Shown: positions 1-64,000 of the stretch, piece after piece
How positions within the stretch are numbered: the first letter of the stretch is position 1
Layout: every line of letters starts with the position of its first letter
Assembly (NCBI GenBank): GCA_039189765.1
Contig: JBCCYL010000007.1
Span: 64,001 to 128,000 of the forward strand
Direction of reading: 5' to 3'
DNA: 64,000 nucleotides
Source of the DNA: Cyanobacteria bacterium P01_F01_bin.150
Lineage (GTDB): Bacteria > Cyanobacteriota > Cyanobacteriia > CAKZMO01
Made by a program: the position numbers and the translations under genes
The notes under the pieces: generated by a model
Seen by the model: the letters and a program-made list of their open reading frames with translations, nothing else
Told to the model about the DNA's origin: nothing
The model's database searches: none

Positions 1-1210
1 AAAAAGGATAAACCCCAGCGACTTGAAGCTTATTTTTAGCCCAAATTTCAATGTCCCCCCCTTGCCCAGAGTTAAACGTGGAGGTGTTAATCCGGCCTCC
101 ATTTCTGACCCGTAATGCTGGTGTCGTAATAAAAATATTACCTGCGGCGCCTTCACCAAGCGTCTCTGCTGCTAGTAACGTCCGAAACTGTGCCTGTGTG
201 GTCAGGCCATTTACCAGTATTGAATCGTGGGCCTGAACAATAATATTTCCTCCTGGATTGTGACCAGTCTGACTTAGGATTGCTGAGCCACGGTTTAGGG
301 AAAGCCTGTTTGCTTCAATACCGACTGAACCGGCTTGGGAAGCACTGACATCTACCAAGGCAAGATTAGACAGTTGGATGTCATTAAACAAAGTGCCTTC
401 ATAGTTAAAGTGCCAGGGAACTGAATTTTGGGTGGTATCGGCAACTATTTCAATTCTGCCTTGAGCTACGCTGCCTAACTCAATGCTCCCACCAGGCGCT
501 GTGAGAACTGCTCCATCAAGCTGAATGGTGTTACCAATAAAGGCTAAAGATTGACCAGATGATACTTCTAGGCCAAGACTATCGCTGGCATTATTGGATA
601 TGGGAAACAAGTCACTGATTTGATTCAGTTGATGACCGGGGCCTTGAATTTCAACTGCACCTGAAGACTGGCCGAGCTGTAATCCAATGGGAGTCTTAAT
701 GGAGAGTAAGGGCGATGACTGGAGGTCGGAAATACTAAATTCTAGTTGATTATCGAATAATAAGCGATCAGCCGTAGTTGCTAGAAACGAACCACCAATA
801 TCTAAACGGGCATTGGGGCCAAACAGAAAACCATTAGGATTAAGCAAGAAAAGATTAGCATTCCCGTTGGCTTTAATTAACCCGTCAATATTAGAAATCT
901 CACTGCCGGTAATGCGGCTAATAATGTTCTGAATATCTATTGCATTGTTGAAGTATACTGAGCTATCAGTAGGAATCGAAAACTGATCAAAGCTGTGAAA
1001 TAGATTGATTCCTGCTTGATCGCCTTGCTCAATTACAAAATTGAAGTTATCGATTGAGCGAACAGTAGTGGAAAGAGTTCCGTCATGGGTAACTTGGGCT
1101 AATGCTTGATGTTGCCCTTGAATACTAAAGTTGACCAACAGAAAGAGGCCTAAAGTATTAATTATTTTTATCCATGGGTGGTAAATAAAGCTGTTTTCAA
1201 CACTGACCAT
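1..1210 (-). CDS. Filamentous haemagglutinin-family (TPS secretion domain) exoprotein, 5' part; runs off the left edge
   Basis: Not in the ORF track. Manual translation from ATG at 1210 gives MVSVENSFIYHPWIKIINTLGLFLLVNFSIQGQHQALAQVTHDGTLSTTV...NLFHSFDQFSIP...NLFLLNPNGFLFGPNARLDIGGSF, the TPS motif; paralogous to 1401-4067. Confidence 0.9.
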   Translation of the reverse strand, partial: MVSVENSFIYHPWIKIINTLGLFLLVNFSIQGQHQALAQVTHDGTLSTTVRSIDNFNFVIEQGDQAGINLFHSFDQFSIPTDSSVYFNNAIDIQNIISRITGSEISNIDGLIKANGNANLFLLNPNGFLFGPNARLDIGGSFLATTADRLLFDNQLEFSISDLQSSPLLSIKTPIGLQLGQSSGAVEIQGPGHQLNQISDLFPISNNASDSLGLEVSSGQSLAFIGNTIQLDGAVLTAPGGSIELGSVAQGRIEIVADTTQNSVPWHFNYEGTLFNDIQLSNLALVDVSASQAGSVGIEANRLSLNRGSAILSQTGHNPGGNIIVQAHDSILVNGLTTQAQFRTLLAAETLGEGAAGNIFITTPALRVRNGGRINTSTFNSGQGGDIEIWAKNKLQVAGVYPF

Positions 1211-1400
1211 CAGTATCCAAAAAATGTTTTGTTCGCCTATGTTTTAATGCGGTATTGAGTGATAGGGGCAAAGTGTCTCATATTGTCATTAAAATTTTCC
1301 AGACTTTGGCTATGGGCATAAACCTTTTCATTTCCTTAATGTTCCCAATGCTGAAAGAACTTACTATGCCTATTTACGAAGATTCGTATGATGAGGACTA

Positions 1401-4067
1401 TCATTTTAGAGTAGAGTGTAGAGACGGGTCACAGTTTGACTCGATTGAGTTGATGATCGGATTTGTACCCGAGATTAATTGAATCTTGCCTGAGGATGCG
1501 ATCGCCATTTGGGAGGCCTCTTGAGGCAATAGGGGAGTTAGAAAGGCCGTGGAAGTTTGGAAAACACCAGGAGCAGGAGCATCGGCAATAGAATTCGGTA
1601 TGGTGCCGAAATCAGGAAGAATATTTGGCCAGGGGCGATCGCCATCGCCATCAGGATTGGTCGGCAACCCACCTTGGCCGGTAACCACAAATTGACTGCG
1701 GCTAGTCGACTCACCACATGCTGTGGCAACTTGATCGGTGGCATCGTTCACTGTTGAGGGCAACAAAATAGCATCTGCACCAGGATCAACATCTGGTGTT
1801 GTAATGCTAACAGTACCGCTTACACCAAATTCTGAACTAGCGGTGATATCGTTGTTGGACGTTAAACTATCTCGAAACGCAATATTGAATAAACCTTGAG
1901 TAGTGATTTGAATGCTGCCGCCATTGCCAGTAAATGCATTGGCCTCAATATCACTATTGCCAGCAGCAACAATAAATGGAGCTTCAATTTGGATATTTCC
2001 CCCATCTCCACCACCGCTATCTACTGTTCCGGCCCGAGTTGAAATAGTACTCATATTGGATAAAAAAAGTCCATCATCAACCGTCAGATTAACGCCTCCA
2101 CCCCTACCAGACGAGAGAGAGGATGCGTTGATTCGGCCATTATTTAAACGTAGAATGTGAGCATTAATAGTTATACTACCTCCACTGACGGTATTCGTTG
2201 TTGCAGTGATCGCGCCCTGGTTCTCTAAGGCTACTCTTTCGGCAGAAATGTTTAATTGTCCCGGATTGCCGTCACCAGATACATTATTGATGGTTACAAC
2301 GCCACTATCAGCAATACGCAAATAAGGAGTGTCAATGGTAAGATTGCCCACATCGCCCGCTGGAATCGGTGATAAGTCCAAAATTTGCCGAATCGAGTCA
2401 TTGAGAGTGATGACGGCAGAACTAATGGCACTAACCTGAACGTTACCTTCACTATTTCTGAGTCTAAACCCTTGCACAACAACTTGTTCAGATGCACTGA
2501 TTTTTAAATCTCCAGCATGCCCAAGGCTTGCACTTGCAGAGTCCACAATGTTGCCATCTAAGACAACCAACTCGCGAGTATTGATCCTAATATCTCCTGC
2601 ATTGCCGTCACTTAAGGTACTAGAAAAAATTCCAGCACCTCCAATTTCAATTTGGTGAGTCGTTCCCTCTAAACGAATGGAGTCAGCCTCAATAAGAATA
2701 TCCCCTCCTGTTCCTTCTCCAGCTAGAGTAGATGAACTGATAATGCCCCCGCCTCTAACCCTAACGATTGGACTATTAATGTCAATATCCCCTGCATTGC
2801 CTAAACCGCCAATGGTGGTGGCTCCAATGACACTAACATCCGTCCCACTCTTGGCAATAGGAGATATTCCCTCTACGTGAAGGGCCTCTTCTGCTCGAAT
2901 ATGAATACTGCCTGAATCACCACCATCAAACGTCGTCGATCTAATTGCTCCTCCATTTTTAAGCCTCACTAAGGGACTTTGAATATCGATGAGGCTTCCT
3001 TGGCCACTACCTAAAACTTCTGCCCGAATTGAACTGCGAAAATTACTTGAATTGACCCCACGAATGATAAGAGACTCGTCGGCATAAACTTGGATAAATC
3101 CAGCTAGAGCATTGCCTGCATTTTGGCTAAGTAGAGTAGAACCTCCGCTCAAACGAATTTGATCGCCTTGTAAAGACATCGAACCAGCCTGATTTGCGCT
3201 GCTATCTAAAAGGGCATTACGAATCAACTGAATGTTATCGAAAGAGGCCCCGTCATAGGAAAAGACCCAATTACCATTATTGTCGTCGAATTTGATAATG
3301 CCGTCCCGAGCGCTACCGAGTTCAATATGTCCCCCTGCCGTCGTTAATACGGCTCCATTCAGCGTTAAAGAACTACCAAGCAACGCTAAATTTTGAGAAG
3401 AAGATACTTCAAGGCCCAATGATTCGGAGGAATGATTGGTCGTTTGGAGAAGGTCGTTACCTTGCATAAGCTGGTGTCCTGAACCCAGCACTTCGATAGA
3501 ACCGGGTTCAGCCCCCATTTGTAAGCCCAAAGGGATATTAATCGATAGTAATCTTTCTGCTTGACTTGCACTAAAAGTAATATCATCTTCAAATAAAAAA
3601 CTGTCGGCAGTGGTTACCAAAAATGAACCACCAATATTTAAGCGAGCATTAGGGCCAAAAATAAAACCATTGGGATTGAGCAAGAAAAGACTGGCAGTGC
3701 CATTAGCTTGAATTAAACCATCAATATCAGATAGACCTGAACCAGTAACTCTAGTAATGATGTTTTCAATGGCGATCGCATTACTAAATTGGGCAGAACC
3801 ATTAGTGGGAATTGAAAACTGCTCAAAACTATGAAAGAGATTACGATTGACACGATTACCTGCATCAATCACAAAGTTGAGATTATCTGTGGTGGTTACA
3901 GTGGTAGCCAGAGTTCCATCTGGGGTTACTTGCGCATAGACAGCAGGTTGCAAAATAAAGCCCCACATTAGAGTAGCAGCACCTATGGAAACGATATCTG
4001 CTGCGCATTGGCATGTTGACATCACTCTTTGCATCCTCCAAAGAATGGTCATTCCAGAAGTGGGCAT
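1401..4067 (-). CDS. Filamentous haemagglutinin-family (TPS domain) beta-helical exoprotein
   Basis: Signal peptide ending AYA-QVTPDGT; NLFHSFEQFSIP and LFLLNPNGFIFGPNARLNIGGSF motifs; G/N-rich GxIxI repeats; typical cyanobacterial C-terminus (NDITASSEFG...SQFVVTGQGGLP). The true start may be a downstream Met. Confidence 0.9.
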   Translation of the reverse strand: MPTSGMTILWRMQRVMSTCQCAADIVSIGAATLMWGFILQPAVYAQVTPDGTLATTVTTTDNLNFVIDAGNRVNRNLFHSFEQFSIPTNGSAQFSNAIAIENIITRVTGSGLSDIDGLIQANGTASLFLLNPNGFIFGPNARLNIGGSFLVTTADSFLFEDDITFSASQAERLLSINIPLGLQMGAEPGSIEVLGSGHQLMQGNDLLQTTNHSSESLGLEVSSSQNLALLGSSLTLNGAVLTTAGGHIELGSARDGIIKFDDNNGNWVFSYDGASFDNIQLIRNALLDSSANQAGSMSLQGDQIRLSGGSTLLSQNAGNALAGFIQVYADESLIIRGVNSSNFRSSIRAEVLGSGQGSLIDIQSPLVRLKNGGAIRSTTFDGGDSGSIHIRAEEALHVEGISPIAKSGTDVSVIGATTIGGLGNAGDIDINSPIVRVRGGGIISSSTLAGEGTGGDILIEADSIRLEGTTHQIEIGGAGIFSSTLSDGNAGDIRINTRELVVLDGNIVDSASASLGHAGDLKISASEQVVVQGFRLRNSEGNVQVSAISSAVITLNDSIRQILDLSPIPAGDVGNLTIDTPYLRIADSGVVTINNVSGDGNPGQLNISAERVALENQGAITATTNTVSGGSITINAHILRLNNGRINASSLSSGRGGGVNLTVDDGLFLSNMSTISTRAGTVDSGGGDGGNIQIEAPFIVAAGNSDIEANAFTGNGGSIQITTQGLFNIAFRDSLTSNNDITASSEFGVSGTVSITTPDVDPGADAILLPSTVNDATDQVATACGESTSRSQFVVTGQGGLPTNPDGDGDRPWPNILPDFGTIPNSIADAPAPGVFQTSTAFLTPLLPQEASQMAIASSGKIQLISGTNPIINSIESNCDPSLHSTLK

Positions 4068-4108
4068 AAGTTAGTTTCGGAAGGTCTACTCTTTAATATG
4101 CCCCGAAG

Positions 4109-5089
4109 TCAAAAAGGAACTACAGATGCGATCGCAATCGTTAATCCCATCCAGAGAAGAAGACTCCAGCGGGTTAAGCTAAGGGCCTTGTCAATTGAAT
4201 CTGGCGAAATATCCTGGAGGCGATCGCCCAAAAGAGGTTTTTCTTTCTTTTGACCCTGATAATAATTTATTCCACCTAATTGCACTCCCAAAGCAGCAGC
4301 ATAGGCACATTCACTCCAGCCAGCGTTGGGACTCGGATCTTGTGGTGCATCACGACGACAAATGTGCCAGACCTGCCGTGGTTTGCCAGACAAGACACTG
4401 ATAGTCGCAACCACCAGACGACAAGGAAGCCAGGTTAACCCATCCTCAAATTTTGCGCTAAACCACCCCAACTCTTTAAAAGGAGGTGTTTTGTAGCCCA
4501 CCATAGAATCAAGAGTACTTGCCGCTTTATATCCCAGGACTAGGGTGGCACTTCCCGTTGGCAAGAAAGCTCCCACCATCGCAAACCAGAATGGAGCCAA
4601 CACCCCATCAGTGGCATTTTCACTAACTGTCTCCATTACTGCCCGTAGAATACCGGCTTCGCCTAACTGCTGGGTGTCTCTCCCTACATACAGCGCCATT
4701 TTGTCACGAGCCATATCTAAATTTTTTGTACTCAGAGGTCCCAGCACATCATAAGCAGCATCTCGTAAACTGCGTCCTGCCAGCCCACTGGCGACCAAGA
4801 TACTCTCTACCCCTAAGCCAAAGAACGGATGAATCCACCTAGCCCAATACACTATTCCCCAAACCACCAGACCAGTTCCCACAATCGTCGATAATCCTAA
4901 AAAGATTCCGGCGATTTTTAAGGTCAAAGGCTGATGAAATCGATTGAGTAGCAACTTGGACAGTCGTTCAATCCATTTCCCAATCACTTGAACTGGATGA
5001 ATCCAATTCCATGGGTCGCCAATCAAATAGTCTAGGAGTAGGGCGATTGCCAAAATAGCCAAGCTATAGGTTATGTCTATGCTTACCAT
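4109..5089 (-). CDS. cbiB: Adenosylcobinamide-phosphate synthase CbiB/CobD
   Basis: GDP...HPV, VGRDT, SENATDG, YKAASTLDSMVGY and SPNAGWSE motifs; hydrophobic N-terminus. Confidence 0.93.
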   Translation of the reverse strand: MVSIDITYSLAILAIALLLDYLIGDPWNWIHPVQVIGKWIERLSKLLLNRFHQPLTLKIAGIFLGLSTIVGTGLVVWGIVYWARWIHPFFGLGVESILVASGLAGRSLRDAAYDVLGPLSTKNLDMARDKMALYVGRDTQQLGEAGILRAVMETVSENATDGVLAPFWFAMVGAFLPTGSATLVLGYKAASTLDSMVGYKTPPFKELGWFSAKFEDGLTWLPCRLVVATISVLSGKPRQVWHICRRDAPQDPSPNAGWSECAYAAALGVQLGGINYYQGQKKEKPLLGDRLQDISPDSIDKALSLTRWSLLLWMGLTIAIASVVPF

Positions 5090-5291
5090 AAGTTACTCTT
5101 GGCTCTCTGCCGTTTTTCTTCCTCTAGTAAAGCATTCTAGAACTCTGTAAAGAAATAAAAAACTGTTGCCCAGTCTCGCAATCCCTTGCTCAGCAAGCAC
5201 TTTTGGACGTGACTAGAGGAAAATACTGAAAAAATATTCTTACTTTACGGAATGCTCTAAAGCTTTATTGATTCCTTATATTAAGGCGGAA

Positions 5292-5325
5292 CCATCGTTG
5301 GAAAAGCCCCCACGACCAACGATGG
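5292..5325. repeat. Inverted repeat (10-bp stem, 14-nt loop)
   Basis: CCATCGTTGG (5292-5301) / CCAACGATGG (5316-5325); no U-tract on either strand. Confidence 0.7.
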
Positions 5326-5544
5326 CCCCACTAAAGAATAGCGGAGAGGGTTAATTTTGTCTTCCCCTAACAAAAAGTCTTCTTTCCTCTACTCCACTAG
5401 TGGTTTGCCTTTCCGCCTACACCGTTTCCAACGTCCACTATGGATCCATGAACTGAGTCCATTAAAGGTCCCTGGACGGCGTAAAGCCCCTGTGTCCAAT
5501 GTAATTGTCAAGATGGATTTCTCATTCCATCTTAAACAGTAAGA

Positions 5545-5690
5545 GAGTCCCTAAAAAGCCCCTGAGTCCCCAAAATTGAGTCTCCTAAAAACTGAGTCCC
5601 TAGAAAGCCCCTGAACCCCCAAACATTGAGTCCCCAAAAACTGAGTCCCTAGAAAGCCCCTGAACCCCCAAGCATGGAGTCCCCAAATCA
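5545..5690. repeat. Tandem repeat, 3 x 49 bp, built from GAGTCCC-like subunits, with degenerate flanking copies (~5450-5745)
   Basis: Units start at 5545, 5594 and 5643; unit 2 reads GAGTCCCTAGAAAGCCCCTGAACCCCCAAACATTGAGTCCCCAAAAACT. Confidence 0.9.
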
Positions 5691-5796
5691 GGCTCCCCAA
5701 GCCCTTTTAGAAGTCCCTAACAAGCTCCTGAGTCCCCTAATAAGCGTCCTAAAAGTTCTCAATCAAAGATAAACTGCCCTCTGCGAGAGCCAAGCC

Positions 5797-8577
5797 CTAC
5801 TCAGCCCGCTCAATAAATGCCTCCGTTTGTTCGGATTGAAATGACTCTCCAGCGGAATTTGGGAATGCTCGAATATTTTGCTCTAAGTTTAGATGTGCCA
5901 CCCCTTTTGGAAGAAGCGGTTTATCAAAGGACCGAGATGACTCTTTCAATGCTCGTAACACTAATTGCTGGTCCCTACCCTCGACAAATTCCGATAGGCC
6001 AGCACGAGTATAAACGGGAACAAATTCTACCCCCATATGGCGATCGCCTAAAATCACTTTTACCATAGTGGCCATGGTGTGGTTAGCCGCCTCTTTACTC
6101 GTTAGCGGGCCATCAATTCCTCCATCCGTTTGTCCATCTGAACGCGCTGGTGAGGTGCGGATACCGGACTCAGGCAATTGATGAGGAACAGTATCCAAAA
6201 CGTTATTATTTGGATTCGCACTGCCAGGATTGGTCACAGCCCCCTCGTGAATATCTGTGTTGCTCATGGATAAAGGAATTTGACCGATGGAATAGGCGAT
6301 TGCTCTACCGTTGTAAATCTCGCCGCCTTGTATGACATCTGGATGATAACCCACCACTAAATCAGCTCCCTCATCCACTGCTAAGTGGGCAAGGCGAACC
6401 TGTTGTTCTGTCGGTGGTGCAGCAGACGTGGTTGCATCAATATTGCTCCAGTGATAAGACACGATTACCCAATCCACCTGATCGCGAATCTCATCGATAT
6501 CGGCAGCGAGGCGGCGGCGAGACCCTGGATTATTTCCCGCCATATCCTGATCGGCCGCAAAGAGATGGGTATCTACGTACCCCAAAATCGCTATCCGATG
6601 ACCTTTAACGTCAAAAATTTGAGGTCGGCTGGCGTCCTCTTCAGTCAAGCCAGCTCCAACAGCGCGAATTGCAGACCGATTCAATGATCTGACGGTTTCC
6701 TTTAACGACGGTTTTTGGGATTTGGCAATGTCACTTCCAGCAATATTCACTACATCAATTCCACCCTGGCGTAAATCTTGAATTGGCAGAATCGAGGCAG
6801 CATCAGACTCTGCTGAATTAACGACTCCACTGACTGGAGTATTAATCAAGGCCATTGCAATATCAGCAGGATGACTTGGCATTGGGGCAGGGGGTAAGGA
6901 AAACAGCGATCGCCAGCCTTTGGGTTTCGTCTCTGCGTCTGGTGGAGGCAGTGGCACAATGGCCTTGCCAGTAAAGGTAACTGTCACTTCAGAGAGACTG
7001 GATGTTGTTGGCAGCAAAGGCACTACATCAATAGTTTGATCTCCCATTTCAACGGTCTTGGGGCGGCTGATAGGGCGACTAAAAGACGCGGAAGAAACCG
7101 ATGAGTCCGCAACTACATCATTATTGGCTGCATCTGCTGTCGTATTGTTATCAACCGATAGCGATACAGATTTACTAGCAGATTCATCAATAGTGGCATT
7201 AGATAGCCTATCGGAGCGATCAGAATTAGCGCTGAAATCTTCCCCTGTTGACCTATCTGGTTGGGCTAAGTCCTTCTGTTGACCAATAGGTGCACGATTA
7301 TCTTGAGAAGAATTATCCTCAGAAACAGAATCCATCAAGGCACTGCCGACTAAAAAAGCCGCGATCGCTGCGCCTCCCAACATCCAAGGGCTGGGATTCA
7401 TCAACTGGTCCATAACTTTAGCCTGCAATTGCCCAAAGCCTTTACCAAAACTATTACCAAAACTATTACCAAAACCATCACCACCGCCAAAGGCTGGGGT
7501 ATTAAAGGGGCCGACAGTTCCATCATCCAAATCAAAATCCCCTGTAGGCCCGTTAGGTGCCACGGCAGGATTTGCAACATTAGGCGACATGAAAGGCTCT
7601 ATGACTACATTAGGAGTCATGTTTGTTGAAGGCTGGGGCTGCTGGGCTGGCTGTTGATCTAAAGGAGGAGCCTTGGCTTGTGTGTTTTCTGGACTCTGGT
7701 TATCCTCTTGAGAGCTAGGAGTCTGATAGACCGTTTGCAGCAGCTTGACAAGAGAATCCAAAGACTGAGTAGCTTGAGATTGAATAGCCTGAGCTTGAGG
7801 GGTTTGTGTTTGGTTGTGGGCCAAGCGCTGACCTTGTTCTATTTGACTAGCATGTTCTTGGGCTTGCTGAAGGATCTCTAGAGGAATAGATCCGGTGCTC
7901 TCAGCTTTAATTGGTTTTGATTGGACCGATAAATCATATGAATGATGATGGTTACTGGGTTGCTGGACAACTTCTTTTTGATGTTCAGGTCGCTCATTTT
8001 CCTGTGTTTTGGATCTAGACCATTCTTCCACTTTCTGTTGGCCCATGGTCCAAGCTTCTGCTGTCTTGACCTTTGCCTGTTGCTGCCATTCTTTTAACTG
8101 TTCACGCCAAACTTCCAATTTGGAGGGTTGCTTATAGATATCAGGCAATGGCAATCGCACCAACTGATTCCACAAAATTAAATTTGTTTGGGCAACCTGA
8201 ACCGTCAGATTCGCACCCAGAACCACATCTGATTTCAAAGAACAAAGCTGATGAGACACTAGCTTAATCAAAGGTTGGCGCTTGGGTGGTCGCTTTACCG
8301 TTAATGTTATTTGTAAGTAACCTGGCCCCGCTTCCCCTACCCAAGCAGAAATATGATGGGGCTTGAGGATGTTATTCAAGACAGTGGCGATCGCTTGAAA
8401 ATTTCCACTTCGAGCTGTGGCCAACAATTCCGCATTCAAAGCTAAGCGTTTACCCTGTCGCTGTCGCCCTTGAAGGCGTTGTTTTTGAACAGGACGAACT
8501 TCTGGGTTGACTGTTTGACGATTGGATGAACTGGAGGATCTGGATGGACGTTCAGGGGGATAAAACTGCGCTTGCAT
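5797..8577 (-). CDS. CapA/PGA_cap-family (metallophosphoesterase-like) membrane protein with a long N-terminal region; catalytic motifs degenerate
   Basis: C-terminal RAVGAG...GHRIAILGY...DWVIVSYHW...AVDEGADLVVGYHPDVIQGGEIYNGRAIAYSIG; single TM WMLGGAAIAAFLVGSALM; Q/P/S-rich linkers. Confidence 0.8.
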   Translation of the reverse strand: MQAQFYPPERPSRSSSSSNRQTVNPEVRPVQKQRLQGRQRQGKRLALNAELLATARSGNFQAIATVLNNILKPHHISAWVGEAGPGYLQITLTVKRPPKRQPLIKLVSHQLCSLKSDVVLGANLTVQVAQTNLILWNQLVRLPLPDIYKQPSKLEVWREQLKEWQQQAKVKTAEAWTMGQQKVEEWSRSKTQENERPEHQKEVVQQPSNHHHSYDLSVQSKPIKAESTGSIPLEILQQAQEHASQIEQGQRLAHNQTQTPQAQAIQSQATQSLDSLVKLLQTVYQTPSSQEDNQSPENTQAKAPPLDQQPAQQPQPSTNMTPNVVIEPFMSPNVANPAVAPNGPTGDFDLDDGTVGPFNTPAFGGGDGFGNSFGNSFGKGFGQLQAKVMDQLMNPSPWMLGGAAIAAFLVGSALMDSVSEDNSSQDNRAPIGQQKDLAQPDRSTGEDFSANSDRSDRLSNATIDESASKSVSLSVDNNTTADAANNDVVADSSVSSASFSRPISRPKTVEMGDQTIDVVPLLPTTSSLSEVTVTFTGKAIVPLPPPDAETKPKGWRSLFSLPPAPMPSHPADIAMALINTPVSGVVNSAESDAASILPIQDLRQGGIDVVNIAGSDIAKSQKPSLKETVRSLNRSAIRAVGAGLTEEDASRPQIFDVKGHRIAILGYVDTHLFAADQDMAGNNPGSRRRLAADIDEIRDQVDWVIVSYHWSNIDATTSAAPPTEQQVRLAHLAVDEGADLVVGYHPDVIQGGEIYNGRAIAYSIGQIPLSMSNTDIHEGAVTNPGSANPNNNVLDTVPHQLPESGIRTSPARSDGQTDGGIDGPLTSKEAANHTMATMVKVILGDRHMGVEFVPVYTRAGLSEFVEGRDQQLVLRALKESSRSFDKPLLPKGVAHLNLEQNIRAFPNSAGESFQSEQTEAFIERAE

Positions 8578-9001
8578 AATGAAAATGAGAAGGTTGAACT
8601 ATTTAGCTACCAAATTTTTTGGTCAGCAACACATTCGACAGCGATAGACATGTAGGGCTAGTTTAGCGTATGGCCAATCAGTCTAAAATGATCTATCTGA
8701 ACAGTGTGTAGAATGCCCCTGAGTAGATGGTTCCAGTAGCCTAAAAGGAGAAAGTTATAGGGACCATACGGGTGATAATAGCATTGCTATGACTTAACCT
8801 AAATGCAGTCTTAACTGTTACGGGCTTGAAAAGCCTGCTCCTAGATTAGAGACATATGCTTTGACTACCAAAAAAATTAATATTTAAATCCCATCAGTTC
8901 CTAAAAAAAGGTTTGCTTTAGTGATGCTGGCCTCAGATGTGCGGTAAAGTCGTTGAACCGTAGCCGCCTTAAACTACTATCCTATTTACTCCATCGATCC
9001 C

Positions 9002-10261
9002 ATGAGTCCTGAGACTGATCCAGCGCCATCTACGTCTTCAGATTCCCAACTCTCTCCAACCGCTCCATCACCATTAACTGCCCAATCTTCTCTATCCCCT
9101 TCGGCTTCCACTCCTCTTAGCCTCTCTGTCCCATCACCATCCAGCCGACAGGCTCCCAAAAAACAACCGCCTGGTATTTTGCTATTGGCTATAGCCCTCA
9201 TATTAATGATTATAGGTTTGGGGCTTAATCTTGAGTGGTTGGGGTGGAGTGGGTGTGTTATTGCTCTCCTCCTCTCTGCCAGGATTATTTGGGGGCTTTT
9301 TAAGCCTCTGATTGCCGAGGTTATCTCCCCTGAGCAAGTCACATTAATTTTTGCCCTAATTGGTGGTTTTGCAGCGCTAGTGGGATTGTTTTTATTGACT
9401 GAGGCTAATGAGCGGATTCCATCATGGATTAGCATCAGCGGTTGGGATGAAATTGGTGCGATTGGGGATGTTGTGGGGGCCTTGGGCCAAATTTTGATTG
9501 CAATTTTAGCTGTTTACATTGCTTGGCGACAGTATGTGATTTCTAAAGATTTAACAATTCAGCAGAACCTAATTACTCAACAGCAAACCATTGATTCATA
9601 TTTTCAAGGTATTTCCGATTTGGTTTTGGATGCGGAAGGATTACTAGAAGACTGGCCCCAGGAACGGGCGATCGCAGAAGGACGCACAGCAGCAATTCTC
9701 AGCAGTGTCGATCCCACTGGAAAAGCAAAAATTGTTCGTTTTTTGTCTCGTTCCCGCTTGCTAACACCGCTAAAACGCGATCGCCACCTAGGCCGAGCCA
9801 TGTTAGACGGCATGGGGGGCTACCAAGAAGATCGTGATTTTGGTATTCGAGTAATCGATTTGGGTGTTATGCTAGCGGCCTCTAATTTGGCTGGAACAGA
9901 TATGCGCTGGACTGACCTGAGTGATACTAATTTAGTACGGGCTAATCTGGTGAGTTGTGATCTAGTGAAATCTAATCTGGGTCGAACCATCCTATACGAA
10001 GCAAATTTACAAGGTGCGGACTTAATGGGGGCCAAATTGTTCTATGGCATGATTGAGACTGCCACCCCTCGCACACGCACAGAAGTACCTAACTACAACA
10101 CGGGGACTTGCACTGGAGCTGTAGTGGAGAACGCCAACTTTACAGGAGTTCAGCGCCTTTCAGTAGAACAGCGTCAATATATTTGCCAATGGGGTGGAAA
10201 GAAAACACGAGCGACTGTTCCTGGTGGTTGTGGGGATATTCCAAATAAGCTAGGTCGCTAA
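9002..10261 (+). CDS. Membrane protein with C-terminal pentapeptide repeats
   Basis: Several TM segments followed by A(N/D)LXX repeats (SNLAGTDMRWTDLSDTNLVRANLVSCDLVKSNLGRTILYEANLQGADL). Confidence 0.85.
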   Translation: MSPETDPAPSTSSDSQLSPTAPSPLTAQSSLSPSASTPLSLSVPSPSSRQAPKKQPPGILLLAIALILMIIGLGLNLEWLGWSGCVIALLLSARIIWGLFKPLIAEVISPEQVTLIFALIGGFAALVGLFLLTEANERIPSWISISGWDEIGAIGDVVGALGQILIAILAVYIAWRQYVISKDLTIQQNLITQQQTIDSYFQGISDLVLDAEGLLEDWPQERAIAEGRTAAILSSVDPTGKAKIVRFLSRSRLLTPLKRDRHLGRAMLDGMGGYQEDRDFGIRVIDLGVMLAASNLAGTDMRWTDLSDTNLVRANLVSCDLVKSNLGRTILYEANLQGADLMGAKLFYGMIETATPRTRTEVPNYNTGTCTGAVVENANFTGVQRLSVEQRQYICQWGGKKTRATVPGGCGDIPNKLGR

Positions 10262-10927
10262 TGCTGGCTTACATTAACGCAAAATATCCAATCTGGATCA
10301 AGGTCTCAGCGCTGTTTACGTAGTTTTAGCGTTTCAAGATAAATCCTTCATATAAGGCCCACATATGTTCTGCGTATTCACGCAGTCCAATGGCAAAACC
10401 GGAGTTTTATCCCTAAGCTTTTTCAGATATTTATCGAATAATTCAGAACTTAATACTTCATTGAAATGGTGCTTCTAACCATTGTTCAAGGGCTTCAGAA
10501 ATTGCTATTTATAAAATGTCCAAATAATTCCGTGAACATCCTGAATAATCGTCTGTAGGAATAGGGAATAACTAGACTATCCTTTGATAGCTAGTATTCA
10601 AGCCCATTTATCCTAACTTGATTTTACTGATTGTGGGATGGGTTTTAATCTTGCAAAATATGTTTTTCCTGAATAAGGCTAATGGTTTCAAGGATTCTAG
10701 ATGAGTCCCATCTAGTTTTTTATTGAAATATATTTCCTGCTTGAAGCTGAATACAGCCATTGTTTTGTATTGATTAAAACACTTAACTTGAACCAAAACT
10801 GATTTATTCACATTTAAATGTGTCGTATTTACGGGTTTGGATGCCTTTGATGTAAGGGTGCTTTAAAGGCTAATTAAATCAAATGTTAAGTAAGAACTAA
10901 ACGGGTCATTCGGACAACTCACCTACC

Positions 10928-13900
10928 ATGCAGTTACACAACATTTTCCAGGGGTTCTGGACATTAATAAAATGGATTAACCATAGGATTCATATGTTTA
11001 TGAAAGCCCTTATGGTGAGCCTATTACGGTGTTTATTCCTTTTTAGTCAGCCATCCCGGATAGAAAGAGGATTTATTTTACCTACTACCGTTTTACTTAT
11101 TTTGGTGGTTACTTTGGCAGTCGGCTCAATGACATTACGAACTCTGAATCGAACGAGTCAGGTAGCGGGCGATCGCCAGCAGCGCATCATCTACAACGCT
11201 GCCACTCCAACAATGGATCGCGCCAAAGCCAAATTAGAATTCTTATTTGATACTCAGCGAAATCCCCTTTATCCAAACGGCATTCCGGATCAGGCTGTTT
11301 TGAATGACATGATGCTAAATGACAGCCTTGCCGATAACAACTATATAATTTCGTTTGAGGGCTGTGATGGAAACCAAAAGGATCCGTTCACATTTCCTGC
11401 CGATGAGTGTGACTACACTTCTGCGGAAGCAGAGACTCGGATTGATATTGATGGTGATGGGAACAATGACAATGCCTGGTCCTACCGTATTGATATGAAT
11501 GAGGACGGTACGTTAGATGCCAGCGTTGCATACTCGATTATCTTCAATAAACCATCCAATAGTGATGCCAATAACAAATTAGAGAATGCATCTGATATAG
11601 CTATCTCAAACAGAGCTCAAGCACTACAGGTCAGGCACGGTCCCCTCAGTATTCCAATTCAAGATAATGGCTGTGGCAGTGTGGGCGGTGATACAGCTGA
11701 AAGTGACGATGGCTGGAGCAAGCCTGTACAAGGAGGGGCAACTCTTTACAAGAACTTCCAAATTAATGTGTTTGTCAAGCCTGATGATCCGGCTACAACC
11801 GTTTCTACATTGGAATTCCATCAAGACCGGAAAATTGATGAGGGTAACAAGTGGGGGGCATGGTTCCGTAATGACTTAGAAATTTATCCAGGGGCAGAAT
11901 TTAACTGGAACGGAGCCATGCATACTGAAGGTAATCTCTTTATGGGAAATACTAACTTCGAAGGTTACCTGATTAGTTCTCCTGCTTCTTGTTATTATAG
12001 TCAGGCCGATTCTGAAGTTACCGTTGCCGATCGATCTGCACCTGTTCAAGCCAATAACTTTGAGGGGCAAATCATCAGTGCACAGTTGAAAGATAATGAT
12101 TGGGACCAGAACGACAACAGTTCAAAATTTCACCTCTTTAGGGCTGATGGCAACATCACAAATGCCGATATAAAGGCGTTAAACATCACCAATGACTCCG
12201 TGGATGAGGATGGGAGTTCTTCTGCACCAGCCGACTACCTATTGGACCCAGTAGTTCTAGCCACCCAAGATATTTCTAAGGCAAGGAACTTTCCAAGTGA
12301 TACGGCGACAGAAGATGGTAACCCTGCACCTTCTCGGGCTGAAGAATGGCCCAAGGATACAAACGACTTCTTTGACAGAAAACGTTTATATAATCAGACG
12401 GAGGATACTCCTTCTGTGGATGATTCTTTCCGCGCCGACAATCGTTATGGTCCGAAAGCTCGTATTGACGGTCAAGATATACCTGGCAAAATTGGTGAAA
12501 AAATTGATTCTAGTAAAACAAAATTGATTAACTTAGGTGATGATTTTGTAGATGATTTCACCAATGTAGGGCTGGATGGCTATTGGGAACGCCGGGCGCG
12601 GGCCGAAGGATCACGGTTTATTGTGGGCCAACGCTTAGAGCTGGGCAATACCTTTAGTTGGGGAGGTCTAGACAAGGATGGAGATTATCTTGACTTAGAC
12701 ATCGATGATCTAACAGCGCGCGAGCCACTTATGCCTTGGGATGGATGTGATGAGTATCAAGACTCTACCCGCTGTGAGGAAGGACGCCAGCGGCGCAGTT
12801 TACGGGATAATCTGGCAGCCGTACAAGCAACGGCGGTTTATCATGCTAATGCAGCAAATGGTGATAAGGATTTTCCTATAGCCTGTCTAGCATCTACGGT
12901 TCATCCGGGTACTCCCTACACGCTGCAAAATAGCTCTACTTTCTTAGACTGGACTAAAGGGCTAGAGGGCTATTGGGATAGTGCCGATTTTGGTGGAACC
13001 TCTCCACAACTGATTAGCGACTTTTTCCGAGGAGAAGGGACCAACGGTTGGGAATATGCTCCCCCCAGTAGTGGCAATGCCTCCACTTTTGGAACCGATT
13101 TGGCAGAGACACAACCCTTGGGTAAAGCTTTGCGAAATTGGGCCTACTTTGCTGGAGACCCTGAGGCTGGGGCACCCTCATTTACACCCACACAGGAGGC
13201 GGGGAAGGTTCACCCTTATCCTTTAATGTCCATGTGGGGAGATGCCTCGGTGTTGCGACGTATCTTTGCAGAGTTGGATAACACTAGCTATGCGAACTTG
13301 AGTCCGGCAGATAAAACCACCCTGCAAACAGCCGCCTGTAGTCTAGGCATGTTGGCCAATGAGCTATACATACTAGAAAAGTTTCAATATGCGAATGATA
13401 TTGAGGCCCCACCGGGAAAATATGGAGCTGGTACTCCAAAACTTCTAGATGTTTTAAACGCTCGCTTAATCGCATTGAGCCTAAATAAAGCAAACGCTAG
13501 TAAAGTTGACGATACCTACAATCAAGACGCATTGGATGCCCTGGGTATTACTACCGATCAGAATGGGGATACTGTTTTGGATGGAGACGATTTACCTGAC
13601 TACTGGGCAGAGCCGCCTCTAGATCAAAGTACCAATAAACCTTACGGTTACTACAATAAGACAACGACCCTATCGTCACGTTTTGATAACTTAAATAATG
13701 AAGGGGACGATCCTGAACGCTATATTGCTCGCTTACAACAGTGGCACGATGCTGATTTGCTAGCGTTTGATAACGATAGGATCACTGACGCCACTCTACG
13801 TCTACAAAAGTTTAACGTGGATGATGACTTGATTAATTTGGCCAAGATCATCATGTTACGAGAGCAAACCATACGCGATCGCTCTTGGGGATTTATGATT

Positions 13901-15988
13901 AATGGAAACTTTGGTAAAAGTCAGAATTGCTTGGCTTTTACAAGTGTTTCGTCTTATTTCTCTGATGCATATGGGGTATACAAGGATCTAAACAGCGAGC
14001 AAGGGCTAAAGAAACTCTGTAGTGATCGTCCTAAATTTGGTGCCCTCTATTCCATTTTTCCTGGAGAACAATTTCCGAGTAGTGAGGCAAATAAGGGGAT
14101 TGGTACTGATGATAACCATGGAGAAGATCATCCTTTTTCTAGAGGGCTAGATAACACTGACGATATACAGATCATTACAAGCGTCAATAGTGGCAATGAT
14201 CTGTACAAAGCAATGACAGATGATGATCTCGCCGCCATTAGTCTCCAACCCCTTGCCCCCACAAGCTGGAATCTGCCCCACGGCACTCCATCTACAGCAA
14301 ATGACGATAAGCTTAATCCCAACGATAGTGGCTCCCTAATGGTGACCTGTAATGTTGAGGTCTGTTCCTCTGGAACTAGCGCTTCAAATCATACTAGAGA
14401 TGGGCTATACCAAACTCAAACAATGGCTGTGGCCTTGAAAGATGCCAGCATATATAACGGTCGCGAATATATGAGCGTCCGCTTAATGGATCTTGATTTG
14501 GACATGCTGCGGGAAAACAATGGTGGATTAAGCAGTACGGATCGATGGTTACCTAATTCTGGGATTGTCTATGCCTTCCGAGAAGATGCCGTGCGGGAAG
14601 ATGCGATTACTCGTCCTAGTCGTCTTGCCTGGGCAAGTTGCGATAACGACGCAGCCTTTGCCACCGGTTCAACGGCCTGTCATATGGATAAGCTTGATGA
14701 AGTGGCTGAGAATGCAACCGATCCACCGCTCAACGATACGAATGCTATCAGCCCGAAGCCTGTTGATTATGCTCCCGATCCTGACCGACGTCCCAATGGA
14801 TTTCGCCTGACTAATGGTGAAAGATTAAAACGTCCAAATGATCAGGGCAAAGGACTATCGTTTGTCACAGACAATGCTCTTTATGTCAAAGGTCATTTCA
14901 ACCTCCACCAAGACTCACAGGATAACCCCTTAGAAGAGTTTAGTGATTATCTCCTGTATTCTGAAACAGATTCTAGCTTTGATAAGTTCTACGATCGCAA
15001 AATCCGGGACAATAACTTCGCCACCACTGATGGTGATGAATGGCGACCTTCTGAATTGCTAGCGGATGCAATCACTATTGTGTCTAACAACTTCTGTGAT
15101 GGCAGTATGTTTGATAGCTTGCATTCAGCTAACACTGATTTTGGCAATGTCCAAGTTAACGAAGAAGAAAATGATAGCAACCGCAAGATTAAGGGGTATT
15201 CGGGAAGTAAATTAGGCGCTATCAATCGCCCTTGGCGTAGTCTCTATGGATGTGTGGTGACAAATGCAAACCGACAACAAACGTCATATGCAAATGGGGT
15301 TTTTCAAGACGTAAACGTCAGGGGAAACACTCATCAACTTCCCCAAGACCAATCCAGATCTGGTTTTGAAGAATATTGGCAGCACGTTAATCCCTTTGAT
15401 ACTCGTTCGCCTTATACTCTCACTCGCCAGGGAAATCCCCGTATTCCTCTAAATGGGGGGGGGTACAACGGCGATTATTTCTTGATTGGCGAAACTGATG
15501 CGTTTACTAGACCTAGCTTAGCCTCCTATACCAATGTCAATGCCATTATTATCAGCGGTGCAGTTCCCTCTCGGCCAGGTCAGTCCTATGGTGGTCTTCA
15601 TAATTTCCCTCGTATGTTAGAAAACTGGGGTGGTACTAACCGCAACGGTACTGGTGATAACGTAGGCTTGAGAATTTCTGGCTCCCTAATGCAGTTAAAC
15701 TTTAGCCACACGTCCGTTGCCCCCTACGACCACGATGCTTGGAATCCGGGCCAAGAGAGTGATAGCAACAGTGAGCCAATTCCTTATTACTGGCCACCCA
15801 CCCGACTCTGGGGATATGACGTGGGACTCCAAAAGGGTGTGGCAGGGCCTATGGCCAAGCGATTTGTTTCAGGTGCAGAACCGACTCGTAGCGAGTTTTA
15901 TAGTGAACCGCCTGCGGATGATCCGTATGTTTACAACCTATGTCAGGCTATTTCAACTGACTGCTATAGAGATCCACCATTGGATTAA
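10928..15988 (+). CDS. hpsA: Hormogonium polysaccharide biosynthesis protein HpsA-like (large PilX-like protein)
   Basis: 1686 aa; N-terminal RGFILPTTVLLILVVTLAVGSM, NKWGAWFRNDLE, LDGYWERRA and GGLHNFPRMLENW motifs; followed by three pseudopilins, as in the Nostoc hpsA-D locus. Confidence 0.85.
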   Translation: MQLHNIFQGFWTLIKWINHRIHMFMKALMVSLLRCLFLFSQPSRIERGFILPTTVLLILVVTLAVGSMTLRTLNRTSQVAGDRQQRIIYNAATPTMDRAKAKLEFLFDTQRNPLYPNGIPDQAVLNDMMLNDSLADNNYIISFEGCDGNQKDPFTFPADECDYTSAEAETRIDIDGDGNNDNAWSYRIDMNEDGTLDASVAYSIIFNKPSNSDANNKLENASDIAISNRAQALQVRHGPLSIPIQDNGCGSVGGDTAESDDGWSKPVQGGATLYKNFQINVFVKPDDPATTVSTLEFHQDRKIDEGNKWGAWFRNDLEIYPGAEFNWNGAMHTEGNLFMGNTNFEGYLISSPASCYYSQADSEVTVADRSAPVQANNFEGQIISAQLKDNDWDQNDNSSKFHLFRADGNITNADIKALNITNDSVDEDGSSSAPADYLLDPVVLATQDISKARNFPSDTATEDGNPAPSRAEEWPKDTNDFFDRKRLYNQTEDTPSVDDSFRADNRYGPKARIDGQDIPGKIGEKIDSSKTKLINLGDDFVDDFTNVGLDGYWERRARAEGSRFIVGQRLELGNTFSWGGLDKDGDYLDLDIDDLTAREPLMPWDGCDEYQDSTRCEEGRQRRSLRDNLAAVQATAVYHANAANGDKDFPIACLASTVHPGTPYTLQNSSTFLDWTKGLEGYWDSADFGGTSPQLISDFFRGEGTNGWEYAPPSSGNASTFGTDLAETQPLGKALRNWAYFAGDPEAGAPSFTPTQEAGKVHPYPLMSMWGDASVLRRIFAELDNTSYANLSPADKTTLQTAACSLGMLANELYILEKFQYANDIEAPPGKYGAGTPKLLDVLNARLIALSLNKANASKVDDTYNQDALDALGITTDQNGDTVLDGDDLPDYWAEPPLDQSTNKPYGYYNKTTTLSSRFDNLNNEGDDPERYIARLQQWHDADLLAFDNDRITDATLRLQKFNVDDDLINLAKIIMLREQTIRDRSWGFMINGNFGKSQNCLAFTSVSSYFSDAYGVYKDLNSEQGLKKLCSDRPKFGALYSIFPGEQFPSSEANKGIGTDDNHGEDHPFSRGLDNTDDIQIITSVNSGNDLYKAMTDDDLAAISLQPLAPTSWNLPHGTPSTANDDKLNPNDSGSLMVTCNVEVCSSGTSASNHTRDGLYQTQTMAVALKDASIYNGREYMSVRLMDLDLDMLRENNGGLSSTDRWLPNSGIVYAFREDAVREDAITRPSRLAWASCDNDAAFATGSTACHMDKLDEVAENATDPPLNDTNAISPKPVDYAPDPDRRPNGFRLTNGERLKRPNDQGKGLSFVTDNALYVKGHFNLHQDSQDNPLEEFSDYLLYSETDSSFDKFYDRKIRDNNFATTDGDEWRPSELLADAITIVSNNFCDGSMFDSLHSANTDFGNVQVNEEENDSNRKIKGYSGSKLGAINRPWRSLYGCVVTNANRQQTSYANGVFQDVNVRGNTHQLPQDQSRSGFEEYWQHVNPFDTRSPYTLTRQGNPRIPLNGGGYNGDYFLIGETDAFTRPSLASYTNVNAIIISGAVPSRPGQSYGGLHNFPRMLENWGGTNRNGTGDNVGLRISGSLMQLNFSHTSVAPYDHDAWNPGQESDSNSEPIPYYWPPTRLWGYDVGLQKGVAGPMAKRFVSGAEPTRSEFYSEPPADDPYVYNLCQAISTDCYRDPPLD

Positions 15989-16015
15989 TGCTTACCCTCT
16001 ATAGTTTCGTCGGGT

Positions 16016-16094
16016 GTAGGGTGGGCAAAGGACGTTAGGACGTGCTCACCAAAGCCAATTTCTGATTGGCCCCCGTTCGTTTTGCCCATCCTAC
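16016..16094. repeat. GTAG-type REP/MITE-like inverted element
   Basis: GTAGGGTGGGCAAA (16016-16029) / TTTGCCCATCCTAC (16081-16094), 13/14 complementary; related copy at 19435-19493. Confidence 0.75.
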
Positions 16095-16099
16095 GTCAG

Positions 16100-16170
16100 C
16101 TAAAGGGGAGGGCCGGAACCCCCTCTAGCTCTCTCCCTTGCTAAGGGAGAGGACCGGAGTCCCCTTTTAG
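16100..16170. repeat. Short palindromic dispersed repeat
   Basis: Hairpin CTCTCCCTT-GCT-AAGGGAGAG (16131-16151) followed by GACCGGAGT; related element at ~26261-26297. Confidence 0.6.
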
Positions 16171-16247
16171 TTCATCTTATGCCCTTTGATAAAGATCTAA
16201 ATTTACCGCGTTATTCACTTTACTGTTGAGAGTCGTCGCTTAAGTTC

Positions 16248-17039
16248 ATGAAACCTACTATGAAGTCATCATCGTTGCATACACTGTTATCTTGTCTTGT
16301 CCAGCCGGGACGATTTCTTTATAGCGCTCGACAGAATAGGAGTTGTCGAGGGCAGAGGAACGGAGCCTCAGAGGACGGTCTTACATTACTAGAATGTGTG
16401 GTGGCGATCGCCGTTATTGCCTTAACAGGTGCAATGATTGGTCCCCCTCTGGTTCTGGCCGCAGCCACCCGAGTCCAGAATCGTCGTGCTGAGCAAGCGA
16501 TGCAACTCGCCCAAGGAGAGGTCGATCGCATTCGTGCCATGGTTATAACCGGTGAGGCATCGGTTGCCAAATTGCCTGCTCTGGTAACGGCAACCGATCT
16601 AGAAACCCACCCTGCTCCGGCCCGACTTATGAATGGAGAACTCAAATCGCCTGAATGTAATACCTATGATCCAACTACCGATGTGCCTGCGGCCGATGAA
16701 GTACTGGCAGTGGATGTGAATGGTGAAGAGACCCCAGGCAACTGTGAGGCTGACTTTTTGATTCAAACCTTCCGCCAAAACTTAGACAGAGATGGAGAGA
16801 CCCGAGATTTTCAACTAATGGTTCGGGTTTATTTTGCTAAAGCTGCGGACGATTTTACAAGTCTGCAGGAAGAACAGGCGAGCTTAGGGTTTACGTCTGG
16901 TAGTGGAGAGTACTGGCAAAAGCCCCTTGCTGTTATCACCACCCGCATTAATGAAAGCGACTCTAACGCAGCCCTGTGTGGATATCACGGCCTTAATGAT
17001 GAAACGACCTCTGATGGCTCAGCCGATACTGATTGTTAA
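16248..17039 (+). CDS. hpsB: Prepilin-type N-terminal methylation protein (HpsB-like pseudopilin)
   Basis: DG|LTLLECVVAIAVIALTGAMIGPPLVLAAATRVQNRR prepilin motif; directly downstream of hpsA. Confidence 0.75.
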   Translation: MKPTMKSSSLHTLLSCLVQPGRFLYSARQNRSCRGQRNGASEDGLTLLECVVAIAVIALTGAMIGPPLVLAAATRVQNRRAEQAMQLAQGEVDRIRAMVITGEASVAKLPALVTATDLETHPAPARLMNGELKSPECNTYDPTTDVPAADEVLAVDVNGEETPGNCEADFLIQTFRQNLDRDGETRDFQLMVRVYFAKAADDFTSLQEEQASLGFTSGSGEYWQKPLAVITTRINESDSNAALCGYHGLNDETTSDGSADTDC

Positions 17040-17096
17040 TACCTTCTACATGGCCCGTTCTAAAAAAGATACTACATTTAAGGATTTATAGAGACG

Positions 17097-18074
17097 ATGG
17101 AACTTCTACTAAAAAAACTTTGTACTCAGCCCCATAAAACAATAACTAAACAGTCAAGTAAAGGCTTTACTTTAATTGAACTGTTGGTCGTAGTCTTAAT
17201 CGCCGGGGGCATCATTTCTGGGTTGATGTTTATGGTAGTGGAGTTGTTAACCGCTGACCAAAAGGAAGCTTCCAAAAATCAGACTCAGCAGGAAATGCAG
17301 ATGGCAATGGACTACATCAGCGCTGAGTTACGAGAGGCGGTCTATGTTTACGATGCCAATTGTCTGGGCAGCACAGCAAATGGCAGCGCTGGCGATGCAG
17401 ATTATTGTCCAGGTCTGTATAATCATTTGCCTACAGGCTTGACAGATGGCGATACTACGCCAATCCTAGCCTTTTGGAAACAGGAGCAATTGCCTACAAC
17501 AGTTCGTGAGGCTTGTGGTGGTACCGGGACTTTGGTTGACGATACTCCCTGTATTGCTGGCCATGCCTATTCACTGGTGGTTTACTCAACGGACACAGCC
17601 AATAACACTACCTGGGATGGTAAATCTCGTATTACTCGCTATGCCTTAGATAAGTACAAAGTATCAGGGGCAACCTATTCAGAAACACCTGGGTATGTTG
17701 ATCCAGGTGCCTATGGTAATGAATTTAGAAGCTGGCCTTATTATCAGGGAATTGGGGATATCACCCAAGTGAATAAGCAAACTGGAACATTGGATGAAGG
17801 GACCGACGATGTGCTAGTCGATTTTGTCGATAGTGAGGCTTTAAATCCAGCTCCCACATGTCAGACCGGCTATAACTTGAGTACCAACGGGACCATTACT
17901 GGCTTTTATGGTTGCGTCAGTGATGGCGACGCAACCGATAACAATCGAGACATTATTCTGTCTCTGAGAGGTAATGCCTATGGGCGTCCAGCTATCAGTG
18001 GAGAGAAGTCATACTTGCCTATTATCGAGACCCATGTGCTGAGTCGTCCTGTTTTGAATAAATCTCCTAATTAG
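17097..18074 (+). CDS. hpsC: Prepilin-type protein (HpsC-like pseudopilin)
   Basis: KG|FTLIELLVVVLIAGGII; AMDYISAELREAVYVY, PILAFWK and YSLVVY motifs; position in the locus. Confidence 0.75.
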   Translation: MELLLKKLCTQPHKTITKQSSKGFTLIELLVVVLIAGGIISGLMFMVVELLTADQKEASKNQTQQEMQMAMDYISAELREAVYVYDANCLGSTANGSAGDADYCPGLYNHLPTGLTDGDTTPILAFWKQEQLPTTVREACGGTGTLVDDTPCIAGHAYSLVVYSTDTANNTTWDGKSRITRYALDKYKVSGATYSETPGYVDPGAYGNEFRSWPYYQGIGDITQVNKQTGTLDEGTDDVLVDFVDSEALNPAPTCQTGYNLSTNGTITGFYGCVSDGDATDNNRDIILSLRGNAYGRPAISGEKSYLPIIETHVLSRPVLNKSPN

Positions 18075-18109
18075 TCTTTAGATTCTGCACCATTATTCTA
18101 GGCACTGCT

Positions 18110-18721
18110 ATGACTTCATTTTTGCTCAAGTTTTTAATGGCGACGAGGCTTCAACCTGATCGTACGTTGAGTGACTCTTCTCCTATCAACCCATATTTCA
18201 AGACCAAGCAATTAAATGGCTCTTGCTCATCATCTAGTGGATTTTCTTTACTGGAAATGATTGTGATTGTCGTAATTGTAGGCGTTCTGGCCGCGATCGC
18301 TGCTCCCAGTTGGTTGGGTATGGCCAATCGACAGCGTGTAAATACAACCCGTAATGAAGTCCTCCAGGCTATTCGCACCACTCAAAGCACTGCTAAGCAG
18401 AGACGTCGGCCTCAAGAGTTGGGATTTACACAGGATGGGACAAATGATTTGCCAACCATCACTTTGGGGGGAGTTTCCACTGAGTTGGGGAGTGGAAACT
18501 TGAAAGCAGATATGGTCAATATGAACGTGACGGATGGTGGTGGAAATGCATTGTCTATCCTTGAGTTTAGAGAAGACGGTACGCTGGAAACAGAGGATCC
18601 CGCAGTCACGCTACCTGTCAAGATTGTCTTCACCGCGACAAATGGGAGAACCAAGCGTTGTTTATTGGTTGAAACGTTATTGGGAAGCGTCAGATCTGAA
18701 TCGGACGACGATTGTTTATAA
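18110..18721 (+). CDS. hpsD: Prepilin-type FimT/GspH-like protein (HpsD-like)
   Basis: SG|FSLLEMIVIVVIVGVLAAIAAPSWLG; C-terminal KRCLLVETLLG...C. Confidence 0.7.
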   Translation: MTSFLLKFLMATRLQPDRTLSDSSPINPYFKTKQLNGSCSSSSGFSLLEMIVIVVIVGVLAAIAAPSWLGMANRQRVNTTRNEVLQAIRTTQSTAKQRRRPQELGFTQDGTNDLPTITLGGVSTELGSGNLKADMVNMNVTDGGGNALSILEFREDGTLETEDPAVTLPVKIVFTATNGRTKRCLLVETLLGSVRSESDDDCL

Positions 18722-18723
18722 GC

Positions 18724-19107
18724 TTATATTGAGTCAAGCAATCTGCTGTCAACGTTTTCAACTTGCGCCACAATATCGTCTGTTTGTGGCGACAGAGGTG
18801 GGTTAATCTCCACTTTGACCACCGTGTCCATATTAATCAGCACTGACTTTCCCTGTAACTGTAGGACCCACCAATCTTTCCCCAAAAGGTGACGGACATG
18901 GTGCTGAAATAAATCAGGTGAATTTATTGTTTGGTCAGCTGATTGAGATGTGGCTGGCTGTGACGGTGACTGTGATGATGAGGGTTGAAGGGATTCATAG
19001 ACCGTAAATGACTCGTTGCGGCCATCCAGGTAATGAAATGTGAGTTCGGTGGCGATCGCCTGGCTTCCATTCCTTTTAGTTATATTAGTTATATTCTTCT
19101 GGCTCAT
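18724..19107 (-). CDS. Conserved hypothetical protein
   Basis: 127-aa ORF starting 6 nt after the thiS stop on the same strand; protein-like composition. Confidence 0.65.
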   Translation of the reverse strand: MSQKNITNITKRNGSQAIATELTFHYLDGRNESFTVYESLQPSSSQSPSQPATSQSADQTINSPDLFQHHVRHLLGKDWWVLQLQGKSVLINMDTVVKVEINPPLSPQTDDIVAQVENVDSRLLDSI

Positions 19108-19113
19108 AGCGCC

Positions 19114-19326
19114 TCAACCTCCACCGACAATGGTGACAATTTCAAGGCGATCGCCCTCTTGTATTGCGGTCTTGTCCCAAAATTGTCGATGCAAAATTTC
19201 ACCGTTGTATTCTACTGCTACCAACCGTGGATTCATTCCTAATGATTCTAGGAAGTGGGGCAGTGTGACATTGGCAGAACAGCTTTTCGCCTTGCCATTT
19301 ACGATCAGAGAAATTGTATTAGACAT
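19114..19326 (-). CDS. thiS: Sulfur carrier protein ThiS
   Basis: 70 aa; VAVEYNGEIL; C-terminal LEIVTIVGGG. Confidence 0.95.
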   Translation of the reverse strand: MSNTISLIVNGKAKSCSANVTLPHFLESLGMNPRLVAVEYNGEILHRQFWDKTAIQEGDRLEIVTIVGGG

Positions 19327-19434
19327 TTACTGTTTAGTTTATGTTGTGGGTATCAACTTTATGTGGGTAGTAGGTGGGATGTTCTATAGCATTTTCGGTC
19401 AAAATTGTTCATGCATAAACGCATAAACGCTGCT

Positions 19435-19493
19435 GGTGGGCAATGCCCACCCTACACGAGCTGATGGGCCACGTTCGTTTTGCTTATCCTACG
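19435..19493. repeat. GTAG-type REP-like element (second copy, reverse orientation)
   Basis: GGTGGGCAATGCCCACCCTAC hairpin, plus CGTTCGTTTTGCTTATCCTACG matching the element end at ~16075-16095. Confidence 0.7.
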
Positions 19494-19524
19494 CGAAATT
19501 GGTATGTTACTTTCCCACAAGTCC

Positions 19525-20652
19525 CTAATTTTGCATTGCCTTAGAACGAAGTTTGCCATGAACTAACTGGGAAAGGCAGTATTGGGTCAACATCGTAGGA
19601 TTTTCTGCCTGCATAATTGCTCGCACCATGGCCACACGGTCCGCGCCTGCCCCAATCACATCCGTTAGATTATCGGCATTGACACTGCCGATGGCGTACC
19701 AAGGAACGGTGGCATGAGTAGCCGCATAGCTGACATAGTCTAAGCCTGCTGCTGCTTTTCCGGGTTTCGTCGGCGTTTCATATACCGGTCCTACACCAAT
19801 GTAGTCCGCACCTTCTTTAATCGCTCGCTCCATTTCATCTGGATTCGTTGTGGAACGACCAATGATGCGATTCGTCCCCAACAATTGACGAGCTATAGCA
19901 ATGGGCAAGTCCTGTTGGCCAAGATGAACACCATCCGCATCAACAGCCAACGCCAAATCCACTCGGTCGTTGACAATAAACAGCGCATCATATTGGTGGC
20001 ATAAATGCTTGAGCTTGTCGGCTAGGGAATATCGAATAATATCGTCTTCCTCCTTAGCACGATACTGTACCAGCTTTAGTCCTCCTTGGAGGGCTGCATC
20101 TACTACCGATAGCAGATTATCGTGGGGAGAAGTGACCAGATAAAGTTGGGCCTGGAGCAATTTTTGATGACGATGGGACCCCATCAGCTCACTCTCTAGT
20201 GTGTATACCTGATAGCGCATTTGTTTACATGCGTCTCCCATCTCGGGGCGATAAAGCTTGCCATATTCTTCTAAAACCCTTAGCGCTTCTTGTACTCGAC
20301 AAAAATTAGCCTGCAAAACGTGGGTTAGACTAGGGCGACTTCTTTCTTGGGCATGGGTCAGCTCAGTTCCCGGATCGCCAGGGGTATTCCGGGCCGCTCG
20401 AATTTCTGGAGTATGCCAGAGGGCGATCGCCTGTCGCAGTTCTTTACACTGCTCGGTTAAATGGGATTGATTCAGACCAAATCTGCACCATTCTTCAACG
20501 ATGCGAAGCCCCTCCCTGGCTCGATCCAAGTTGGCATCTAAAATACGACACACGGCTGCTTCTAGATAAGCATCGGTATTATCGATGCTATGAATAGAGC
20601 TATGGCTATGGTTATGATTATGGCTAGTTTCAGTCACTTGTTCTGCCATCAA
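19525..20652 (-). CDS. thiE: Thiamine-phosphate synthase (cyanobacterial type, with N-terminal extra domain)
   Basis: RILDANLDRAREGLR N-domain; VQYRAK, NDRVD, GVHLGQQD and GPVYETPTKP motifs. Confidence 0.95.
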   Translation of the reverse strand: MMAEQVTETSHNHNHSHSSIHSIDNTDAYLEAAVCRILDANLDRAREGLRIVEEWCRFGLNQSHLTEQCKELRQAIALWHTPEIRAARNTPGDPGTELTHAQERSRPSLTHVLQANFCRVQEALRVLEEYGKLYRPEMGDACKQMRYQVYTLESELMGSHRHQKLLQAQLYLVTSPHDNLLSVVDAALQGGLKLVQYRAKEEDDIIRYSLADKLKHLCHQYDALFIVNDRVDLALAVDADGVHLGQQDLPIAIARQLLGTNRIIGRSTTNPDEMERAIKEGADYIGVGPVYETPTKPGKAAAGLDYVSYAATHATVPWYAIGSVNADNLTDVIGAGADRVAMVRAIMQAENPTMLTQYCLSQLVHGKLRSKAMQN

Positions 20653-20799
20653 ATCCCCTCTTTAAACATGAAATCCGCCTTTCTCTATTACAATATCGCA
20701 ACAGTCTTTAAAAAACTTAGCTCAATACCCGGTTCAAACTGAACAAAGTCAGGCAAAATATAACACCATTACAACTTTTTACGCCCCGGGATTGGACCT

Positions 20800-22935
20800 A
20801 TGGCTTTGCAAAATTCTTTGACTGCGTTGATAATCAAGCGATACGTGTGGGCAACTCTATGGGCAATTCTGGGGGCCAGTTTTGGCTTCTCTATGGGAGG
20901 GTGGCCTTCAATTGCACAGGCTTTAGAGTTGGATATTGTGACTGAAGAAGGGGCACAGGTAGCCTCTAGTCATCCTTCAATCCATGCCTCATCTACTCTA
21001 TTGTTTGTACATCCAGCTATTGGTGATGATGAAAGTGGAGCAGGCACTCAGCGATCGCCTCTACGCTCCCTAACCCGTGCCTTAGATGTGGCAGAAGTTG
21101 GCACAATTATTATGCTTTCTCCAGGCATCTATAACGCTGATAATGGAGAACAGTTTCCAATTCAACTCAAGTCCGGTGTGATAGTCCAAGGAGACCCTAA
21201 TCATTTAGGTGAGGGAATTCTCATCCAGGGGGGCGGGCGATTTGTAAGTCCGGCGTTTGCAGGGCAAGATGTAGCACTATTAGGTGCTGATGACGCTGTA
21301 TTGAGGGGAGTGACCGTAACGAATCCCAATCATCGTGGCTATGGTCTTTGGATTGAATCCACCAGTCCCATCGTAGAACGCAATACTTTTAGTTATAGCG
21401 TCCACGATGGAGTATCCATTACAGGAGATAGCCAAGCCATGGTTCAGGGCAATCACTTTTATCGCAATGGTGCAAATGGAATCACTATTTATGGCACCAG
21501 CCAACCTGAAATTCAGGGTAACGTATTTGAAGATACTGGTTTTGGCATCAATATGGGCCAAAAGGCCGCTCCCTATTTAATGGATAATCGATTGTGGAAT
21601 AATCGATCTGGCATTGTAGTGCAAGGAGAATCTAGGCCAATATTGCGACGCAATGTGGTGGAGTTTAATGAACAAGATGGGTTAGTGGCGATCGCTGATT
21701 CTCGACCTGATCTTGGCTTGAGCGATGATCCAGGACAAAATCGCTTCAGCGACAATGGCCAAGCAGACATTAATGCTGAAGTCGCTGTGCATCCCATTAT
21801 TGCAGTTGGAAATACTCTTGACCTAAGCCGAGTATTGGGACAGGTGCAAACGACAATGCCACAAAATCGAATTGCCAGCTTTCCACGTTCATTGCAGCCC
21901 TCAACATTGACCACTGATTTGGAATTAGCTCCAGACCCATTCCCACATATACAATCAGAGCGAGCACTGCCAAAAGCAGATGCAGATGTAGATGCAGATG
22001 CATCTGCAGATGTAGAAATATCGCTTGAAATAGAGTCAGGAGGATCGCTGGATACCCAGCATCTAGATGCATTGATAGATATAATGCAGGACGGGCGACC
22101 AGAAGTGCCAGTAATGTCGTCATTGACGGATGTAGATGTGCCAATATTGCCTAGAGCCAGTTCTTCTAGGGAAGAAAATGTTGCTCCGGAAATTACTATT
22201 GCTGCACCCACTGTGGATAAGCTGCCAGAGTCACCATTGGAGCCAACACAAGAACTAACGGTAATAGGGTCTGATTTGGCAGGGGTTGACCAGGATGTAA
22301 CCCCAACCATCAATAGTGACCTGGAGGAGGGGGGCGTTGAGATTCCAATTATTTTTCCTGGAGAAAATCGATCTAATCCTTTACTAAACCTTTTATCGTT
22401 ATCGAGCCTTGAATCAACTAATAACAATGTTACATCCCAAGAAGCAAGCGCCATCAATAGAGCCGCTCCCGAGACTTTTCTTGAGGACTTTGAGCGAAAA
22501 GATACAGCTCCTGACTTGTTACCATCTGTGGCGATACCTGCAACATCCGCCCCATTTCCTTCTAATCCTGCTAGTCCTTCAATTCCAGACAATCTTTTGC
22601 CTGTACCTGGAATATTAGTGCCAGAAGGGCATTTAGGGAACCTGTCAACGTTGCCTGTGCAATCGACTGCGTTGAATACTGCACTTCTAGCCGCTACTCC
22701 ATTTAATCCTACATCTACTCGCACTAATGAGCTGCGGTATCGTGTATTGGTGGAAGTTGATAGTCACGACGCAAGGGTTCTAGTTAACTCTATCGCTCCT
22801 GACGCATTCTTTACCCAGGTGCGAGGACGCTCAATGATGCAGATTGGAGCTTATCATCAGTTTAATAATGCCAATGACATTGCGTATCAGCTAGTTGAAC
22901 AGGGGTTACAGGTTGAGGTACAGAGAATCGACTGA
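20800..22935 (+). CDS. DUF1565 / right-handed beta-helix secreted protein with C-terminal SPOR-like domain
   Basis: Signal peptide; LFVHPAIGDD...SPLRSLTRAL...PGIYNADNGEQFPI; parallel beta-helix repeats; acidic linker; C-terminal YRVLV...PDAF...MQIGAY...NA. Confidence 0.8.
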   Translation: MALQNSLTALIIKRYVWATLWAILGASFGFSMGGWPSIAQALELDIVTEEGAQVASSHPSIHASSTLLFVHPAIGDDESGAGTQRSPLRSLTRALDVAEVGTIIMLSPGIYNADNGEQFPIQLKSGVIVQGDPNHLGEGILIQGGGRFVSPAFAGQDVALLGADDAVLRGVTVTNPNHRGYGLWIESTSPIVERNTFSYSVHDGVSITGDSQAMVQGNHFYRNGANGITIYGTSQPEIQGNVFEDTGFGINMGQKAAPYLMDNRLWNNRSGIVVQGESRPILRRNVVEFNEQDGLVAIADSRPDLGLSDDPGQNRFSDNGQADINAEVAVHPIIAVGNTLDLSRVLGQVQTTMPQNRIASFPRSLQPSTLTTDLELAPDPFPHIQSERALPKADADVDADASADVEISLEIESGGSLDTQHLDALIDIMQDGRPEVPVMSSLTDVDVPILPRASSSREENVAPEITIAAPTVDKLPESPLEPTQELTVIGSDLAGVDQDVTPTINSDLEEGGVEIPIIFPGENRSNPLLNLLSLSSLESTNNNVTSQEASAINRAAPETFLEDFERKDTAPDLLPSVAIPATSAPFPSNPASPSIPDNLLPVPGILVPEGHLGNLSTLPVQSTALNTALLAATPFNPTSTRTNELRYRVLVEVDSHDARVLVNSIAPDAFFTQVRGRSMMQIGAYHQFNNANDIAYQLVEQGLQVEVQRID

Positions 22936-23032
22936 TCTCTACTACAGTTGAGCAACCACACTGTCTAGTGAACATGTGAATCAGCAGGCGTCGTAGCCCA
23001 TCATAAAGACATCTGTCAGACAATATACCAAA

Positions 23033-23067
23033 TGTGTGGTAATGAGCGTCTTGCCTGTTACCACACA
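23033..23067. terminator. Hairpin between convergent genes
   Basis: TGTGTGGTAA / TTACCACACA, 10-bp stem. Confidence 0.5.
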
Positions 23068-23128
23068 CTTGAGGTATCCAACTTTTATTATTGACAGTTC
23101 CCTTCCCTAAGCTGTATTGCTTAGACCC

Positions 23129-23905
23129 CTAAAAACATGTGGGTTGATGTCGGATAAGGTTTAGGAACTCTTCACGGGTCTTTTGATCCTCTTGGAAAGA
23201 ACCCATCATGGAACTAGTAACAGTCCAAGAGCCAGGTTTTTGAACCCCACGCATTACCATACACATGTGTGATGCTTCCATTACTACAGCAACGCCTTGG
23301 GGTTGTAACACTTGTTGCAGGGCTTCAGCTACCTGACGCGTCAGGCGCTCTTGTACCTGAAGACGACGGGAGTACATTTCTACGATGCGGGCAAGCTTAC
23401 TCAATCCAACAACTTTCTGATTAGGAATGTAGGCTACGTGGGCTCGCCCCATAAAGGGCAGCATATGGTGCTCACACAAGCTAAAGAAGTTGATATCTCG
23501 GACTAAGACCATTTCGTTATGACCTTCGTCGAAAATCGCACCATTGATTAGCTCTTCCAGTGATTGATTATATCCACTGGTCAAGAAACGCATCGCTTCT
23601 GCAACGCGCTTAGGAGTTTTCAACAACCCTTCTCGCTCAGGATCTTCTCCAACACCCACAAGTAACTCATGAACCGCCCCCATCATCCGTTCCTTGGTCT
23701 CATCGGAGGGGTGGCCTGGATTAACTTCACGACCATTGGCCGTATTACGATCAGGACGCGATACCACTTGGCTGAGCGAGTCATTGGATTCAAGCCTAAT
23801 AGAGCTTGTATTTAGCACTATATTTGAACCATTAGAAGAACCATTCGGTAATTTTGGGGAGGAACCGTTAGAAGGAATAGTCATAGTAAGTGTCGTGTGA
23901 TACAT
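23129..23905 (-). CDS. folE: GTP cyclohydrolase I
   Basis: [42 protein letters not shown] and HMCMVMRG motifs; the start may be ATG at 23884. Confidence 0.97.
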
Positions 23906-24091
23906 TTAATAAACAAAGAGACTCGAAATGAACCCCCGTAAAACCATTGAGCTATTTACCCGATGGCACATAGCATCCGTGCTACTCGCACTAGTTTTCA
24001 GCAGCCATGGAAATTCCATGCTGTACTCAGACATGCATTTGCAAATCAACAATTTCGCTCTCTAAGGCAGATGATACGTAGCATATTGGTA

Positions 24092-24817
24092 TTACAATGC
24101 CCCTGCACTGGGCATAATAGTGATATCTTCGATAACGGCATAGGATGGTAAAGAAACAGCATGTAAAATAGTTTGTGCAACTGTTTCTGGCGATAGCATC
24201 CCGGAGCGATCAAAGTCTGATTGAACAGTTTCTGTGTCCCAAATAGGAGTATTGACGGCTCCCGGACACACGATTACGGAACGAATACCATTACCCCGCT
24301 CCTCTACGGTGATGGTTTTGGACAAGGCAATAAGGCCCGCCTTACTAACGCTGTAGGCTCCCCAGCCTGGAAATGATTGACGACCTGCAATAGACGCAAC
24401 ATTGACAATCAATCCTTGATTCAGTTCTCGCATGGAGGGAATCACAGCCTGTAGCACTTGAAAAACGCTGGTTAAGTTTAGCTCCAACACTCGCTGCCAA
24501 TCTGATAATGGCGTGTCCATTAATTCCCCTGTATACCCCATACCTGCGCTGTTAATCAGAAGATCAACCGGACCACAGTCATTAACAATGCCATGAATTG
24601 CCGATTTCACCTGTTCTACTTTATCAAGATCAATACAGTAAAAGCGAGCATCAACGCCAATCGCACGGGTCGCCTCAACAACAGCAACTAGCCTTTCCTT
24701 CGAACGTCCAACTAGTGCAAGTGGAATATTAGCCTTTGCTAGGGCCAGAGCAGTGGCCTTGCCAATGCCACTACTTGCTCCCGTGATTAAAGCGCGACGA
24801 TAAGTCGAATCGAGCAT
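24092..24817 (-). CDS. SDR-family oxidoreductase
   Basis: TGASSGIG, NSAG and YSVSK motifs; start placed at the MLDSTYRR ATG (24817), in frame with track ORF 24092-24907. Confidence 0.9.
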   Translation of the reverse strand: MLDSTYRRALITGASSGIGKATALALAKANIPLALVGRSKERLVAVVEATRAIGVDARFYCIDLDKVEQVKSAIHGIVNDCGPVDLLINSAGMGYTGELMDTPLSDWQRVLELNLTSVFQVLQAVIPSMRELNQGLIVNVASIAGRQSFPGWGAYSVSKAGLIALSKTITVEERGNGIRSVIVCPGAVNTPIWDTETVQSDFDRSGMLSPETVAQTILHAVSLPSYAVIEDITIMPSAGAL

Positions 24818-25119
24818 GAAGATAGTTAGAAAGATGTTTAGATTAGAGAGACTGTAGCAAGCACAACATGTAAACACGCCAACAGGAGCGGACAATAACT
24901 GGTACACTCAGTCAATGAAACAGTCAGCAAACGCTACGTAAACCAATATTCAGTCTTATACCCTACAGCCAACAAGTCCTTAAATAGTTTAGGCAATGTA
25001 AACATTTATGTCAAAGAATTATAGCACTATAAGATAATCCTTTTTTTGACTCAATAGAATTATCATTAATTCTCACCTTTGTCCAAGTGGATCTTGAGCA
25101 CTGTAATTGACTGCTCAAG

Positions 25120-26103
25120 CTAAGCTACAGCCTCAGTGAATCGACCAATTTTACGAAACTTTTGGTAACGGTGATCTCTGCGCTGTTGTCCAGTCATCTG
25201 ATTCAAGTCAGATAGATTTTGAACAAGAGCCTCTTTGAGAGTTGCTGCGGCGTGGAGCGGATCAGAATGAGTTCCACCGATGGGTTCAGGAAGGATCTGA
25301 TCTAAGATATCTAGACTGAGTAAGTCTGTCGCAGTAATTCGCAGGGCTTCCGCAGCCTCTGCGGCTTTTCCTGCATCCTTCCATAGAATCGCTGCGCAAG
25401 CTTCCGGACTTGCCACAGTGTAAACAGAATGCTCAAACATCATCAGACGATCACCCACACCAATTCCTAATGCGCCCCCGGAGCCTCCTTCCCCAATGAC
25501 GGTGCAAATAATAGGAACATCCAAACGGAACATTTCCCGTAAGTTGTAGGCGATTGCCTCTCCCTGCCCAAACTGTTCGGCTTCCAGGCCAGCCCAAGCA
25601 CCGGGAGTATCAATGAGAGTAATGATAGGCATCCCAAATCGATTTGCATGGTTCATTAATCGCATGGCCTTGCGATAGCCCCCTGGAGAGGCCATGCCAA
25701 AGTTTCTCAACACGTTATCTTTGGTATCTCGGCCCTTCTGATGTCCCAGAACCATCACGGGTTGGCCATCTAAACGGGCGATACCGCCCACCAAAGCAGG
25801 ATCGTCAGTACCGCTTCCACGATCACCATGAAGCTCGATCCACTCGTCGCTGATTGCTTGAATATAATCAAGAGTACTGGGACGACGGGGATGGCGAGCG
25901 ACTTGCAGGCGTTGGGCTGGAGTCAAGCTGCTGAAAATCTCTTGACGAAGTTGAGCTGCCCTTGCTTCCAACTGCTGAATTTGGTCCGAAACATCAACAT
26001 CATTTTCATCTGCTAGATCATGAATCTGAAGAATGCGTTTCTCCAGTTCAGCCAAGGGCTTTTCAAAATCTAGTAGGATTGGTTTTCGTTCCTTTGTGGC
26101 CAT
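25120..26103 (-). CDS. accA: Acetyl-CoA carboxylase carboxyltransferase alpha
   Basis: [30 protein letters not shown] and [10 protein letters not shown] motifs. Confidence 0.98.
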
Positions 26104-26242
26104 AGTTGGGTGGATTAGATAGCAACACGCTTAATTTGCCAGTACACAAAATACCTATGTAGCTGACCTGTGCAATTATGCCACATTGCCTATCCATTCG
26201 TCTGACGAAGAGACCCCTAAGAGCCTCTCTAGCTAAAAGTAG

Positions 26243-26336
26243 AGGGCAGAAGGCAGAAGAACCCACCCCTAGCCCCTCCCAGGAGGGGGACCGGAGTAGC
26301 TCAGCTCCCTAACTCCCTAACTCCACAACTCCCTAA
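26243..26336. repeat. Cluster of short repeats: GGCAGAA heptamers, a CCCCTCCCAGGAGGGG palindrome and CTCCCTAA octamers
   Basis: Directly visible; resembles cyanobacterial STRR-type repeats. Confidence 0.65.
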
Positions 26337-26704
26337 ACATCTAAATCTGGACGTAGATCCTTTGCTCCGCGTAGGTAGATGTGATGAACTGAAGGGTCTG
26401 ACTTTAAGGAATTTAGCGTTAACATGACTCGAATGCAATGCTTCAAGCTGCCTTGTACTGCCATATGCTGTACATCCAAAAGGGGAACTGTTTCCCAGTT
26501 GGGGCGCCTACGGGCAATGGCCGCTGGGAAAATCGCATCAATATCGCTGGTCACTGAAAATGTGACATTTACAATGGCGCTAGTGTCTAGCTGATTTCTA
26601 TCTTCCAGGATGTCCAGCAATTCTATAACGGCAGCCTCTATGGCTTCTACTGTATTTTCAGATACCGTGGTCGCACCTCGAATGGCCCGAACTATCCGTT
26701 CCAC
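26333..26704 (-). CDS. aroH: Chorismate mutase, AroH class
   Basis: VRAIRGATT, FPAAIAR, CIRVML and YLRGAKDLRPD motifs. Confidence 0.95.
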   Translation of the reverse strand: MERIVRAIRGATTVSENTVEAIEAAVIELLDILEDRNQLDTSAIVNVTFSVTSDIDAIFPAAIARRRPNWETVPLLDVQHMAVQGSLKHCIRVMLTLNSLKSDPSVHHIYLRGAKDLRPDLDV

Positions 26705-26968
26705 ACTATTTTCCTCCGCTCCCTAAAAATGACGGTACAACAGCATGTCTTACCCTGTCATTTTTAGATTGAATATTACCTATACAACTATAATTTATGG
26801 CTTAACTTTTAAATCCTTCAATAACACATCAGCAAGACGCAATGAGCCTGGCAGCACTGTACGGCTTACTTGCGTTGTTTTTTCATAATGCCGCAGCCAG
26901 TGCAGATATTGTATTTGAGCTAAATTATAGGCTAGGCATCAGAAAACATATTTTTCAGCAGTGCCCTA

Positions 26969-27787
26969 TCAAGGGCGATAGAGCCATAGAGGTAATCCAT
27001 TTGTTCTTAGTTCAAACTCCATCCAGTCTATCCCCGCAGATAGCTGAGTTCGCCCCTGATTATTGGGCAGCAGTCGACTTAACAGAGATTTGGGTTCTTC
27101 AAAGTTGTAGCATTCTGTTTTCTCGGGATCTAAGTCTGCCAGTTCTGCAGCCCAGCGGCGAGCGTCTTCTTCTGTCCCCAGACGATCTACTACCCCTAGA
27201 TTTAAGGCCTGGGCACCTGTGAAGATGCGACCATCGGCAAATTCTTTTACTGTTTCAACAGGCAATCCCCGACCCGTTGCTACTGTTTGGACAAATTGCT
27301 CATAGCTGCTATCTATGAGATCTTGTAAAATCCCTTCCTCTGCTGATGTTAGCTGTCGATCAAAGGACAGAATATCTTTGTAGGGACCAGATTTAATCAC
27401 TTTGAACGAAACCCCTACTTTCTCCAGCAGGCGCTCTAAATTGTTGCCCCTCAAAATCACGCCAATGCTTCCAGTGATGGTGCCAGGATTGGCCACAATG
27501 TGGGGTGCTCCCATGGCAATGTAGACTCCACCAGAAGCCGAAATATTGCCAAAACTAACGACGATTTTGACTTTTTCTTGTAAACGTTTTAATGCCTCGT
27601 AAATTTCTTGGGAATCACTTACTGTTCCACCGGGACTATCAATTCTCAGCAATAGAGCTGGGAATTTCTTGTCTTCTACTTCTTTCAGGGCGCCTAAGAC
27701 TCGCTTACGCGTTCCGCTGGCGATCGCTCCCGTCACTTCAATACGGGCAATCTTCTTTTTAAACCGTGGCTTGAAGGGCCAAATCAT
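26969..27787 (-). CDS. sppA: Signal peptide peptidase SppA (short form)
   Basis: RIDSPGG, SASGGVY, TGSIGV, KSGPYKD and ADGRIFTGAQA motifs. Confidence 0.95.
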   Translation of the reverse strand: MIWPFKPRFKKKIARIEVTGAIASGTRKRVLGALKEVEDKKFPALLLRIDSPGGTVSDSQEIYEALKRLQEKVKIVVSFGNISASGGVYIAMGAPHIVANPGTITGSIGVILRGNNLERLLEKVGVSFKVIKSGPYKDILSFDRQLTSAEEGILQDLIDSSYEQFVQTVATGRGLPVETVKEFADGRIFTGAQALNLGVVDRLGTEEDARRWAAELADLDPEKTECYNFEEPKSLLSRLLPNNQGRTQLSAGIDWMEFELRTNGLPLWLYRP

Positions 27788-28045
27788 ACTGCAACTCTAA
27801 CTCTAAAGACAAAATCTGACTTCCTTAGTGTGCCTCATTTATGCGGTTTCTGCTGATTCTGTGAAACTTTTGGATAGAATTGGTCAAGTTATATTGAGTT
27901 GGCTCAGCTTAGGTAGTAGGGCAAATCCTCTGAGCATGGTAATAGATCGTGACGATAACAAACGTGACTGTAGTTGTCCCAACTGACCTAAACTGAGCGG
28001 CTATGATACACCCTATGCAATGCAATAAAAGCAGATAAGGACCCT

Positions 28046-29038
28046 ATGGCAAAGTACGATGTTTATGGTCTGGGTAATGCCCTGGTCGATATTGAATGTG
28101 AGGTTGCTCCTGAGCTTCTTAGTGAGTTGGGCATCGAAAAAGGCGTGATGACCTTACTGGATGAGGAGAACCAGAACAAGATTTTAGGTCGTCTTGCTGG
28201 TACGTCCTTACGACAATCTTGTGGAGGATCAGCCGCCAATACCGTAATTGCGGTAAAACAGTTTGGCGGTAACGCTTTCTATTCCTGTAAGGTTGCGAAT
28301 GATGAGACAGGTCTGTTTTATGCCAAGGATTTAAAGGCCTGTGGTGTGGACACCAGTTTGGATACCCAGACTCCGGGTGCAGGTATCAGCGGTAAGTGCT
28401 TGGTGTTCGTTACCCCGGATGCCGATCGCACCATGAATACATTTTTGGGTATTTCTAGTGAGTTTTCTACCGCTGAATTAGTTCCTGAGGCGATCGCCGA
28501 TTCTCAATACACCTACATTGAAGGATATTTAGTCAGCGGCGAATCCAGCAAGCAAGCAGCGATTAAAGCACGAGAATTAGCCCATGCCGCCAACCAACGA
28601 GTCGCCTTTACGTTGTCCGATCCCAATATGGTGAAATTCTTTAAGGACGGCTTATTGGAGATTATTGGTCCCGGTGTAGACCTGCTATTTGCCAACGAGA
28701 GCGAAGCTCTGATGATGGCTGGTACCGAAAGTTTAGACGATGCGATCGCCTATCTCAAAACCCTCGCTAAACGGCTGGCTATTACCCTAGGACCCAAAGG
28801 CTCTGTTATCTTTGATGGCAACAACTTGCTTGAAATTGAACCTGTTCCCACCCAGGCCGTAGACACCGTTGGCGCTGGCGATATCTACGCTGGTTCCGTA
28901 TTATATGCAGTTACTCATGGTATGGGGTTCTTTGATGCAGGACGATTGGGCTCCCTGGCCGCATCTCGTTTGGTATCCACGATTGGCCCCCGCCTGTCCA
29001 CAGATCAGGTCAGTGATTTACTATGGGAAGTCTATTAA
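28046..29038 (+). CDS. PfkB-family carbohydrate / adenosine kinase
   Basis: GNALVD, GGSAANT, RTMNTFLG, FANESE and DTVGAGD motifs. Confidence 0.92.
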   Translation: MAKYDVYGLGNALVDIECEVAPELLSELGIEKGVMTLLDEENQNKILGRLAGTSLRQSCGGSAANTVIAVKQFGGNAFYSCKVANDETGLFYAKDLKACGVDTSLDTQTPGAGISGKCLVFVTPDADRTMNTFLGISSEFSTAELVPEAIADSQYTYIEGYLVSGESSKQAAIKARELAHAANQRVAFTLSDPNMVKFFKDGLLEIIGPGVDLLFANESEALMMAGTESLDDAIAYLKTLAKRLAITLGPKGSVIFDGNNLLEIEPVPTQAVDTVGAGDIYAGSVLYAVTHGMGFFDAGRLGSLAASRLVSTIGPRLSTDQVSDLLWEVY

Positions 29039-29166
29039 TTCAATTAATTTACGAACTCTCAGAAATTTAGTTACAGGGCTATGAATGATGTAGATAACTG
29101 TTGCTAAATTAAAAGTCTTAGAGACTTCTACGGGCTTTCTGTAGCTTTATTCCTGAAGCCTACTCA

Positions 29167-30177
29167 TTACTCTTTGCTTTTGGGCCATATTCTTATTCCA
29201 AATAAGACAATGGCCCAAATGGCTAAAGCGGGCAGAATTAGTATCGTCAACGATGAATCAAGGGACTCTAAATCTTCAATTCGCTGTAGATCATTCCACA
29301 CTAGTTGCCCCAATGGGGTCAAATCATTCACATTAGCCCCGTCAAAGTAATGACCATGGCCTTCATCTTTTATTGTCAAATCATTTCTATCATTTGCGCT
29401 AAATACCCACACCATACGTCCGATTTCCCTTTGCTGTGCGGCGGTCATCATCTGTTGAGATGCGGCTAAAGTAGAATGAGTGTTATTTACAGCCCCGTAC
29501 TCTCCAACCATAATGGGGATATTACGCTCATGGAGCTGGTCAAAGTAGATGCCGATATCATTTTGATTCCACTGATCATACACATGAATGGAAAATAAAA
29601 TATTTTCATTTTCATCTATAAGTTCAAACCCGTGGTTTAGGATAGTTTGGCTGTAAAAATCCTGTCCCCATGCTTCCCCATCTATCACAATAATATTATT
29701 AGCGCCTTCCGCCCGAATAATATCAATCAATTCGCGATGATAGGCAATCCATTGCTGAGGATTAGCATTCTTTTTTCCCGGTTCATTATGTAAGTTAAAC
29801 CATACATAAGGATTATCTTTAAAGAGTATGGCCATTTCACGCCAATATTGCTTTAAGGTCTCAAATTCCTCTCCCTGATAATAACGACCTACACGATCGT
29901 GGGCATCGAAAATAACAACCGTTTTCTGGTGAGAATATCCTTGAGTAAACCTTTGAACAATTTGTTGGTTTGTTCTATACTCGTCTACCTCGGGATGAGG
30001 TTGGTCATAACTCCCTAAAAGAAAATTGGGAACACGAATGGCGTTAAATCCCCAGTCTATGACAATAGAATTAGCACTATCTGTGCCTTCCCACGCAAAC
30101 ATATTGGTCCCTTTGACAATAAACTCGTTGCCATCCGGGGCATAAATTTTGGTATCGATGACGCGAAACTGAGCCAT
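29167..30177 (-). CDS. Glycoside hydrolase family 5 (cellulase/mannanase-like) with C-terminal membrane anchor
   Basis: WGFNAIRVP, FNLHNEP (acid/base Glu), FSIHVY and VGEYG (nucleophile Glu); hydrophobic tail LTILILPALAIWAIVLFGIRIW. Confidence 0.85.
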   Translation of the reverse strand: MAQFRVIDTKIYAPDGNEFIVKGTNMFAWEGTDSANSIVIDWGFNAIRVPNFLLGSYDQPHPEVDEYRTNQQIVQRFTQGYSHQKTVVIFDAHDRVGRYYQGEEFETLKQYWREMAILFKDNPYVWFNLHNEPGKKNANPQQWIAYHRELIDIIRAEGANNIIVIDGEAWGQDFYSQTILNHGFELIDENENILFSIHVYDQWNQNDIGIYFDQLHERNIPIMVGEYGAVNNTHSTLAASQQMMTAAQQREIGRMVWVFSANDRNDLTIKDEGHGHYFDGANVNDLTPLGQLVWNDLQRIEDLESLDSSLTILILPALAIWAIVLFGIRIWPKSKE

Positions 30178-30447
30178 AAACTTAATGTCTAATCTGTTCT
30201 AACGGGCTTGTATTTTAAGGCAAGTTTCTGAAGCACGGAGCGCCTGAGAAACTCGTTCAGTTCTTCCCGACTTAAGTTTTAAGCCTTCTGACGATACCAT
30301 AAAGAAAAATGCCCTAGAACAAATTCAAGGTCGGCAACGAAAAGCCTCTAATCAAATCCAGTTAGGGTTTGCACAAGTTAGCTTGGTTTGCTCTATTAAA
30401 AAGTCAGTGTTTGAACAGACTTGCCCGTTATCATTTCGTCAGAACCC

Positions 30448-31035
30448 ATGGACACAAAACCTCAACTAAGTGATCGCGTAAAAGAACTCATTGGCAAAGC
30501 TAGAATTGTCAGCTTTGCAACGTGGACAGAAACCCATCCGTTAGACCTACTTCAACGTTTTCAGCATGCTGATGATGAGCGTCAATATTTAACGGATGAA
30601 GATTTAGACGCTATTCGTCAGTATGATCCACATATGACAGAGGTTTTGAAGGCTGTGGTAATGTTGCGCGATCGCGCCGCAGACATTATTGATGAGGCTC
30701 GGGCGGCAGTTTTGGTTCAATTTCCGACCATTCTGGACCCAGGTGGCGGTCTTTATCCTCCTATGCGAGCTGAAGCTTGCTGGCGTGATTTTTGGCAATT
30801 TTTACGCTGCATTACCTACGGTATTGCTGGACAGCATATAGATTACACAAGCGATCAAGGCTTACATTATATGAATATGCTCTATCAAGAACTTCAGGTT
30901 CCTCTAGATGCGATGGTAGTGGGTTTAGAGAACGTTAAGGTGGCATCATTGAAACGACTAGAATCACCATCTCAACAAAAGGATATTGCTCCTTATTTTG
31001 AGCATCTGCTTGGGCAATTGCGGCAGTTTCAGTAA
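30448..31035 (+). CDS. Orphan phycobiliprotein-like (allophycocyanin-like) protein
   Basis: ADDERQYL, FPTILDPGGGLYP and EACWRDFWQFLRCITYG (chromophore Cys position); ATG at 30448 is in frame with the track ORF from 30421. Confidence 0.85.
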   Translation: MDTKPQLSDRVKELIGKARIVSFATWTETHPLDLLQRFQHADDERQYLTDEDLDAIRQYDPHMTEVLKAVVMLRDRAADIIDEARAAVLVQFPTILDPGGGLYPPMRAEACWRDFWQFLRCITYGIAGQHIDYTSDQGLHYMNMLYQELQVPLDAMVVGLENVKVASLKRLESPSQQKDIAPYFEHLLGQLRQFQ

Positions 31036-31184
31036 TGGGTGACATGAAAATAGACGAGAAAGTGTTAAAAAGTATCTTTTTGTCGAACTGTTCCCACAAA
31101 ATCTTGGATATCAACGCTTAATGTGATTTGATTAGGTGCTTAAACATAACTTATTAGTCCTTTGATTTATGTTTTAACACAAAA

Positions 31185-31200
31185 AGTGATTAAGATCACA
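31185..31200. promoter_or_regulatory. CRP-family binding site (TGTGA-N6-TCACA, 9/10)
   Basis: AGTGA-TTAAGA-TCACA; -10-like CATACT at 31244-31249. Confidence 0.55.
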
Positions 31201-31253
31201 GTCGCAAATGATCCAGATCGTGTCACTTTCGGGATAATCTAGGCATACTGTAA

Positions 31254-31336
31254 ATGACTCAACTCTAGCCGAGTCATCAACAGGGAACACACGACTGGCC
31301 GACAACTCCTCTGCGCGGAGAGTGTCGGTTTTTTTT
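31254..31336 (+). ncRNA. Candidate ~80-nt small RNA
   Basis: Just downstream of CATACT; 5' hairpin ATGACTC/GAGTCAT, single-stranded linker, then terminator CCGACA...TGTCGG followed by T8; intergenic. Confidence 0.55.
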
Positions 31337-31502
31337 GCCTAAATGTCTGGTCATTGCTCAAGATAATTCCTTGTCCGAATCATGCAATATCGGTTATCTC
31401 ACCTATACTCCCGTAGAGCCTCTCGATAAGATAAGCCCATAGACACAAACAACCGTTTACTTCTAGAGACCAGCCTTTAGCCTACATGAGGGGGATTTCA
31501 AA

Positions 31503-31883
31503 ATGGCATTGAACCAGGTTCGCGATACACTGACCACCGTCTACGATCAAGATAAGCGTAGATTGCTCTCAGCCTTATCCCACGGCTCTATTTTCTTTAG
31601 CACTTTGTTGTTCTCTATCGGCGTTCCGATCGCTATCCTTTTGATCTCAGATGACCCTGTGGTCAAAGATAACGCGCGGGAAGCCATTAACTTCTCCTTT
31701 AATGTCTGGTTCTGGGGCGGGGTGATTGGGGCTCTGTCTTTCTTGACCTTGGGTTTACTGGGCTTTTTCCTTATTCCCCTTGGATTTATCTGGCACTGGG
31801 GATTCACCATTTGGGCCACTATGAGCACTCTAAATAACCCAAATGAACCCTTCCGTTATTCGTTTATTTTTCGTCTTCTATAA
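31503..31883 (+). CDS. DUF4870-family small membrane protein
   Basis: LLSALSHGSIF...SDDPVVKDNAREAINFSFN...PFRYSFIFRLL; three TM segments. Confidence 0.8.
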   Translation: MALNQVRDTLTTVYDQDKRRLLSALSHGSIFFSTLLFSIGVPIAILLISDDPVVKDNAREAINFSFNVWFWGGVIGALSFLTLGLLGFFLIPLGFIWHWGFTIWATMSTLNNPNEPFRYSFIFRLL

Positions 31884-31977
31884 AGAAGCATTGCTAACGA
31901 AGTGCTTGTAAATTAGGTCTTAGAAAGTGCGTTATGGATTTGTATCCTGCGTACTTTTTTAAGCAAATGATGATTGC

Positions 31978-34146
31978 CTAGTCGTTTAGAATCTCACGCA
32001 TTGTTTGGGCCAGCTGCATTGCATCAGCATTTTCGGGTTCCAGACTCAAGGCTCGATCAACAGAGTCCAGAGCCGCGCTGAACTGTTGCAGTCCCCATAG
32101 AGCAGCTCCACGATTGCTCCAAGCCTCTGAAAGACTTGGGTCAAGCGCGATCGCCTCATCAAATGCATCCACCGCCTTTTGAAGCTTATCCATCCGCAAC
32201 AAAGCCGTTCCTTTATTATTCCAGGCTTCTGCAAAGGCAGGATCTTTTTTAATCGCCTTGTCATACAGCTTGATCGCATCCTTGTACTCTTGCTGTTGTT
32301 CCAGAGCATATCCCTTACTCCATAAGGCCCGTGAGTGATCTTTGTCTAGATCGATAGCTTGATCGCAGGCTGCAATTGCTTCATCAAAGCGCTGGAGAGC
32401 ATTAAGGCTGTAGCATTGCCCCACATAGGCTTCAGTCGCATCTGGGTAGGCTGCGATCGCCCGTTCATAGAGGACTAGGGCTTCTGAATATTGCCCTGCA
32501 TCCTGTAGCTGTACTGCCTGTGTTAACTGGGCTGTAAGAGGAGAAATAGCATTATCAATGTGGGATGGTGGTGTTATGACAGTGGAACCCTCTATCGGAT
32601 TAGAACTACTTGATGGTTGAGTCTGGTTAAGGTAGGCAGATGGTGATGGTCCGTCAATAGAAGGAAATGAACTGGAGGAAGGCTGGGGTTCAGCCTGATG
32701 CGTAGGTGTTGAACTCTGATCATCCGTTGCTGCTTCCGAGCCTGGTATATGACCGGCTGTCTCCGATGCAGAGGAGTTCGTTTGGGCAATAGTAGGAGAC
32801 AGCGGTGAGGGTTCTAAACCAGATTTTCCTAAAATTACTCCTATGATTAACGCGCCAAGAACGGCGATTGCTGCTGGGAACACTCTCCTATATGGTCCTA
32901 GAGGACTTCTTGTGTGAATAAAAGGTTGAGGATTTGTGACTAGCTCTGTCGTCCCAGTGGTTTTCGTCATCCTATGACTTATGCCATGACCGTTATGGCT
33001 ATGTTCTTTGGAAATATCCATGCGTTGACCTACAACCCGCTGGGTTCGGGCCAATTCCATACTGGGGATAGAACTGGATATGCCCTCATGGGGCATCGAA
33101 GAATCAACAGATGAATCTTGGGTAGGAAAAGACGGAGCAACCACCAGGGTTGATTCGGTCGATTGTTCCTTGGCACTAGCTTGTAAGGAAACAGAAGTAT
33201 GGCCAGCTTGCTGACTATCAGCGTGATCCTTAGCTTGGTCATTTTGAACAGGGTTGGAAAGGCTAGCCGGAATCGCTTGCACTAGCTCCTCAGGCAGTTT
33301 TTTTAGGGCATTAAACGCATCGGCAGCTATGGCATATCGAGAGCGAAAATCATACCGAACCATTTTGTCTAAAAAGGCGACCAATTCTGGACGGACTTGT
33401 TCTGCATAATCATGCCAATTCAACTCCCCTGTAGTGGGATCGGGTGTCAGCATGCGAGGGTGGCGTCTAGTCAGCAGTTGGATTCCCATAACGCCTACTG
33501 CATATAGATCGCTGCTAAATTGAGGCATGCCAACAATTTGTTCGTTAGGCATGTATCCCTGGGTACCGATGGAAATCGTATGACTGATGCTTGTCTCTGA
33601 ATTGATCAGTTGGGTACTCGCCTGCTTAACCGCTCCAAAATCAATCAATACAATTCGCTGATCGCGGCGACGACGCATTAGATTAGAGGGTTTTAGATCT
33701 CGATGGATGACCCGCTGTTGATGAACAACAGATAGGGTCCCTAAAACATCCCCTAGAAATGTCACAACCTGGCTATCTGTCCAGCGTTTGGTCGTTGTAA
33801 ATTCTTCGGATAGGGAATGCCCTTCAATCAATTCTTGGGCAAGGTAAAATTCATTCTTGTCTTCGAAGTGAGCCAACAGTTGGGGAATTTGAGGGTGGGT
33901 ACCCAAGGCATAGAGAACCTTAGCTTCTGTATCAAACAATCGCCGTGCTACTTGCAGCGCTTGGGCACTTTCGACGTGGGGCTTGAGCTGCTTAATGACA
34001 CAGGTTGGCTGCCCAGGCAGATGTAGGTCCTGGGCCAAAAAGGTATGGCCAAAGCCCCCTGCTCCTAGTTCTTGAATAATTTTGTAGTGTCCCCCCAAGG
34101 GGGGCTTGGAACGCAACTGTAGCGATCGCAAAAAATTTAATGCCAT
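31978..34146 (-). CDS. Membrane Ser/Thr protein kinase with C-terminal TPR repeats
   Basis: LGAGGFG, VIKQL, HRDLKPSN, DFG and GTQGYMPNE intact; single TM; about five TPRs. Confidence 0.95.
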   Translation of the reverse strand: MALNFLRSLQLRSKPPLGGHYKIIQELGAGGFGHTFLAQDLHLPGQPTCVIKQLKPHVESAQALQVARRLFDTEAKVLYALGTHPQIPQLLAHFEDKNEFYLAQELIEGHSLSEEFTTTKRWTDSQVVTFLGDVLGTLSVVHQQRVIHRDLKPSNLMRRRRDQRIVLIDFGAVKQASTQLINSETSISHTISIGTQGYMPNEQIVGMPQFSSDLYAVGVMGIQLLTRRHPRMLTPDPTTGELNWHDYAEQVRPELVAFLDKMVRYDFRSRYAIAADAFNALKKLPEELVQAIPASLSNPVQNDQAKDHADSQQAGHTSVSLQASAKEQSTESTLVVAPSFPTQDSSVDSSMPHEGISSSIPSMELARTQRVVGQRMDISKEHSHNGHGISHRMTKTTGTTELVTNPQPFIHTRSPLGPYRRVFPAAIAVLGALIIGVILGKSGLEPSPLSPTIAQTNSSASETAGHIPGSEAATDDQSSTPTHQAEPQPSSSSFPSIDGPSPSAYLNQTQPSSSSNPIEGSTVITPPSHIDNAISPLTAQLTQAVQLQDAGQYSEALVLYERAIAAYPDATEAYVGQCYSLNALQRFDEAIAACDQAIDLDKDHSRALWSKGYALEQQQEYKDAIKLYDKAIKKDPAFAEAWNNKGTALLRMDKLQKAVDAFDEAIALDPSLSEAWSNRGAALWGLQQFSAALDSVDRALSLEPENADAMQLAQTMREILND

Positions 34147-34216
34147 TATTTTAACGTCGTTATTAATCGGTAGATTTGTCAGCTAGAAAACGAGTAAGAG
34201 ATGTACGACCCTACTG

Positions 34217-36319
34217 TCATCTCTTCTGTTTCGCTAGCGGCTTATTTCGATGAAATTGGTAGATATGGTCACCATCTTCGAATCCCTTTAGACTCGATTC
34301 GCCATTTTTAAGTGCTTGATGAATAAAGCCCTGTTGCAAAAGCCACTGACCAATGAGCAAGGCATCTTCCCTTGCATAGTCTCTCTGTTGCATAATCCAT
34401 TCGACGGCATCTGTGCCAGTAAAACAATCGGGATAGGTGCGGGAACCATAGGTGCGATCGCTTAATTCCATGCCTTTGGCCGTTTCATCGTATCCCTGCA
34501 TTGCGTCTGCCAATGATTCTAGATCCAAATCAGGAGAAACTTTTGACAGAATTGGCTCCTGTTCATTTAAAGCTTTTGGCGCTGACAGTTGGTTTGACGC
34601 TTGATCTGCAAGGGACAGTGCTTGTTGGCCAGTAGATCTGTCATTAATGCTTTCCTTGCTAGGTGGGGAAGTGGCCGGTAGAACTGATGGTTGATGTGAT
34701 TCTGAATGTTTAGGACCTATCGATTTTGGCTCTAAAGGTGACATATTTATATGATGCTTCAGAATACCCACTAGTTCCTCTAAGTGGGGCGATTGCAAAT
34801 GTAAATCCCTTTGAGGAAAGGGAATCTGAATATCATTACGGCGCAAGCTGGCTTCAATTTCATAATTCAGATCACTGCGGACCTGTGCTTGTTTACGGGG
34901 TTCCCCTGTCCAAACCAATACTTCAAACTGGAGGTCACTATCGCCAAATCCTTGGAAAAAAACATCTGGTTTGGGTCTAAGCAGAACTTCAGGATGCTTG
35001 CGCACTGCTCCAAGCAGTGTTTGCTTCACAAGGGTAATATCAGATCCGTAGGCTACTCCAATCGGAATGTGGAGACGTGATACGGAGTTGCCATGGCTCC
35101 AGTTAATTACTTCACTTTCCAAAAAACGAGAATTAGGAATAATAATCGTCACCTGATCCAGAGTGCGTAATTCGGTGCTGCGCGCCCCAATATTAACCAC
35201 CGTCCCTTCGCGATCGCCCACATTAATAAAATCCCCTACTTGAATGGGCCGTTCTAAGGTGATAATAAATCCGCTAATAAAATTGTTAGTGATATTTTGG
35301 ACCCCAAAACCAATTCCCACACCTAACACACTGGCTAGGATCGTGAGGGAGCTGGCATCGATCCCCCATACCTGCAGCAAAATCACAACCCCTAAAAAAA
35401 TTAGGGCATACTGAATCACCACGCTGAGGATATCTTGGATTCGCTGCTCCAGACGTGCTTGGTTCAAAACGTAGGTGCGAAACAAATAGGTTAGCAAATT
35501 TGTCCCAAACCACAAGATGATCGTGCCAATTACTAGGCGAATTAAGTTGAGCGCTGAGTACCGGACATCACCCAGTTGGATAATATCTGCGCTCAGCAGA
35601 TTGACCACTGCGTAACGGACAATTCGAGTCTCCGGAAAAATATCCGTAATATAGAAGGCAACGACCAGCCATAATCCTGCCTTGAGGCCAAAACTGCCGA
35701 GGTGCCAAAACATTTTAACGGGCTTTTCCAACTCCTGAAATTGACCAGAGTCGTATTCAAACCAACGTTTCACATATCGATAGCCCGTGCGGCCAAGAAC
35801 CCAGATAATCATTTGAAGGGCGATCGCCCCTATCAAAGCAATCGCACTATACGTTTTGGCTTGGTGACGGTAAGCGGGTTGACGCTCTTGTTGTCCTTGA
35901 CGTAGGGCTGATTGCAATTCCTTGGCCCATTTTTCTGCCTGTTTACGGCGATCACCGCCAGGAATCGTTACATCAGCATCCGTCACCGTAATCAAGATAT
36001 CTTGATTAGATTGGCTTCTGAGATAGACTTGATCCCGCTCTCGATCGCCATCTACTCGAATAGTGGCTTGGGCTTCAGCGATCACTTCACGCAGTAGTTC
36101 CTTATTAATATGGTCAGCTCGCTGACTAGCGGTAAATTTCTCCGTATCCTTGACCGTAAAAATGATGTTGCCGTCTACTACCACCGCCGCATCCTCTCCA
36201 TCAAGAGGCGTAAGTTGGGCTAAGCTGGGCGGCATCTGACAGGCATGAACAGCAATGACTAAAACCATTGTCACTATTACGGTCACCCATCGCGTCCATT
36301 TGGACCTCACCATGTCCAC
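34217..36319 (-). CDS. MscS-family mechanosensitive channel with C-terminal DEP domain
   Basis: GVGIGFGVQNITNNFISG, IQVGDFI, IIPNSRF and IPFPQRDLH motifs; C-terminal YPDCFTGTDAVEWI...DALLIGQWLLQQGFIH...FEDGDHIYQF matches a DEP pattern. Confidence 0.9.
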   Translation of the reverse strand: MDMVRSKWTRWVTVIVTMVLVIAVHACQMPPSLAQLTPLDGEDAAVVVDGNIIFTVKDTEKFTASQRADHINKELLREVIAEAQATIRVDGDRERDQVYLRSQSNQDILITVTDADVTIPGGDRRKQAEKWAKELQSALRQGQQERQPAYRHQAKTYSAIALIGAIALQMIIWVLGRTGYRYVKRWFEYDSGQFQELEKPVKMFWHLGSFGLKAGLWLVVAFYITDIFPETRIVRYAVVNLLSADIIQLGDVRYSALNLIRLVIGTIILWFGTNLLTYLFRTYVLNQARLEQRIQDILSVVIQYALIFLGVVILLQVWGIDASSLTILASVLGVGIGFGVQNITNNFISGFIITLERPIQVGDFINVGDREGTVVNIGARSTELRTLDQVTIIIPNSRFLESEVINWSHGNSVSRLHIPIGVAYGSDITLVKQTLLGAVRKHPEVLLRPKPDVFFQGFGDSDLQFEVLVWTGEPRKQAQVRSDLNYEIEASLRRNDIQIPFPQRDLHLQSPHLEELVGILKHHINMSPLEPKSIGPKHSESHQPSVLPATSPPSKESINDRSTGQQALSLADQASNQLSAPKALNEQEPILSKVSPDLDLESLADAMQGYDETAKGMELSDRTYGSRTYPDCFTGTDAVEWIMQQRDYAREDALLIGQWLLQQGFIHQALKNGESSLKGFEDGDHIYQFHRNKPLAKQKR

Positions 36320-36353
36320 CTAAATTCCTTTAGTATTGCCAGCAGTTTAAGCT

Positions 36354-36959
36354 CTAATACCCATTTTTAGTCATATCAATGCTATCCGAGGACTCAAGTC
36401 GTTCACTTAGTAAATGTGGAACGACGATACTCGACTCCACTGTTGGCCTCGCATTTTTGAGGAGAAGTTGAGCGATCGCCCAGGTGCCCCAACCTAATAG
36501 GGCTAGCACCAGGCCTCCTATTAACCAGACGGCGATCGCATTAGGATTAGTTCCCGTTTGGGTCTTAGCCATATAACTTCGCTCAACGCTGAGTTCGGTC
36601 GCATTGGTTTCCCGATCCTTCACCAACTCCACCGTAATTTTGAATGGCCCAATTCTTACCGTGTCTTTAATGGTAAAAATTTGGCTATCTTGACGCACCG
36701 GTCTGCCATTGAGGAACGTGCCATTGGCACTTTTATCGGTAATCTGGAGTTGCTGATTAATCACGTTAATTAACGCATGGTATCGGGACACCTGTTTATG
36801 ATCAAGTTCTAGATGTGAAACAGGCTGGTTCCCAAATGAATCGGGCATTTGAGCGATTTCACGACCGATGGCAACAGGAGATTGACAGACTGAATGATGA
36901 GGGGTTCCGGTTGTTGGATCATCCCAAGTTAGTTGGATTAACACAGGCTTATTTGGCAT
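36354..36959 (-). CDS. FHA-domain membrane protein
   Basis: IGRE, VSRYHA and SANGTFLNG motifs; C-terminal TM. Confidence 0.9.
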   Translation of the reverse strand: MPNKPVLIQLTWDDPTTGTPHHSVCQSPVAIGREIAQMPDSFGNQPVSHLELDHKQVSRYHALINVINQQLQITDKSANGTFLNGRPVRQDSQIFTIKDTVRIGPFKITVELVKDRETNATELSVERSYMAKTQTGTNPNAIAVWLIGGLVLALLGWGTWAIAQLLLKNARPTVESSIVVPHLLSERLESSDSIDMTKNGY

Positions 36960-37146
36960 ATGGGCCTCTCAACTCTTGTCGCACTGAACACATGTCACTT
37001 TTAATTTGTACTGGACTTTTACTCAAACGTCCAAACAGTTCCAGACAAAATCAGGATAGTTGAAGCGTTTTGAACCGCAGAAGCTTTTGGCCTATTTCGC
37101 CGCCGACTTAAGTTTTAAACCCTCCAAGTTCGGCAAAGAAGCTAGC

Positions 37147-38265
37147 TTAAACCTGATGCTGAAGATATTTGATCGCAATATCCAAGATCCGTTGGGACGA
37201 TTGACCATCCCCAAACGGGTTGATCGCAGTAGCCATTTGTTGATATTTAGCCTCGTTAGTCAATAACTCAGTAGCTTCTTTTAATAAGATATCTGAGCTA
37301 GTTCCAATTAACTTAGCAGTGCCTGCGGTCACAGCTTCAGGCCGCTCTGTTGTCTCCCGTAAAATCAACACAGGTTTACCCAAGCTGGGGGCCTCTTCCT
37401 GAAGACCGCCTGAATCAGTCATTAACAAATAACAACGTTGAATTGCCCCTACAAGTTGAGTGTAGTCCAGGGGCTCAATCAAAAATGTCCGCGCATGGTC
37501 ACCTAAAATAGCCTTCAGGGGTTCTCTCACGGTAGGATTACGATGAAGTGGCAAAACTAACGCGGTATCTGGGAACGTATCTAAAATCTTTAGAAACCCA
37601 TTGGCAATCTCTTCTAGCGGCGAACCCCAGTTCTCTCGGCGATGAACAGTGGATAAGATCGTTCGATATTTACTCCAATCCATTCCAGGGACAGAGCATT
37701 CGGGCGATCGCCCTGCAACATCTAACAATGCATCAATTACCGTGTTTCCAGTCAGATAAATCTCACCCGTCGTTCCAGACTGTTTAAGATGCCCTACGGC
37801 AACATCCGTCGGGGCAAAATGCAGCTGAGCAACTTGAGAAATTAATCGGCGATTCGCCTCTTCAGGAAACGGATCATAAATATTATCCGTACGTAACCCT
37901 GCTTCTACATGGCCCACTGGAATTTTTTGATAGAAAGCAGCCAGTGCAGCTGCAAATGCGGTTGTTGTATCACCCTGAACCAATACCAAATTGGGTTGAA
38001 GCGTTTGCAATAAAGTCTGTAAGCCATCTAAGCTGCGACAGGTAATATCTGTAAGCGACTGTTTTGGCTGCATAATGGCCAAATCTTCGTCAGCCGTCAA
38101 CTCAAACATTCCCATTACTTGGTCTACCATCTCTCGATGCTGTCCAGTCAAGACAACACAGGTCTTGACCTGTTCAGATTTCTTAAAGGCTTGAATGACT
38201 GGGGCTAACTTAATCGCCTCTGGACGAGTGCCCAAAACAATGCAAACCTTAAATGGCTTAGTCAT
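37147..38265 (-). CDS. wecB: UDP-N-acetylglucosamine 2-epimerase (non-hydrolysing)
   Basis: GTRPEAIKLAP, TGQHREM, QGDTTT, HVEAGLRT and TDSGGLQEEAPSLG motifs. Confidence 0.97.
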   Translation of the reverse strand: MTKPFKVCIVLGTRPEAIKLAPVIQAFKKSEQVKTCVVLTGQHREMVDQVMGMFELTADEDLAIMQPKQSLTDITCRSLDGLQTLLQTLQPNLVLVQGDTTTAFAAALAAFYQKIPVGHVEAGLRTDNIYDPFPEEANRRLISQVAQLHFAPTDVAVGHLKQSGTTGEIYLTGNTVIDALLDVAGRSPECSVPGMDWSKYRTILSTVHRRENWGSPLEEIANGFLKILDTFPDTALVLPLHRNPTVREPLKAILGDHARTFLIEPLDYTQLVGAIQRCYLLMTDSGGLQEEAPSLGKPVLILRETTERPEAVTAGTAKLIGTSSDILLKEATELLTNEAKYQQMATAINPFGDGQSSQRILDIAIKYLQHQV

Positions 38266-38443
38266 GTAAGTAGTCCTTAAATACGGCTCAATGCTATGAG
38301 TCCTAAATATGGTACTTGGAAAAAATAGCTATCGACGAGAGGTGATGTCAGGATCAATTAGGTCTGAGGGTAAGCTATTCCACAAGTTGCTATCGAATAA
38401 TTTTGCTACAGCGCCTATAATGCTAGGTACACGATCTACCAGC

Positions 38444-38911
38444 TTATACGATGATGCTTGGGCCTTGTTGCTTCAGACTTTGAATATGGCTTTTGATAGA
38501 TGCCTGTAGATTATTGCGAAAGATTTCAATTCCATCCTCGAGATTATCAGGGGTCTCAAAAAAGATGACGCTATCTACCGTTTTTATCGCTAACATGTGA
38601 AAAAGTATATGCGTCACAGGGATCGGCAACGGTTCAATAGTTGGGTTGCTCATAATTTGACTACCAACCTCAGCGTCTTTAAGGGTGGGATAGACTGAAA
38701 TGATATGTTTTTCTGTCGATGGCATATTCCGACTTTTCAGGGTGACCATTAACCAATTTCCATCTACCGTTCTTGGAACGTAGTACGCAGGATGTTTTAG
38801 CTTTTCTGCCATTGATTTGATAGCGGGAGCGATCGCCCTCATAAGGGCAGGGGTCGTACCGTCTTGGGGTGCATTATCAATAAGTTCTTGGATTTGTGAA
38901 TCTAGGTTCAT
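38444..38911 (-). CDS. Conserved hypothetical protein, divergent from hetZ
   Basis: 155-aa ORF with ATG start (MNLDSQIQELIDNAPQDGTTP) and normal composition. Confidence 0.75.
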   Translation of the reverse strand: MNLDSQIQELIDNAPQDGTTPALMRAIAPAIKSMAEKLKHPAYYVPRTVDGNWLMVTLKSRNMPSTEKHIISVYPTLKDAEVGSQIMSNPTIEPLPIPVTHILFHMLAIKTVDSVIFFETPDNLEDGIEIFRNNLQASIKSHIQSLKQQGPSIIV

Positions 38912-39037
38912 CTATTACTACTCTGTGAATTTGAACTAGGTATTATTGTCCTTCAGTCTAAACTGAATCATTTAGTAAACGGCCAATACCAAATCACAAA
39001 TCATTGATGTTGTCGTCTACATTGAGTACTGAGCGCC

Positions 39038-40369
39038 GTGGTCACTAGTCACCATCAGGAGAAAGTTGTGCAGGAAACCCTTGTGCAGGATCGACTTGTG
39101 AGAAAAAAGCTCACGCAGGGAGGAAATGTGCAAGAAGATAAGAGTCAGGATTTGGCTTTACAACGAGATTCTTTACAACAAAAAGATGCTCTGCAAGAAG
39201 AATCTCCAGCAAGCAGTGTACAGAGCATTGAAGCTCTATCTAAGTTTTTAATTAATGAATTTCGCCATTCTACCAGTGCCTCAGCCAAACACTGTCGAGA
39301 GGTAGCAGGGAGGATTACGGAGGAAGTCTCTCGAATTTGTACTGAAAGTCAACGTATTCAAGCCTCAGGAGAGGTGGATACCTGGCTTTTGAACCTTGCA
39401 AGGCATCGCCTCAAGCAGTGTTTGAAGTACTATAACCTAGGTTCTCGAAGAGGGCGGGTTGAGCTGCACAGTACTTTGAGTGCGGTGGTGTATCGATACA
39501 TTACCCCGCCTCAAGTTCAATCTAGCTATCAGGCACGGCTCAATTTAATTGAAGACTTCCTACAGAATTTTTATGTAGAAGCCCTGAATGCATTCCGACG
39601 GGAAAATAAGATGGAGGCGACCTACTGTCCTCGTTCACTGTTAGAGCTGTCAGAATATATGGCATTCACTGAACGGTATGGAAAACGTCGTATTCCATTA
39701 CCCCGTCGTCGCAGCCAACAGTTGATTATCCTACGTGCTCAAACGTTTTCTAAGCAACAGCCTCCTGAAACAATGGTAGATATGGAACAGGCGGCAGAGG
39801 GCGGCAGTAATGAAACGGATCAAGCTTGGAGTACAGCTCCACTGCAGCAGGTTCGAGAGCAGATGGTATCGTTAGGTCCTGATCCCGCTGAAGATTCTCT
39901 ACGAGATGTTGTATCTGATCAGCTCCTTGCCTACTTGGAAGAGCGACAACAGGAAGATTGTGCGGACTATTTTGTCTTGCGATTGCAGGATTTACCGGCC
40001 CATGAAATTGAGACGATCCTAGGACTTACCCCTCGCCAGCGAGATTACTTGCAACAACGCTTTAAATATCACCTGATTCGATTTGCCCTATCCCATCATT
40101 GGGAACTGGTGCATCAATGGCTGGAGGCGGATTTGGAGCGGAATTTTGGCCTTACCCCTTATCAATGGGGTGTTTTCTGGGATGACCTATCCGCCACTCA
40201 GCAAGAGATGTTGGAATTGAAGCAAAAAGCATGGTCTGACAAAGCGATCGCCCAGCAAATCGGCTGTACCACTACCCAAATGAATAAACAATGGTCAAAA
40301 TTATTGGAAAAAGCCTGGGAAATCCGTAACAATTTAATATCCGGAGCGAAGACAGAAGGCAATGAATAG
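39038..40369 (+). CDS. hetZ: HetZ-related protein
   Basis: EVSRIC...RIQASGE, YYNLGSRRGRVELHSTLSAVVYRYI, IEDFLQNFYVE, HTH-like LGLTPRQRDYLQQRFKY and HHWELVHQWL; start uncertain (GTG). Confidence 0.85.
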   Translation: MVTSHHQEKVVQETLVQDRLVRKKLTQGGNVQEDKSQDLALQRDSLQQKDALQEESPASSVQSIEALSKFLINEFRHSTSASAKHCREVAGRITEEVSRICTESQRIQASGEVDTWLLNLARHRLKQCLKYYNLGSRRGRVELHSTLSAVVYRYITPPQVQSSYQARLNLIEDFLQNFYVEALNAFRRENKMEATYCPRSLLELSEYMAFTERYGKRRIPLPRRRSQQLIILRAQTFSKQQPPETMVDMEQAAEGGSNETDQAWSTAPLQQVREQMVSLGPDPAEDSLRDVVSDQLLAYLEERQQEDCADYFVLRLQDLPAHEIETILGLTPRQRDYLQQRFKYHLIRFALSHHWELVHQWLEADLERNFGLTPYQWGVFWDDLSATQQEMLELKQKAWSDKAIAQQIGCTTTQMNKQWSKLLEKAWEIRNNLISGAKTEGNE

Positions 40370-41450
40370 AGATGCAGATGCTACTTCAAACAGCCCTGAA
40401 GAGTTCTCTCAAAGTTCGATTCAGGAACTGTGGAATTGGCTATTTCCAAATCCAACCCCAGACGATTTTAATGTGCCATCAGGGGAAGGAACCGGGGATT
40501 TACTTGGTTCTGATGGGTCTGGGGATTCGGATCGAAACGTGAATTCTAGAAATCGGCCCAACGCTGATACTCAGAACGTTATGCTAACCAATCTCAGCCA
40601 ACCTAATTTATCCTCAACTCAATCAAGTATTGGGGATACTGTATCGTTTGAATTCGGAGAGATGTCTGCTGTGCAAGATCGTTTTTATGCCTTATTAAAG
40701 CGTCGTTTACGCGACGAAATTGAACGTAATCCTCCCCTTTTCCCCTGGGAAAATGATCTTTGTGATTACGAACCTGAAGTACTAGACTGGGAACCAGCCC
40801 AATTGGTTCCAGTTTCTATCTGGTTGAAGCAAATTCAAGAGCGTCTACCAGTCCCCATGTCTGATCAGCTACTCGCTGTTTTGTTTAGTCGTTGTCAAGA
40901 CGTTGTACATGGTTCCCTGCAACAGGGCGCGAAATTAGTTCAAGCCGTTGAGGACTTGTTCCCTGGACAAGAGCAAACTTTGAACTATCTTGCTCGTTTG
41001 GTGCTGACTCCCAGCTTCCGGGATGGTAGTGATAGGCTTCAGACAGAGGGATTTCCAACCCATTACAATGTTGCAACAACTGAGCAACAGATGGCATTGT
41101 CTTTAATTGCAGTATCCGAAATTTTGGAGTCCCTCACACTCCATGTTTCTGCGACTAGTCCCGATGCAACTCGACAATGGACCACATCTACAGGGACGAT
41201 TCAAGTCTCTGTTCAATATCAACATCAAGAACAGCAAGCGTCACGATTAAGGGTTGAAAGCTCAATTCCTTGTCCAGGACATCTAAAATTGCAAGGAATG
41301 TCTGGAGAAACTATGACCCATCGCGATGACGCAGGGTGTATAAGCGTAGAACTCTTTGATGTTGAGCCAAATCAAACCTACCGATTAACGGTGCAATTAG
41401 AGGATGGAGCTAAGTCTCCCCTTGTTTTTTCTATTCAAGTCGATGAGTGA
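40362..41450 (+). CDS. patU: PatU-like protein (unsplit)
   Basis: Overlaps the hetZ end by 8 nt; VQDRFYALLKRRL...PPLFPWE, GAKLVQAVEDLFP and QQMALSL motifs. Confidence 0.8.
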   Translation: MNRDADATSNSPEEFSQSSIQELWNWLFPNPTPDDFNVPSGEGTGDLLGSDGSGDSDRNVNSRNRPNADTQNVMLTNLSQPNLSSTQSSIGDTVSFEFGEMSAVQDRFYALLKRRLRDEIERNPPLFPWENDLCDYEPEVLDWEPAQLVPVSIWLKQIQERLPVPMSDQLLAVLFSRCQDVVHGSLQQGAKLVQAVEDLFPGQEQTLNYLARLVLTPSFRDGSDRLQTEGFPTHYNVATTEQQMALSLIAVSEILESLTLHVSATSPDATRQWTTSTGTIQVSVQYQHQEQQASRLRVESSIPCPGHLKLQGMSGETMTHRDDAGCISVELFDVEPNQTYRLTVQLEDGAKSPLVFSIQVDE

Positions 41451-41640
41451 GTCATCACAATGACATGACTGACATAACTAGGGCTACCAAATATCTCAGA
41501 ACATTTAGTTAAGGGAACTATTCCAACTTTCCCATATCTTCGCTAGAGCGGGGTAAATACTTTGATTGAGGTATTGTTAAGGATCTACCGAATGAGAGAC
41601 CTAGATTAGTAGCCGTGGACACTATGGTTAGGACATAAAT

Positions 41641-41673
41641 GTTATTTTCCCCTTTTGCTGAGGGGAAAATAAC
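41641..41673. terminator. 13-bp hairpin downstream of patU
   Basis: GTTATTTTCCCCT-TTTGCTG-AGGGGAAAATAAC. Confidence 0.55.
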
Positions 41674-42062
41674 GTCTTAATCAATATATCGATGACTATA
41701 TTAGTGACCAATATCACCGCACCCCTTCGCATCGAATAGATGATCAAAGTTAATATTCAACTGGGCGTTGCGGAGGATTGTTTCTGCGCTTCGCCTATTT
41801 TTATTATGCAGGATCTGAGTTAAATAGAACGTAGGAAGATATTATCCTAGATTGAAACAACATTATTTATGATAGTGATGCTGTGCATCATCCTCTGTCT
41901 ATGCCTAAAATTGAGACCTAAACGGGTATCTTCAAATGTAACTCATGTGTAACAGAATGACTCCAATCTATTGACAATTTTGTATGGATGCTTAAGGTAG
42001 GTGCTACATGCTAGAGTCAACGATGATGAATTGCCCTTACTATTTGCTGTAACGAGTTCTAG

Positions 42063-45000
42063 ATGGCACATTCCACTCCTGAGGAAAGTTCTAAACCACC
42101 GAAAAGCGTTAAAGGCCATGCTTCGCAATCGCCCCTGGCGCTTTGGGTTGAACAGCATGAGCGTCAGCTAGGTTTATCGATAAAAGGTCGGTTCCGGGGC
42201 AATAGCCTTCACTTATTGTGTGAGTTTCCCTATGTGTCGGCCACGGTACCCTCTCAAACAGTAGTGTATCGGCATTTTCAACAATCGGTAGACTATGCAG
42301 CCCTTAACCGCCTAATTCCTCCTGGCTATCCCCGTATTCGTCACATGTGGTTGTACGGTCGATTGCGTGGAGCCAAAAAGCCCGCTTGGACTGTCTCTAT
42401 TCATCTCAATGCAGTCCAGCGCAAAGGTCCTCTGGTCAAGTCCCCATCGGGTGTGCCATCTTCTATAGAGGCCCCGCCTATGGGAACGTTACCAGAAGCT
42501 TCTCCTTGTGAATTTTCCTCTGAGCCTATCCAGGCAAATGGACTCCAAAATTCACAAAAAGGAGAATTGCCAACGTCATCTAACATTACAGAGGAAGATA
42601 CTGATGCGGCTACCGTAAAGAAAAGCGATGGTCTGCCCTCCTTGCCCAGGCAACAGGTCAATCAGCAGACTCAATCTCAGGTAGAATCTACCAATTTTCA
42701 AGGTAATAAAGTTCATTCTTTACCGCAGCATGTCGAAAATACAGGTGACTTATATTCCCAAGCAGAACAGGGGCAGCCAAATGCGATTGCCTACTATTTG
42801 CGTGATGTCCTGCTTGAGTTGGGTGTTGAAGCCAGTATTCGGGTCAAGCTTCAGCACCACCGCCCTAACACCACGAAAAATCGCCTCTGGGTAACCTGTT
42901 GCGGACCTTACAGTCCAGCAGCAGCCCTAGTCGGTGACCCGATTGCTCGCCAGTTGCGAGCGTTGTCACTTCACAATGTTGAGGATGCCTTATTGCAATT
43001 TCAGGTTAGAGGCGAAGACGTACCTGACTGGGTCTTGCGCATTGACCTTACTCCTCAAGAAGACATGCTTCGTTCTTGGGCAGAATGGGGAGATGTGGAG
43101 GCGATCAGTCGCTTAGCCAACCAAGTTTTAAGACCGTTAAGCGGCCAATTAGTGGAAGCTACACTCAAGGATATTACGCTTCATCTCAGTTGCACCTCAC
43201 TGGCCCATAATATCGTTCCAGATACTGAAGAGTCCCTAGACTCTGACAATACCGAAGCCGATGCCGCAACAGAGCAAGAAGACTCCCTGACCCCTTCAAT
43301 ATCAGATCCTTGGGCAGATAGCAATGGCAATCAGGGACGCATATCACCCTCCTTGGATGCACAAAAGACTCGTAACGTTATTGCAGCATTGCTGACAGCC
43401 CTAAAGCCGCAGGGAATTCAAAATGTGGTGGTGTATGGTCAACAGCTACAGGCAACCAGTCCGGATTGGGTGGAATGGATTGATATTAGCCAAGAGATGG
43501 ATCGCACAGCTTCTCCCATTAAACTAGCGGGTAATGGAGATTTAGATGCGATCGCATTCCTCATCCAGCGAGTGCTTAATACCGATCTCAATGAACAGTT
43601 GGCTACCGGTGGACGACGGGTGCAGCTATTACTTAAAAAACGGCTGCTGCACATCATGTGTGATGCTCCGCTTTGTCCCGAAGAAGAGGTCGTTGTACCG
43701 GAAGTAACGCGGTTATTACGATCGCTCAACGTTCCTGGAGTAGAAGGATTACGAATTTATGGCCGACGAGCAGGACAGCGTCGTCCCAGATGGACTGAAG
43801 TCATCGATTTTGTTCAACAGCCCCAACTGGTGCCTGAACCTGCCCCTCAATTTGCCGCAACCGACGCCTACGTTACTGAGTTAGTCACAACCCCTTCCGA
43901 ACCCATTATTCGTGCTGACCTCACGGCATCTGACTTATGGGAGCGATTAAGAACCTGGCAGCGGAGACGAATCCAAACAGCACGACGCTTTGTTTTATCG
44001 TCCCAACTAGTCGTTCCAACTGCGGATAGCCCGGAACTGATGCTGCGGTCTGCTCCTAACACTGCAAGGGTCAAAACCGCCTTGGTCTGGACTGCGGTGG
44101 GTGCTTTGGCCCTAGTTCAGACTGACTTGGGCCTGCATCAGTTATCTAAATTAGAAATTAGCCGAGCAGCGATCAAACCAAGAGAAGAGTCGATATCTCA
44201 AGTTGCTGAAGCGCTGGATAGTACCCTGGACAAATCTTCTGGCTCTGCTGAAGAGGCTGAAAACGGAGGTACGAATGATGACATTGATAGTCATAACTCC
44301 GACGTGCCTGATCTCCTTCCTGACGGTTTGACTGACGGTTTGACTGGAGACCAGAGCCAGGACGAAGTGCTTAATTCTCTAAGTTTTGGGCCTAACGGTG
44401 ATAATAGTGATCTGCGTCAACCCGCGTATCAAGCCCAAGCAGAGAGCGAAATTTTTGACTCCAGCGGTTTTACGACTACTGCAAGCAATGATTTAGCCAA
44501 TGGTTTGAGTAATGAGTCAGATAATGGCTTCAGCGATGTCAGTTCAGCGGTAGCTTCCCCGACTGTAAGTGCGGGAACGTCACCGGTTGAAACTGTTGCT
44601 GCAGTGCTGGATTCGCCTTACCCGAGCTTCAACAGTGAACAATTAGACTTTAAACTTGCTCTGTATCATCAGCGAGTGCTAGAAGTTGGGCCTCCAGATA
44701 TCTTAGTATTGGGCAGCTCCCGTGCACTGCGGGGCATTGATCCCGCAATCCTTGAAGAAGCGCTGGCCGAATTAGGATATGCCGATGCGGATGTGTTTAA
44801 CTTTGGCATCAATGGCGCAACAGCCCAGGTCGTGGAACTGATTGTAGAACAGATTTTGTTGCCCGAACAGTTGCCTAAGCTGATTGTGTGGGCTGATGGT
44901 GCGCGGGCTTTCAATAGTGGCCGAGACGATCGCACGTTTAATGGGATTTTGGCTTCTGAAGGATACGAGCAGCTTCTCAGTGGTCCCTTGTTACTGAGTA

Positions 45001-45830
45001 CTCCCAGTGGTGCTCCCTCTGATTTGCTGACTACTGACGGCCCACGTACTTCTCAAAGTCAGGTCCGTCTGAGGAATATTGCCACTTTGAGTCAGTCTTT
45101 GTCCGACAGTTATCAAACCTTAGATGAGGACTTAAGTGATACGTTGGCTCAAGTATCAACCTCACATTCCCAACGCGATCGAATTAAGGGCATGTTGCAG
45201 CATGTTCTAACGACTTGGCTACCTCGGCCCAAGCGCAACTCTGAGGAAATAATCGCAATTGAGACCGATGTCAGTGATGGGTTAGCTCTATTAGATAACG
45301 ATAGTCTGAGTACATCCCCTTCCCAAGTTCAGGGAGCAGATACTTTATCTCTGGATGCCTCCACTAGTTTTCGGGCACTGGAAAATATTGACGATGATGG
45401 CTTCTTACCGCTTCAAATCCGATTTGACCCCACTCAGTATTATCAGTCCTATGCCCGAGTGGCAGGTAACTACGATCGCGATTACAGCAATTTTCGCGTT
45501 GAAGGGCTTCAAGGCAATGCTTTGACTACCTTACTTACGGCTAGTCGTGTTTACGATATTCCTATCGTATTTATCAACATGCCCTTGACGGCTGAATATT
45601 TAGATCCATTTCGTATGGGGCATGAGCAAACCTTCCGTCAGTACATGTTGAACTTAGCGCTACAAGATAAAAATTTCATCTTCCGAGATTTGAGCGAATT
45701 ATGGCTCGATAATGCTGAACATCGCAGTTACTTTTCGGACCCAAGCCACCTCAATCAATACGGGGCTGAGGAAATTTCTCAACACATATCTGAGGATCCG
45801 ATGATTCCATGGGATGTAACAACTCGTTAG
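42063..45830 (+). CDS. Large membrane protein: four N-terminal repeated modules plus a C-terminal SGNH-like (DUF1574-type) domain
   Basis: PDILVLGSSRA, FNFGINGAT and FSDPSHLN (S...DxxH); hydrophobic segment ALVWTAVGALALV; repeated AxxG..AI...YG....P.W modules. Confidence 0.75.
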   Translation: MAHSTPEESSKPPKSVKGHASQSPLALWVEQHERQLGLSIKGRFRGNSLHLLCEFPYVSATVPSQTVVYRHFQQSVDYAALNRLIPPGYPRIRHMWLYGRLRGAKKPAWTVSIHLNAVQRKGPLVKSPSGVPSSIEAPPMGTLPEASPCEFSSEPIQANGLQNSQKGELPTSSNITEEDTDAATVKKSDGLPSLPRQQVNQQTQSQVESTNFQGNKVHSLPQHVENTGDLYSQAEQGQPNAIAYYLRDVLLELGVEASIRVKLQHHRPNTTKNRLWVTCCGPYSPAAALVGDPIARQLRALSLHNVEDALLQFQVRGEDVPDWVLRIDLTPQEDMLRSWAEWGDVEAISRLANQVLRPLSGQLVEATLKDITLHLSCTSLAHNIVPDTEESLDSDNTEADAATEQEDSLTPSISDPWADSNGNQGRISPSLDAQKTRNVIAALLTALKPQGIQNVVVYGQQLQATSPDWVEWIDISQEMDRTASPIKLAGNGDLDAIAFLIQRVLNTDLNEQLATGGRRVQLLLKKRLLHIMCDAPLCPEEEVVVPEVTRLLRSLNVPGVEGLRIYGRRAGQRRPRWTEVIDFVQQPQLVPEPAPQFAATDAYVTELVTTPSEPIIRADLTASDLWERLRTWQRRRIQTARRFVLSSQLVVPTADSPELMLRSAPNTARVKTALVWTAVGALALVQTDLGLHQLSKLEISRAAIKPREESISQVAEALDSTLDKSSGSAEEAENGGTNDDIDSHNSDVPDLLPDGLTDGLTGDQSQDEVLNSLSFGPNGDNSDLRQPAYQAQAESEIFDSSGFTTTASNDLANGLSNESDNGFSDVSSAVASPTVSAGTSPVETVAAVLDSPYPSFNSEQLDFKLALYHQRVLEVGPPDILVLGSSRALRGIDPAILEEALAELGYADADVFNFGINGATAQVVELIVEQILLPEQLPKLIVWADGARAFNSGRDDRTFNGILASEGYEQLLSGPLLLSTPSGAPSDLLTTDGPRTSQSQVRLRNIATLSQSLSDSYQTLDEDLSDTLAQVSTSHSQRDRIKGMLQHVLTTWLPRPKRNSEEIIAIETDVSDGLALLDNDSLSTSPSQVQGADTLSLDASTSFRALENIDDDGFLPLQIRFDPTQYYQSYARVAGNYDRDYSNFRVEGLQGNALTTLLTASRVYDIPIVFINMPLTAEYLDPFRMGHEQTFRQYMLNLALQDKNFIFRDLSELWLDNAEHRSYFSDPSHLNQYGAEEISQHISEDPMIPWDVTTR

Positions 45831-46070
45831 ATCGCTACAGATTAGACCACGCATAAACACGGTCGCTTATTGAAAAGCAGATTGGGTACACTACATAGAC
45901 TGTAAGCAACACAATCTCCTTAAAAGAGCTGGAAAGCTTGCGCTTGTTGTGTCAGTAGAGCCTGCATAACAAGTTAGAAACTAAAAGTTGAGGACTCTGT
46001 GGCAGACATTAATTTTTATTGATTTCTGAAAAAGGTTCCTTTAATCTGAAGCTTCTTTGAGATCTATACC

Positions 46071-46084
46071 GTATATTTTAATAC
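46071..46084. promoter_or_regulatory. Possible NtcA box
   Basis: GTA-TATTTTAA-TAC, ~140 bp upstream of the pentapeptide gene; the nearest TAN3T (46110) is 25 nt away, slightly off the usual 22-23. Confidence 0.35.
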
Positions 46085-46225
46085 AAAATATATTAAAGTC
46101 TCTCATTTTTAAGATTAGATGGTTTAAACTGTTAAATGAGATACAGAAATGGTGATTATGTCGTTAGCTCTAGATCGTATCTCAAGATGTTGACATCCAC
46201 TTTTTGAATCAATTCCGTTTTCGCC

Positions 46226-47149
46226 ATGGCACAACTAACTGCTGCACACGTTTTATCACAGGCTCAAGAAGGGCGATCGCTGCACAATGCAGAATTGAGC
46301 CAAATTAATTTGAAGGGTGCAAGTTTGGAGTATTTCTCCTTGGCTCACTCATACTTGCGGTTGGCAAATTTATCCAGTTCTTTTTGCCAAGGTACTGACT
46401 TTGATCACACCACATTAACCCGAGCTGATTTATCTAGAGGTTGCTTTGAAACTGCTACCTTTAATGAATCACAGCTTATTCGTGCAGTATGTAAGGGGGC
46501 TAATTTCCGAGGAGCTAAAGCGGCCCGCGCTATTTTTCGCGGTGCAGTTATGAGTCAAGCTGACTTCACAGGCGCTGAACTTAACTGGACCGATTTCCAA
46601 GAGGCCTATGGAAAAGGGACGGTTTTCTCCGGAGCTAGTTTAGTAGAAGCCAATTTCCCGAATAGTGACTTTAGCTATTGTGTTTTTAGCGGAGCAACAC
46701 TTACTTATACTGATTGGGAAAATGCTCGGTTATTGGGAACAATGATGGATGGGGCCGATTTAGAACAGGCTAATTTTTCAGAAGCTCATCTGGTAGAGGC
46801 TAATTTATCTAAGGCCATCCTTCTGAATACAAATTTTGAGCGAGCCAATCTATCCAGGGCTATTCTCCACAGTGTGTCTTTAGATTGGGCTCATTTAGCT
46901 GAAGCAAAGCTGAGTCAGGCAGATTTGAGTGGTGCTTCATTATTTGGTACATGCTTGGAAGGCGCGAACTTGTCTGGGGCAAACTTGTCCGAAACGGATT
47001 TGCGTCATGCGAATTTGGAGGAAGCTTTCCTTAAAGGGGTTAGTTTTGCCGGATGTCAGGTAGACGGTGCATTGTTTACAGATGCTCGTGGTCTATCTCC
47101 AGCTCAAAAGAATTGGTTGCGTAAGAACGGTGCGCTAAATGTTGAATAG
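46226..47149 (+). CDS. Pentapeptide repeat protein (almost entirely repeats)
   Basis: Continuous A(D/N)(L/F)XX repeats over about 280 aa. Confidence 0.92.
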   Translation: MAQLTAAHVLSQAQEGRSLHNAELSQINLKGASLEYFSLAHSYLRLANLSSSFCQGTDFDHTTLTRADLSRGCFETATFNESQLIRAVCKGANFRGAKAARAIFRGAVMSQADFTGAELNWTDFQEAYGKGTVFSGASLVEANFPNSDFSYCVFSGATLTYTDWENARLLGTMMDGADLEQANFSEAHLVEANLSKAILLNTNFERANLSRAILHSVSLDWAHLAEAKLSQADLSGASLFGTCLEGANLSGANLSETDLRHANLEEAFLKGVSFAGCQVDGALFTDARGLSPAQKNWLRKNGALNVE

Positions 47150-47217
47150 GGAGCGCCAATAAGGAAAGGACGGGTATCCGTCAATGCGATCGCCCTCCAC
47201 CAGAAGTCATTTTATTT

Positions 47218-48150
47218 ATGATGGGAGAGTTCGGTAGCTATGACCGACTGCTGACTCTATTAACTGGTTCTACTATGCACCTGTTACCATTGTTCTTACA
47301 TTCCCTGATTTTCTCCTTGCATGTTCCCATCATTCACCTCCAGTCGTTTGCTGAGGTGGCTTTAACGGCTAGTGACTTATCCCTTAGCCAGTGGCTCTAT
47401 TCCCATCTGGTAGAGTTCTTTCAGGGCATATCTCAGGGCATATCCCAAAGCTTGTTGACGTTAGTGCAGGGCGATCTCCTCCATTCTTTGTGGTCTGGAT
47501 TTATCCATCGCCTAGATGAGCTGTGGATTACAGGTCAGGCAAGTCTGCATCATTTTGGGAAGGGTATTGCAGACTTCACTGGAACGGTGACTGGCTTTGT
47601 AGCCTCCACTGCTTTATGGCAGTTGGGATTGTACTGGCTGCTGCTGGTGCTAATGTTTGCTGGAGTTGTTGGCTCTTTTGTGCCAGCGCTGCCTGGGATT
47701 ACGCTTGTGCTGCTGGCGATTGTTATTTGGGGCATTGCGGTAGGGTTTTCAGGGATAGTGCTATCACTGGTAGTGGCGATCGCCGCCTTTGTCCTCTGCT
47801 TGGCCATTGATAACCTAGCGGGAATCTTGAGTGCTCAAAAGGTCGGTGCCAGCCGCTGGGGTCAGATTGGCGCGATTATTGGTATGTTTATGGGCTTTTT
47901 TGGGTTTCTGCCAGCGTTGCCTGTAGGGGGGCCACTGTTGGGCATTATCTTTGGAACGGTTCTTGGTGCATTTATTGGTGAATTTCTGCACCGCCATAAT
48001 CTTGCGTTGGGGGAACGGGTTAAGCAGGCAGCCAAAGTCGGCATTGCCATCGTCGTTGGGAATTTAGTGGGCAATCTGCTCCAAGGCATTGTCGCTTTAA
48101 TTACCCTGATTGTTTTCGTGTTTAACACCTGGGGAATGGTTTACGGTTAA
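47218..48150 (+). CDS. DUF456-family membrane protein with N-terminal extension
   Basis: GSFVPALPG...QKVGASRWGQIGAIIG...GPLLG...GAFIGE; start uncertain. Confidence 0.8.
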   Translation: MMGEFGSYDRLLTLLTGSTMHLLPLFLHSLIFSLHVPIIHLQSFAEVALTASDLSLSQWLYSHLVEFFQGISQGISQSLLTLVQGDLLHSLWSGFIHRLDELWITGQASLHHFGKGIADFTGTVTGFVASTALWQLGLYWLLLVLMFAGVVGSFVPALPGITLVLLAIVIWGIAVGFSGIVLSLVVAIAAFVLCLAIDNLAGILSAQKVGASRWGQIGAIIGMFMGFFGFLPALPVGGPLLGIIFGTVLGAFIGEFLHRHNLALGERVKQAAKVGIAIVVGNLVGNLLQGIVALITLIVFVFNTWGMVYG

Positions 48151-48225
48151 CTAGATAAAAAGGCCAGAACCCAGTAGTGCAGGGTACAAAGCAACACTAT
48201 TGCTAGTGCAAGGGATACGTGTCGA

Positions 48226-48540
48226 ATGGACAATATCTTTGAGAGCTTGCCAACTGACTTAAGCCAAGAGGTGTTTGAGCAGTTGGTCAATAGCGAGTCA
48301 GTAAAAATCGAGCGTATTGTCTCCAAGGGGCATACGTCTCCCGAACGTGGATGGTATGAGCAGCCTCAGCATGAGTGGGTAATGGTTCTCAAGGGTGGTG
48401 CGTTGCTGGAATTTGATAATCAGGAACCTGTGCGCCTTAAACCGGGAGACTATTTAACGATTCCCGCCTATCAGAAGCACCGAGTCGCTTGGACCGATCG
48501 CTTTTGCGAGACGGTTTGGCTAGCTATTCATTACCCCTAG
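48226..48540 (+). CDS. Small cupin-domain protein
   Basis: KIERIVSKGH...WYEQPQHEWVMVLKG...LKPGDYLTIPAYQKHRVAWT. Confidence 0.88.
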   Translation: MDNIFESLPTDLSQEVFEQLVNSESVKIERIVSKGHTSPERGWYEQPQHEWVMVLKGGALLEFDNQEPVRLKPGDYLTIPAYQKHRVAWTDRFCETVWLAIHYP

Positions 48541-48699
48541 CGAATGTTGCCTTTCTGGTGTGGCTTTTCGGGTTGGGAGAGGGGCGATCGCCCCTAACGT
48601 GTCCCCAAATTTAGGATAGAGGGCATGCCACCATATACATGAACCATCCTCTAACTCAAATGATTATGAATCTGAAGGTCACTCGGAGGCTGTGATCCC

Positions 48700-48861
48700 T
48701 ATGCTTTCGTTGACCCTAGCAACACCCTTGCCGGACAAGGGTTTCAGCTATTTCAAAAGGTGTATTAATGAGAATGATTGTTAAGAGTGAGGGTATGATC
48801 TTGACCCTAGCAAAATCGGCCTCTAGATTGATTGGTATATCTGGCTTCTAGAAGCCGAGGG
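48700..48861 (+). promoter_or_regulatory. CRISPR leader 1
   Basis: 13-bp direct repeat TTGACCCTAGCAA at 48710 and 48801, CCCTTGCCGGACAAGGG palindrome and terminal GGCTTCTAGAAGC; collinear with leader 2. Confidence 0.75.
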
Positions 48862-48896
48862 GTTCCCTCTCGCAGGGAAACTAATTGAATGGAAAC
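48862..48896 (+). CRISPR. Solitary CRISPR repeat (35 nt)
   Basis: GTTCCCTCTCGCAGGGAAACTAATTGAATGGAAAC; TTCCCT/AGGGAA stem, canonical GAAAC 3' end; four differences from the repeats at 49329 and 49401. Confidence 0.8.
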
Positions 48897-49169
48897 CTTA
48901 AGCAAGGCAGAAGGATGAAGGCAGAAGGGGGATGTGGGGCGATCGCGCTGAGTTGAAGGGGGGCGATCGCCTCTCCTCATTGCCAAAATCTAAAATAGAG
49001 CAAATGCGATTTTGATGAAGATAAATATTAAAACATAGGTTCTATTTTTTGATATTTCGCTAGATTGGGTGATGAGACAGGTTTAGACGCCGAATTTATG
49101 ACTTTATCTCTTTTATGTTTTTATTTTCTCAATTTCTTCTAGGGTTTTGGCGATCGCCGAAACCCCCAT

Positions 49170-49328
49170 TCTTTCGTTAAACCATGGAAGTGACTTGCCC
49201 CGTAAAGGGTTCAGCCGTTTTCTATAGGCGATTATGGCAAATATTTATCAATTATTTGGTCTTTATGGCATACCCCCCGAAAATGGGGGTGTACAATCCA
49301 TACATAGTGAGGCTTCTAGAAGCTGGCC
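49170..49328 (+). promoter_or_regulatory. CRISPR leader 2
   Basis: TTTCGTT...CTTGCC...AAGGGTTCAGC...AAAAT.GG...GGCTTCTAGAAGC, in the same order as leader 1. Confidence 0.75.
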
Positions 49329-49435
49329 CTTCCCTCTCGCAGGGAAATCACTTGAATGGAAACATGCCACAAGCTTAGACCAAAGGTGCTGATGAGACGT
49401 CTTCCCTCTCGCAGGGAAATCACTTGAATGGAAAC
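49329..49435 (+). CRISPR. Minimal orphan CRISPR array: two identical 35-nt repeats and one 37-nt spacer
   Basis: CTTCCCTCTCGCAGGGAAATCACTTGAATGGAAAC at 49329-49363 and 49401-49435; spacer ATGCCACAAGCTTAGACCAAAGGTGCTGATGAGACGT; style resembles cyanobacterial class 1 (type III-like) repeats. Confidence 0.88.
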
Positions 49436-49555
49436 CTTAATCAAGGCAGAAGGATGAAGGATGAAAAAAGACGAGATTAAGGCCAGATCGTTCTCAGTAA
49501 TGCGATCGCTTCTGCCTTCTTTCATCGCGCGATCGCCCCCTTCTGCCTTCTGCCT

Positions 49556-50581
49556 TCATCCTTTTAAGCACCACTCAGTGAGTTCGAGCCAAGCAGGAGA
49601 TTTACATAACGCTTCAGTATCTAAAACCGTGCCCCAGCGTTTGGAAAATTGGACAAAGCTTTCAATCCAGAGAATCAGCGTATCGATGGGAGGATGATGG
49701 CGATACTGCCATGTTTGTTTAAGATAGTGAATCATTTCGTCAGGATGTCCAGTGTAGTGGAGATACCAAGCAATCCAAATCCAGGTGGCAAAGCGGGTCT
49801 TTTGTTCCCCGCGTCGAATTTCAGGGGGCAGGTCAGAACGAGTAAAAAACTGATTGATGACAGCGGCAAGCGATCGCGCCTGGGGCAACCCCTTATGCAT
49901 CGCACTTTCATTATGTTGACGATAGTAAACCGTTATTTCTTCCAGCCAAGCCGTTTGACATCCCATCGCCGCTAATCGCAATATTAAATCCGTGTCTTCC
50001 GCAGGCGGAAACTGGGGGTTAAAGCCATCTGCTTTTAGCAACCAATCTTTCCGAAACATCATGGCGCTGGGCAAAACAGGCTTCCACTGCAACCACTGGG
50101 CCAAATCCAAATAGGGACAATCGAGCCATGGTTTAACGTCCATCAACGCCTGACCTGCCGCATCCACCCGTTGCCAACCGCTGTGCACCATGCCCACATC
50201 AGGATTAGCGTCAAAGATCGCTCGCTGGCGCTCTAGCTTGGTTGGGACCAGCCAATCATCCGCATCTAAAAAGGCAATATACTCTCCTCTCGCTAACTGG
50301 ATGCCATGATTTCGAGCCACCGCTACCCCCTGGTTCGACTGACGGACATAGCGAATGCGCTGTGAGCGATCTGGCAAATTGCGTTGCGATCGCCCTGTTT
50401 CATATTGTTTCTCCATCTGCTCCATGACGCGAACCGTATTATCAGTTGATCCATCGTCAATCACAATTAGTTCATAGTCTTCAATGGTTTGGGCAAATAC
50501 ACTATCCATTGCTTGGAAAAGATAGCGATCGCAGTTGTAGGTTGGAATGATAACGCTAATAGCGGGGGTAACGAACGACAT
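49556..50581 (-). CDS. Glycosyltransferase family 2
   Basis: ISVIIPTYN, IVIDDGSTD, NQGVAVARNHG, FLDADD and AED motifs. Confidence 0.93.
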   Translation of the reverse strand: MSFVTPAISVIIPTYNCDRYLFQAMDSVFAQTIEDYELIVIDDGSTDNTVRVMEQMEKQYETGRSQRNLPDRSQRIRYVRQSNQGVAVARNHGIQLARGEYIAFLDADDWLVPTKLERQRAIFDANPDVGMVHSGWQRVDAAGQALMDVKPWLDCPYLDLAQWLQWKPVLPSAMMFRKDWLLKADGFNPQFPPAEDTDLILRLAAMGCQTAWLEEITVYYRQHNESAMHKGLPQARSLAAVINQFFTRSDLPPEIRRGEQKTRFATWIWIAWYLHYTGHPDEMIHYLKQTWQYRHHPPIDTLILWIESFVQFSKRWGTVLDTEALCKSPAWLELTEWCLKG

Positions 50582-50841
50582 GGAACGAAAAATGGCACTA
50601 TCTGGACCGGACGACGCTCATTGATACTGTAGAAAGCTAACATAGCTGACGTAAACGTGTTCAAACAGCCATTACGATCCCGTTACGATTGGTCCAAGTT
50701 TGAATTTAGAGGTTAGAGTACATTTAACTAACCTTTGTGTATGGCTCTTATTGCCTTATATCTCTCTCTTTTTATATGAACCCCTCTTCCTAGCCAGATT
50801 AGGCCATTTCATGCCTTGCAAACGTATGTAATTTTAGACTG

Positions 50842-52143
50842 ATGCCTCAGAAGACGCCGCCACTCACCCACACCAATGATTCCCTGTCTACCCCTTCGTC
50901 TCAGGCTTTAAACGAAGGGGAAACGTCTGTTACGATGTCTAGCGATTTTGGCCCTTCATCACTCCATATTACAGGCTCTGTCGATCAGGTCATCGCTCAT
51001 TCTTCATCATCTCGTTTAGATGATACAGATGATGGGATATCGACTTCTTCGTCTGTCTTGGATTCTCAATCCCTTCTTTCTAAGACTGAGGCATCGGCGG
51101 AAGAATTAATGGATTCAGTGTTTGAGGATGTGGATTATATGCTGGACAAGGGCGTTAGTTTAGTGCCCGCTTCTGCTACTCAATCTTCACCCCAGAAGCA
51201 AAATGGGTTAGTTCATCAAACTGAGGCGATCGCGTCTACCCAAGCGAACTCTAATAGCCTCAAAAACCAAGATGATACGCCTCAACTTGCATCCACCGCA
51301 GAATCACTATCGGATCGTTTGGATTCTGCGGTATCCCCCTCTTCAACCGATCAGGCATGGGGGAGAGCGCTTAAAATTACGATGCCAATCTTTGGGGCCT
51401 GTGTCTTTTTGGGGGTCGCTCTTGCCGCTGGATTGGTAATTCACAGCCCGTCATCGCCATGGAACCGGGGGGCGATCGCTGATGCTGGTGGCACTAACCC
51501 TTCGGATGGCTCAGATGCTGAATTTGCTGGTTATATGCAGCGTGCACTGGATACTATTGCGCGTTCCGAAACCTCAGTCAGTGCTCTGGCCAATGGTTCT
51601 GATAATAATGCCAATGGTAGCGGTTCTGACTCTAATGGTCCGGTCGCGACTAATCCGTCTTTCCGATCCTCTGGCGTTCCTCAACGGGTCTATATTCCTG
51701 TTTACCAGCCTCCTAGTCCATCAGGATCGACCTTGCCTAGTGTGCCGGTGCAAAGTAGTTTAGACTCTGGTCCAGAGTCTGTATCTAGTACACTTTTGCC
51801 AACACCTCCTGAACCTGTTGCATTCTCTCCATCTACAGCGTCATCATCTACTGTTGCACCTACGGCTTTACCCGCTCCTGTGTCTGCACCTGCGCCTACA
51901 CCTGCACCCCTCGCTTCCCCCCCCGTGCTTTCCGAACTGAGCCATGACCATGTGTTGGTGGGTCTATTGCAATTGGGCGATCGCTCCGTCGCGATGTTTG
52001 ATTTCTCTGAAGGCACCCATCGAGTCAAAGTTGGTGAGCAAATCGGCGACAGCGGCTGGAGTTTAGTTTCAGTCTCCCAAAACGAAGCGGTCATTCGGCG
52101 CAATGGTGATGTGCGCTCGATTTATATCGGCCAAAGTTTCTGA
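50842..52143 (+). CDS. Single-TM protein with S/P-rich linker and a C-terminal GspC/PilP-like beta domain
   Basis: TM IFGACVFLGVALAAGLVI; C-terminal LVGLLQLGDRSVAMF...RVKVGEQIGDSGWSLVSVSQNEAVIRRNG. Confidence 0.65.
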   Translation: MPQKTPPLTHTNDSLSTPSSQALNEGETSVTMSSDFGPSSLHITGSVDQVIAHSSSSRLDDTDDGISTSSSVLDSQSLLSKTEASAEELMDSVFEDVDYMLDKGVSLVPASATQSSPQKQNGLVHQTEAIASTQANSNSLKNQDDTPQLASTAESLSDRLDSAVSPSSTDQAWGRALKITMPIFGACVFLGVALAAGLVIHSPSSPWNRGAIADAGGTNPSDGSDAEFAGYMQRALDTIARSETSVSALANGSDNNANGSGSDSNGPVATNPSFRSSGVPQRVYIPVYQPPSPSGSTLPSVPVQSSLDSGPESVSSTLLPTPPEPVAFSPSTASSSTVAPTALPAPVSAPAPTPAPLASPPVLSELSHDHVLVGLLQLGDRSVAMFDFSEGTHRVKVGEQIGDSGWSLVSVSQNEAVIRRNGDVRSIYIGQSF

Positions 52144-52151
52144 TATCTAAT

Positions 52152-55100
52152 ATGGATCTGGTTCTTTGTCATCTTACGGCCGATTTCGATACGTTGGGAG
52201 CTGCTGTCGGAGTCTCTCTTCTCAATCCAGGCACCCGAATTGTCCTGGCTGGAGGGTGCCATCCAACTGTACGAGACTTTTTAGCTCTCCACCGGGGTGA
52301 ATATGCATTAATTGAACGGCGATCGGTTTCCGAGGATCAAATTCGCTCCATTACCGTTGTCGATACTCAGCAGCGCGATCGCCTCGGTTCCATTGCTCTC
52401 TGGTTGGATCTTCCCGATTGTACGATCACCGTCTACGATCACCATTCTGATCTTGATCATCATCGCGGTCAAGACGACAAGAATAAGCGGGCAATGGAGT
52501 CCGGAGCCATTGTTGCCCAACACTACCATGTTGCATCGGTCGGGGCTGCTACTACTTTGATTGTGGAAGCGTTACAGCATCAACAGGTCATCATTAACTC
52601 CATTGAAGCAACCGTTATGGCCTTGGGCATTCATGCCGATACAGGTTCCCTTACCTTTGATCACACCACCGTGCGTGATGCAGCGGCATTAACTTGGTTA
52701 ATGGCCCAGGGCGCTAATCCTAGAGTCATTGCTGAATATGTGGAGCCAGGATTATCTCCCGCTCTGCAAGATTTATTGCCTACAGTCTTAACCCATATCC
52801 AAGTAAAGTCTTTAGGGGGGATCTCTCTGGCTTGGGTCAAGGTGAGTGTCAATGCCCATACTCCCGGTTTATCTAGTCTAACCTCGCGGATTATGGATCT
52901 CACCGAGAGCGATGTGCTGATTTTTGCCAGCCATTACCCTTCTGGAGATGGAACAAAGATGAGCGTGATTGGGCGATCGCGCAGCGGTAGTTTTGGGACT
53001 GCTCATTTAGACGCCATTGATTTGGGGCAAATTTTTCGTGAGCTAGGTGGGGGAGGTCATGCCAAAGCGGCTGCTGTTACGCTCCACTTTCCCAGCCCCT
53101 CAACGTCACTGGCATCATCAAGTCCAAATTTAGTATCAGAGCTAACTCTATCATCCGAACTACCAGCATCCGAACTACCAGCATCCGAACTAACCGCAGA
53201 TACAGCCCTGGAACAGATTTTAACCCAGGTAGAATCCCAACTGCCCTCACCTGCCAAGGCGCGAACCTTGATGTCCTCTCCCGTCCGGACCATCCGTCCA
53301 GATATATCCATCGCGGAAGCCCATCGCATTTTGCTGCGTTATGGCCACTCTGGCCTATCGGTCGTAGATAGTGATGGACGATTGGTTGGCATTATTTCTC
53401 GTCGCGATCTAGACATTGCACTCCACCACAATTTCAGTCATGCCCCTGTTAAAGGGTTTATGTCTACAAATCTCAAGACCATTGGTCCCGATATGTCGTT
53501 ACCAGAGATTGAATCGCTGATGGTGACTTACGATATTGGCCGTCTTCCCGTGCTGGATGGTGATGAAATGGTCGGAATCGTGACGAGGACCGATGTTTTA
53601 CGTCAGCTACACCAAACCCAGCAAGTCCTGCTTGCTCAACAAACGGATGAGAATGGCCCACAATCAGCAGGGTTCTCGCAAATGGGCAAAAAAACAGATG
53701 AAAAATCAAGCAATCTTTTGGCCCCATTGGGTTCGATTTCCTCTGAACTTTCATCGCTTCAACGGTTTAATCACAATCACCCCCGCCGTGACTGTCCGCT
53801 CCCCCAAACCATGACCCAACGATTGCGCGATCGCCTTATTCCTGAACTATGGGACCTACTGCAATCCGTAGCTCTGGAGGCAGAAACTCGAGGATGGCAT
53901 TTATACGTAGTGGGTGGGGCTGTCCGTGATCTATTGCTAGCCAAAGACGGTGATCCGTTTTTAATTCCTGATGTGGACCTCGTGGTAGACGGTTGCCATC
54001 GGCAAGATGAAACGGCGGCTGGGGTTGAATTAGCTAAAGCCCTTCAGAAACACTACCCTAATGCTCGACTCCAGGTTCATGGTCGGTTTCAAACCGCTGC
54101 CCTACTTTGGCACCATGATCCGGTGCTTAAATCCCTGTGGCTCGATATTGCCACGGCCCGGACCGAATTTTATCCTTACCCCGCAGCCAACCCCGAAGTG
54201 GAGGCCAGCTCAATTCGTCAAGATCTATATCGTCGTGATTTTACAATTAATGCCCTCGCTATTCGTCTTACTTCACCCAGGGCAGGGGAATTGCTGGATT
54301 TCTTTGGCGGTACATTGGATCTAAAATCCCACCATATTCGAGTTCTACATCCCAACAGCTTTATTGAAGACCCCACCCGCATTTTTCGCGCTGTTCGGTT
54401 TTCTGTGCGTCTGGATTTCAAGATTGAACCTCAAACTCGTCGCTACATTAGACATGCGATCGCCAGCGGCATTTATCATCAGGTCCAGACCGAAATGGAT
54501 GTGGCCCCAGCGCTGCAAACACGACTGCGAAAAGAGTTGCAATATATCCTAGAGGCACCCTACTGGCGTACCGCTATTCAACTCCTGGCTGACCTCAATG
54601 CGCTGCAATGTATTCACGCAGATCTTGCCCTATCTCCAAAAATCTGGTGGCAGCTGCGCTTGGTCGATCGCTGGCTCAAACGCTTTGACCCAGACAGCCA
54701 ATTAGCCCACTGGCTAGTTCTGCTTGAAGTCGTTATTTCCCACCTCGACGACCCTTACCCCAAAACCATCGCAGAGAATCTCCAGCTTCCCACCGACAGC
54801 ATTCGCCGTCTTAGTCAGTTCAAAGCCATTTATAAAGATCTGCACCAGACTCTTATGTCATCAACTGCTGACCCAACCCCCAATCCCATAACGCCTCCCT
54901 CCAACCCCCCCGCTCCCCCGCCCCTCCGCTCCCCCGCTCCCCCGCTTCCCCCCAGCGCCATCACTACCTATCTCAAACCCTACGACCGCTCAACCCTCAT
55001 CCTCGTTGGGGTCAGGAGCGATCGCCCTTTGCGTCGGCTTATTTGGAAATATTTGGCCCATTGGTCCCATGTAAAAGCACCGCTAAACGGTAATGACTTA

Positions 55101-55235
55101 AAAGAATTAGGATATAAACCAGGGCGTCAGTTCAAATGGATCTTGAATCAGCTTTTAGCTGCAACCCTGGATGAAAACATTGAAACAGCGGCTGATGCAA
55201 AAATATTCCTGACCACTCTGAGGTTGCCTGGTTAA
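52152..55235 (+). CDS. tRNA nucleotidyltransferase (CCA/A-adding class) with DHH-like and CBS domains
   Basis: CHLTADFD, YDHH and GGGGHAKAA (DHH/DHHA1); two CBS domains; YVVGGAVRDLLL, DVDLVV, DLYRRDFTINALA and SFIEDPTRIFRA. Confidence 0.92.
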   Translation: MDLVLCHLTADFDTLGAAVGVSLLNPGTRIVLAGGCHPTVRDFLALHRGEYALIERRSVSEDQIRSITVVDTQQRDRLGSIALWLDLPDCTITVYDHHSDLDHHRGQDDKNKRAMESGAIVAQHYHVASVGAATTLIVEALQHQQVIINSIEATVMALGIHADTGSLTFDHTTVRDAAALTWLMAQGANPRVIAEYVEPGLSPALQDLLPTVLTHIQVKSLGGISLAWVKVSVNAHTPGLSSLTSRIMDLTESDVLIFASHYPSGDGTKMSVIGRSRSGSFGTAHLDAIDLGQIFRELGGGGHAKAAAVTLHFPSPSTSLASSSPNLVSELTLSSELPASELPASELTADTALEQILTQVESQLPSPAKARTLMSSPVRTIRPDISIAEAHRILLRYGHSGLSVVDSDGRLVGIISRRDLDIALHHNFSHAPVKGFMSTNLKTIGPDMSLPEIESLMVTYDIGRLPVLDGDEMVGIVTRTDVLRQLHQTQQVLLAQQTDENGPQSAGFSQMGKKTDEKSSNLLAPLGSISSELSSLQRFNHNHPRRDCPLPQTMTQRLRDRLIPELWDLLQSVALEAETRGWHLYVVGGAVRDLLLAKDGDPFLIPDVDLVVDGCHRQDETAAGVELAKALQKHYPNARLQVHGRFQTAALLWHHDPVLKSLWLDIATARTEFYPYPAANPEVEASSIRQDLYRRDFTINALAIRLTSPRAGELLDFFGGTLDLKSHHIRVLHPNSFIEDPTRIFRAVRFSVRLDFKIEPQTRRYIRHAIASGIYHQVQTEMDVAPALQTRLRKELQYILEAPYWRTAIQLLADLNALQCIHADLALSPKIWWQLRLVDRWLKRFDPDSQLAHWLVLLEVVISHLDDPYPKTIAENLQLPTDSIRRLSQFKAIYKDLHQTLMSSTADPTPNPITPPSNPPAPPPLRSPAPPLPPSAITTYLKPYDRSTLILVGVRSDRPLRRLIWKYLAHWSHVKAPLNGNDLKELGYKPGRQFKWILNQLLAATLDENIETAADAKIFLTTLRLPG

Positions 55236-55436
55236 ACTATTCAGAAACGTAAGGTGGAACCCAACTATCCAGAAGATCAATAAACGCGAAATTGCATAAA
55301 TGATCCGACTACACGATAATATGGCTACAATATCTTAAGTAAGTTGAAGTTGTGTATTTGCCTAAATGATGCTTCAAAGCCCAGAATCATCATTGATGTC
55401 TTTAAGCTGTTCTACCCCCATAGCTATTCATAATTT

Positions 55437-57485
55437 ATGACACTAGCAGTTGGATCACTCCTGCAAGACGACAGATATCAGATCCAAACGGTCTTGAATT
55501 CGACGGATGTTGAAATCGCGTATCAGGCGGTTCACACCTATTTGAATCGACCCGTTATTCTGAAACAGTTGCTTCATGATGATATAGAGTGGGTGGTTTC
55601 TGATCCTCCCACTCCTCAGGATGTCATGATTCAGCTATTGCGACTGTCACAGTGTCAACATCCTTGTTTGGGAGAGGTTCTGGATTGTTTTGAAGAAGAT
55701 GGTTGGGTTTATTTAGTTTTACCTACAGCCAGTGAGTTAACGATGGCCCAATGGCTGCAAGCTAATGGCCCTGTTAAGCCGTTAGACATGCTGGCGCATC
55801 TGCGATCGCTTATCGATATTTTCGATAAATTTCATCAGCATGATCTGGTGTACGGAAATCTCAGTCCCCAGACGCTTCACTATCGGACTGCAACCAATGA
55901 GATGGTGCTTACTGATTTTAGCTGGCGAATGTTTATTACAGATTTGCTTAGCGATCGCCACCGACTCAATTATTCAAAAATCCTTGATTTACAGCGATTA
56001 GCCTATATTGCCTACTGTTTTTTAACGGGTGATTATGGTTTTGTAGATGATGTTTGGACAGCAACGTTTCATACTCCATTAGAGGGTGAGTTGGAGGAGC
56101 AGCAAGACAACATTCGGCACAATATAGGCACTGTGTCCAAATTTCATAGCGTTTTGCCCAAATTTCATACCATTAGTGCCATTGCCAACCGAGAGGTGGA
56201 AGCAGTAATCTCTACAGCCCTTTATCCTCAAACGGCTCAATTGCTTACCCCCACAGATTGGTTTATTGCTTTAGAGCATGCTATCTGTTCAGGACAAATG
56301 CGTGAAGCTGTTAGTCCCTCTACATCAGAACCATGTAGTTCAATGGTATTTCCCTCATTGTTGCCCCCAAACTTTAACGTCCCCCACCCATCATCAGGAG
56401 AATCAGGAGAACTAGGAGCAAAGGTCTTGACTCAAGCAATCATAGAAGAAGCCCCCCTGCAAGCAGATTCCTTAGCGAAGGTAGAGGCTTCGGAGTTACC
56501 TTTTTCCGAAGTTCATGATGATGGTGTGGCCTCTCAAGTTTATATGGATGAAGATATAGAGACCAAAGATGGGACTGGTGCTGATAGTAACGCAGACAAT
56601 ATCTATGACACAGCCCTTGATAGTCAACGAAAACAGGAAACTCGTTGGCTAGGCGTTAAACGGGGATTGCCTCTACTTTTGGGAGCGACATCTGTTGTAG
56701 CAGCCATATCTGGAGGGATGGTAGGCTATGTGTTTCGCACCCAGGATATTGAGCAACTGGAAAAGTCTCCCCTATTTGGGAATGAAATTTTTGGGCGTGA
56801 ACAAGAATTTCCTCCCTCAGATCAATGGCCGGGATTGAGTCCTCACGCTGACGATAGTCCGACTGTTCTGTTTGAACGTTCGACTACGAGTCCGCAAGCG
56901 ACACAGATTCCTGATAGTAAAGCGGCTGATACCTTTTTCAGTGATAATGGTGCAGCTAATGAAAGCCCTGCCGCATCTAGAAGACCTGTAGAGGCTGTTC
57001 CTTTGGATGGTAATGGGTTAGCGTCTTCTGATGTCATCAGAGATAGGGCGTTAGAAAATATTGTGCCTTTTCCCAATGCAGAAGACTTAGAGCAAAATCC
57101 TCAGATTGAATCAACTGATGGTTTTCCTCGTCAAGAATCTGAGCTGCCTCGAAAAAGGCCAAAGCCTTCAGAGCAAACTAACATCCAACCGCTTGTTTCA
57201 CCTTTAGAAAGCCGTATTAATTCCTCTCCTTTCCAATCTGAATCACCACGGGTGAATGAGTTGCCACCTCTTTCGGAACAATTAACGCCAAGGAGACCAT
57301 CTTCTGAGCAAACTCCAAGACAGTCTGGCAACGCGCCATTGTCCAATACGGAAATTTTAGATCGACTCTCTAATCAGCGACCCAAGCCATTAATTACCCC
57401 TGTATCGCCTTCTCGACAAGAGCAGGTCCCCGAACATGATGTGACAGATGTTTCGGATGCTGCGGGGCTATCTAGTGACGTTTAA
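55437..57485 (+). CDS. Membrane Ser/Thr kinase-like protein, probably a pseudokinase
   Basis: Kinase fold (LLQDDRYQI...VILKQ...HPCLGEVLDCFEEDG), but no Gly loop, YGNLSPQT in place of HRDxKPxN, and DFS in place of DFG; single TM. Confidence 0.75.
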   Translation: MTLAVGSLLQDDRYQIQTVLNSTDVEIAYQAVHTYLNRPVILKQLLHDDIEWVVSDPPTPQDVMIQLLRLSQCQHPCLGEVLDCFEEDGWVYLVLPTASELTMAQWLQANGPVKPLDMLAHLRSLIDIFDKFHQHDLVYGNLSPQTLHYRTATNEMVLTDFSWRMFITDLLSDRHRLNYSKILDLQRLAYIAYCFLTGDYGFVDDVWTATFHTPLEGELEEQQDNIRHNIGTVSKFHSVLPKFHTISAIANREVEAVISTALYPQTAQLLTPTDWFIALEHAICSGQMREAVSPSTSEPCSSMVFPSLLPPNFNVPHPSSGESGELGAKVLTQAIIEEAPLQADSLAKVEASELPFSEVHDDGVASQVYMDEDIETKDGTGADSNADNIYDTALDSQRKQETRWLGVKRGLPLLLGATSVVAAISGGMVGYVFRTQDIEQLEKSPLFGNEIFGREQEFPPSDQWPGLSPHADDSPTVLFERSTTSPQATQIPDSKAADTFFSDNGAANESPAASRRPVEAVPLDGNGLASSDVIRDRALENIVPFPNAEDLEQNPQIESTDGFPRQESELPRKRPKPSEQTNIQPLVSPLESRINSSPFQSESPRVNELPPLSEQLTPRRPSSEQTPRQSGNAPLSNTEILDRLSNQRPKPLITPVSPSRQEQVPEHDVTDVSDAAGLSSDV

Positions 57486-57530
57486 ATGTTGTCATAGATG
57501 CCATTTTTTAATGCTGTTTACTCAATAAAA

Positions 57531-57573
57531 TAAAAGCGATCGCCTTCTGACTGAGAAAAAGCGATCGCTTTTA
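57531..57573. terminator. HIP1-containing bidirectional terminator-like hairpin
   Basis: TAAAAGCGATCGC...GCGATCGCTTTTA between convergent genes. Confidence 0.7.
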
Positions 57574-57688
57574 ACCTTGTGGCTATCTGGCATAGAGGTC
57601 CGCAAATGCTTTAGCTGGACCAAACAACCGGCTCGTGAGGGCACAAGAGGGTGTCTACAAAAATGCCGAGACCATATGTGGCGAAGGT

Positions 57689-58102
57689 TTATTCAGCAGA
57701 TTCAGCAGTATCTTCGCCTGTAACAGCATCGACCGCATTATCAATCGCTTCACCGGTTGCCTCAGCGGCTCCCTCAACAGCTTCACCAGTTGCATCGACT
57801 GCATTGCCAGTCGTTTCTTTAACGCCATCAACAACATCACCCGCAGCATCTTTAGTGGCATCTACGGCGTCACCCGCAGCATCTTTGGTGGCATCTACGG
57901 CGTCACCCGCAGCATCTTTGGTGGCATCTACGGCATCACCAGCGGTGTTAGCTGCATCTTCCACAACTTCTTGAGTTGCTTCTGCACCGTCTTGAAGCGT
58001 CTCAGTTGCATCCTCTGCTTGACTGCATGCACCTAGCGCACCAGCAACAACTAGACAGGATACAACAGCCAGAGTCTTAATATTTGCAAAAACAGATTTC
58101 AT
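57689..58102 (-). CDS. Acidic Ala-rich lipoprotein with 11-aa (LEA-like) repeats
   Basis: ATG at 58102 preceded by GAGGAG; lipobox LGA-C; DAAGDAVDATK repeats. Confidence 0.85.
   Translation of the reverse strand: MKSVFANIKTLAVVSCLVVAGALGACSQAEDATETLQDGAEATQEVVEDAANTAGDAVDATKDAAGDAVDATKDAAGDAVDATKDAAGDVVDGVKETTGNAVDATGEAVEGAAEATGEAIDNAVDAVTGEDTAESAE
57837..57935. repeat. 3 x 33-bp coding tandem repeat
   Basis: TCACCCGCAGCATCTTT(A/G)GTGGCATCTACGGC(G/A) at 57837, 57870 and 57903. Confidence 0.9.
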
Positions 58103-58380
58103 TGGGGTTCTCCTCACACAATACGTTTTATTAAAAAGTAGCCTAAGCTACTCAACTTTGATTTGCATGAAATTCTAGCAAAAAAAAGGAATATGGGCAT
58201 GGACTCTGCCCCCAGTTAACAGCACATATAAGCAATTCCAATTTGGTGACCATGTGCTCATCATTTTTATCGACTGAATTGTAACGATTATCCTAAATAC
58301 ATCGCAAATATATAGTGAAGCCTTGCCTAGATTGGATAAAATTCGAAGGCGATTAAATCGCTCAGAATATGTCTATTAAA

Positions 58381-58469
58381 TTCGTTTTAGCGGGGGTATC
58401 AATTTTAGGTGGGTAGTGGGGGCACAAAGCGCCCCCACTACCGTTAATTTTGTTTCGCCTTAAAACGAA
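58381..58469. mobile_element. MITE-like nested inverted element
   Basis: Outer TTCGTTTTA/TAAAACGAA; inner 12-bp stem GGTAGTGGGGGC/GCCCCCACTACC. Confidence 0.5.
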
Positions 58470-58619
58470 ACCCGTTTTAGTGCTAAGTAGTCGCGTTGAA
58501 GACTGTTTCTGTTAGGGGATAAACACCCCCAAAAGAAGCAATGTTTTAGCGTGCTCAATAAATCTGTAAACCGCTGTCGTTATCCATTTTATTGATATCA
58601 ACCAAAGGAGTGAGCCTTA

Positions 58620-59108
58620 ATGTCATCTAAAATTCAGGCCCAAGCCATTAAATTTTGGCAAGCTATTGTCAGTGCAGAAACTGCTGGTGCTTACGCGAAA
58701 GCGCTAGATGTAACTTGGACCATTCTTAAGGAAGGAGCTATACTCCTGTGGCTTATTATTTGTTTAGTCCTTGTATTCTTTGATTGGGGCTATGATACAG
58801 CCACTGGTGCTGGCCGCAGTGTGAGGGCGTGGTTTGAAGGACTGTCTCAAGCAGAAAGTACTGACATTGCGTCAGAAACTGGTAAACAGCTAGTAGCAGC
58901 GAGTAAAGCAAGCTTATCTTCCACGATTTCTCAGGCGCGGACCCAGCTCGGCTTACCCGATAAGAAGGGCGAAGTAGCGCCTAATACTCCCTCCTCAGTA
59001 GATAGTGCAGCCACACCTGTTGCCACTGTTCCTACATCTACTTCAACATCTACGCCAGCATCTACTTCAACATCTTCTGCTTCGCCTTCATCCAGCTCAG
59101 AGAAATAA
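58620..59108 (+). CDS. Hypothetical membrane protein with S/T-rich tail
   Basis: AAGGAG RBS; one TM (AILLWLIICLVLVFF). Confidence 0.75.
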   Translation: MSSKIQAQAIKFWQAIVSAETAGAYAKALDVTWTILKEGAILLWLIICLVLVFFDWGYDTATGAGRSVRAWFEGLSQAESTDIASETGKQLVAASKASLSSTISQARTQLGLPDKKGEVAPNTPSSVDSAATPVATVPTSTSTSTPASTSTSSASPSSSSEK

Positions 59109-59318
59109 TGTCGACTTTTAGCGTCGCAAACGGGGTGAGCAACTATGATGTTCACCCTAAATTGTTAAGTAAGGTAATGACATCCTACAAGCACTACCCA
59201 TTTCCTCAAAAGCTATTTGCCCAAGGACTATTTCCTCAATCGATACAAAGCTGAGTAGCTTAAAGGCTTATTACCTGCTTCTCCCTGCATTAACGGCAAC
59301 TAGTTAGTAGCCCTTTGG

Positions 59319-60665
59319 TTATGTCCTCATCATTTTGGCTACAAAATCAGTGTATACTTCACCCGCAATAAAGTCAGGGTGCTCTAAAATCCGTTCGTGG
59401 AAGCCAATGGTTGTGGGCAACCCCATAATTGCACATTCTCTCAGAGCACGCTGCATTCGGGCGATCGCGGTCTGTCGATCGGGTCCCCATGCAATAACTT
59501 TTCCAATAAGAGAATCATAGTAGGGTGGGATATCATACTCTGTATAAACGTGGGAATCAACTCGTACTCCCGGTCCGCCAGGCGGAAGGTAGCCACTAAT
59601 CCGACCAGGGTGGGGACGAAAATCTTTGTCAGGATCTTCTGCATTAATGCGGCATTCAATGGCATGCCCCTGTAAATTAATCTGGTCTTGAGTCACAGAG
59701 AGGCGATCGCCCTGAGCAACTTGAATTTGCTCCCGAATTAGGTCTAACCCCACTACCATCTCAGTGACTGGATGCTCAACCTGAATGCGAGTATTCATCT
59801 CCATAAAGTAGAAATCGCCTGATTTATCAAGCAGAAATTCTACCGTACCAGCTCCAACGTAATTGATAGACTTAGCAACTTTAACTGCCGCGTCCCCCAT
59901 TTTCTGTCGCAGCTCAGGAGTCAAGGCAATGCTGGGTGATTCTTCCAGCAATTTTTGGTGCCGTCGCTGGATGGAACAATCCCGTTCACCCAAATGGACT
60001 ACATTGCCATGACTATCGGCCAATATCTGAAATTCGATATGGCGTGGACATTCTATAAATTTCTCGACATATACACCAGGATTACCAAAAGCAGCCCCCG
60101 CTTCCCCTTGGGCTGCCATAAAAGATTTGATCAAATCTTTTTCTTCTCGGACTAAGCGCATCCCGCGTCCCCCACCTCCAGCAGTGGCCTTAATCATTAC
60201 TGGATAGCCGATTTGCCCTGCCACCCGCAGCGCATCCTTTTCATCCTTCAGAAGACCATCGCTGCCGGGGACTGTCGGGACTCCAATCCGCTTCATGGTG
60301 TCCTTTGCTGTAGATTTGTCACCCATGGCCTGCATGCCTTCTGGAGTCGGACCAATAAAGATAATTTGATGGTCTGCACAGATTTCCGCAAATTTGGCGT
60401 TCTCTGCTAAAAAACCATAGCCAGGATGAATAGCCGTGGCATTGCAGGTCAGGGCTGCTGCAATGATATTAGGAATATTGAGGTAACTTTTGGTACTTGG
60501 AGGCTCCCCAATGCAAACAGACTCGTCCGCCAATTGAACATGTAGAGCATGGCGATCGATGGTGGAATGCACTGCAACCGTAGAAATTCCCATTTCTTCA
60601 CAGGTGCGAAGAATTCTAAGGGCGATCTCGCCTCGGTTGGCAATCAGAATTTTGGAAAACCGCAT
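59319..60665 (-). CDS. accC: Acetyl-CoA carboxylase biotin carboxylase
   Basis: [38 protein letters not shown] and YYDSLIGK motifs. Confidence 0.98.
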
Positions 60666-60887
60666 TGTCCAGACTTTTGGATTGAGGTGAATAGGGCATC
60701 TCTTAATGCCAGTGATTCATCCTATCACTCTTACGTCACGCAGAGTATCAACTTTGGACGGTAGCAGAGGAGTTTACGCTCCCAACACCGCTAATTTTGC
60801 TCTGGTTTAGGGGAAAACACTTTAGAGGTACGACCTGAATTGGGTCAAAAATTCGGGTTTCGTCTTAAGAGATAAAACAAAATCCAT

Positions 60888-60918
60888 GGCAGTGTGGACG
60901 CATCGCGCTCACACTGCC
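60888..60918 (-). terminator. Possible terminator downstream of ho1
   Basis: GGCAGTGTG/CACACTGCC stem, with T-rich sequence following on the minus strand. Confidence 0.45.
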
Positions 60919-61102
60919 CACCTAAGAACTCATGAAGCCGCATTTAAAAGGGATTGAGAGCCAAAAGCCGAACCCAGAGCGTGGCCCCACAGTAGCATTG
61001 AGCCATGTAGAAATAACCGGGGTGACTTTCGACTCTCAGTCCCAAGAGCCTAGGGCCAGTATTTAAGACTAGGCCAAACAAACTTTGATTAGCTGGGCCA
61101 GC

Positions 61103-61816
61103 TTACTCGGCTGTTGCCAATTCAGTGCTGCCCTTAGTCCGACGACGGGTAAGAGTATTAAATAGCATCCGACCAATAGCTTTGACCAAGTTTCCTTCCA
61201 GCTCATTGAACAGCTTCATGTTCATACCAAAAGCGTCGTTGGCTTCATCCACGATTCTCTCTGCGGTAGCTTCATCTATGGGTAGATTATCCATCGCATT
61301 GCGATACATGTCCTTGAATGCCTTTTCGTCTGTGATGGTAGGAAACTCATAAAATGCAGTTCCACCTTCATCCAAGTTCATCGCACGTTGGGCAATCTTC
61401 TTTAGGATTTGACCACCAGACAGGTCTCCCAGATAACGAGTGTATGAATGTGCAACCATTAGCTCAGGCTCCTTGGCTGCAATTTCATGAATCCGATCGA
61501 CATAGGCTTGGCCCATAGGAGAAATTTCAATTTGCTCCTTCCAATCAGCACCATAATAAAACTCTAAGTCTTTCTCTAAGCTTTCCTTCCGATCAAGCTC
61601 AGTGAAGTAAATTTTTGATAGCACTGGATGGTCGCTATTATTTGCCATCTCTTCTTCAATGGCAGAATATACAAAATAAAGGTTAGTGACTAACTTCCGA
61701 TAGGACTTTTTCTCTACAACACCCTTGAGGAAGCACTTTACAAATCCAACATTCTCAGCCATGGTGTGAGACTTTTTAGTCCCTTCGCGCAGTTTAGTTG
61801 CTAGATTGACACTCAT
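61103..61816 (-). CDS. ho1: Heme oxygenase 1 (biliverdin-producing)
   Basis: LREGTKKSHTMAEN, AHSYTRYLGDLSGGQILK and EANDAFGMN motifs. Confidence 0.96.
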   Translation of the reverse strand: MSVNLATKLREGTKKSHTMAENVGFVKCFLKGVVEKKSYRKLVTNLYFVYSAIEEEMANNSDHPVLSKIYFTELDRKESLEKDLEFYYGADWKEQIEISPMGQAYVDRIHEIAAKEPELMVAHSYTRYLGDLSGGQILKKIAQRAMNLDEGGTAFYEFPTITDEKAFKDMYRNAMDNLPIDEATAERIVDEANDAFGMNMKLFNELEGNLVKAIGRMLFNTLTRRRTKGSTELATAE

Positions 61817-61932
61817 TCTAAATTCCTTAACCGTTGTCCCAGTACAAAAGTTTTTTACGAGAGATTGATGTTTCGCAACCTCTATTTATATGAGGGAGCT
61901 TTATTCCCTATTTGCTTAACAATAGACTGATT

Positions 61933-61947
61933 TGAGAATCATTTTCA
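61933..61947. promoter_or_regulatory. Fur-type 7-1-7 box upstream of ho1
   Basis: TGAGAAT-C-ATTTTCA versus consensus TGATAAT-N-ATTATCA (one mismatch per arm). Confidence 0.55.
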
Positions 61948-62319
61948 TTAAAAAACATTACATTCGATCTAGAAACCATATACCCTGAGGCTTAGTAATC
62001 AGCTAGAGAAATGCTTGCAGTTCCACGCCTGCTTTAGTTGTAAGAATACAATTTTGTAGAAAGTTCTCATCTACCGCTTCGTGAAGTTGTTAAATCTTTT
62101 ACGTAGACGGATAGCAATGCCTTTTTATTGTAACATTTTTGAAATATAAATCATGGGGGTTGGTCCTTCTAAAAAATACTTTGTTTGCCTGATTTTCCAT
62201 TATGGTCAAACCTACCCATGAAGTGAGCGGTTACATCTTCAAATTGGCCAAGTGAGTCAGTTTTCCTTATCTTGGTAGGAAGTAGAAGACTGTGTTTGCA
62301 TCAGGACTACGGGAGTACT

Positions 62320-62967
62320 ATGTCACTATCTCAGGAGCTATGGCTTGCAAATCAAGATTTGATTCAGGCTAGTTTGGGGCACCCTTTTGTTCAGGGTATC
62401 GGCGAAGGAAGTTTGCCTCAACTCCAGTTTGCTTATTATGTGGGACAAGATGCCTTTTTTCTAGAAGCCTTTGCCCGTGCATACAGCATTGCGGCGGCTA
62501 AGGCCCCTGATTGGAACGGGTTTAAAGTTTTTCATGAACTTGCTCAAGGGGTGCTGGAGGAATTGGTACTGCATGAACGTTACGCTCAATCCTGGGAAGT
62601 CAATTTATCAGCGATTCAGCCCGGCAGTGCGACACGACAGTATACGGATTTTTTACTAGTGACTGCATGGAGCCAACCCATTGGCGTAACGGCAGTGGCG
62701 ATGTCTCCTTGTATGCGTCTGTATGCCTATTTGGGACAACAGTTGGCTCAGCAGGTTGAGCAAAATAACTGGAGTCCCCATGCCTACACAGACTGGATCA
62801 ACACCTATAGTGGCGATGAATTTGCTCCTCTGGTGCAGCAACTGGAATCGTTAGTTGAGCAATATGCTGAGGATACTGAGTTGGTTCGATCGACTTATCG
62901 CTATGCTATGGTGTGCGAACGGGATTTCTTTGATGCGGCTTGGAGGTTCACGCGTGATGCAAACTGA
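62320..62967 (+). CDS. tenA: TenA/THI-4 family protein (thiamine salvage)
   Basis: HPFVQGI, YYVGQDAFFL, PCMRLY, YTDWINTY and ERDFF motifs; ATG at 62320 follows GGGAG. Confidence 0.9.
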   Translation: MSLSQELWLANQDLIQASLGHPFVQGIGEGSLPQLQFAYYVGQDAFFLEAFARAYSIAAAKAPDWNGFKVFHELAQGVLEELVLHERYAQSWEVNLSAIQPGSATRQYTDFLLVTAWSQPIGVTAVAMSPCMRLYAYLGQQLAQQVEQNNWSPHAYTDWINTYSGDEFAPLVQQLESLVEQYAEDTELVRSTYRYAMVCERDFFDAAWRFTRDAN

Positions 62968-63034
62968 GCGCTAATCTAAAATAAAGCCTCCGGGATATAG
63001 CGTATGCTCCAGATGCTTTTGAGATAATCTAACA

Positions 63035-63071
63035 ATGAGAAACCGGGGCACTCAGTGCCCCGGTTTCTCAT
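63035..63071. terminator. Perfect 17-bp hairpin between convergent tenA and rpsU
   Basis: ATGAGAAACCGGGGCAC-TCA-GTGCCCCGGTTTCTCAT. Confidence 0.7.
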
Positions 63072-63135
63072 GCTCGAATACAATCCAGTAACACGGACAG
63101 CCTTATAAAATCGAAAAGATGTGTCGATAATCGAC

Positions 63136-63318
63136 TCAAAAGCTCCGCTTGTTTCGCCGTCGTCTCGCGATCGCCTTTCTCTTCCGCTTTTCAATAGGGG
63201 ATTCAAAATGACGACACTTCTTCATATCTGGAAACAAACCTGCTTTTGATACTTCACGTTTGAACCGACGTAAAGCAGATTCAATTCCTTCACTTTCACC
63301 AACAATCACTTGAGCCAT
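63136..63318 (-). CDS. rpsU: 30S ribosomal protein S21
   Basis: [15 protein letters not shown]...[24 protein letters not shown]. Confidence 0.96.
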
Positions 63319-63507
63319 CCAATCTCCTCCTTAATTACAGTGACCAGACTAGGAAAAAATGAGATGACCTTTACCCATCTACATGAAACCCCTATAGCCT
63401 AAAAAATATGTTTACAAGCAGATAACCTTAATGGAGCTTCCATAGAGGATACCCAAAACTATAGTGTAGCACTATAAATCTAATTCTATGGGACAAATTT
63501 AACCCAA

Positions 63508-64000
63508 TTAATTCTGATGTGAGCTTGTCCACGCAACGATGCCATCAGCAAGAGTCGTGACTAGTCGCTGTTGTTCTGTCGAATTAATTGCCCATTCAAA
63601 TTCATCTGGATTGATCATAAAACCTAGTTCCAGTAAAACTGCGGGAGCAGATGTAGGACGGGTTAATGCCAGATTGTTCCAAAACACCCCATAAGATGGG
63701 CGGTTGAGGTTGTCCACCAGATAATTGTGCAAAAAGACGGCTGGGCTATGAGCCTGGGTATTGTACCAAAAGGTGCCAATACCTGCGGTGTTAATGGCAT
63801 CGCCATCGTCTGGCAGGGCATTGTAATGAAGGCTAAGGGCCAAGTGGGGTTCGGTCGCCTGAATAAGCGAGGCGCGATCGCCAAGACTGACTGTTATGTC
63901 CTCTTCTCGGGACATAATCACCTCTGCCCCCCTCTGCTCCAGTTCATCGCGCAGCAGCAAGGACACATCTAAAACTACATCCTTTTCCGGATAGCCATTT
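63508..64000 (-). CDS. N-acetylmuramoyl-L-alanine amidase (Amidase_3), 3' part; starts beyond the right edge
   Basis: Frame open to the edge (NGYPEKDVVLDV); SLHYNA, NLALTRP and VLLELGFM motifs. Confidence 0.92.
   Translation of the reverse strand, partial: NGYPEKDVVLDVSLLLRDELEQRGAEVIMSREEDITVSLGDRASLIQATEPHLALSLHYNALPDDGDAINTAGIGTFWYNTQAHSPAVFLHNYLVDNLNRPSYGVFWNNLALTRPTSAPAVLLELGFMINPDEFEWAINSTEQQRLVTTLADGIVAWTSSHQN

Follow-up and report, generated by a model that had tools for sequence, protein, structure and literature searches.

Two minimal leader-repeat units, related by sequence to type III-B CRISPR arrays, in a cyanobacterial window without cas genes

Why would a cyanobacterium hold two full CRISPR leaders that between them serve three repeats and one spacer, with no cas gene nearby? 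The question is raised by a 64-kb stretch of DNA from Cyanobacteria bacterium P01_F01_bin.150 (the window; 64,000 nt analyzed in full), in which an earlier note, made from the letters of the sequence, had described a solitary repeat plus a one-spacer mini-array. Pattern searching with up to 3 mismatches bore this description out: a 35-nt repeat occurs three times in the window and no more, always on the plus strand (matched at 48863-48896, 49330-49363, and 49402-49435), where 100 shuffles gave an expectation of none. A leader of about 190 nt lies upstream of each unit. The locus, with its flanks, is laid out as follows.

48226-48540, plus strand: cupin-domain gene, left flank, outside the system (Pfam Cupin_2, E 9.3e-10; NCBIfam nif11_cupin below cut-off)
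48667-48861, plus strand: leader A (nine-leader profile aligns 48689-48847, envelope 48667-48859, E 3e-8)
48843-48856, no strand: perfect palindrome of 14 nt, 5 nt before repeat A, recurring before unit B
48862-48896, plus strand: solitary repeat A, 35 nt (HMM of cas-linked repeats, E 1.3e-7; hairpin at nt 2-18, 6/6 pairs)
48897-48921, plus strand: trailer A, 25 nt, purine-rich, 24/25 identical to 49436-49460
49123-49328, plus strand: leader B (nine-leader profile aligns 49144-49325, envelope 49123-49327, E 5.2e-9)
49329-49363, plus strand: repeat B1, 35 nt, identical to B2
49364-49400, plus strand: spacer, 37 nt
49401-49435, plus strand: repeat B2, 35 nt, identical to B1
49436-49460, plus strand: trailer B, 24/25 identical to trailer A, pairing with 49539-49559
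49536-49563, minus strand: third trailer-like copy, in inverted orientation, at the GT2 gene's 3' end (18-mer with 2 mismatches)
49556-50581, minus strand: family 2 glycosyltransferase (GT2) gene, right flank, outside the system, convergent with the arrays (Pfam Glycos_transf_2, E 3.9e-34)

Unit A consists of a leader and one repeat with no spacer and is not formally an array, while unit B is a leader followed by repeat-spacer-repeat (49329-49435), showing the spacing and unique spacer of an array at the bare minimum. Repeats B1 and B2 agree at 35/35 positions and each agrees with repeat A at 31/35; comparison of the 35-mers confirmed the two repeat types that had been described and placed their four differences at positions 1, 20, 21, and 23, which are variable among cas-linked variants too. 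No additional copy with at least 60% ungapped identity to either repeat was found on either strand of 48401-49700. Gapped alignment likewise detected no decayed repeat behind either unit, with scores of 12 and 9 where the null means were 11.3 and 11.4 (1253/2943 and 2774/2927 random segments scored at least as high). The idea that the trailer is an old shared spacer standing before a decayed terminal repeat was rejected, the alignment scores lying at or below the random level. No Rfam family reached its gathering score over the 64-kb window, an Rfam search of 48400-49700 at E values up to 10 returned only chance matches to snoRNA and lncRNA models, and the small open reading frames (ORFs) across the locus (59, 64, 69, and 78 aa) had no PADLOC match.

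Judged by sequence, the repeats and leaders of the window are homologous to the cas-linked arrays of the csx18-cas1-cas2/type III-B cmr family. A hidden Markov model (HMM) built from eight cas-linked repeat variants of other organisms recovered the three copies with E values of 1.3e-7, 2.5e-6, and 2.5e-6 (next E, 3.3). When plasmids were searched with unit B by blastn, it matched arrays of 63 repeats in Nostoc 7524, 32 in Anabaena cylindrica 7122, and 51 in Leptolyngbya BL0902, all directly behind csx18-cas1-cas2 in the same orientation and beside type III-B cmr; cas6 is annotated nowhere in the stretches fetched from these three. Other members of the family are CRISPR3 on pSYSA of Synechocystis 6803 (39 repeats), Nostoc C052 (34 repeats), Cyanobacterium aponinum (44 repeats), and Leptolyngbya boryana pLBX, with arrays of 42, 19, and 5 repeats. 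The type III-B modules of this comparison set are plasmid-borne.

Two marks of the family, a 35- to 36-nt repeat with a 5' hairpin at nt 2-18 and a constant 3' tag, and a homologous leader directly upstream on the same strand, are present in the window. Across 10 repeat variants the nt 2-18 stem is kept by compensatory changes (pairs 3-17 and 4-16 as CG/TA/TG, pair 7-13 as AT/TA/CG), and the window repeats form 6/6 of its pairs. The last 12-14 nt are nearly constant across the same 10 variants, with a tag ending in TTGAATGGAAAC, and the 14-nt 3' tag of repeat A is identical to that of 6/8 cas-linked variants. Synechocystis 6803 CRISPR3 is reported to be of subtype III-Bv, with a 5' hairpin in its repeat and crRNAs whose handles of 13/14 nt result from cutting by host RNase E instead of Cas6, and type III crRNA 3' ends are reported to be made by trimming (PMC12464536). 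By this precedent, the 8-nt ATGGAAAC handle proposed in the earlier note is probably wrong.

Leader homology was assessed with a profile of nine cas-linked leaders that contains no window sequence and no repeat. With nhmmer, this profile matched only leaders A and B in the window (next-best E, 1.7), and a three-leader profile also found leader A (E 8.7e-4); leader profiles lacking window sequence match only upstream of the repeats and on the correct strand. Leader A is collinear with eight cas-linked leaders in alignment, and 14 of the 17 columns invariant in those eight are kept in leader A and 13 of 17 in leader B. Conserved-column retention is 76-78% for the window leaders versus 61-94% for the eight cas-linked leaders in leave-one-out comparison. 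As had been described, leaders A and B are collinear but diverged, being about 52-53% identical (100/189). At the level of conserved columns, both are as intact as cas-linked leaders. This integrity reflects constraint since A and B diverged and does not speak to present function. Leader A also contains a promoter-like TTGACC-17-TAGATT (48801-48829), which is a consensus match only (1 found versus 1.8 expected from shuffles), and a terminator-like HIP1 hairpin (49142-49165) stands at the start of leader B.

The hairpin, the leader profiles, and the lack of decay support the view that the locus contains genuine leader-repeat units, and that these are two distinct units rather than the remains of a single decayed array. 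That an assembler collapsed one or two long arrays to one and two repeats is very unlikely: repeats are hard to assemble from short reads, but this locus has two different leaders and two repeat variants within unique flanking sequence, a collapse would not twice yield a clean leader-repeat-trailer junction with the same trailer, and the region contains no contig break or run of N.

If the units are genuine, where are their cas genes? The earlier statement that cupin and GT2 genes flank the locus and that no cas gene occurs in 64 kb was upheld by four methods. Pfam identified no cas gene among the 42 ORFs of at least 100 aa in the 64-kb window, NCBIfam none among 16 of these 42 (mainly those unnamed by Pfam and the neighbors of the locus), and PADLOC none among 46 ORFs, where only two kinase-like proteins matched, to kinase models. 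For remnants, 36 proteins of four type III-B loci were compared with all six frames by tblastn, with a best E of 0.16 and no match near the locus. The cognate csx18-cas1-cas2 and cmr genes are absent from the 64-kb window, which puts the nearest possible cas gene at least 14.5 kb away on one side and 48 kb on the other.

The neighboring genes, encoding pentapeptide, DUF456, cupin, GT2, and CBS-nucleotidyltransferase proteins (Pfam, NCBIfam), are chromosomal in character. Tn7-like elements are reported to target cyanobacterial arrays (10.1101/2024.10.13.618069); no transposon-like gene was found near this locus by Pfam. The 1015-nt intergenic stretch contains six HIP1 octamers, which suggests long residence. 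The repeat pattern had 0 matches in the species genome collection. When the CBS-nucleotidyltransferase protein (52152-55235) was used to look for synteny, 60 loci came back, of which the best were only 55-62% identical; homologues of the cupin, GT2, 433-aa, and DUF456 proteins stood beside the match in none of the 38 of these 60 loci that were compared, and the family repeat occurred in 0/60, where the best leader-profile match had an E of 0.065.

The best reading of the locus is dependence on cas genes elsewhere. We favor, with a probability of roughly 55%, two independent minimal arrays of the III-B family that are now, or were until recently, served in trans. By analogy with the characterized relative, each leader would drive a short pre-crRNA on the plus strand, and host RNase E would accept the repeat as a substrate by virtue of its 5' hairpin at nt 2-18 and its linker, which is A/U-rich and single-stranded. 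As in Synechocystis CRISPR3, the cut would fall 13-14 nt before the 3' end of the repeat, so that no Cas6 would be needed, and RNase J with 3' trimming would complete a crRNA able to work only with a Cmr complex encoded elsewhere. Orphan arrays are described as typical of multicellular cyanobacteria, with their processing enzymes encoded elsewhere (10.1101/2020.04.14.041012).

Spacer uptake at the leader-repeat junction would similarly require Csx18-Cas1-Cas2 in trans. The identity of its two repeats gives unit B the look of a unit A that has acquired one spacer, and by analogy it may be that state. In E. coli, a leader plus one repeat is reported to suffice for uptake, and the new repeat to be copied from the leader-proximal one (PMC3384332). 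This lends weight to one half of the suggestion, in the earlier note, of maintained regulatory or seed units: seeds they may be, while the regulatory half found no support.

The single spacer is ordinary in size, its 37 nt falling within the 35-38 nt of the first and last spacers in three cas-linked arrays; Synechocystis CRISPR3 spacers are listed as 35-47 nt (PMC3575380, Table 1). No second copy was found in the window at up to 3 mismatches, and, with the tolerance raised to 9 mismatches, no match in the window or in 70 comparison loci, which include 9 type III-B loci. A comparison of the spacer with plasmids and phages, called for earlier, gave no credible match: plasmid hits (PLSDB, E up to 10) were repeats or short chance matches, and phages gave one chance match (E 4). 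For the whole 1015-nt intergenic stretch, plasmid matches were confined to array repeats of Nostoc C052, and phages returned nothing.

Less likely than service in trans is a long-dead relic, in which the units are the remains of a III-B locus whose cas genes were lost or moved, or arrays collapsed by repeat recombination, now unused and persisting by inertia. We consider this possible but doubtful. A window without cas genes or remnants is what a relic would leave, but orphan arrays of a filamentous cyanobacterium are reported to be processed in trans (10.1101/2020.04.14.041012). There are almost no spacers, the one present has no known target, the repeat is in none of the species genomes scanned, and a single repeat can reportedly remain after repeat-repeat recombination (PMC3384332). 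Yet the repeats have kept every position conserved in the family as well as the hairpin, and the leaders, though mutually about 52% identical, are as conserved as cas-linked ones. Shmakov et al. considered mini-arrays close to type III loci to be probably degraded and without function (10.1101/2023.03.03.530964); here, however, no degenerate repeat was found, whereas the cas-linked L. boryana arrays 2 and 3 each end in one. A poor match at the aligned -10 position (compared with PMC3575380, Table 1) also fits a relic.

That position is occupied by the palindrome. The palindrome and the 25-nt trailer are common to the two units only. The second copy of the palindrome (49311-49324, 1 mismatch) lies in leader B, and in the 64-kb window and 70 comparison loci the motif is confined to 48843 and 49311, being absent from cas-linked leaders. 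In Synechocystis CRISPR3 the same position holds the -10 box, with a transcription start site (TSS) listed 1 nt before the first repeat (PMC3575380, Table 1). Since the palindrome, with its poor -10 match, stands where Synechocystis has this box, transcription of the window units is not assured. Between A and B, the palindrome, the repeat, and the trailer have diverged far less than the remaining leader sequence.

The trailer was not found behind cas-linked arrays, nor, at up to 5 mismatches, in 9 type III-B loci of other organisms, and within the window only the inverted copy is complementary to it. The possibility that a third repeat, also inverted, stands next to that copy was considered and rejected, the alignment consisting of a purine-rich motif only, with no recognizable repeat. 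A strong HIP1-based hairpin follows trailer A (48897-48990 folds at -38.4 kcal/mol, z -3.8), and the trailer B region (49436-49572) folds at -41.9 kcal/mol, z -2.6.

One way to accommodate these elements is to suppose that selection keeps both units as Cas6-independent guide genes, a proposal that, taken as a whole, we think unlikely. The lone repeat of unit A and unit B would then give the same RNA, a 13/14-nt handle followed by the trailer as a fixed guide; a lone repeat could still yield a guide because type III 3' ends are trimmed and no downstream repeat is needed. Together with a Cmr complex from another locus, the guide would act on a transcript of the host or of a plasmid, while the intact leaders would keep both units available on the chromosome for new spacers to dock, and the shared palindrome at the promoter position would be a control site.

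An improbable alternative, rated below the fixed-guide proposal, is a regulatory or anti-CRISPR RNA, of the kind in which crRNA-like RNAs tune cas or toxin genes (CreA, scaRNA) or soak up Cas proteins (Racr). The format of the locus, one solitary repeat and one mini-array of two repeats and a spacer, is that of such elements; palindrome, repeat, and trailer stand out from the rest of the leaders in conservation, and with type III 3' ends trimmed (reported in PMC12464536) a lone repeat plus fixed sequence could give a guide. However, regulatory mini-arrays are described as lying in or beside cas loci, typically with a degraded distal repeat and without the acquisition part of the leader (10.1101/2023.03.03.530964), whereas here no cas locus is nearby, the two B repeats are identical, and both leaders are full length. 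Racrs are described as solitary repeats in viral genomes (PMC10651486), and this locus does not lie in phage, plasmid, or prophage surroundings. At up to 9 mismatches for the spacer and up to 5 for the trailer, neither matches any of the 9 type III-B loci. The comparison with Racr, CreA/CreR, and scaRNA drawn in the earlier note therefore finds no support in a locus with full leaders, intact repeats, a chromosomal housekeeping setting, and no phage match.

Among described systems, several share parts of this arrangement with the two arrays we take to be served in trans. Synechocystis CRISPR3 resembles the window in its 35- to 36-nt repeat, nt 2-18 hairpin, A/U-rich single-stranded linker, near-identical 3' tag, homologous leader, and spacer lengths in the same range (PMC3575380, Table 1). 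It differs in having 39 repeats directly behind csx18-cas1-cas2 and beside cmr, where the window has 1 and 2 repeats and no cas, and in having a -10 box that gives a mapped TSS where the window has the palindrome. Arrays 2 and 3 of L. boryana pLBX are likewise tandem leader-array units on one strand, each with its own repeat variant, and are separated by 487 nt containing the second leader, compared with 432 nt in the window; the array 3 leader is the nearest relative of the window leaders (52-56% identity). Unlike the window units, the two pLBX arrays neighbor csx18-cas1-cas2 and cmr genes and contain 19 and 5 exact copies of the repeat, and each ends in a further degenerate repeat with no shared trailer.

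Orphan arrays of the Anabaena 7120 type are also cas-free and scattered over the chromosome of a filamentous cyanobacterium, and are reported as Cas6-dependent I-D/III-D arrays (10.1101/2020.04.14.041012), whereas the family to which the window units belong is Cas6-less and cut by RNase E; the window arrays also differ from them in being of the minimum possible size. The residual cas-less arrays of E. coli ("anti-CRISPR" CRISPR3, Touchon and Rocha) are described as very short, down to single repeats, with spacers matching cas genes of the missing subtype (PMC2886076). The one window spacer, in contrast, has no match in 9 type III-B loci or in plasmid records. A limited literature search yielded no paper on paired leader-single-repeat units of the csx18-cas1-cas2-linked family.

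Orphan and fragmented arrays are already known from filamentous cyanobacteria, and the locus is an extreme but ordinary case of them. Array finders usually demand more repeats than units this small contain, so such units may be undercounted. Should the two units be live, they would show the natural ground state of a CRISPR array, a leader with one repeat and then the same after one uptake, in a repeat family matured by a housekeeping nuclease and not by Cas6. An array of such an RNase E-cut family would need nothing of its own nearby, and the chromosome could store immune memory for a plasmid-borne type III-B module.

The 35-nt repeat occurs in exactly three copies, all on the + strand of one 1,015-nt intergenic stretch, and pattern and profile searches found no other copy in the 64-kb window, where none is expected by chance. 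The earlier note had described a lone repeat followed by a repeat-spacer-repeat, two repeat types differing at 4 of 35 positions, and a location between cupin and GT2 genes; copy comparison and gene annotation agree with each of these. No additional repeat, intact or decayed, was found in or around the locus, which is laid out as follows.

48226-48540, + strand: cupin gene, left flank
48541-49555: intergenic stretch between the cupin and GT2 genes
48862-48896, + strand: solitary repeat A, 35 nt, single copy (unit A)
49329-49363 and 49401-49435, + strand: repeats B1 and B2, 35 nt each, identical, with a 37-nt spacer between (unit B)
49556-50581, - strand: GT2 glycosyltransferase gene, right flank, convergent
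ahead of the first repeat, by 5 nt in unit A and 4 nt in unit B: 14-nt palindrome
directly after the last repeat of each unit: 25-nt purine-rich trailer, 24 of 25 positions identical between units

Rfam contains no family for this repeat. A blastn search of plasmid records with unit B identified long arrays in three cyanobacterial plasmids (63, 32, and 51 repeats). Each array follows csx18-cas1-cas2 directly, runs the same way as the window's + strand, and adjoins type III-B cmr genes; no cas6 is annotated in the stretches examined around them. Csx18 matched 21 plasmid records by tblastn, and four of the six examined carried the same array family (Synechocystis 6803 pSYSA CRISPR3, Nostoc C052, Leptolyngbya boryana pLBX, and Cyanobacterium aponinum), while Gloeothece 7822 and Picosynechococcus 7002 had different repeats near csx18. 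Common to 10 repeat variants are a stem (nt 2 to 18) kept by compensatory changes, a variable linker, and an almost constant 3' tag. All six stem pairs are present in the window repeats, the 14-nt tag of repeat A equals the consensus, and the four A/B differences fall at positions also variable in cas-linked variants. Judged by repeat and leader homology, both units demonstrably belong to the type III-B array family that includes Synechocystis CRISPR3. The repeat sequence and spacer lengths of CRISPR3 are those in Table 1 of PMC3575380. As described in PMC12464536, CRISPR3 is a characterized subtype III-Bv system without Cas6, in which RNase E recognizes the 5' hairpin and cleaves within A/U-rich sequence, 13 or 14 nt short of the repeat 3' end, and crRNAs of 48 and 42 nt are finished by RNase J and 3' trimming.

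The roughly 190 nt upstream of each unit align collinearly with leaders of cas-linked arrays. A profile of nine such leaders, built without the repeat or any window sequence, matched only 49144-49325 (E = 5.2e-9) and 48689-48847 (E = 3e-8) in the whole window, with the next match at E = 1.7; an earlier three-leader profile also placed these two sites on top. The two leaders, previously described as collinear but diverged, are indeed so, at 52 to 53% identity. Because this is about the distance of each from the leaders of other genera, leaders A and B are old paralogues and not products of recent duplication. Of 17 columns invariant in eight cas-linked leaders, the window leaders keep 14 and 13, and leave-one-out retention of conserved columns was 76 to 78%, compared to 61 to 94% for cas-linked leaders. 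No sign of decay is seen in repeats or leaders. This integrity speaks against a relic of a lost module, though only as evidence of constraint over the long period in which A and B have diverged, and a relic is quite possible, if the less likely reading. Collapse of an array during assembly is unlikely, given unique leaders and clean junctions.

Scans of window open reading frames with Pfam, NCBIfam, and PADLOC revealed no Cas protein or remnant, and six-frame tblastn with 36 proteins from four type III-B loci gave a best E value of 0.16, far from the locus. The absence of cas genes from the 64 kb, reported earlier, holds, so the nearest possible cas gene is over 14.5 kb away on the downstream side or over 48 kb away on the upstream side. 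Two Ser/Thr kinase-like proteins (31978-34146 and 55437-57485) match the PADLOC kinase models PD-T4-6 and MkoA, probably reflecting generic kinase similarity and no defence system. An adjacent gene pair at 2-4067, the first extending past the window edge, encodes TPS domains of two-partner secretion exoproteins. The repeat pattern had no match in the species-genome collection. The best relatives there of a CBS-domain nucleotidyltransferase (52152-55235) were 55 to 62% identical, and none of 38 cyanobacterial loci compared around these relatives shared neighbors of the locus, so the lineage is poorly represented in that collection.

Gene products of the window include a phycobilisome protein, HetZ, and HpsA/B/C, and its HIP1 octamers number 64 versus 0.6 expected. 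Its source is a filamentous cyanobacterium, marked by HetZ, HpsA, and weaker HpsB- and HpsC-like genes (10928-18721 and 39038-40369). The HpsB- and HpsC-like genes score under the NCBIfam cut-off; with HpsA they point to a hormogonium polysaccharide cluster. Six HIP1 octamers (48584, 48939, 48963, 49150, 49502, and 49529) lie in the intergenic stretch, all between leader, repeat, and trailer blocks, which suggests long residence in this genome.

The type III-B locus of L. boryana pLBX (5446-12987 of the retrieved sequence) has three arrays with three repeat variants in 42, 19, and 5 copies. Behind cas2 come array 2 (19 repeats), a 487-nt gap containing a second leader, and array 3 (5 repeats), whose repeat variant differs from that of array 2, as in the window's twin units. 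These tandem arrays each have their own leader and a degenerate terminal repeat, and the leader in the gap is the closest relative of both window leaders. For this family, then, it is a natural layout to have leader-array units in tandem whose repeat variants differ; unlike pLBX, the window has no cas genes and nearly no spacers.

The palindrome and trailer are shared by units A and B and absent from cas-linked arrays. Gene conversion could explain this sharing, as could a common 3'-end element or a conserved 'terminal guide'. A third, inverted trailer-like copy just beyond the GT2 stop can pair with trailer B; the predicted long hairpin (49436-49572; -41.9 kcal/mol, z = -2.6) may be a shared terminator of the convergent array and GT2 transcripts. 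A purine-rich heptamer run on an unrelated cyanobacterial contig (L014, near 6197, - strand) resembles the trailer with 5 mismatches in 25, a hint that the trailer sequence may belong to a simple-repeat type.

The analysis shows that repeat and leader belong to this family, that both are intact, and that no cas genes lie nearby. By analogy with the characterized relative and CRISPR systems generally, each leader would most likely drive a short transcript, RNase E would cleave each repeat 13 to 14 nt ahead of its end, and unit B would yield an RNA made of a handle and the 37-nt spacer. A Cmr complex encoded elsewhere would be needed for loading and interference, and Csx18-Cas1-Cas2 in trans for spacer uptake. 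The promoter is uncertain: the mapped start of CRISPR3 is 1 nt upstream of the first repeat (PMC3575380), and the matching position in the window units holds the palindrome and a poor -10 match, with a promoter-like site, a consensus match only, 30 to 40 nt further upstream. Unit A would be an array without a spacer, and unit B such an array once it had taken up one; this fits rules described for E. coli, where a leader and single repeat are enough for uptake and the first repeat is the template of the new one (PMC3384332).

The earlier note, which favored maintained regulatory or seed units, raised a role as regulatory or anti-CRISPR RNA. Its proposed check of the spacer against phages and plasmids produced no credible match, nor did the window or comparison loci. 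This empty target search, the chromosomal setting, the complete leaders, and the identical unit B repeats leave that role weak and quite unlikely, and type III mini-arrays were deemed probably degraded in one survey (10.1101/2023.03.03.530964). Orphan arrays, with processing enzymes encoded elsewhere, are described as typical of multicellular cyanobacteria (10.1101/2020.04.14.041012). Beyond confirming that the units are present, the analysis assigns the locus to a family: it is an extreme case of the known orphan arrays of filamentous cyanobacteria, within the RNase E-processed type III-B family.
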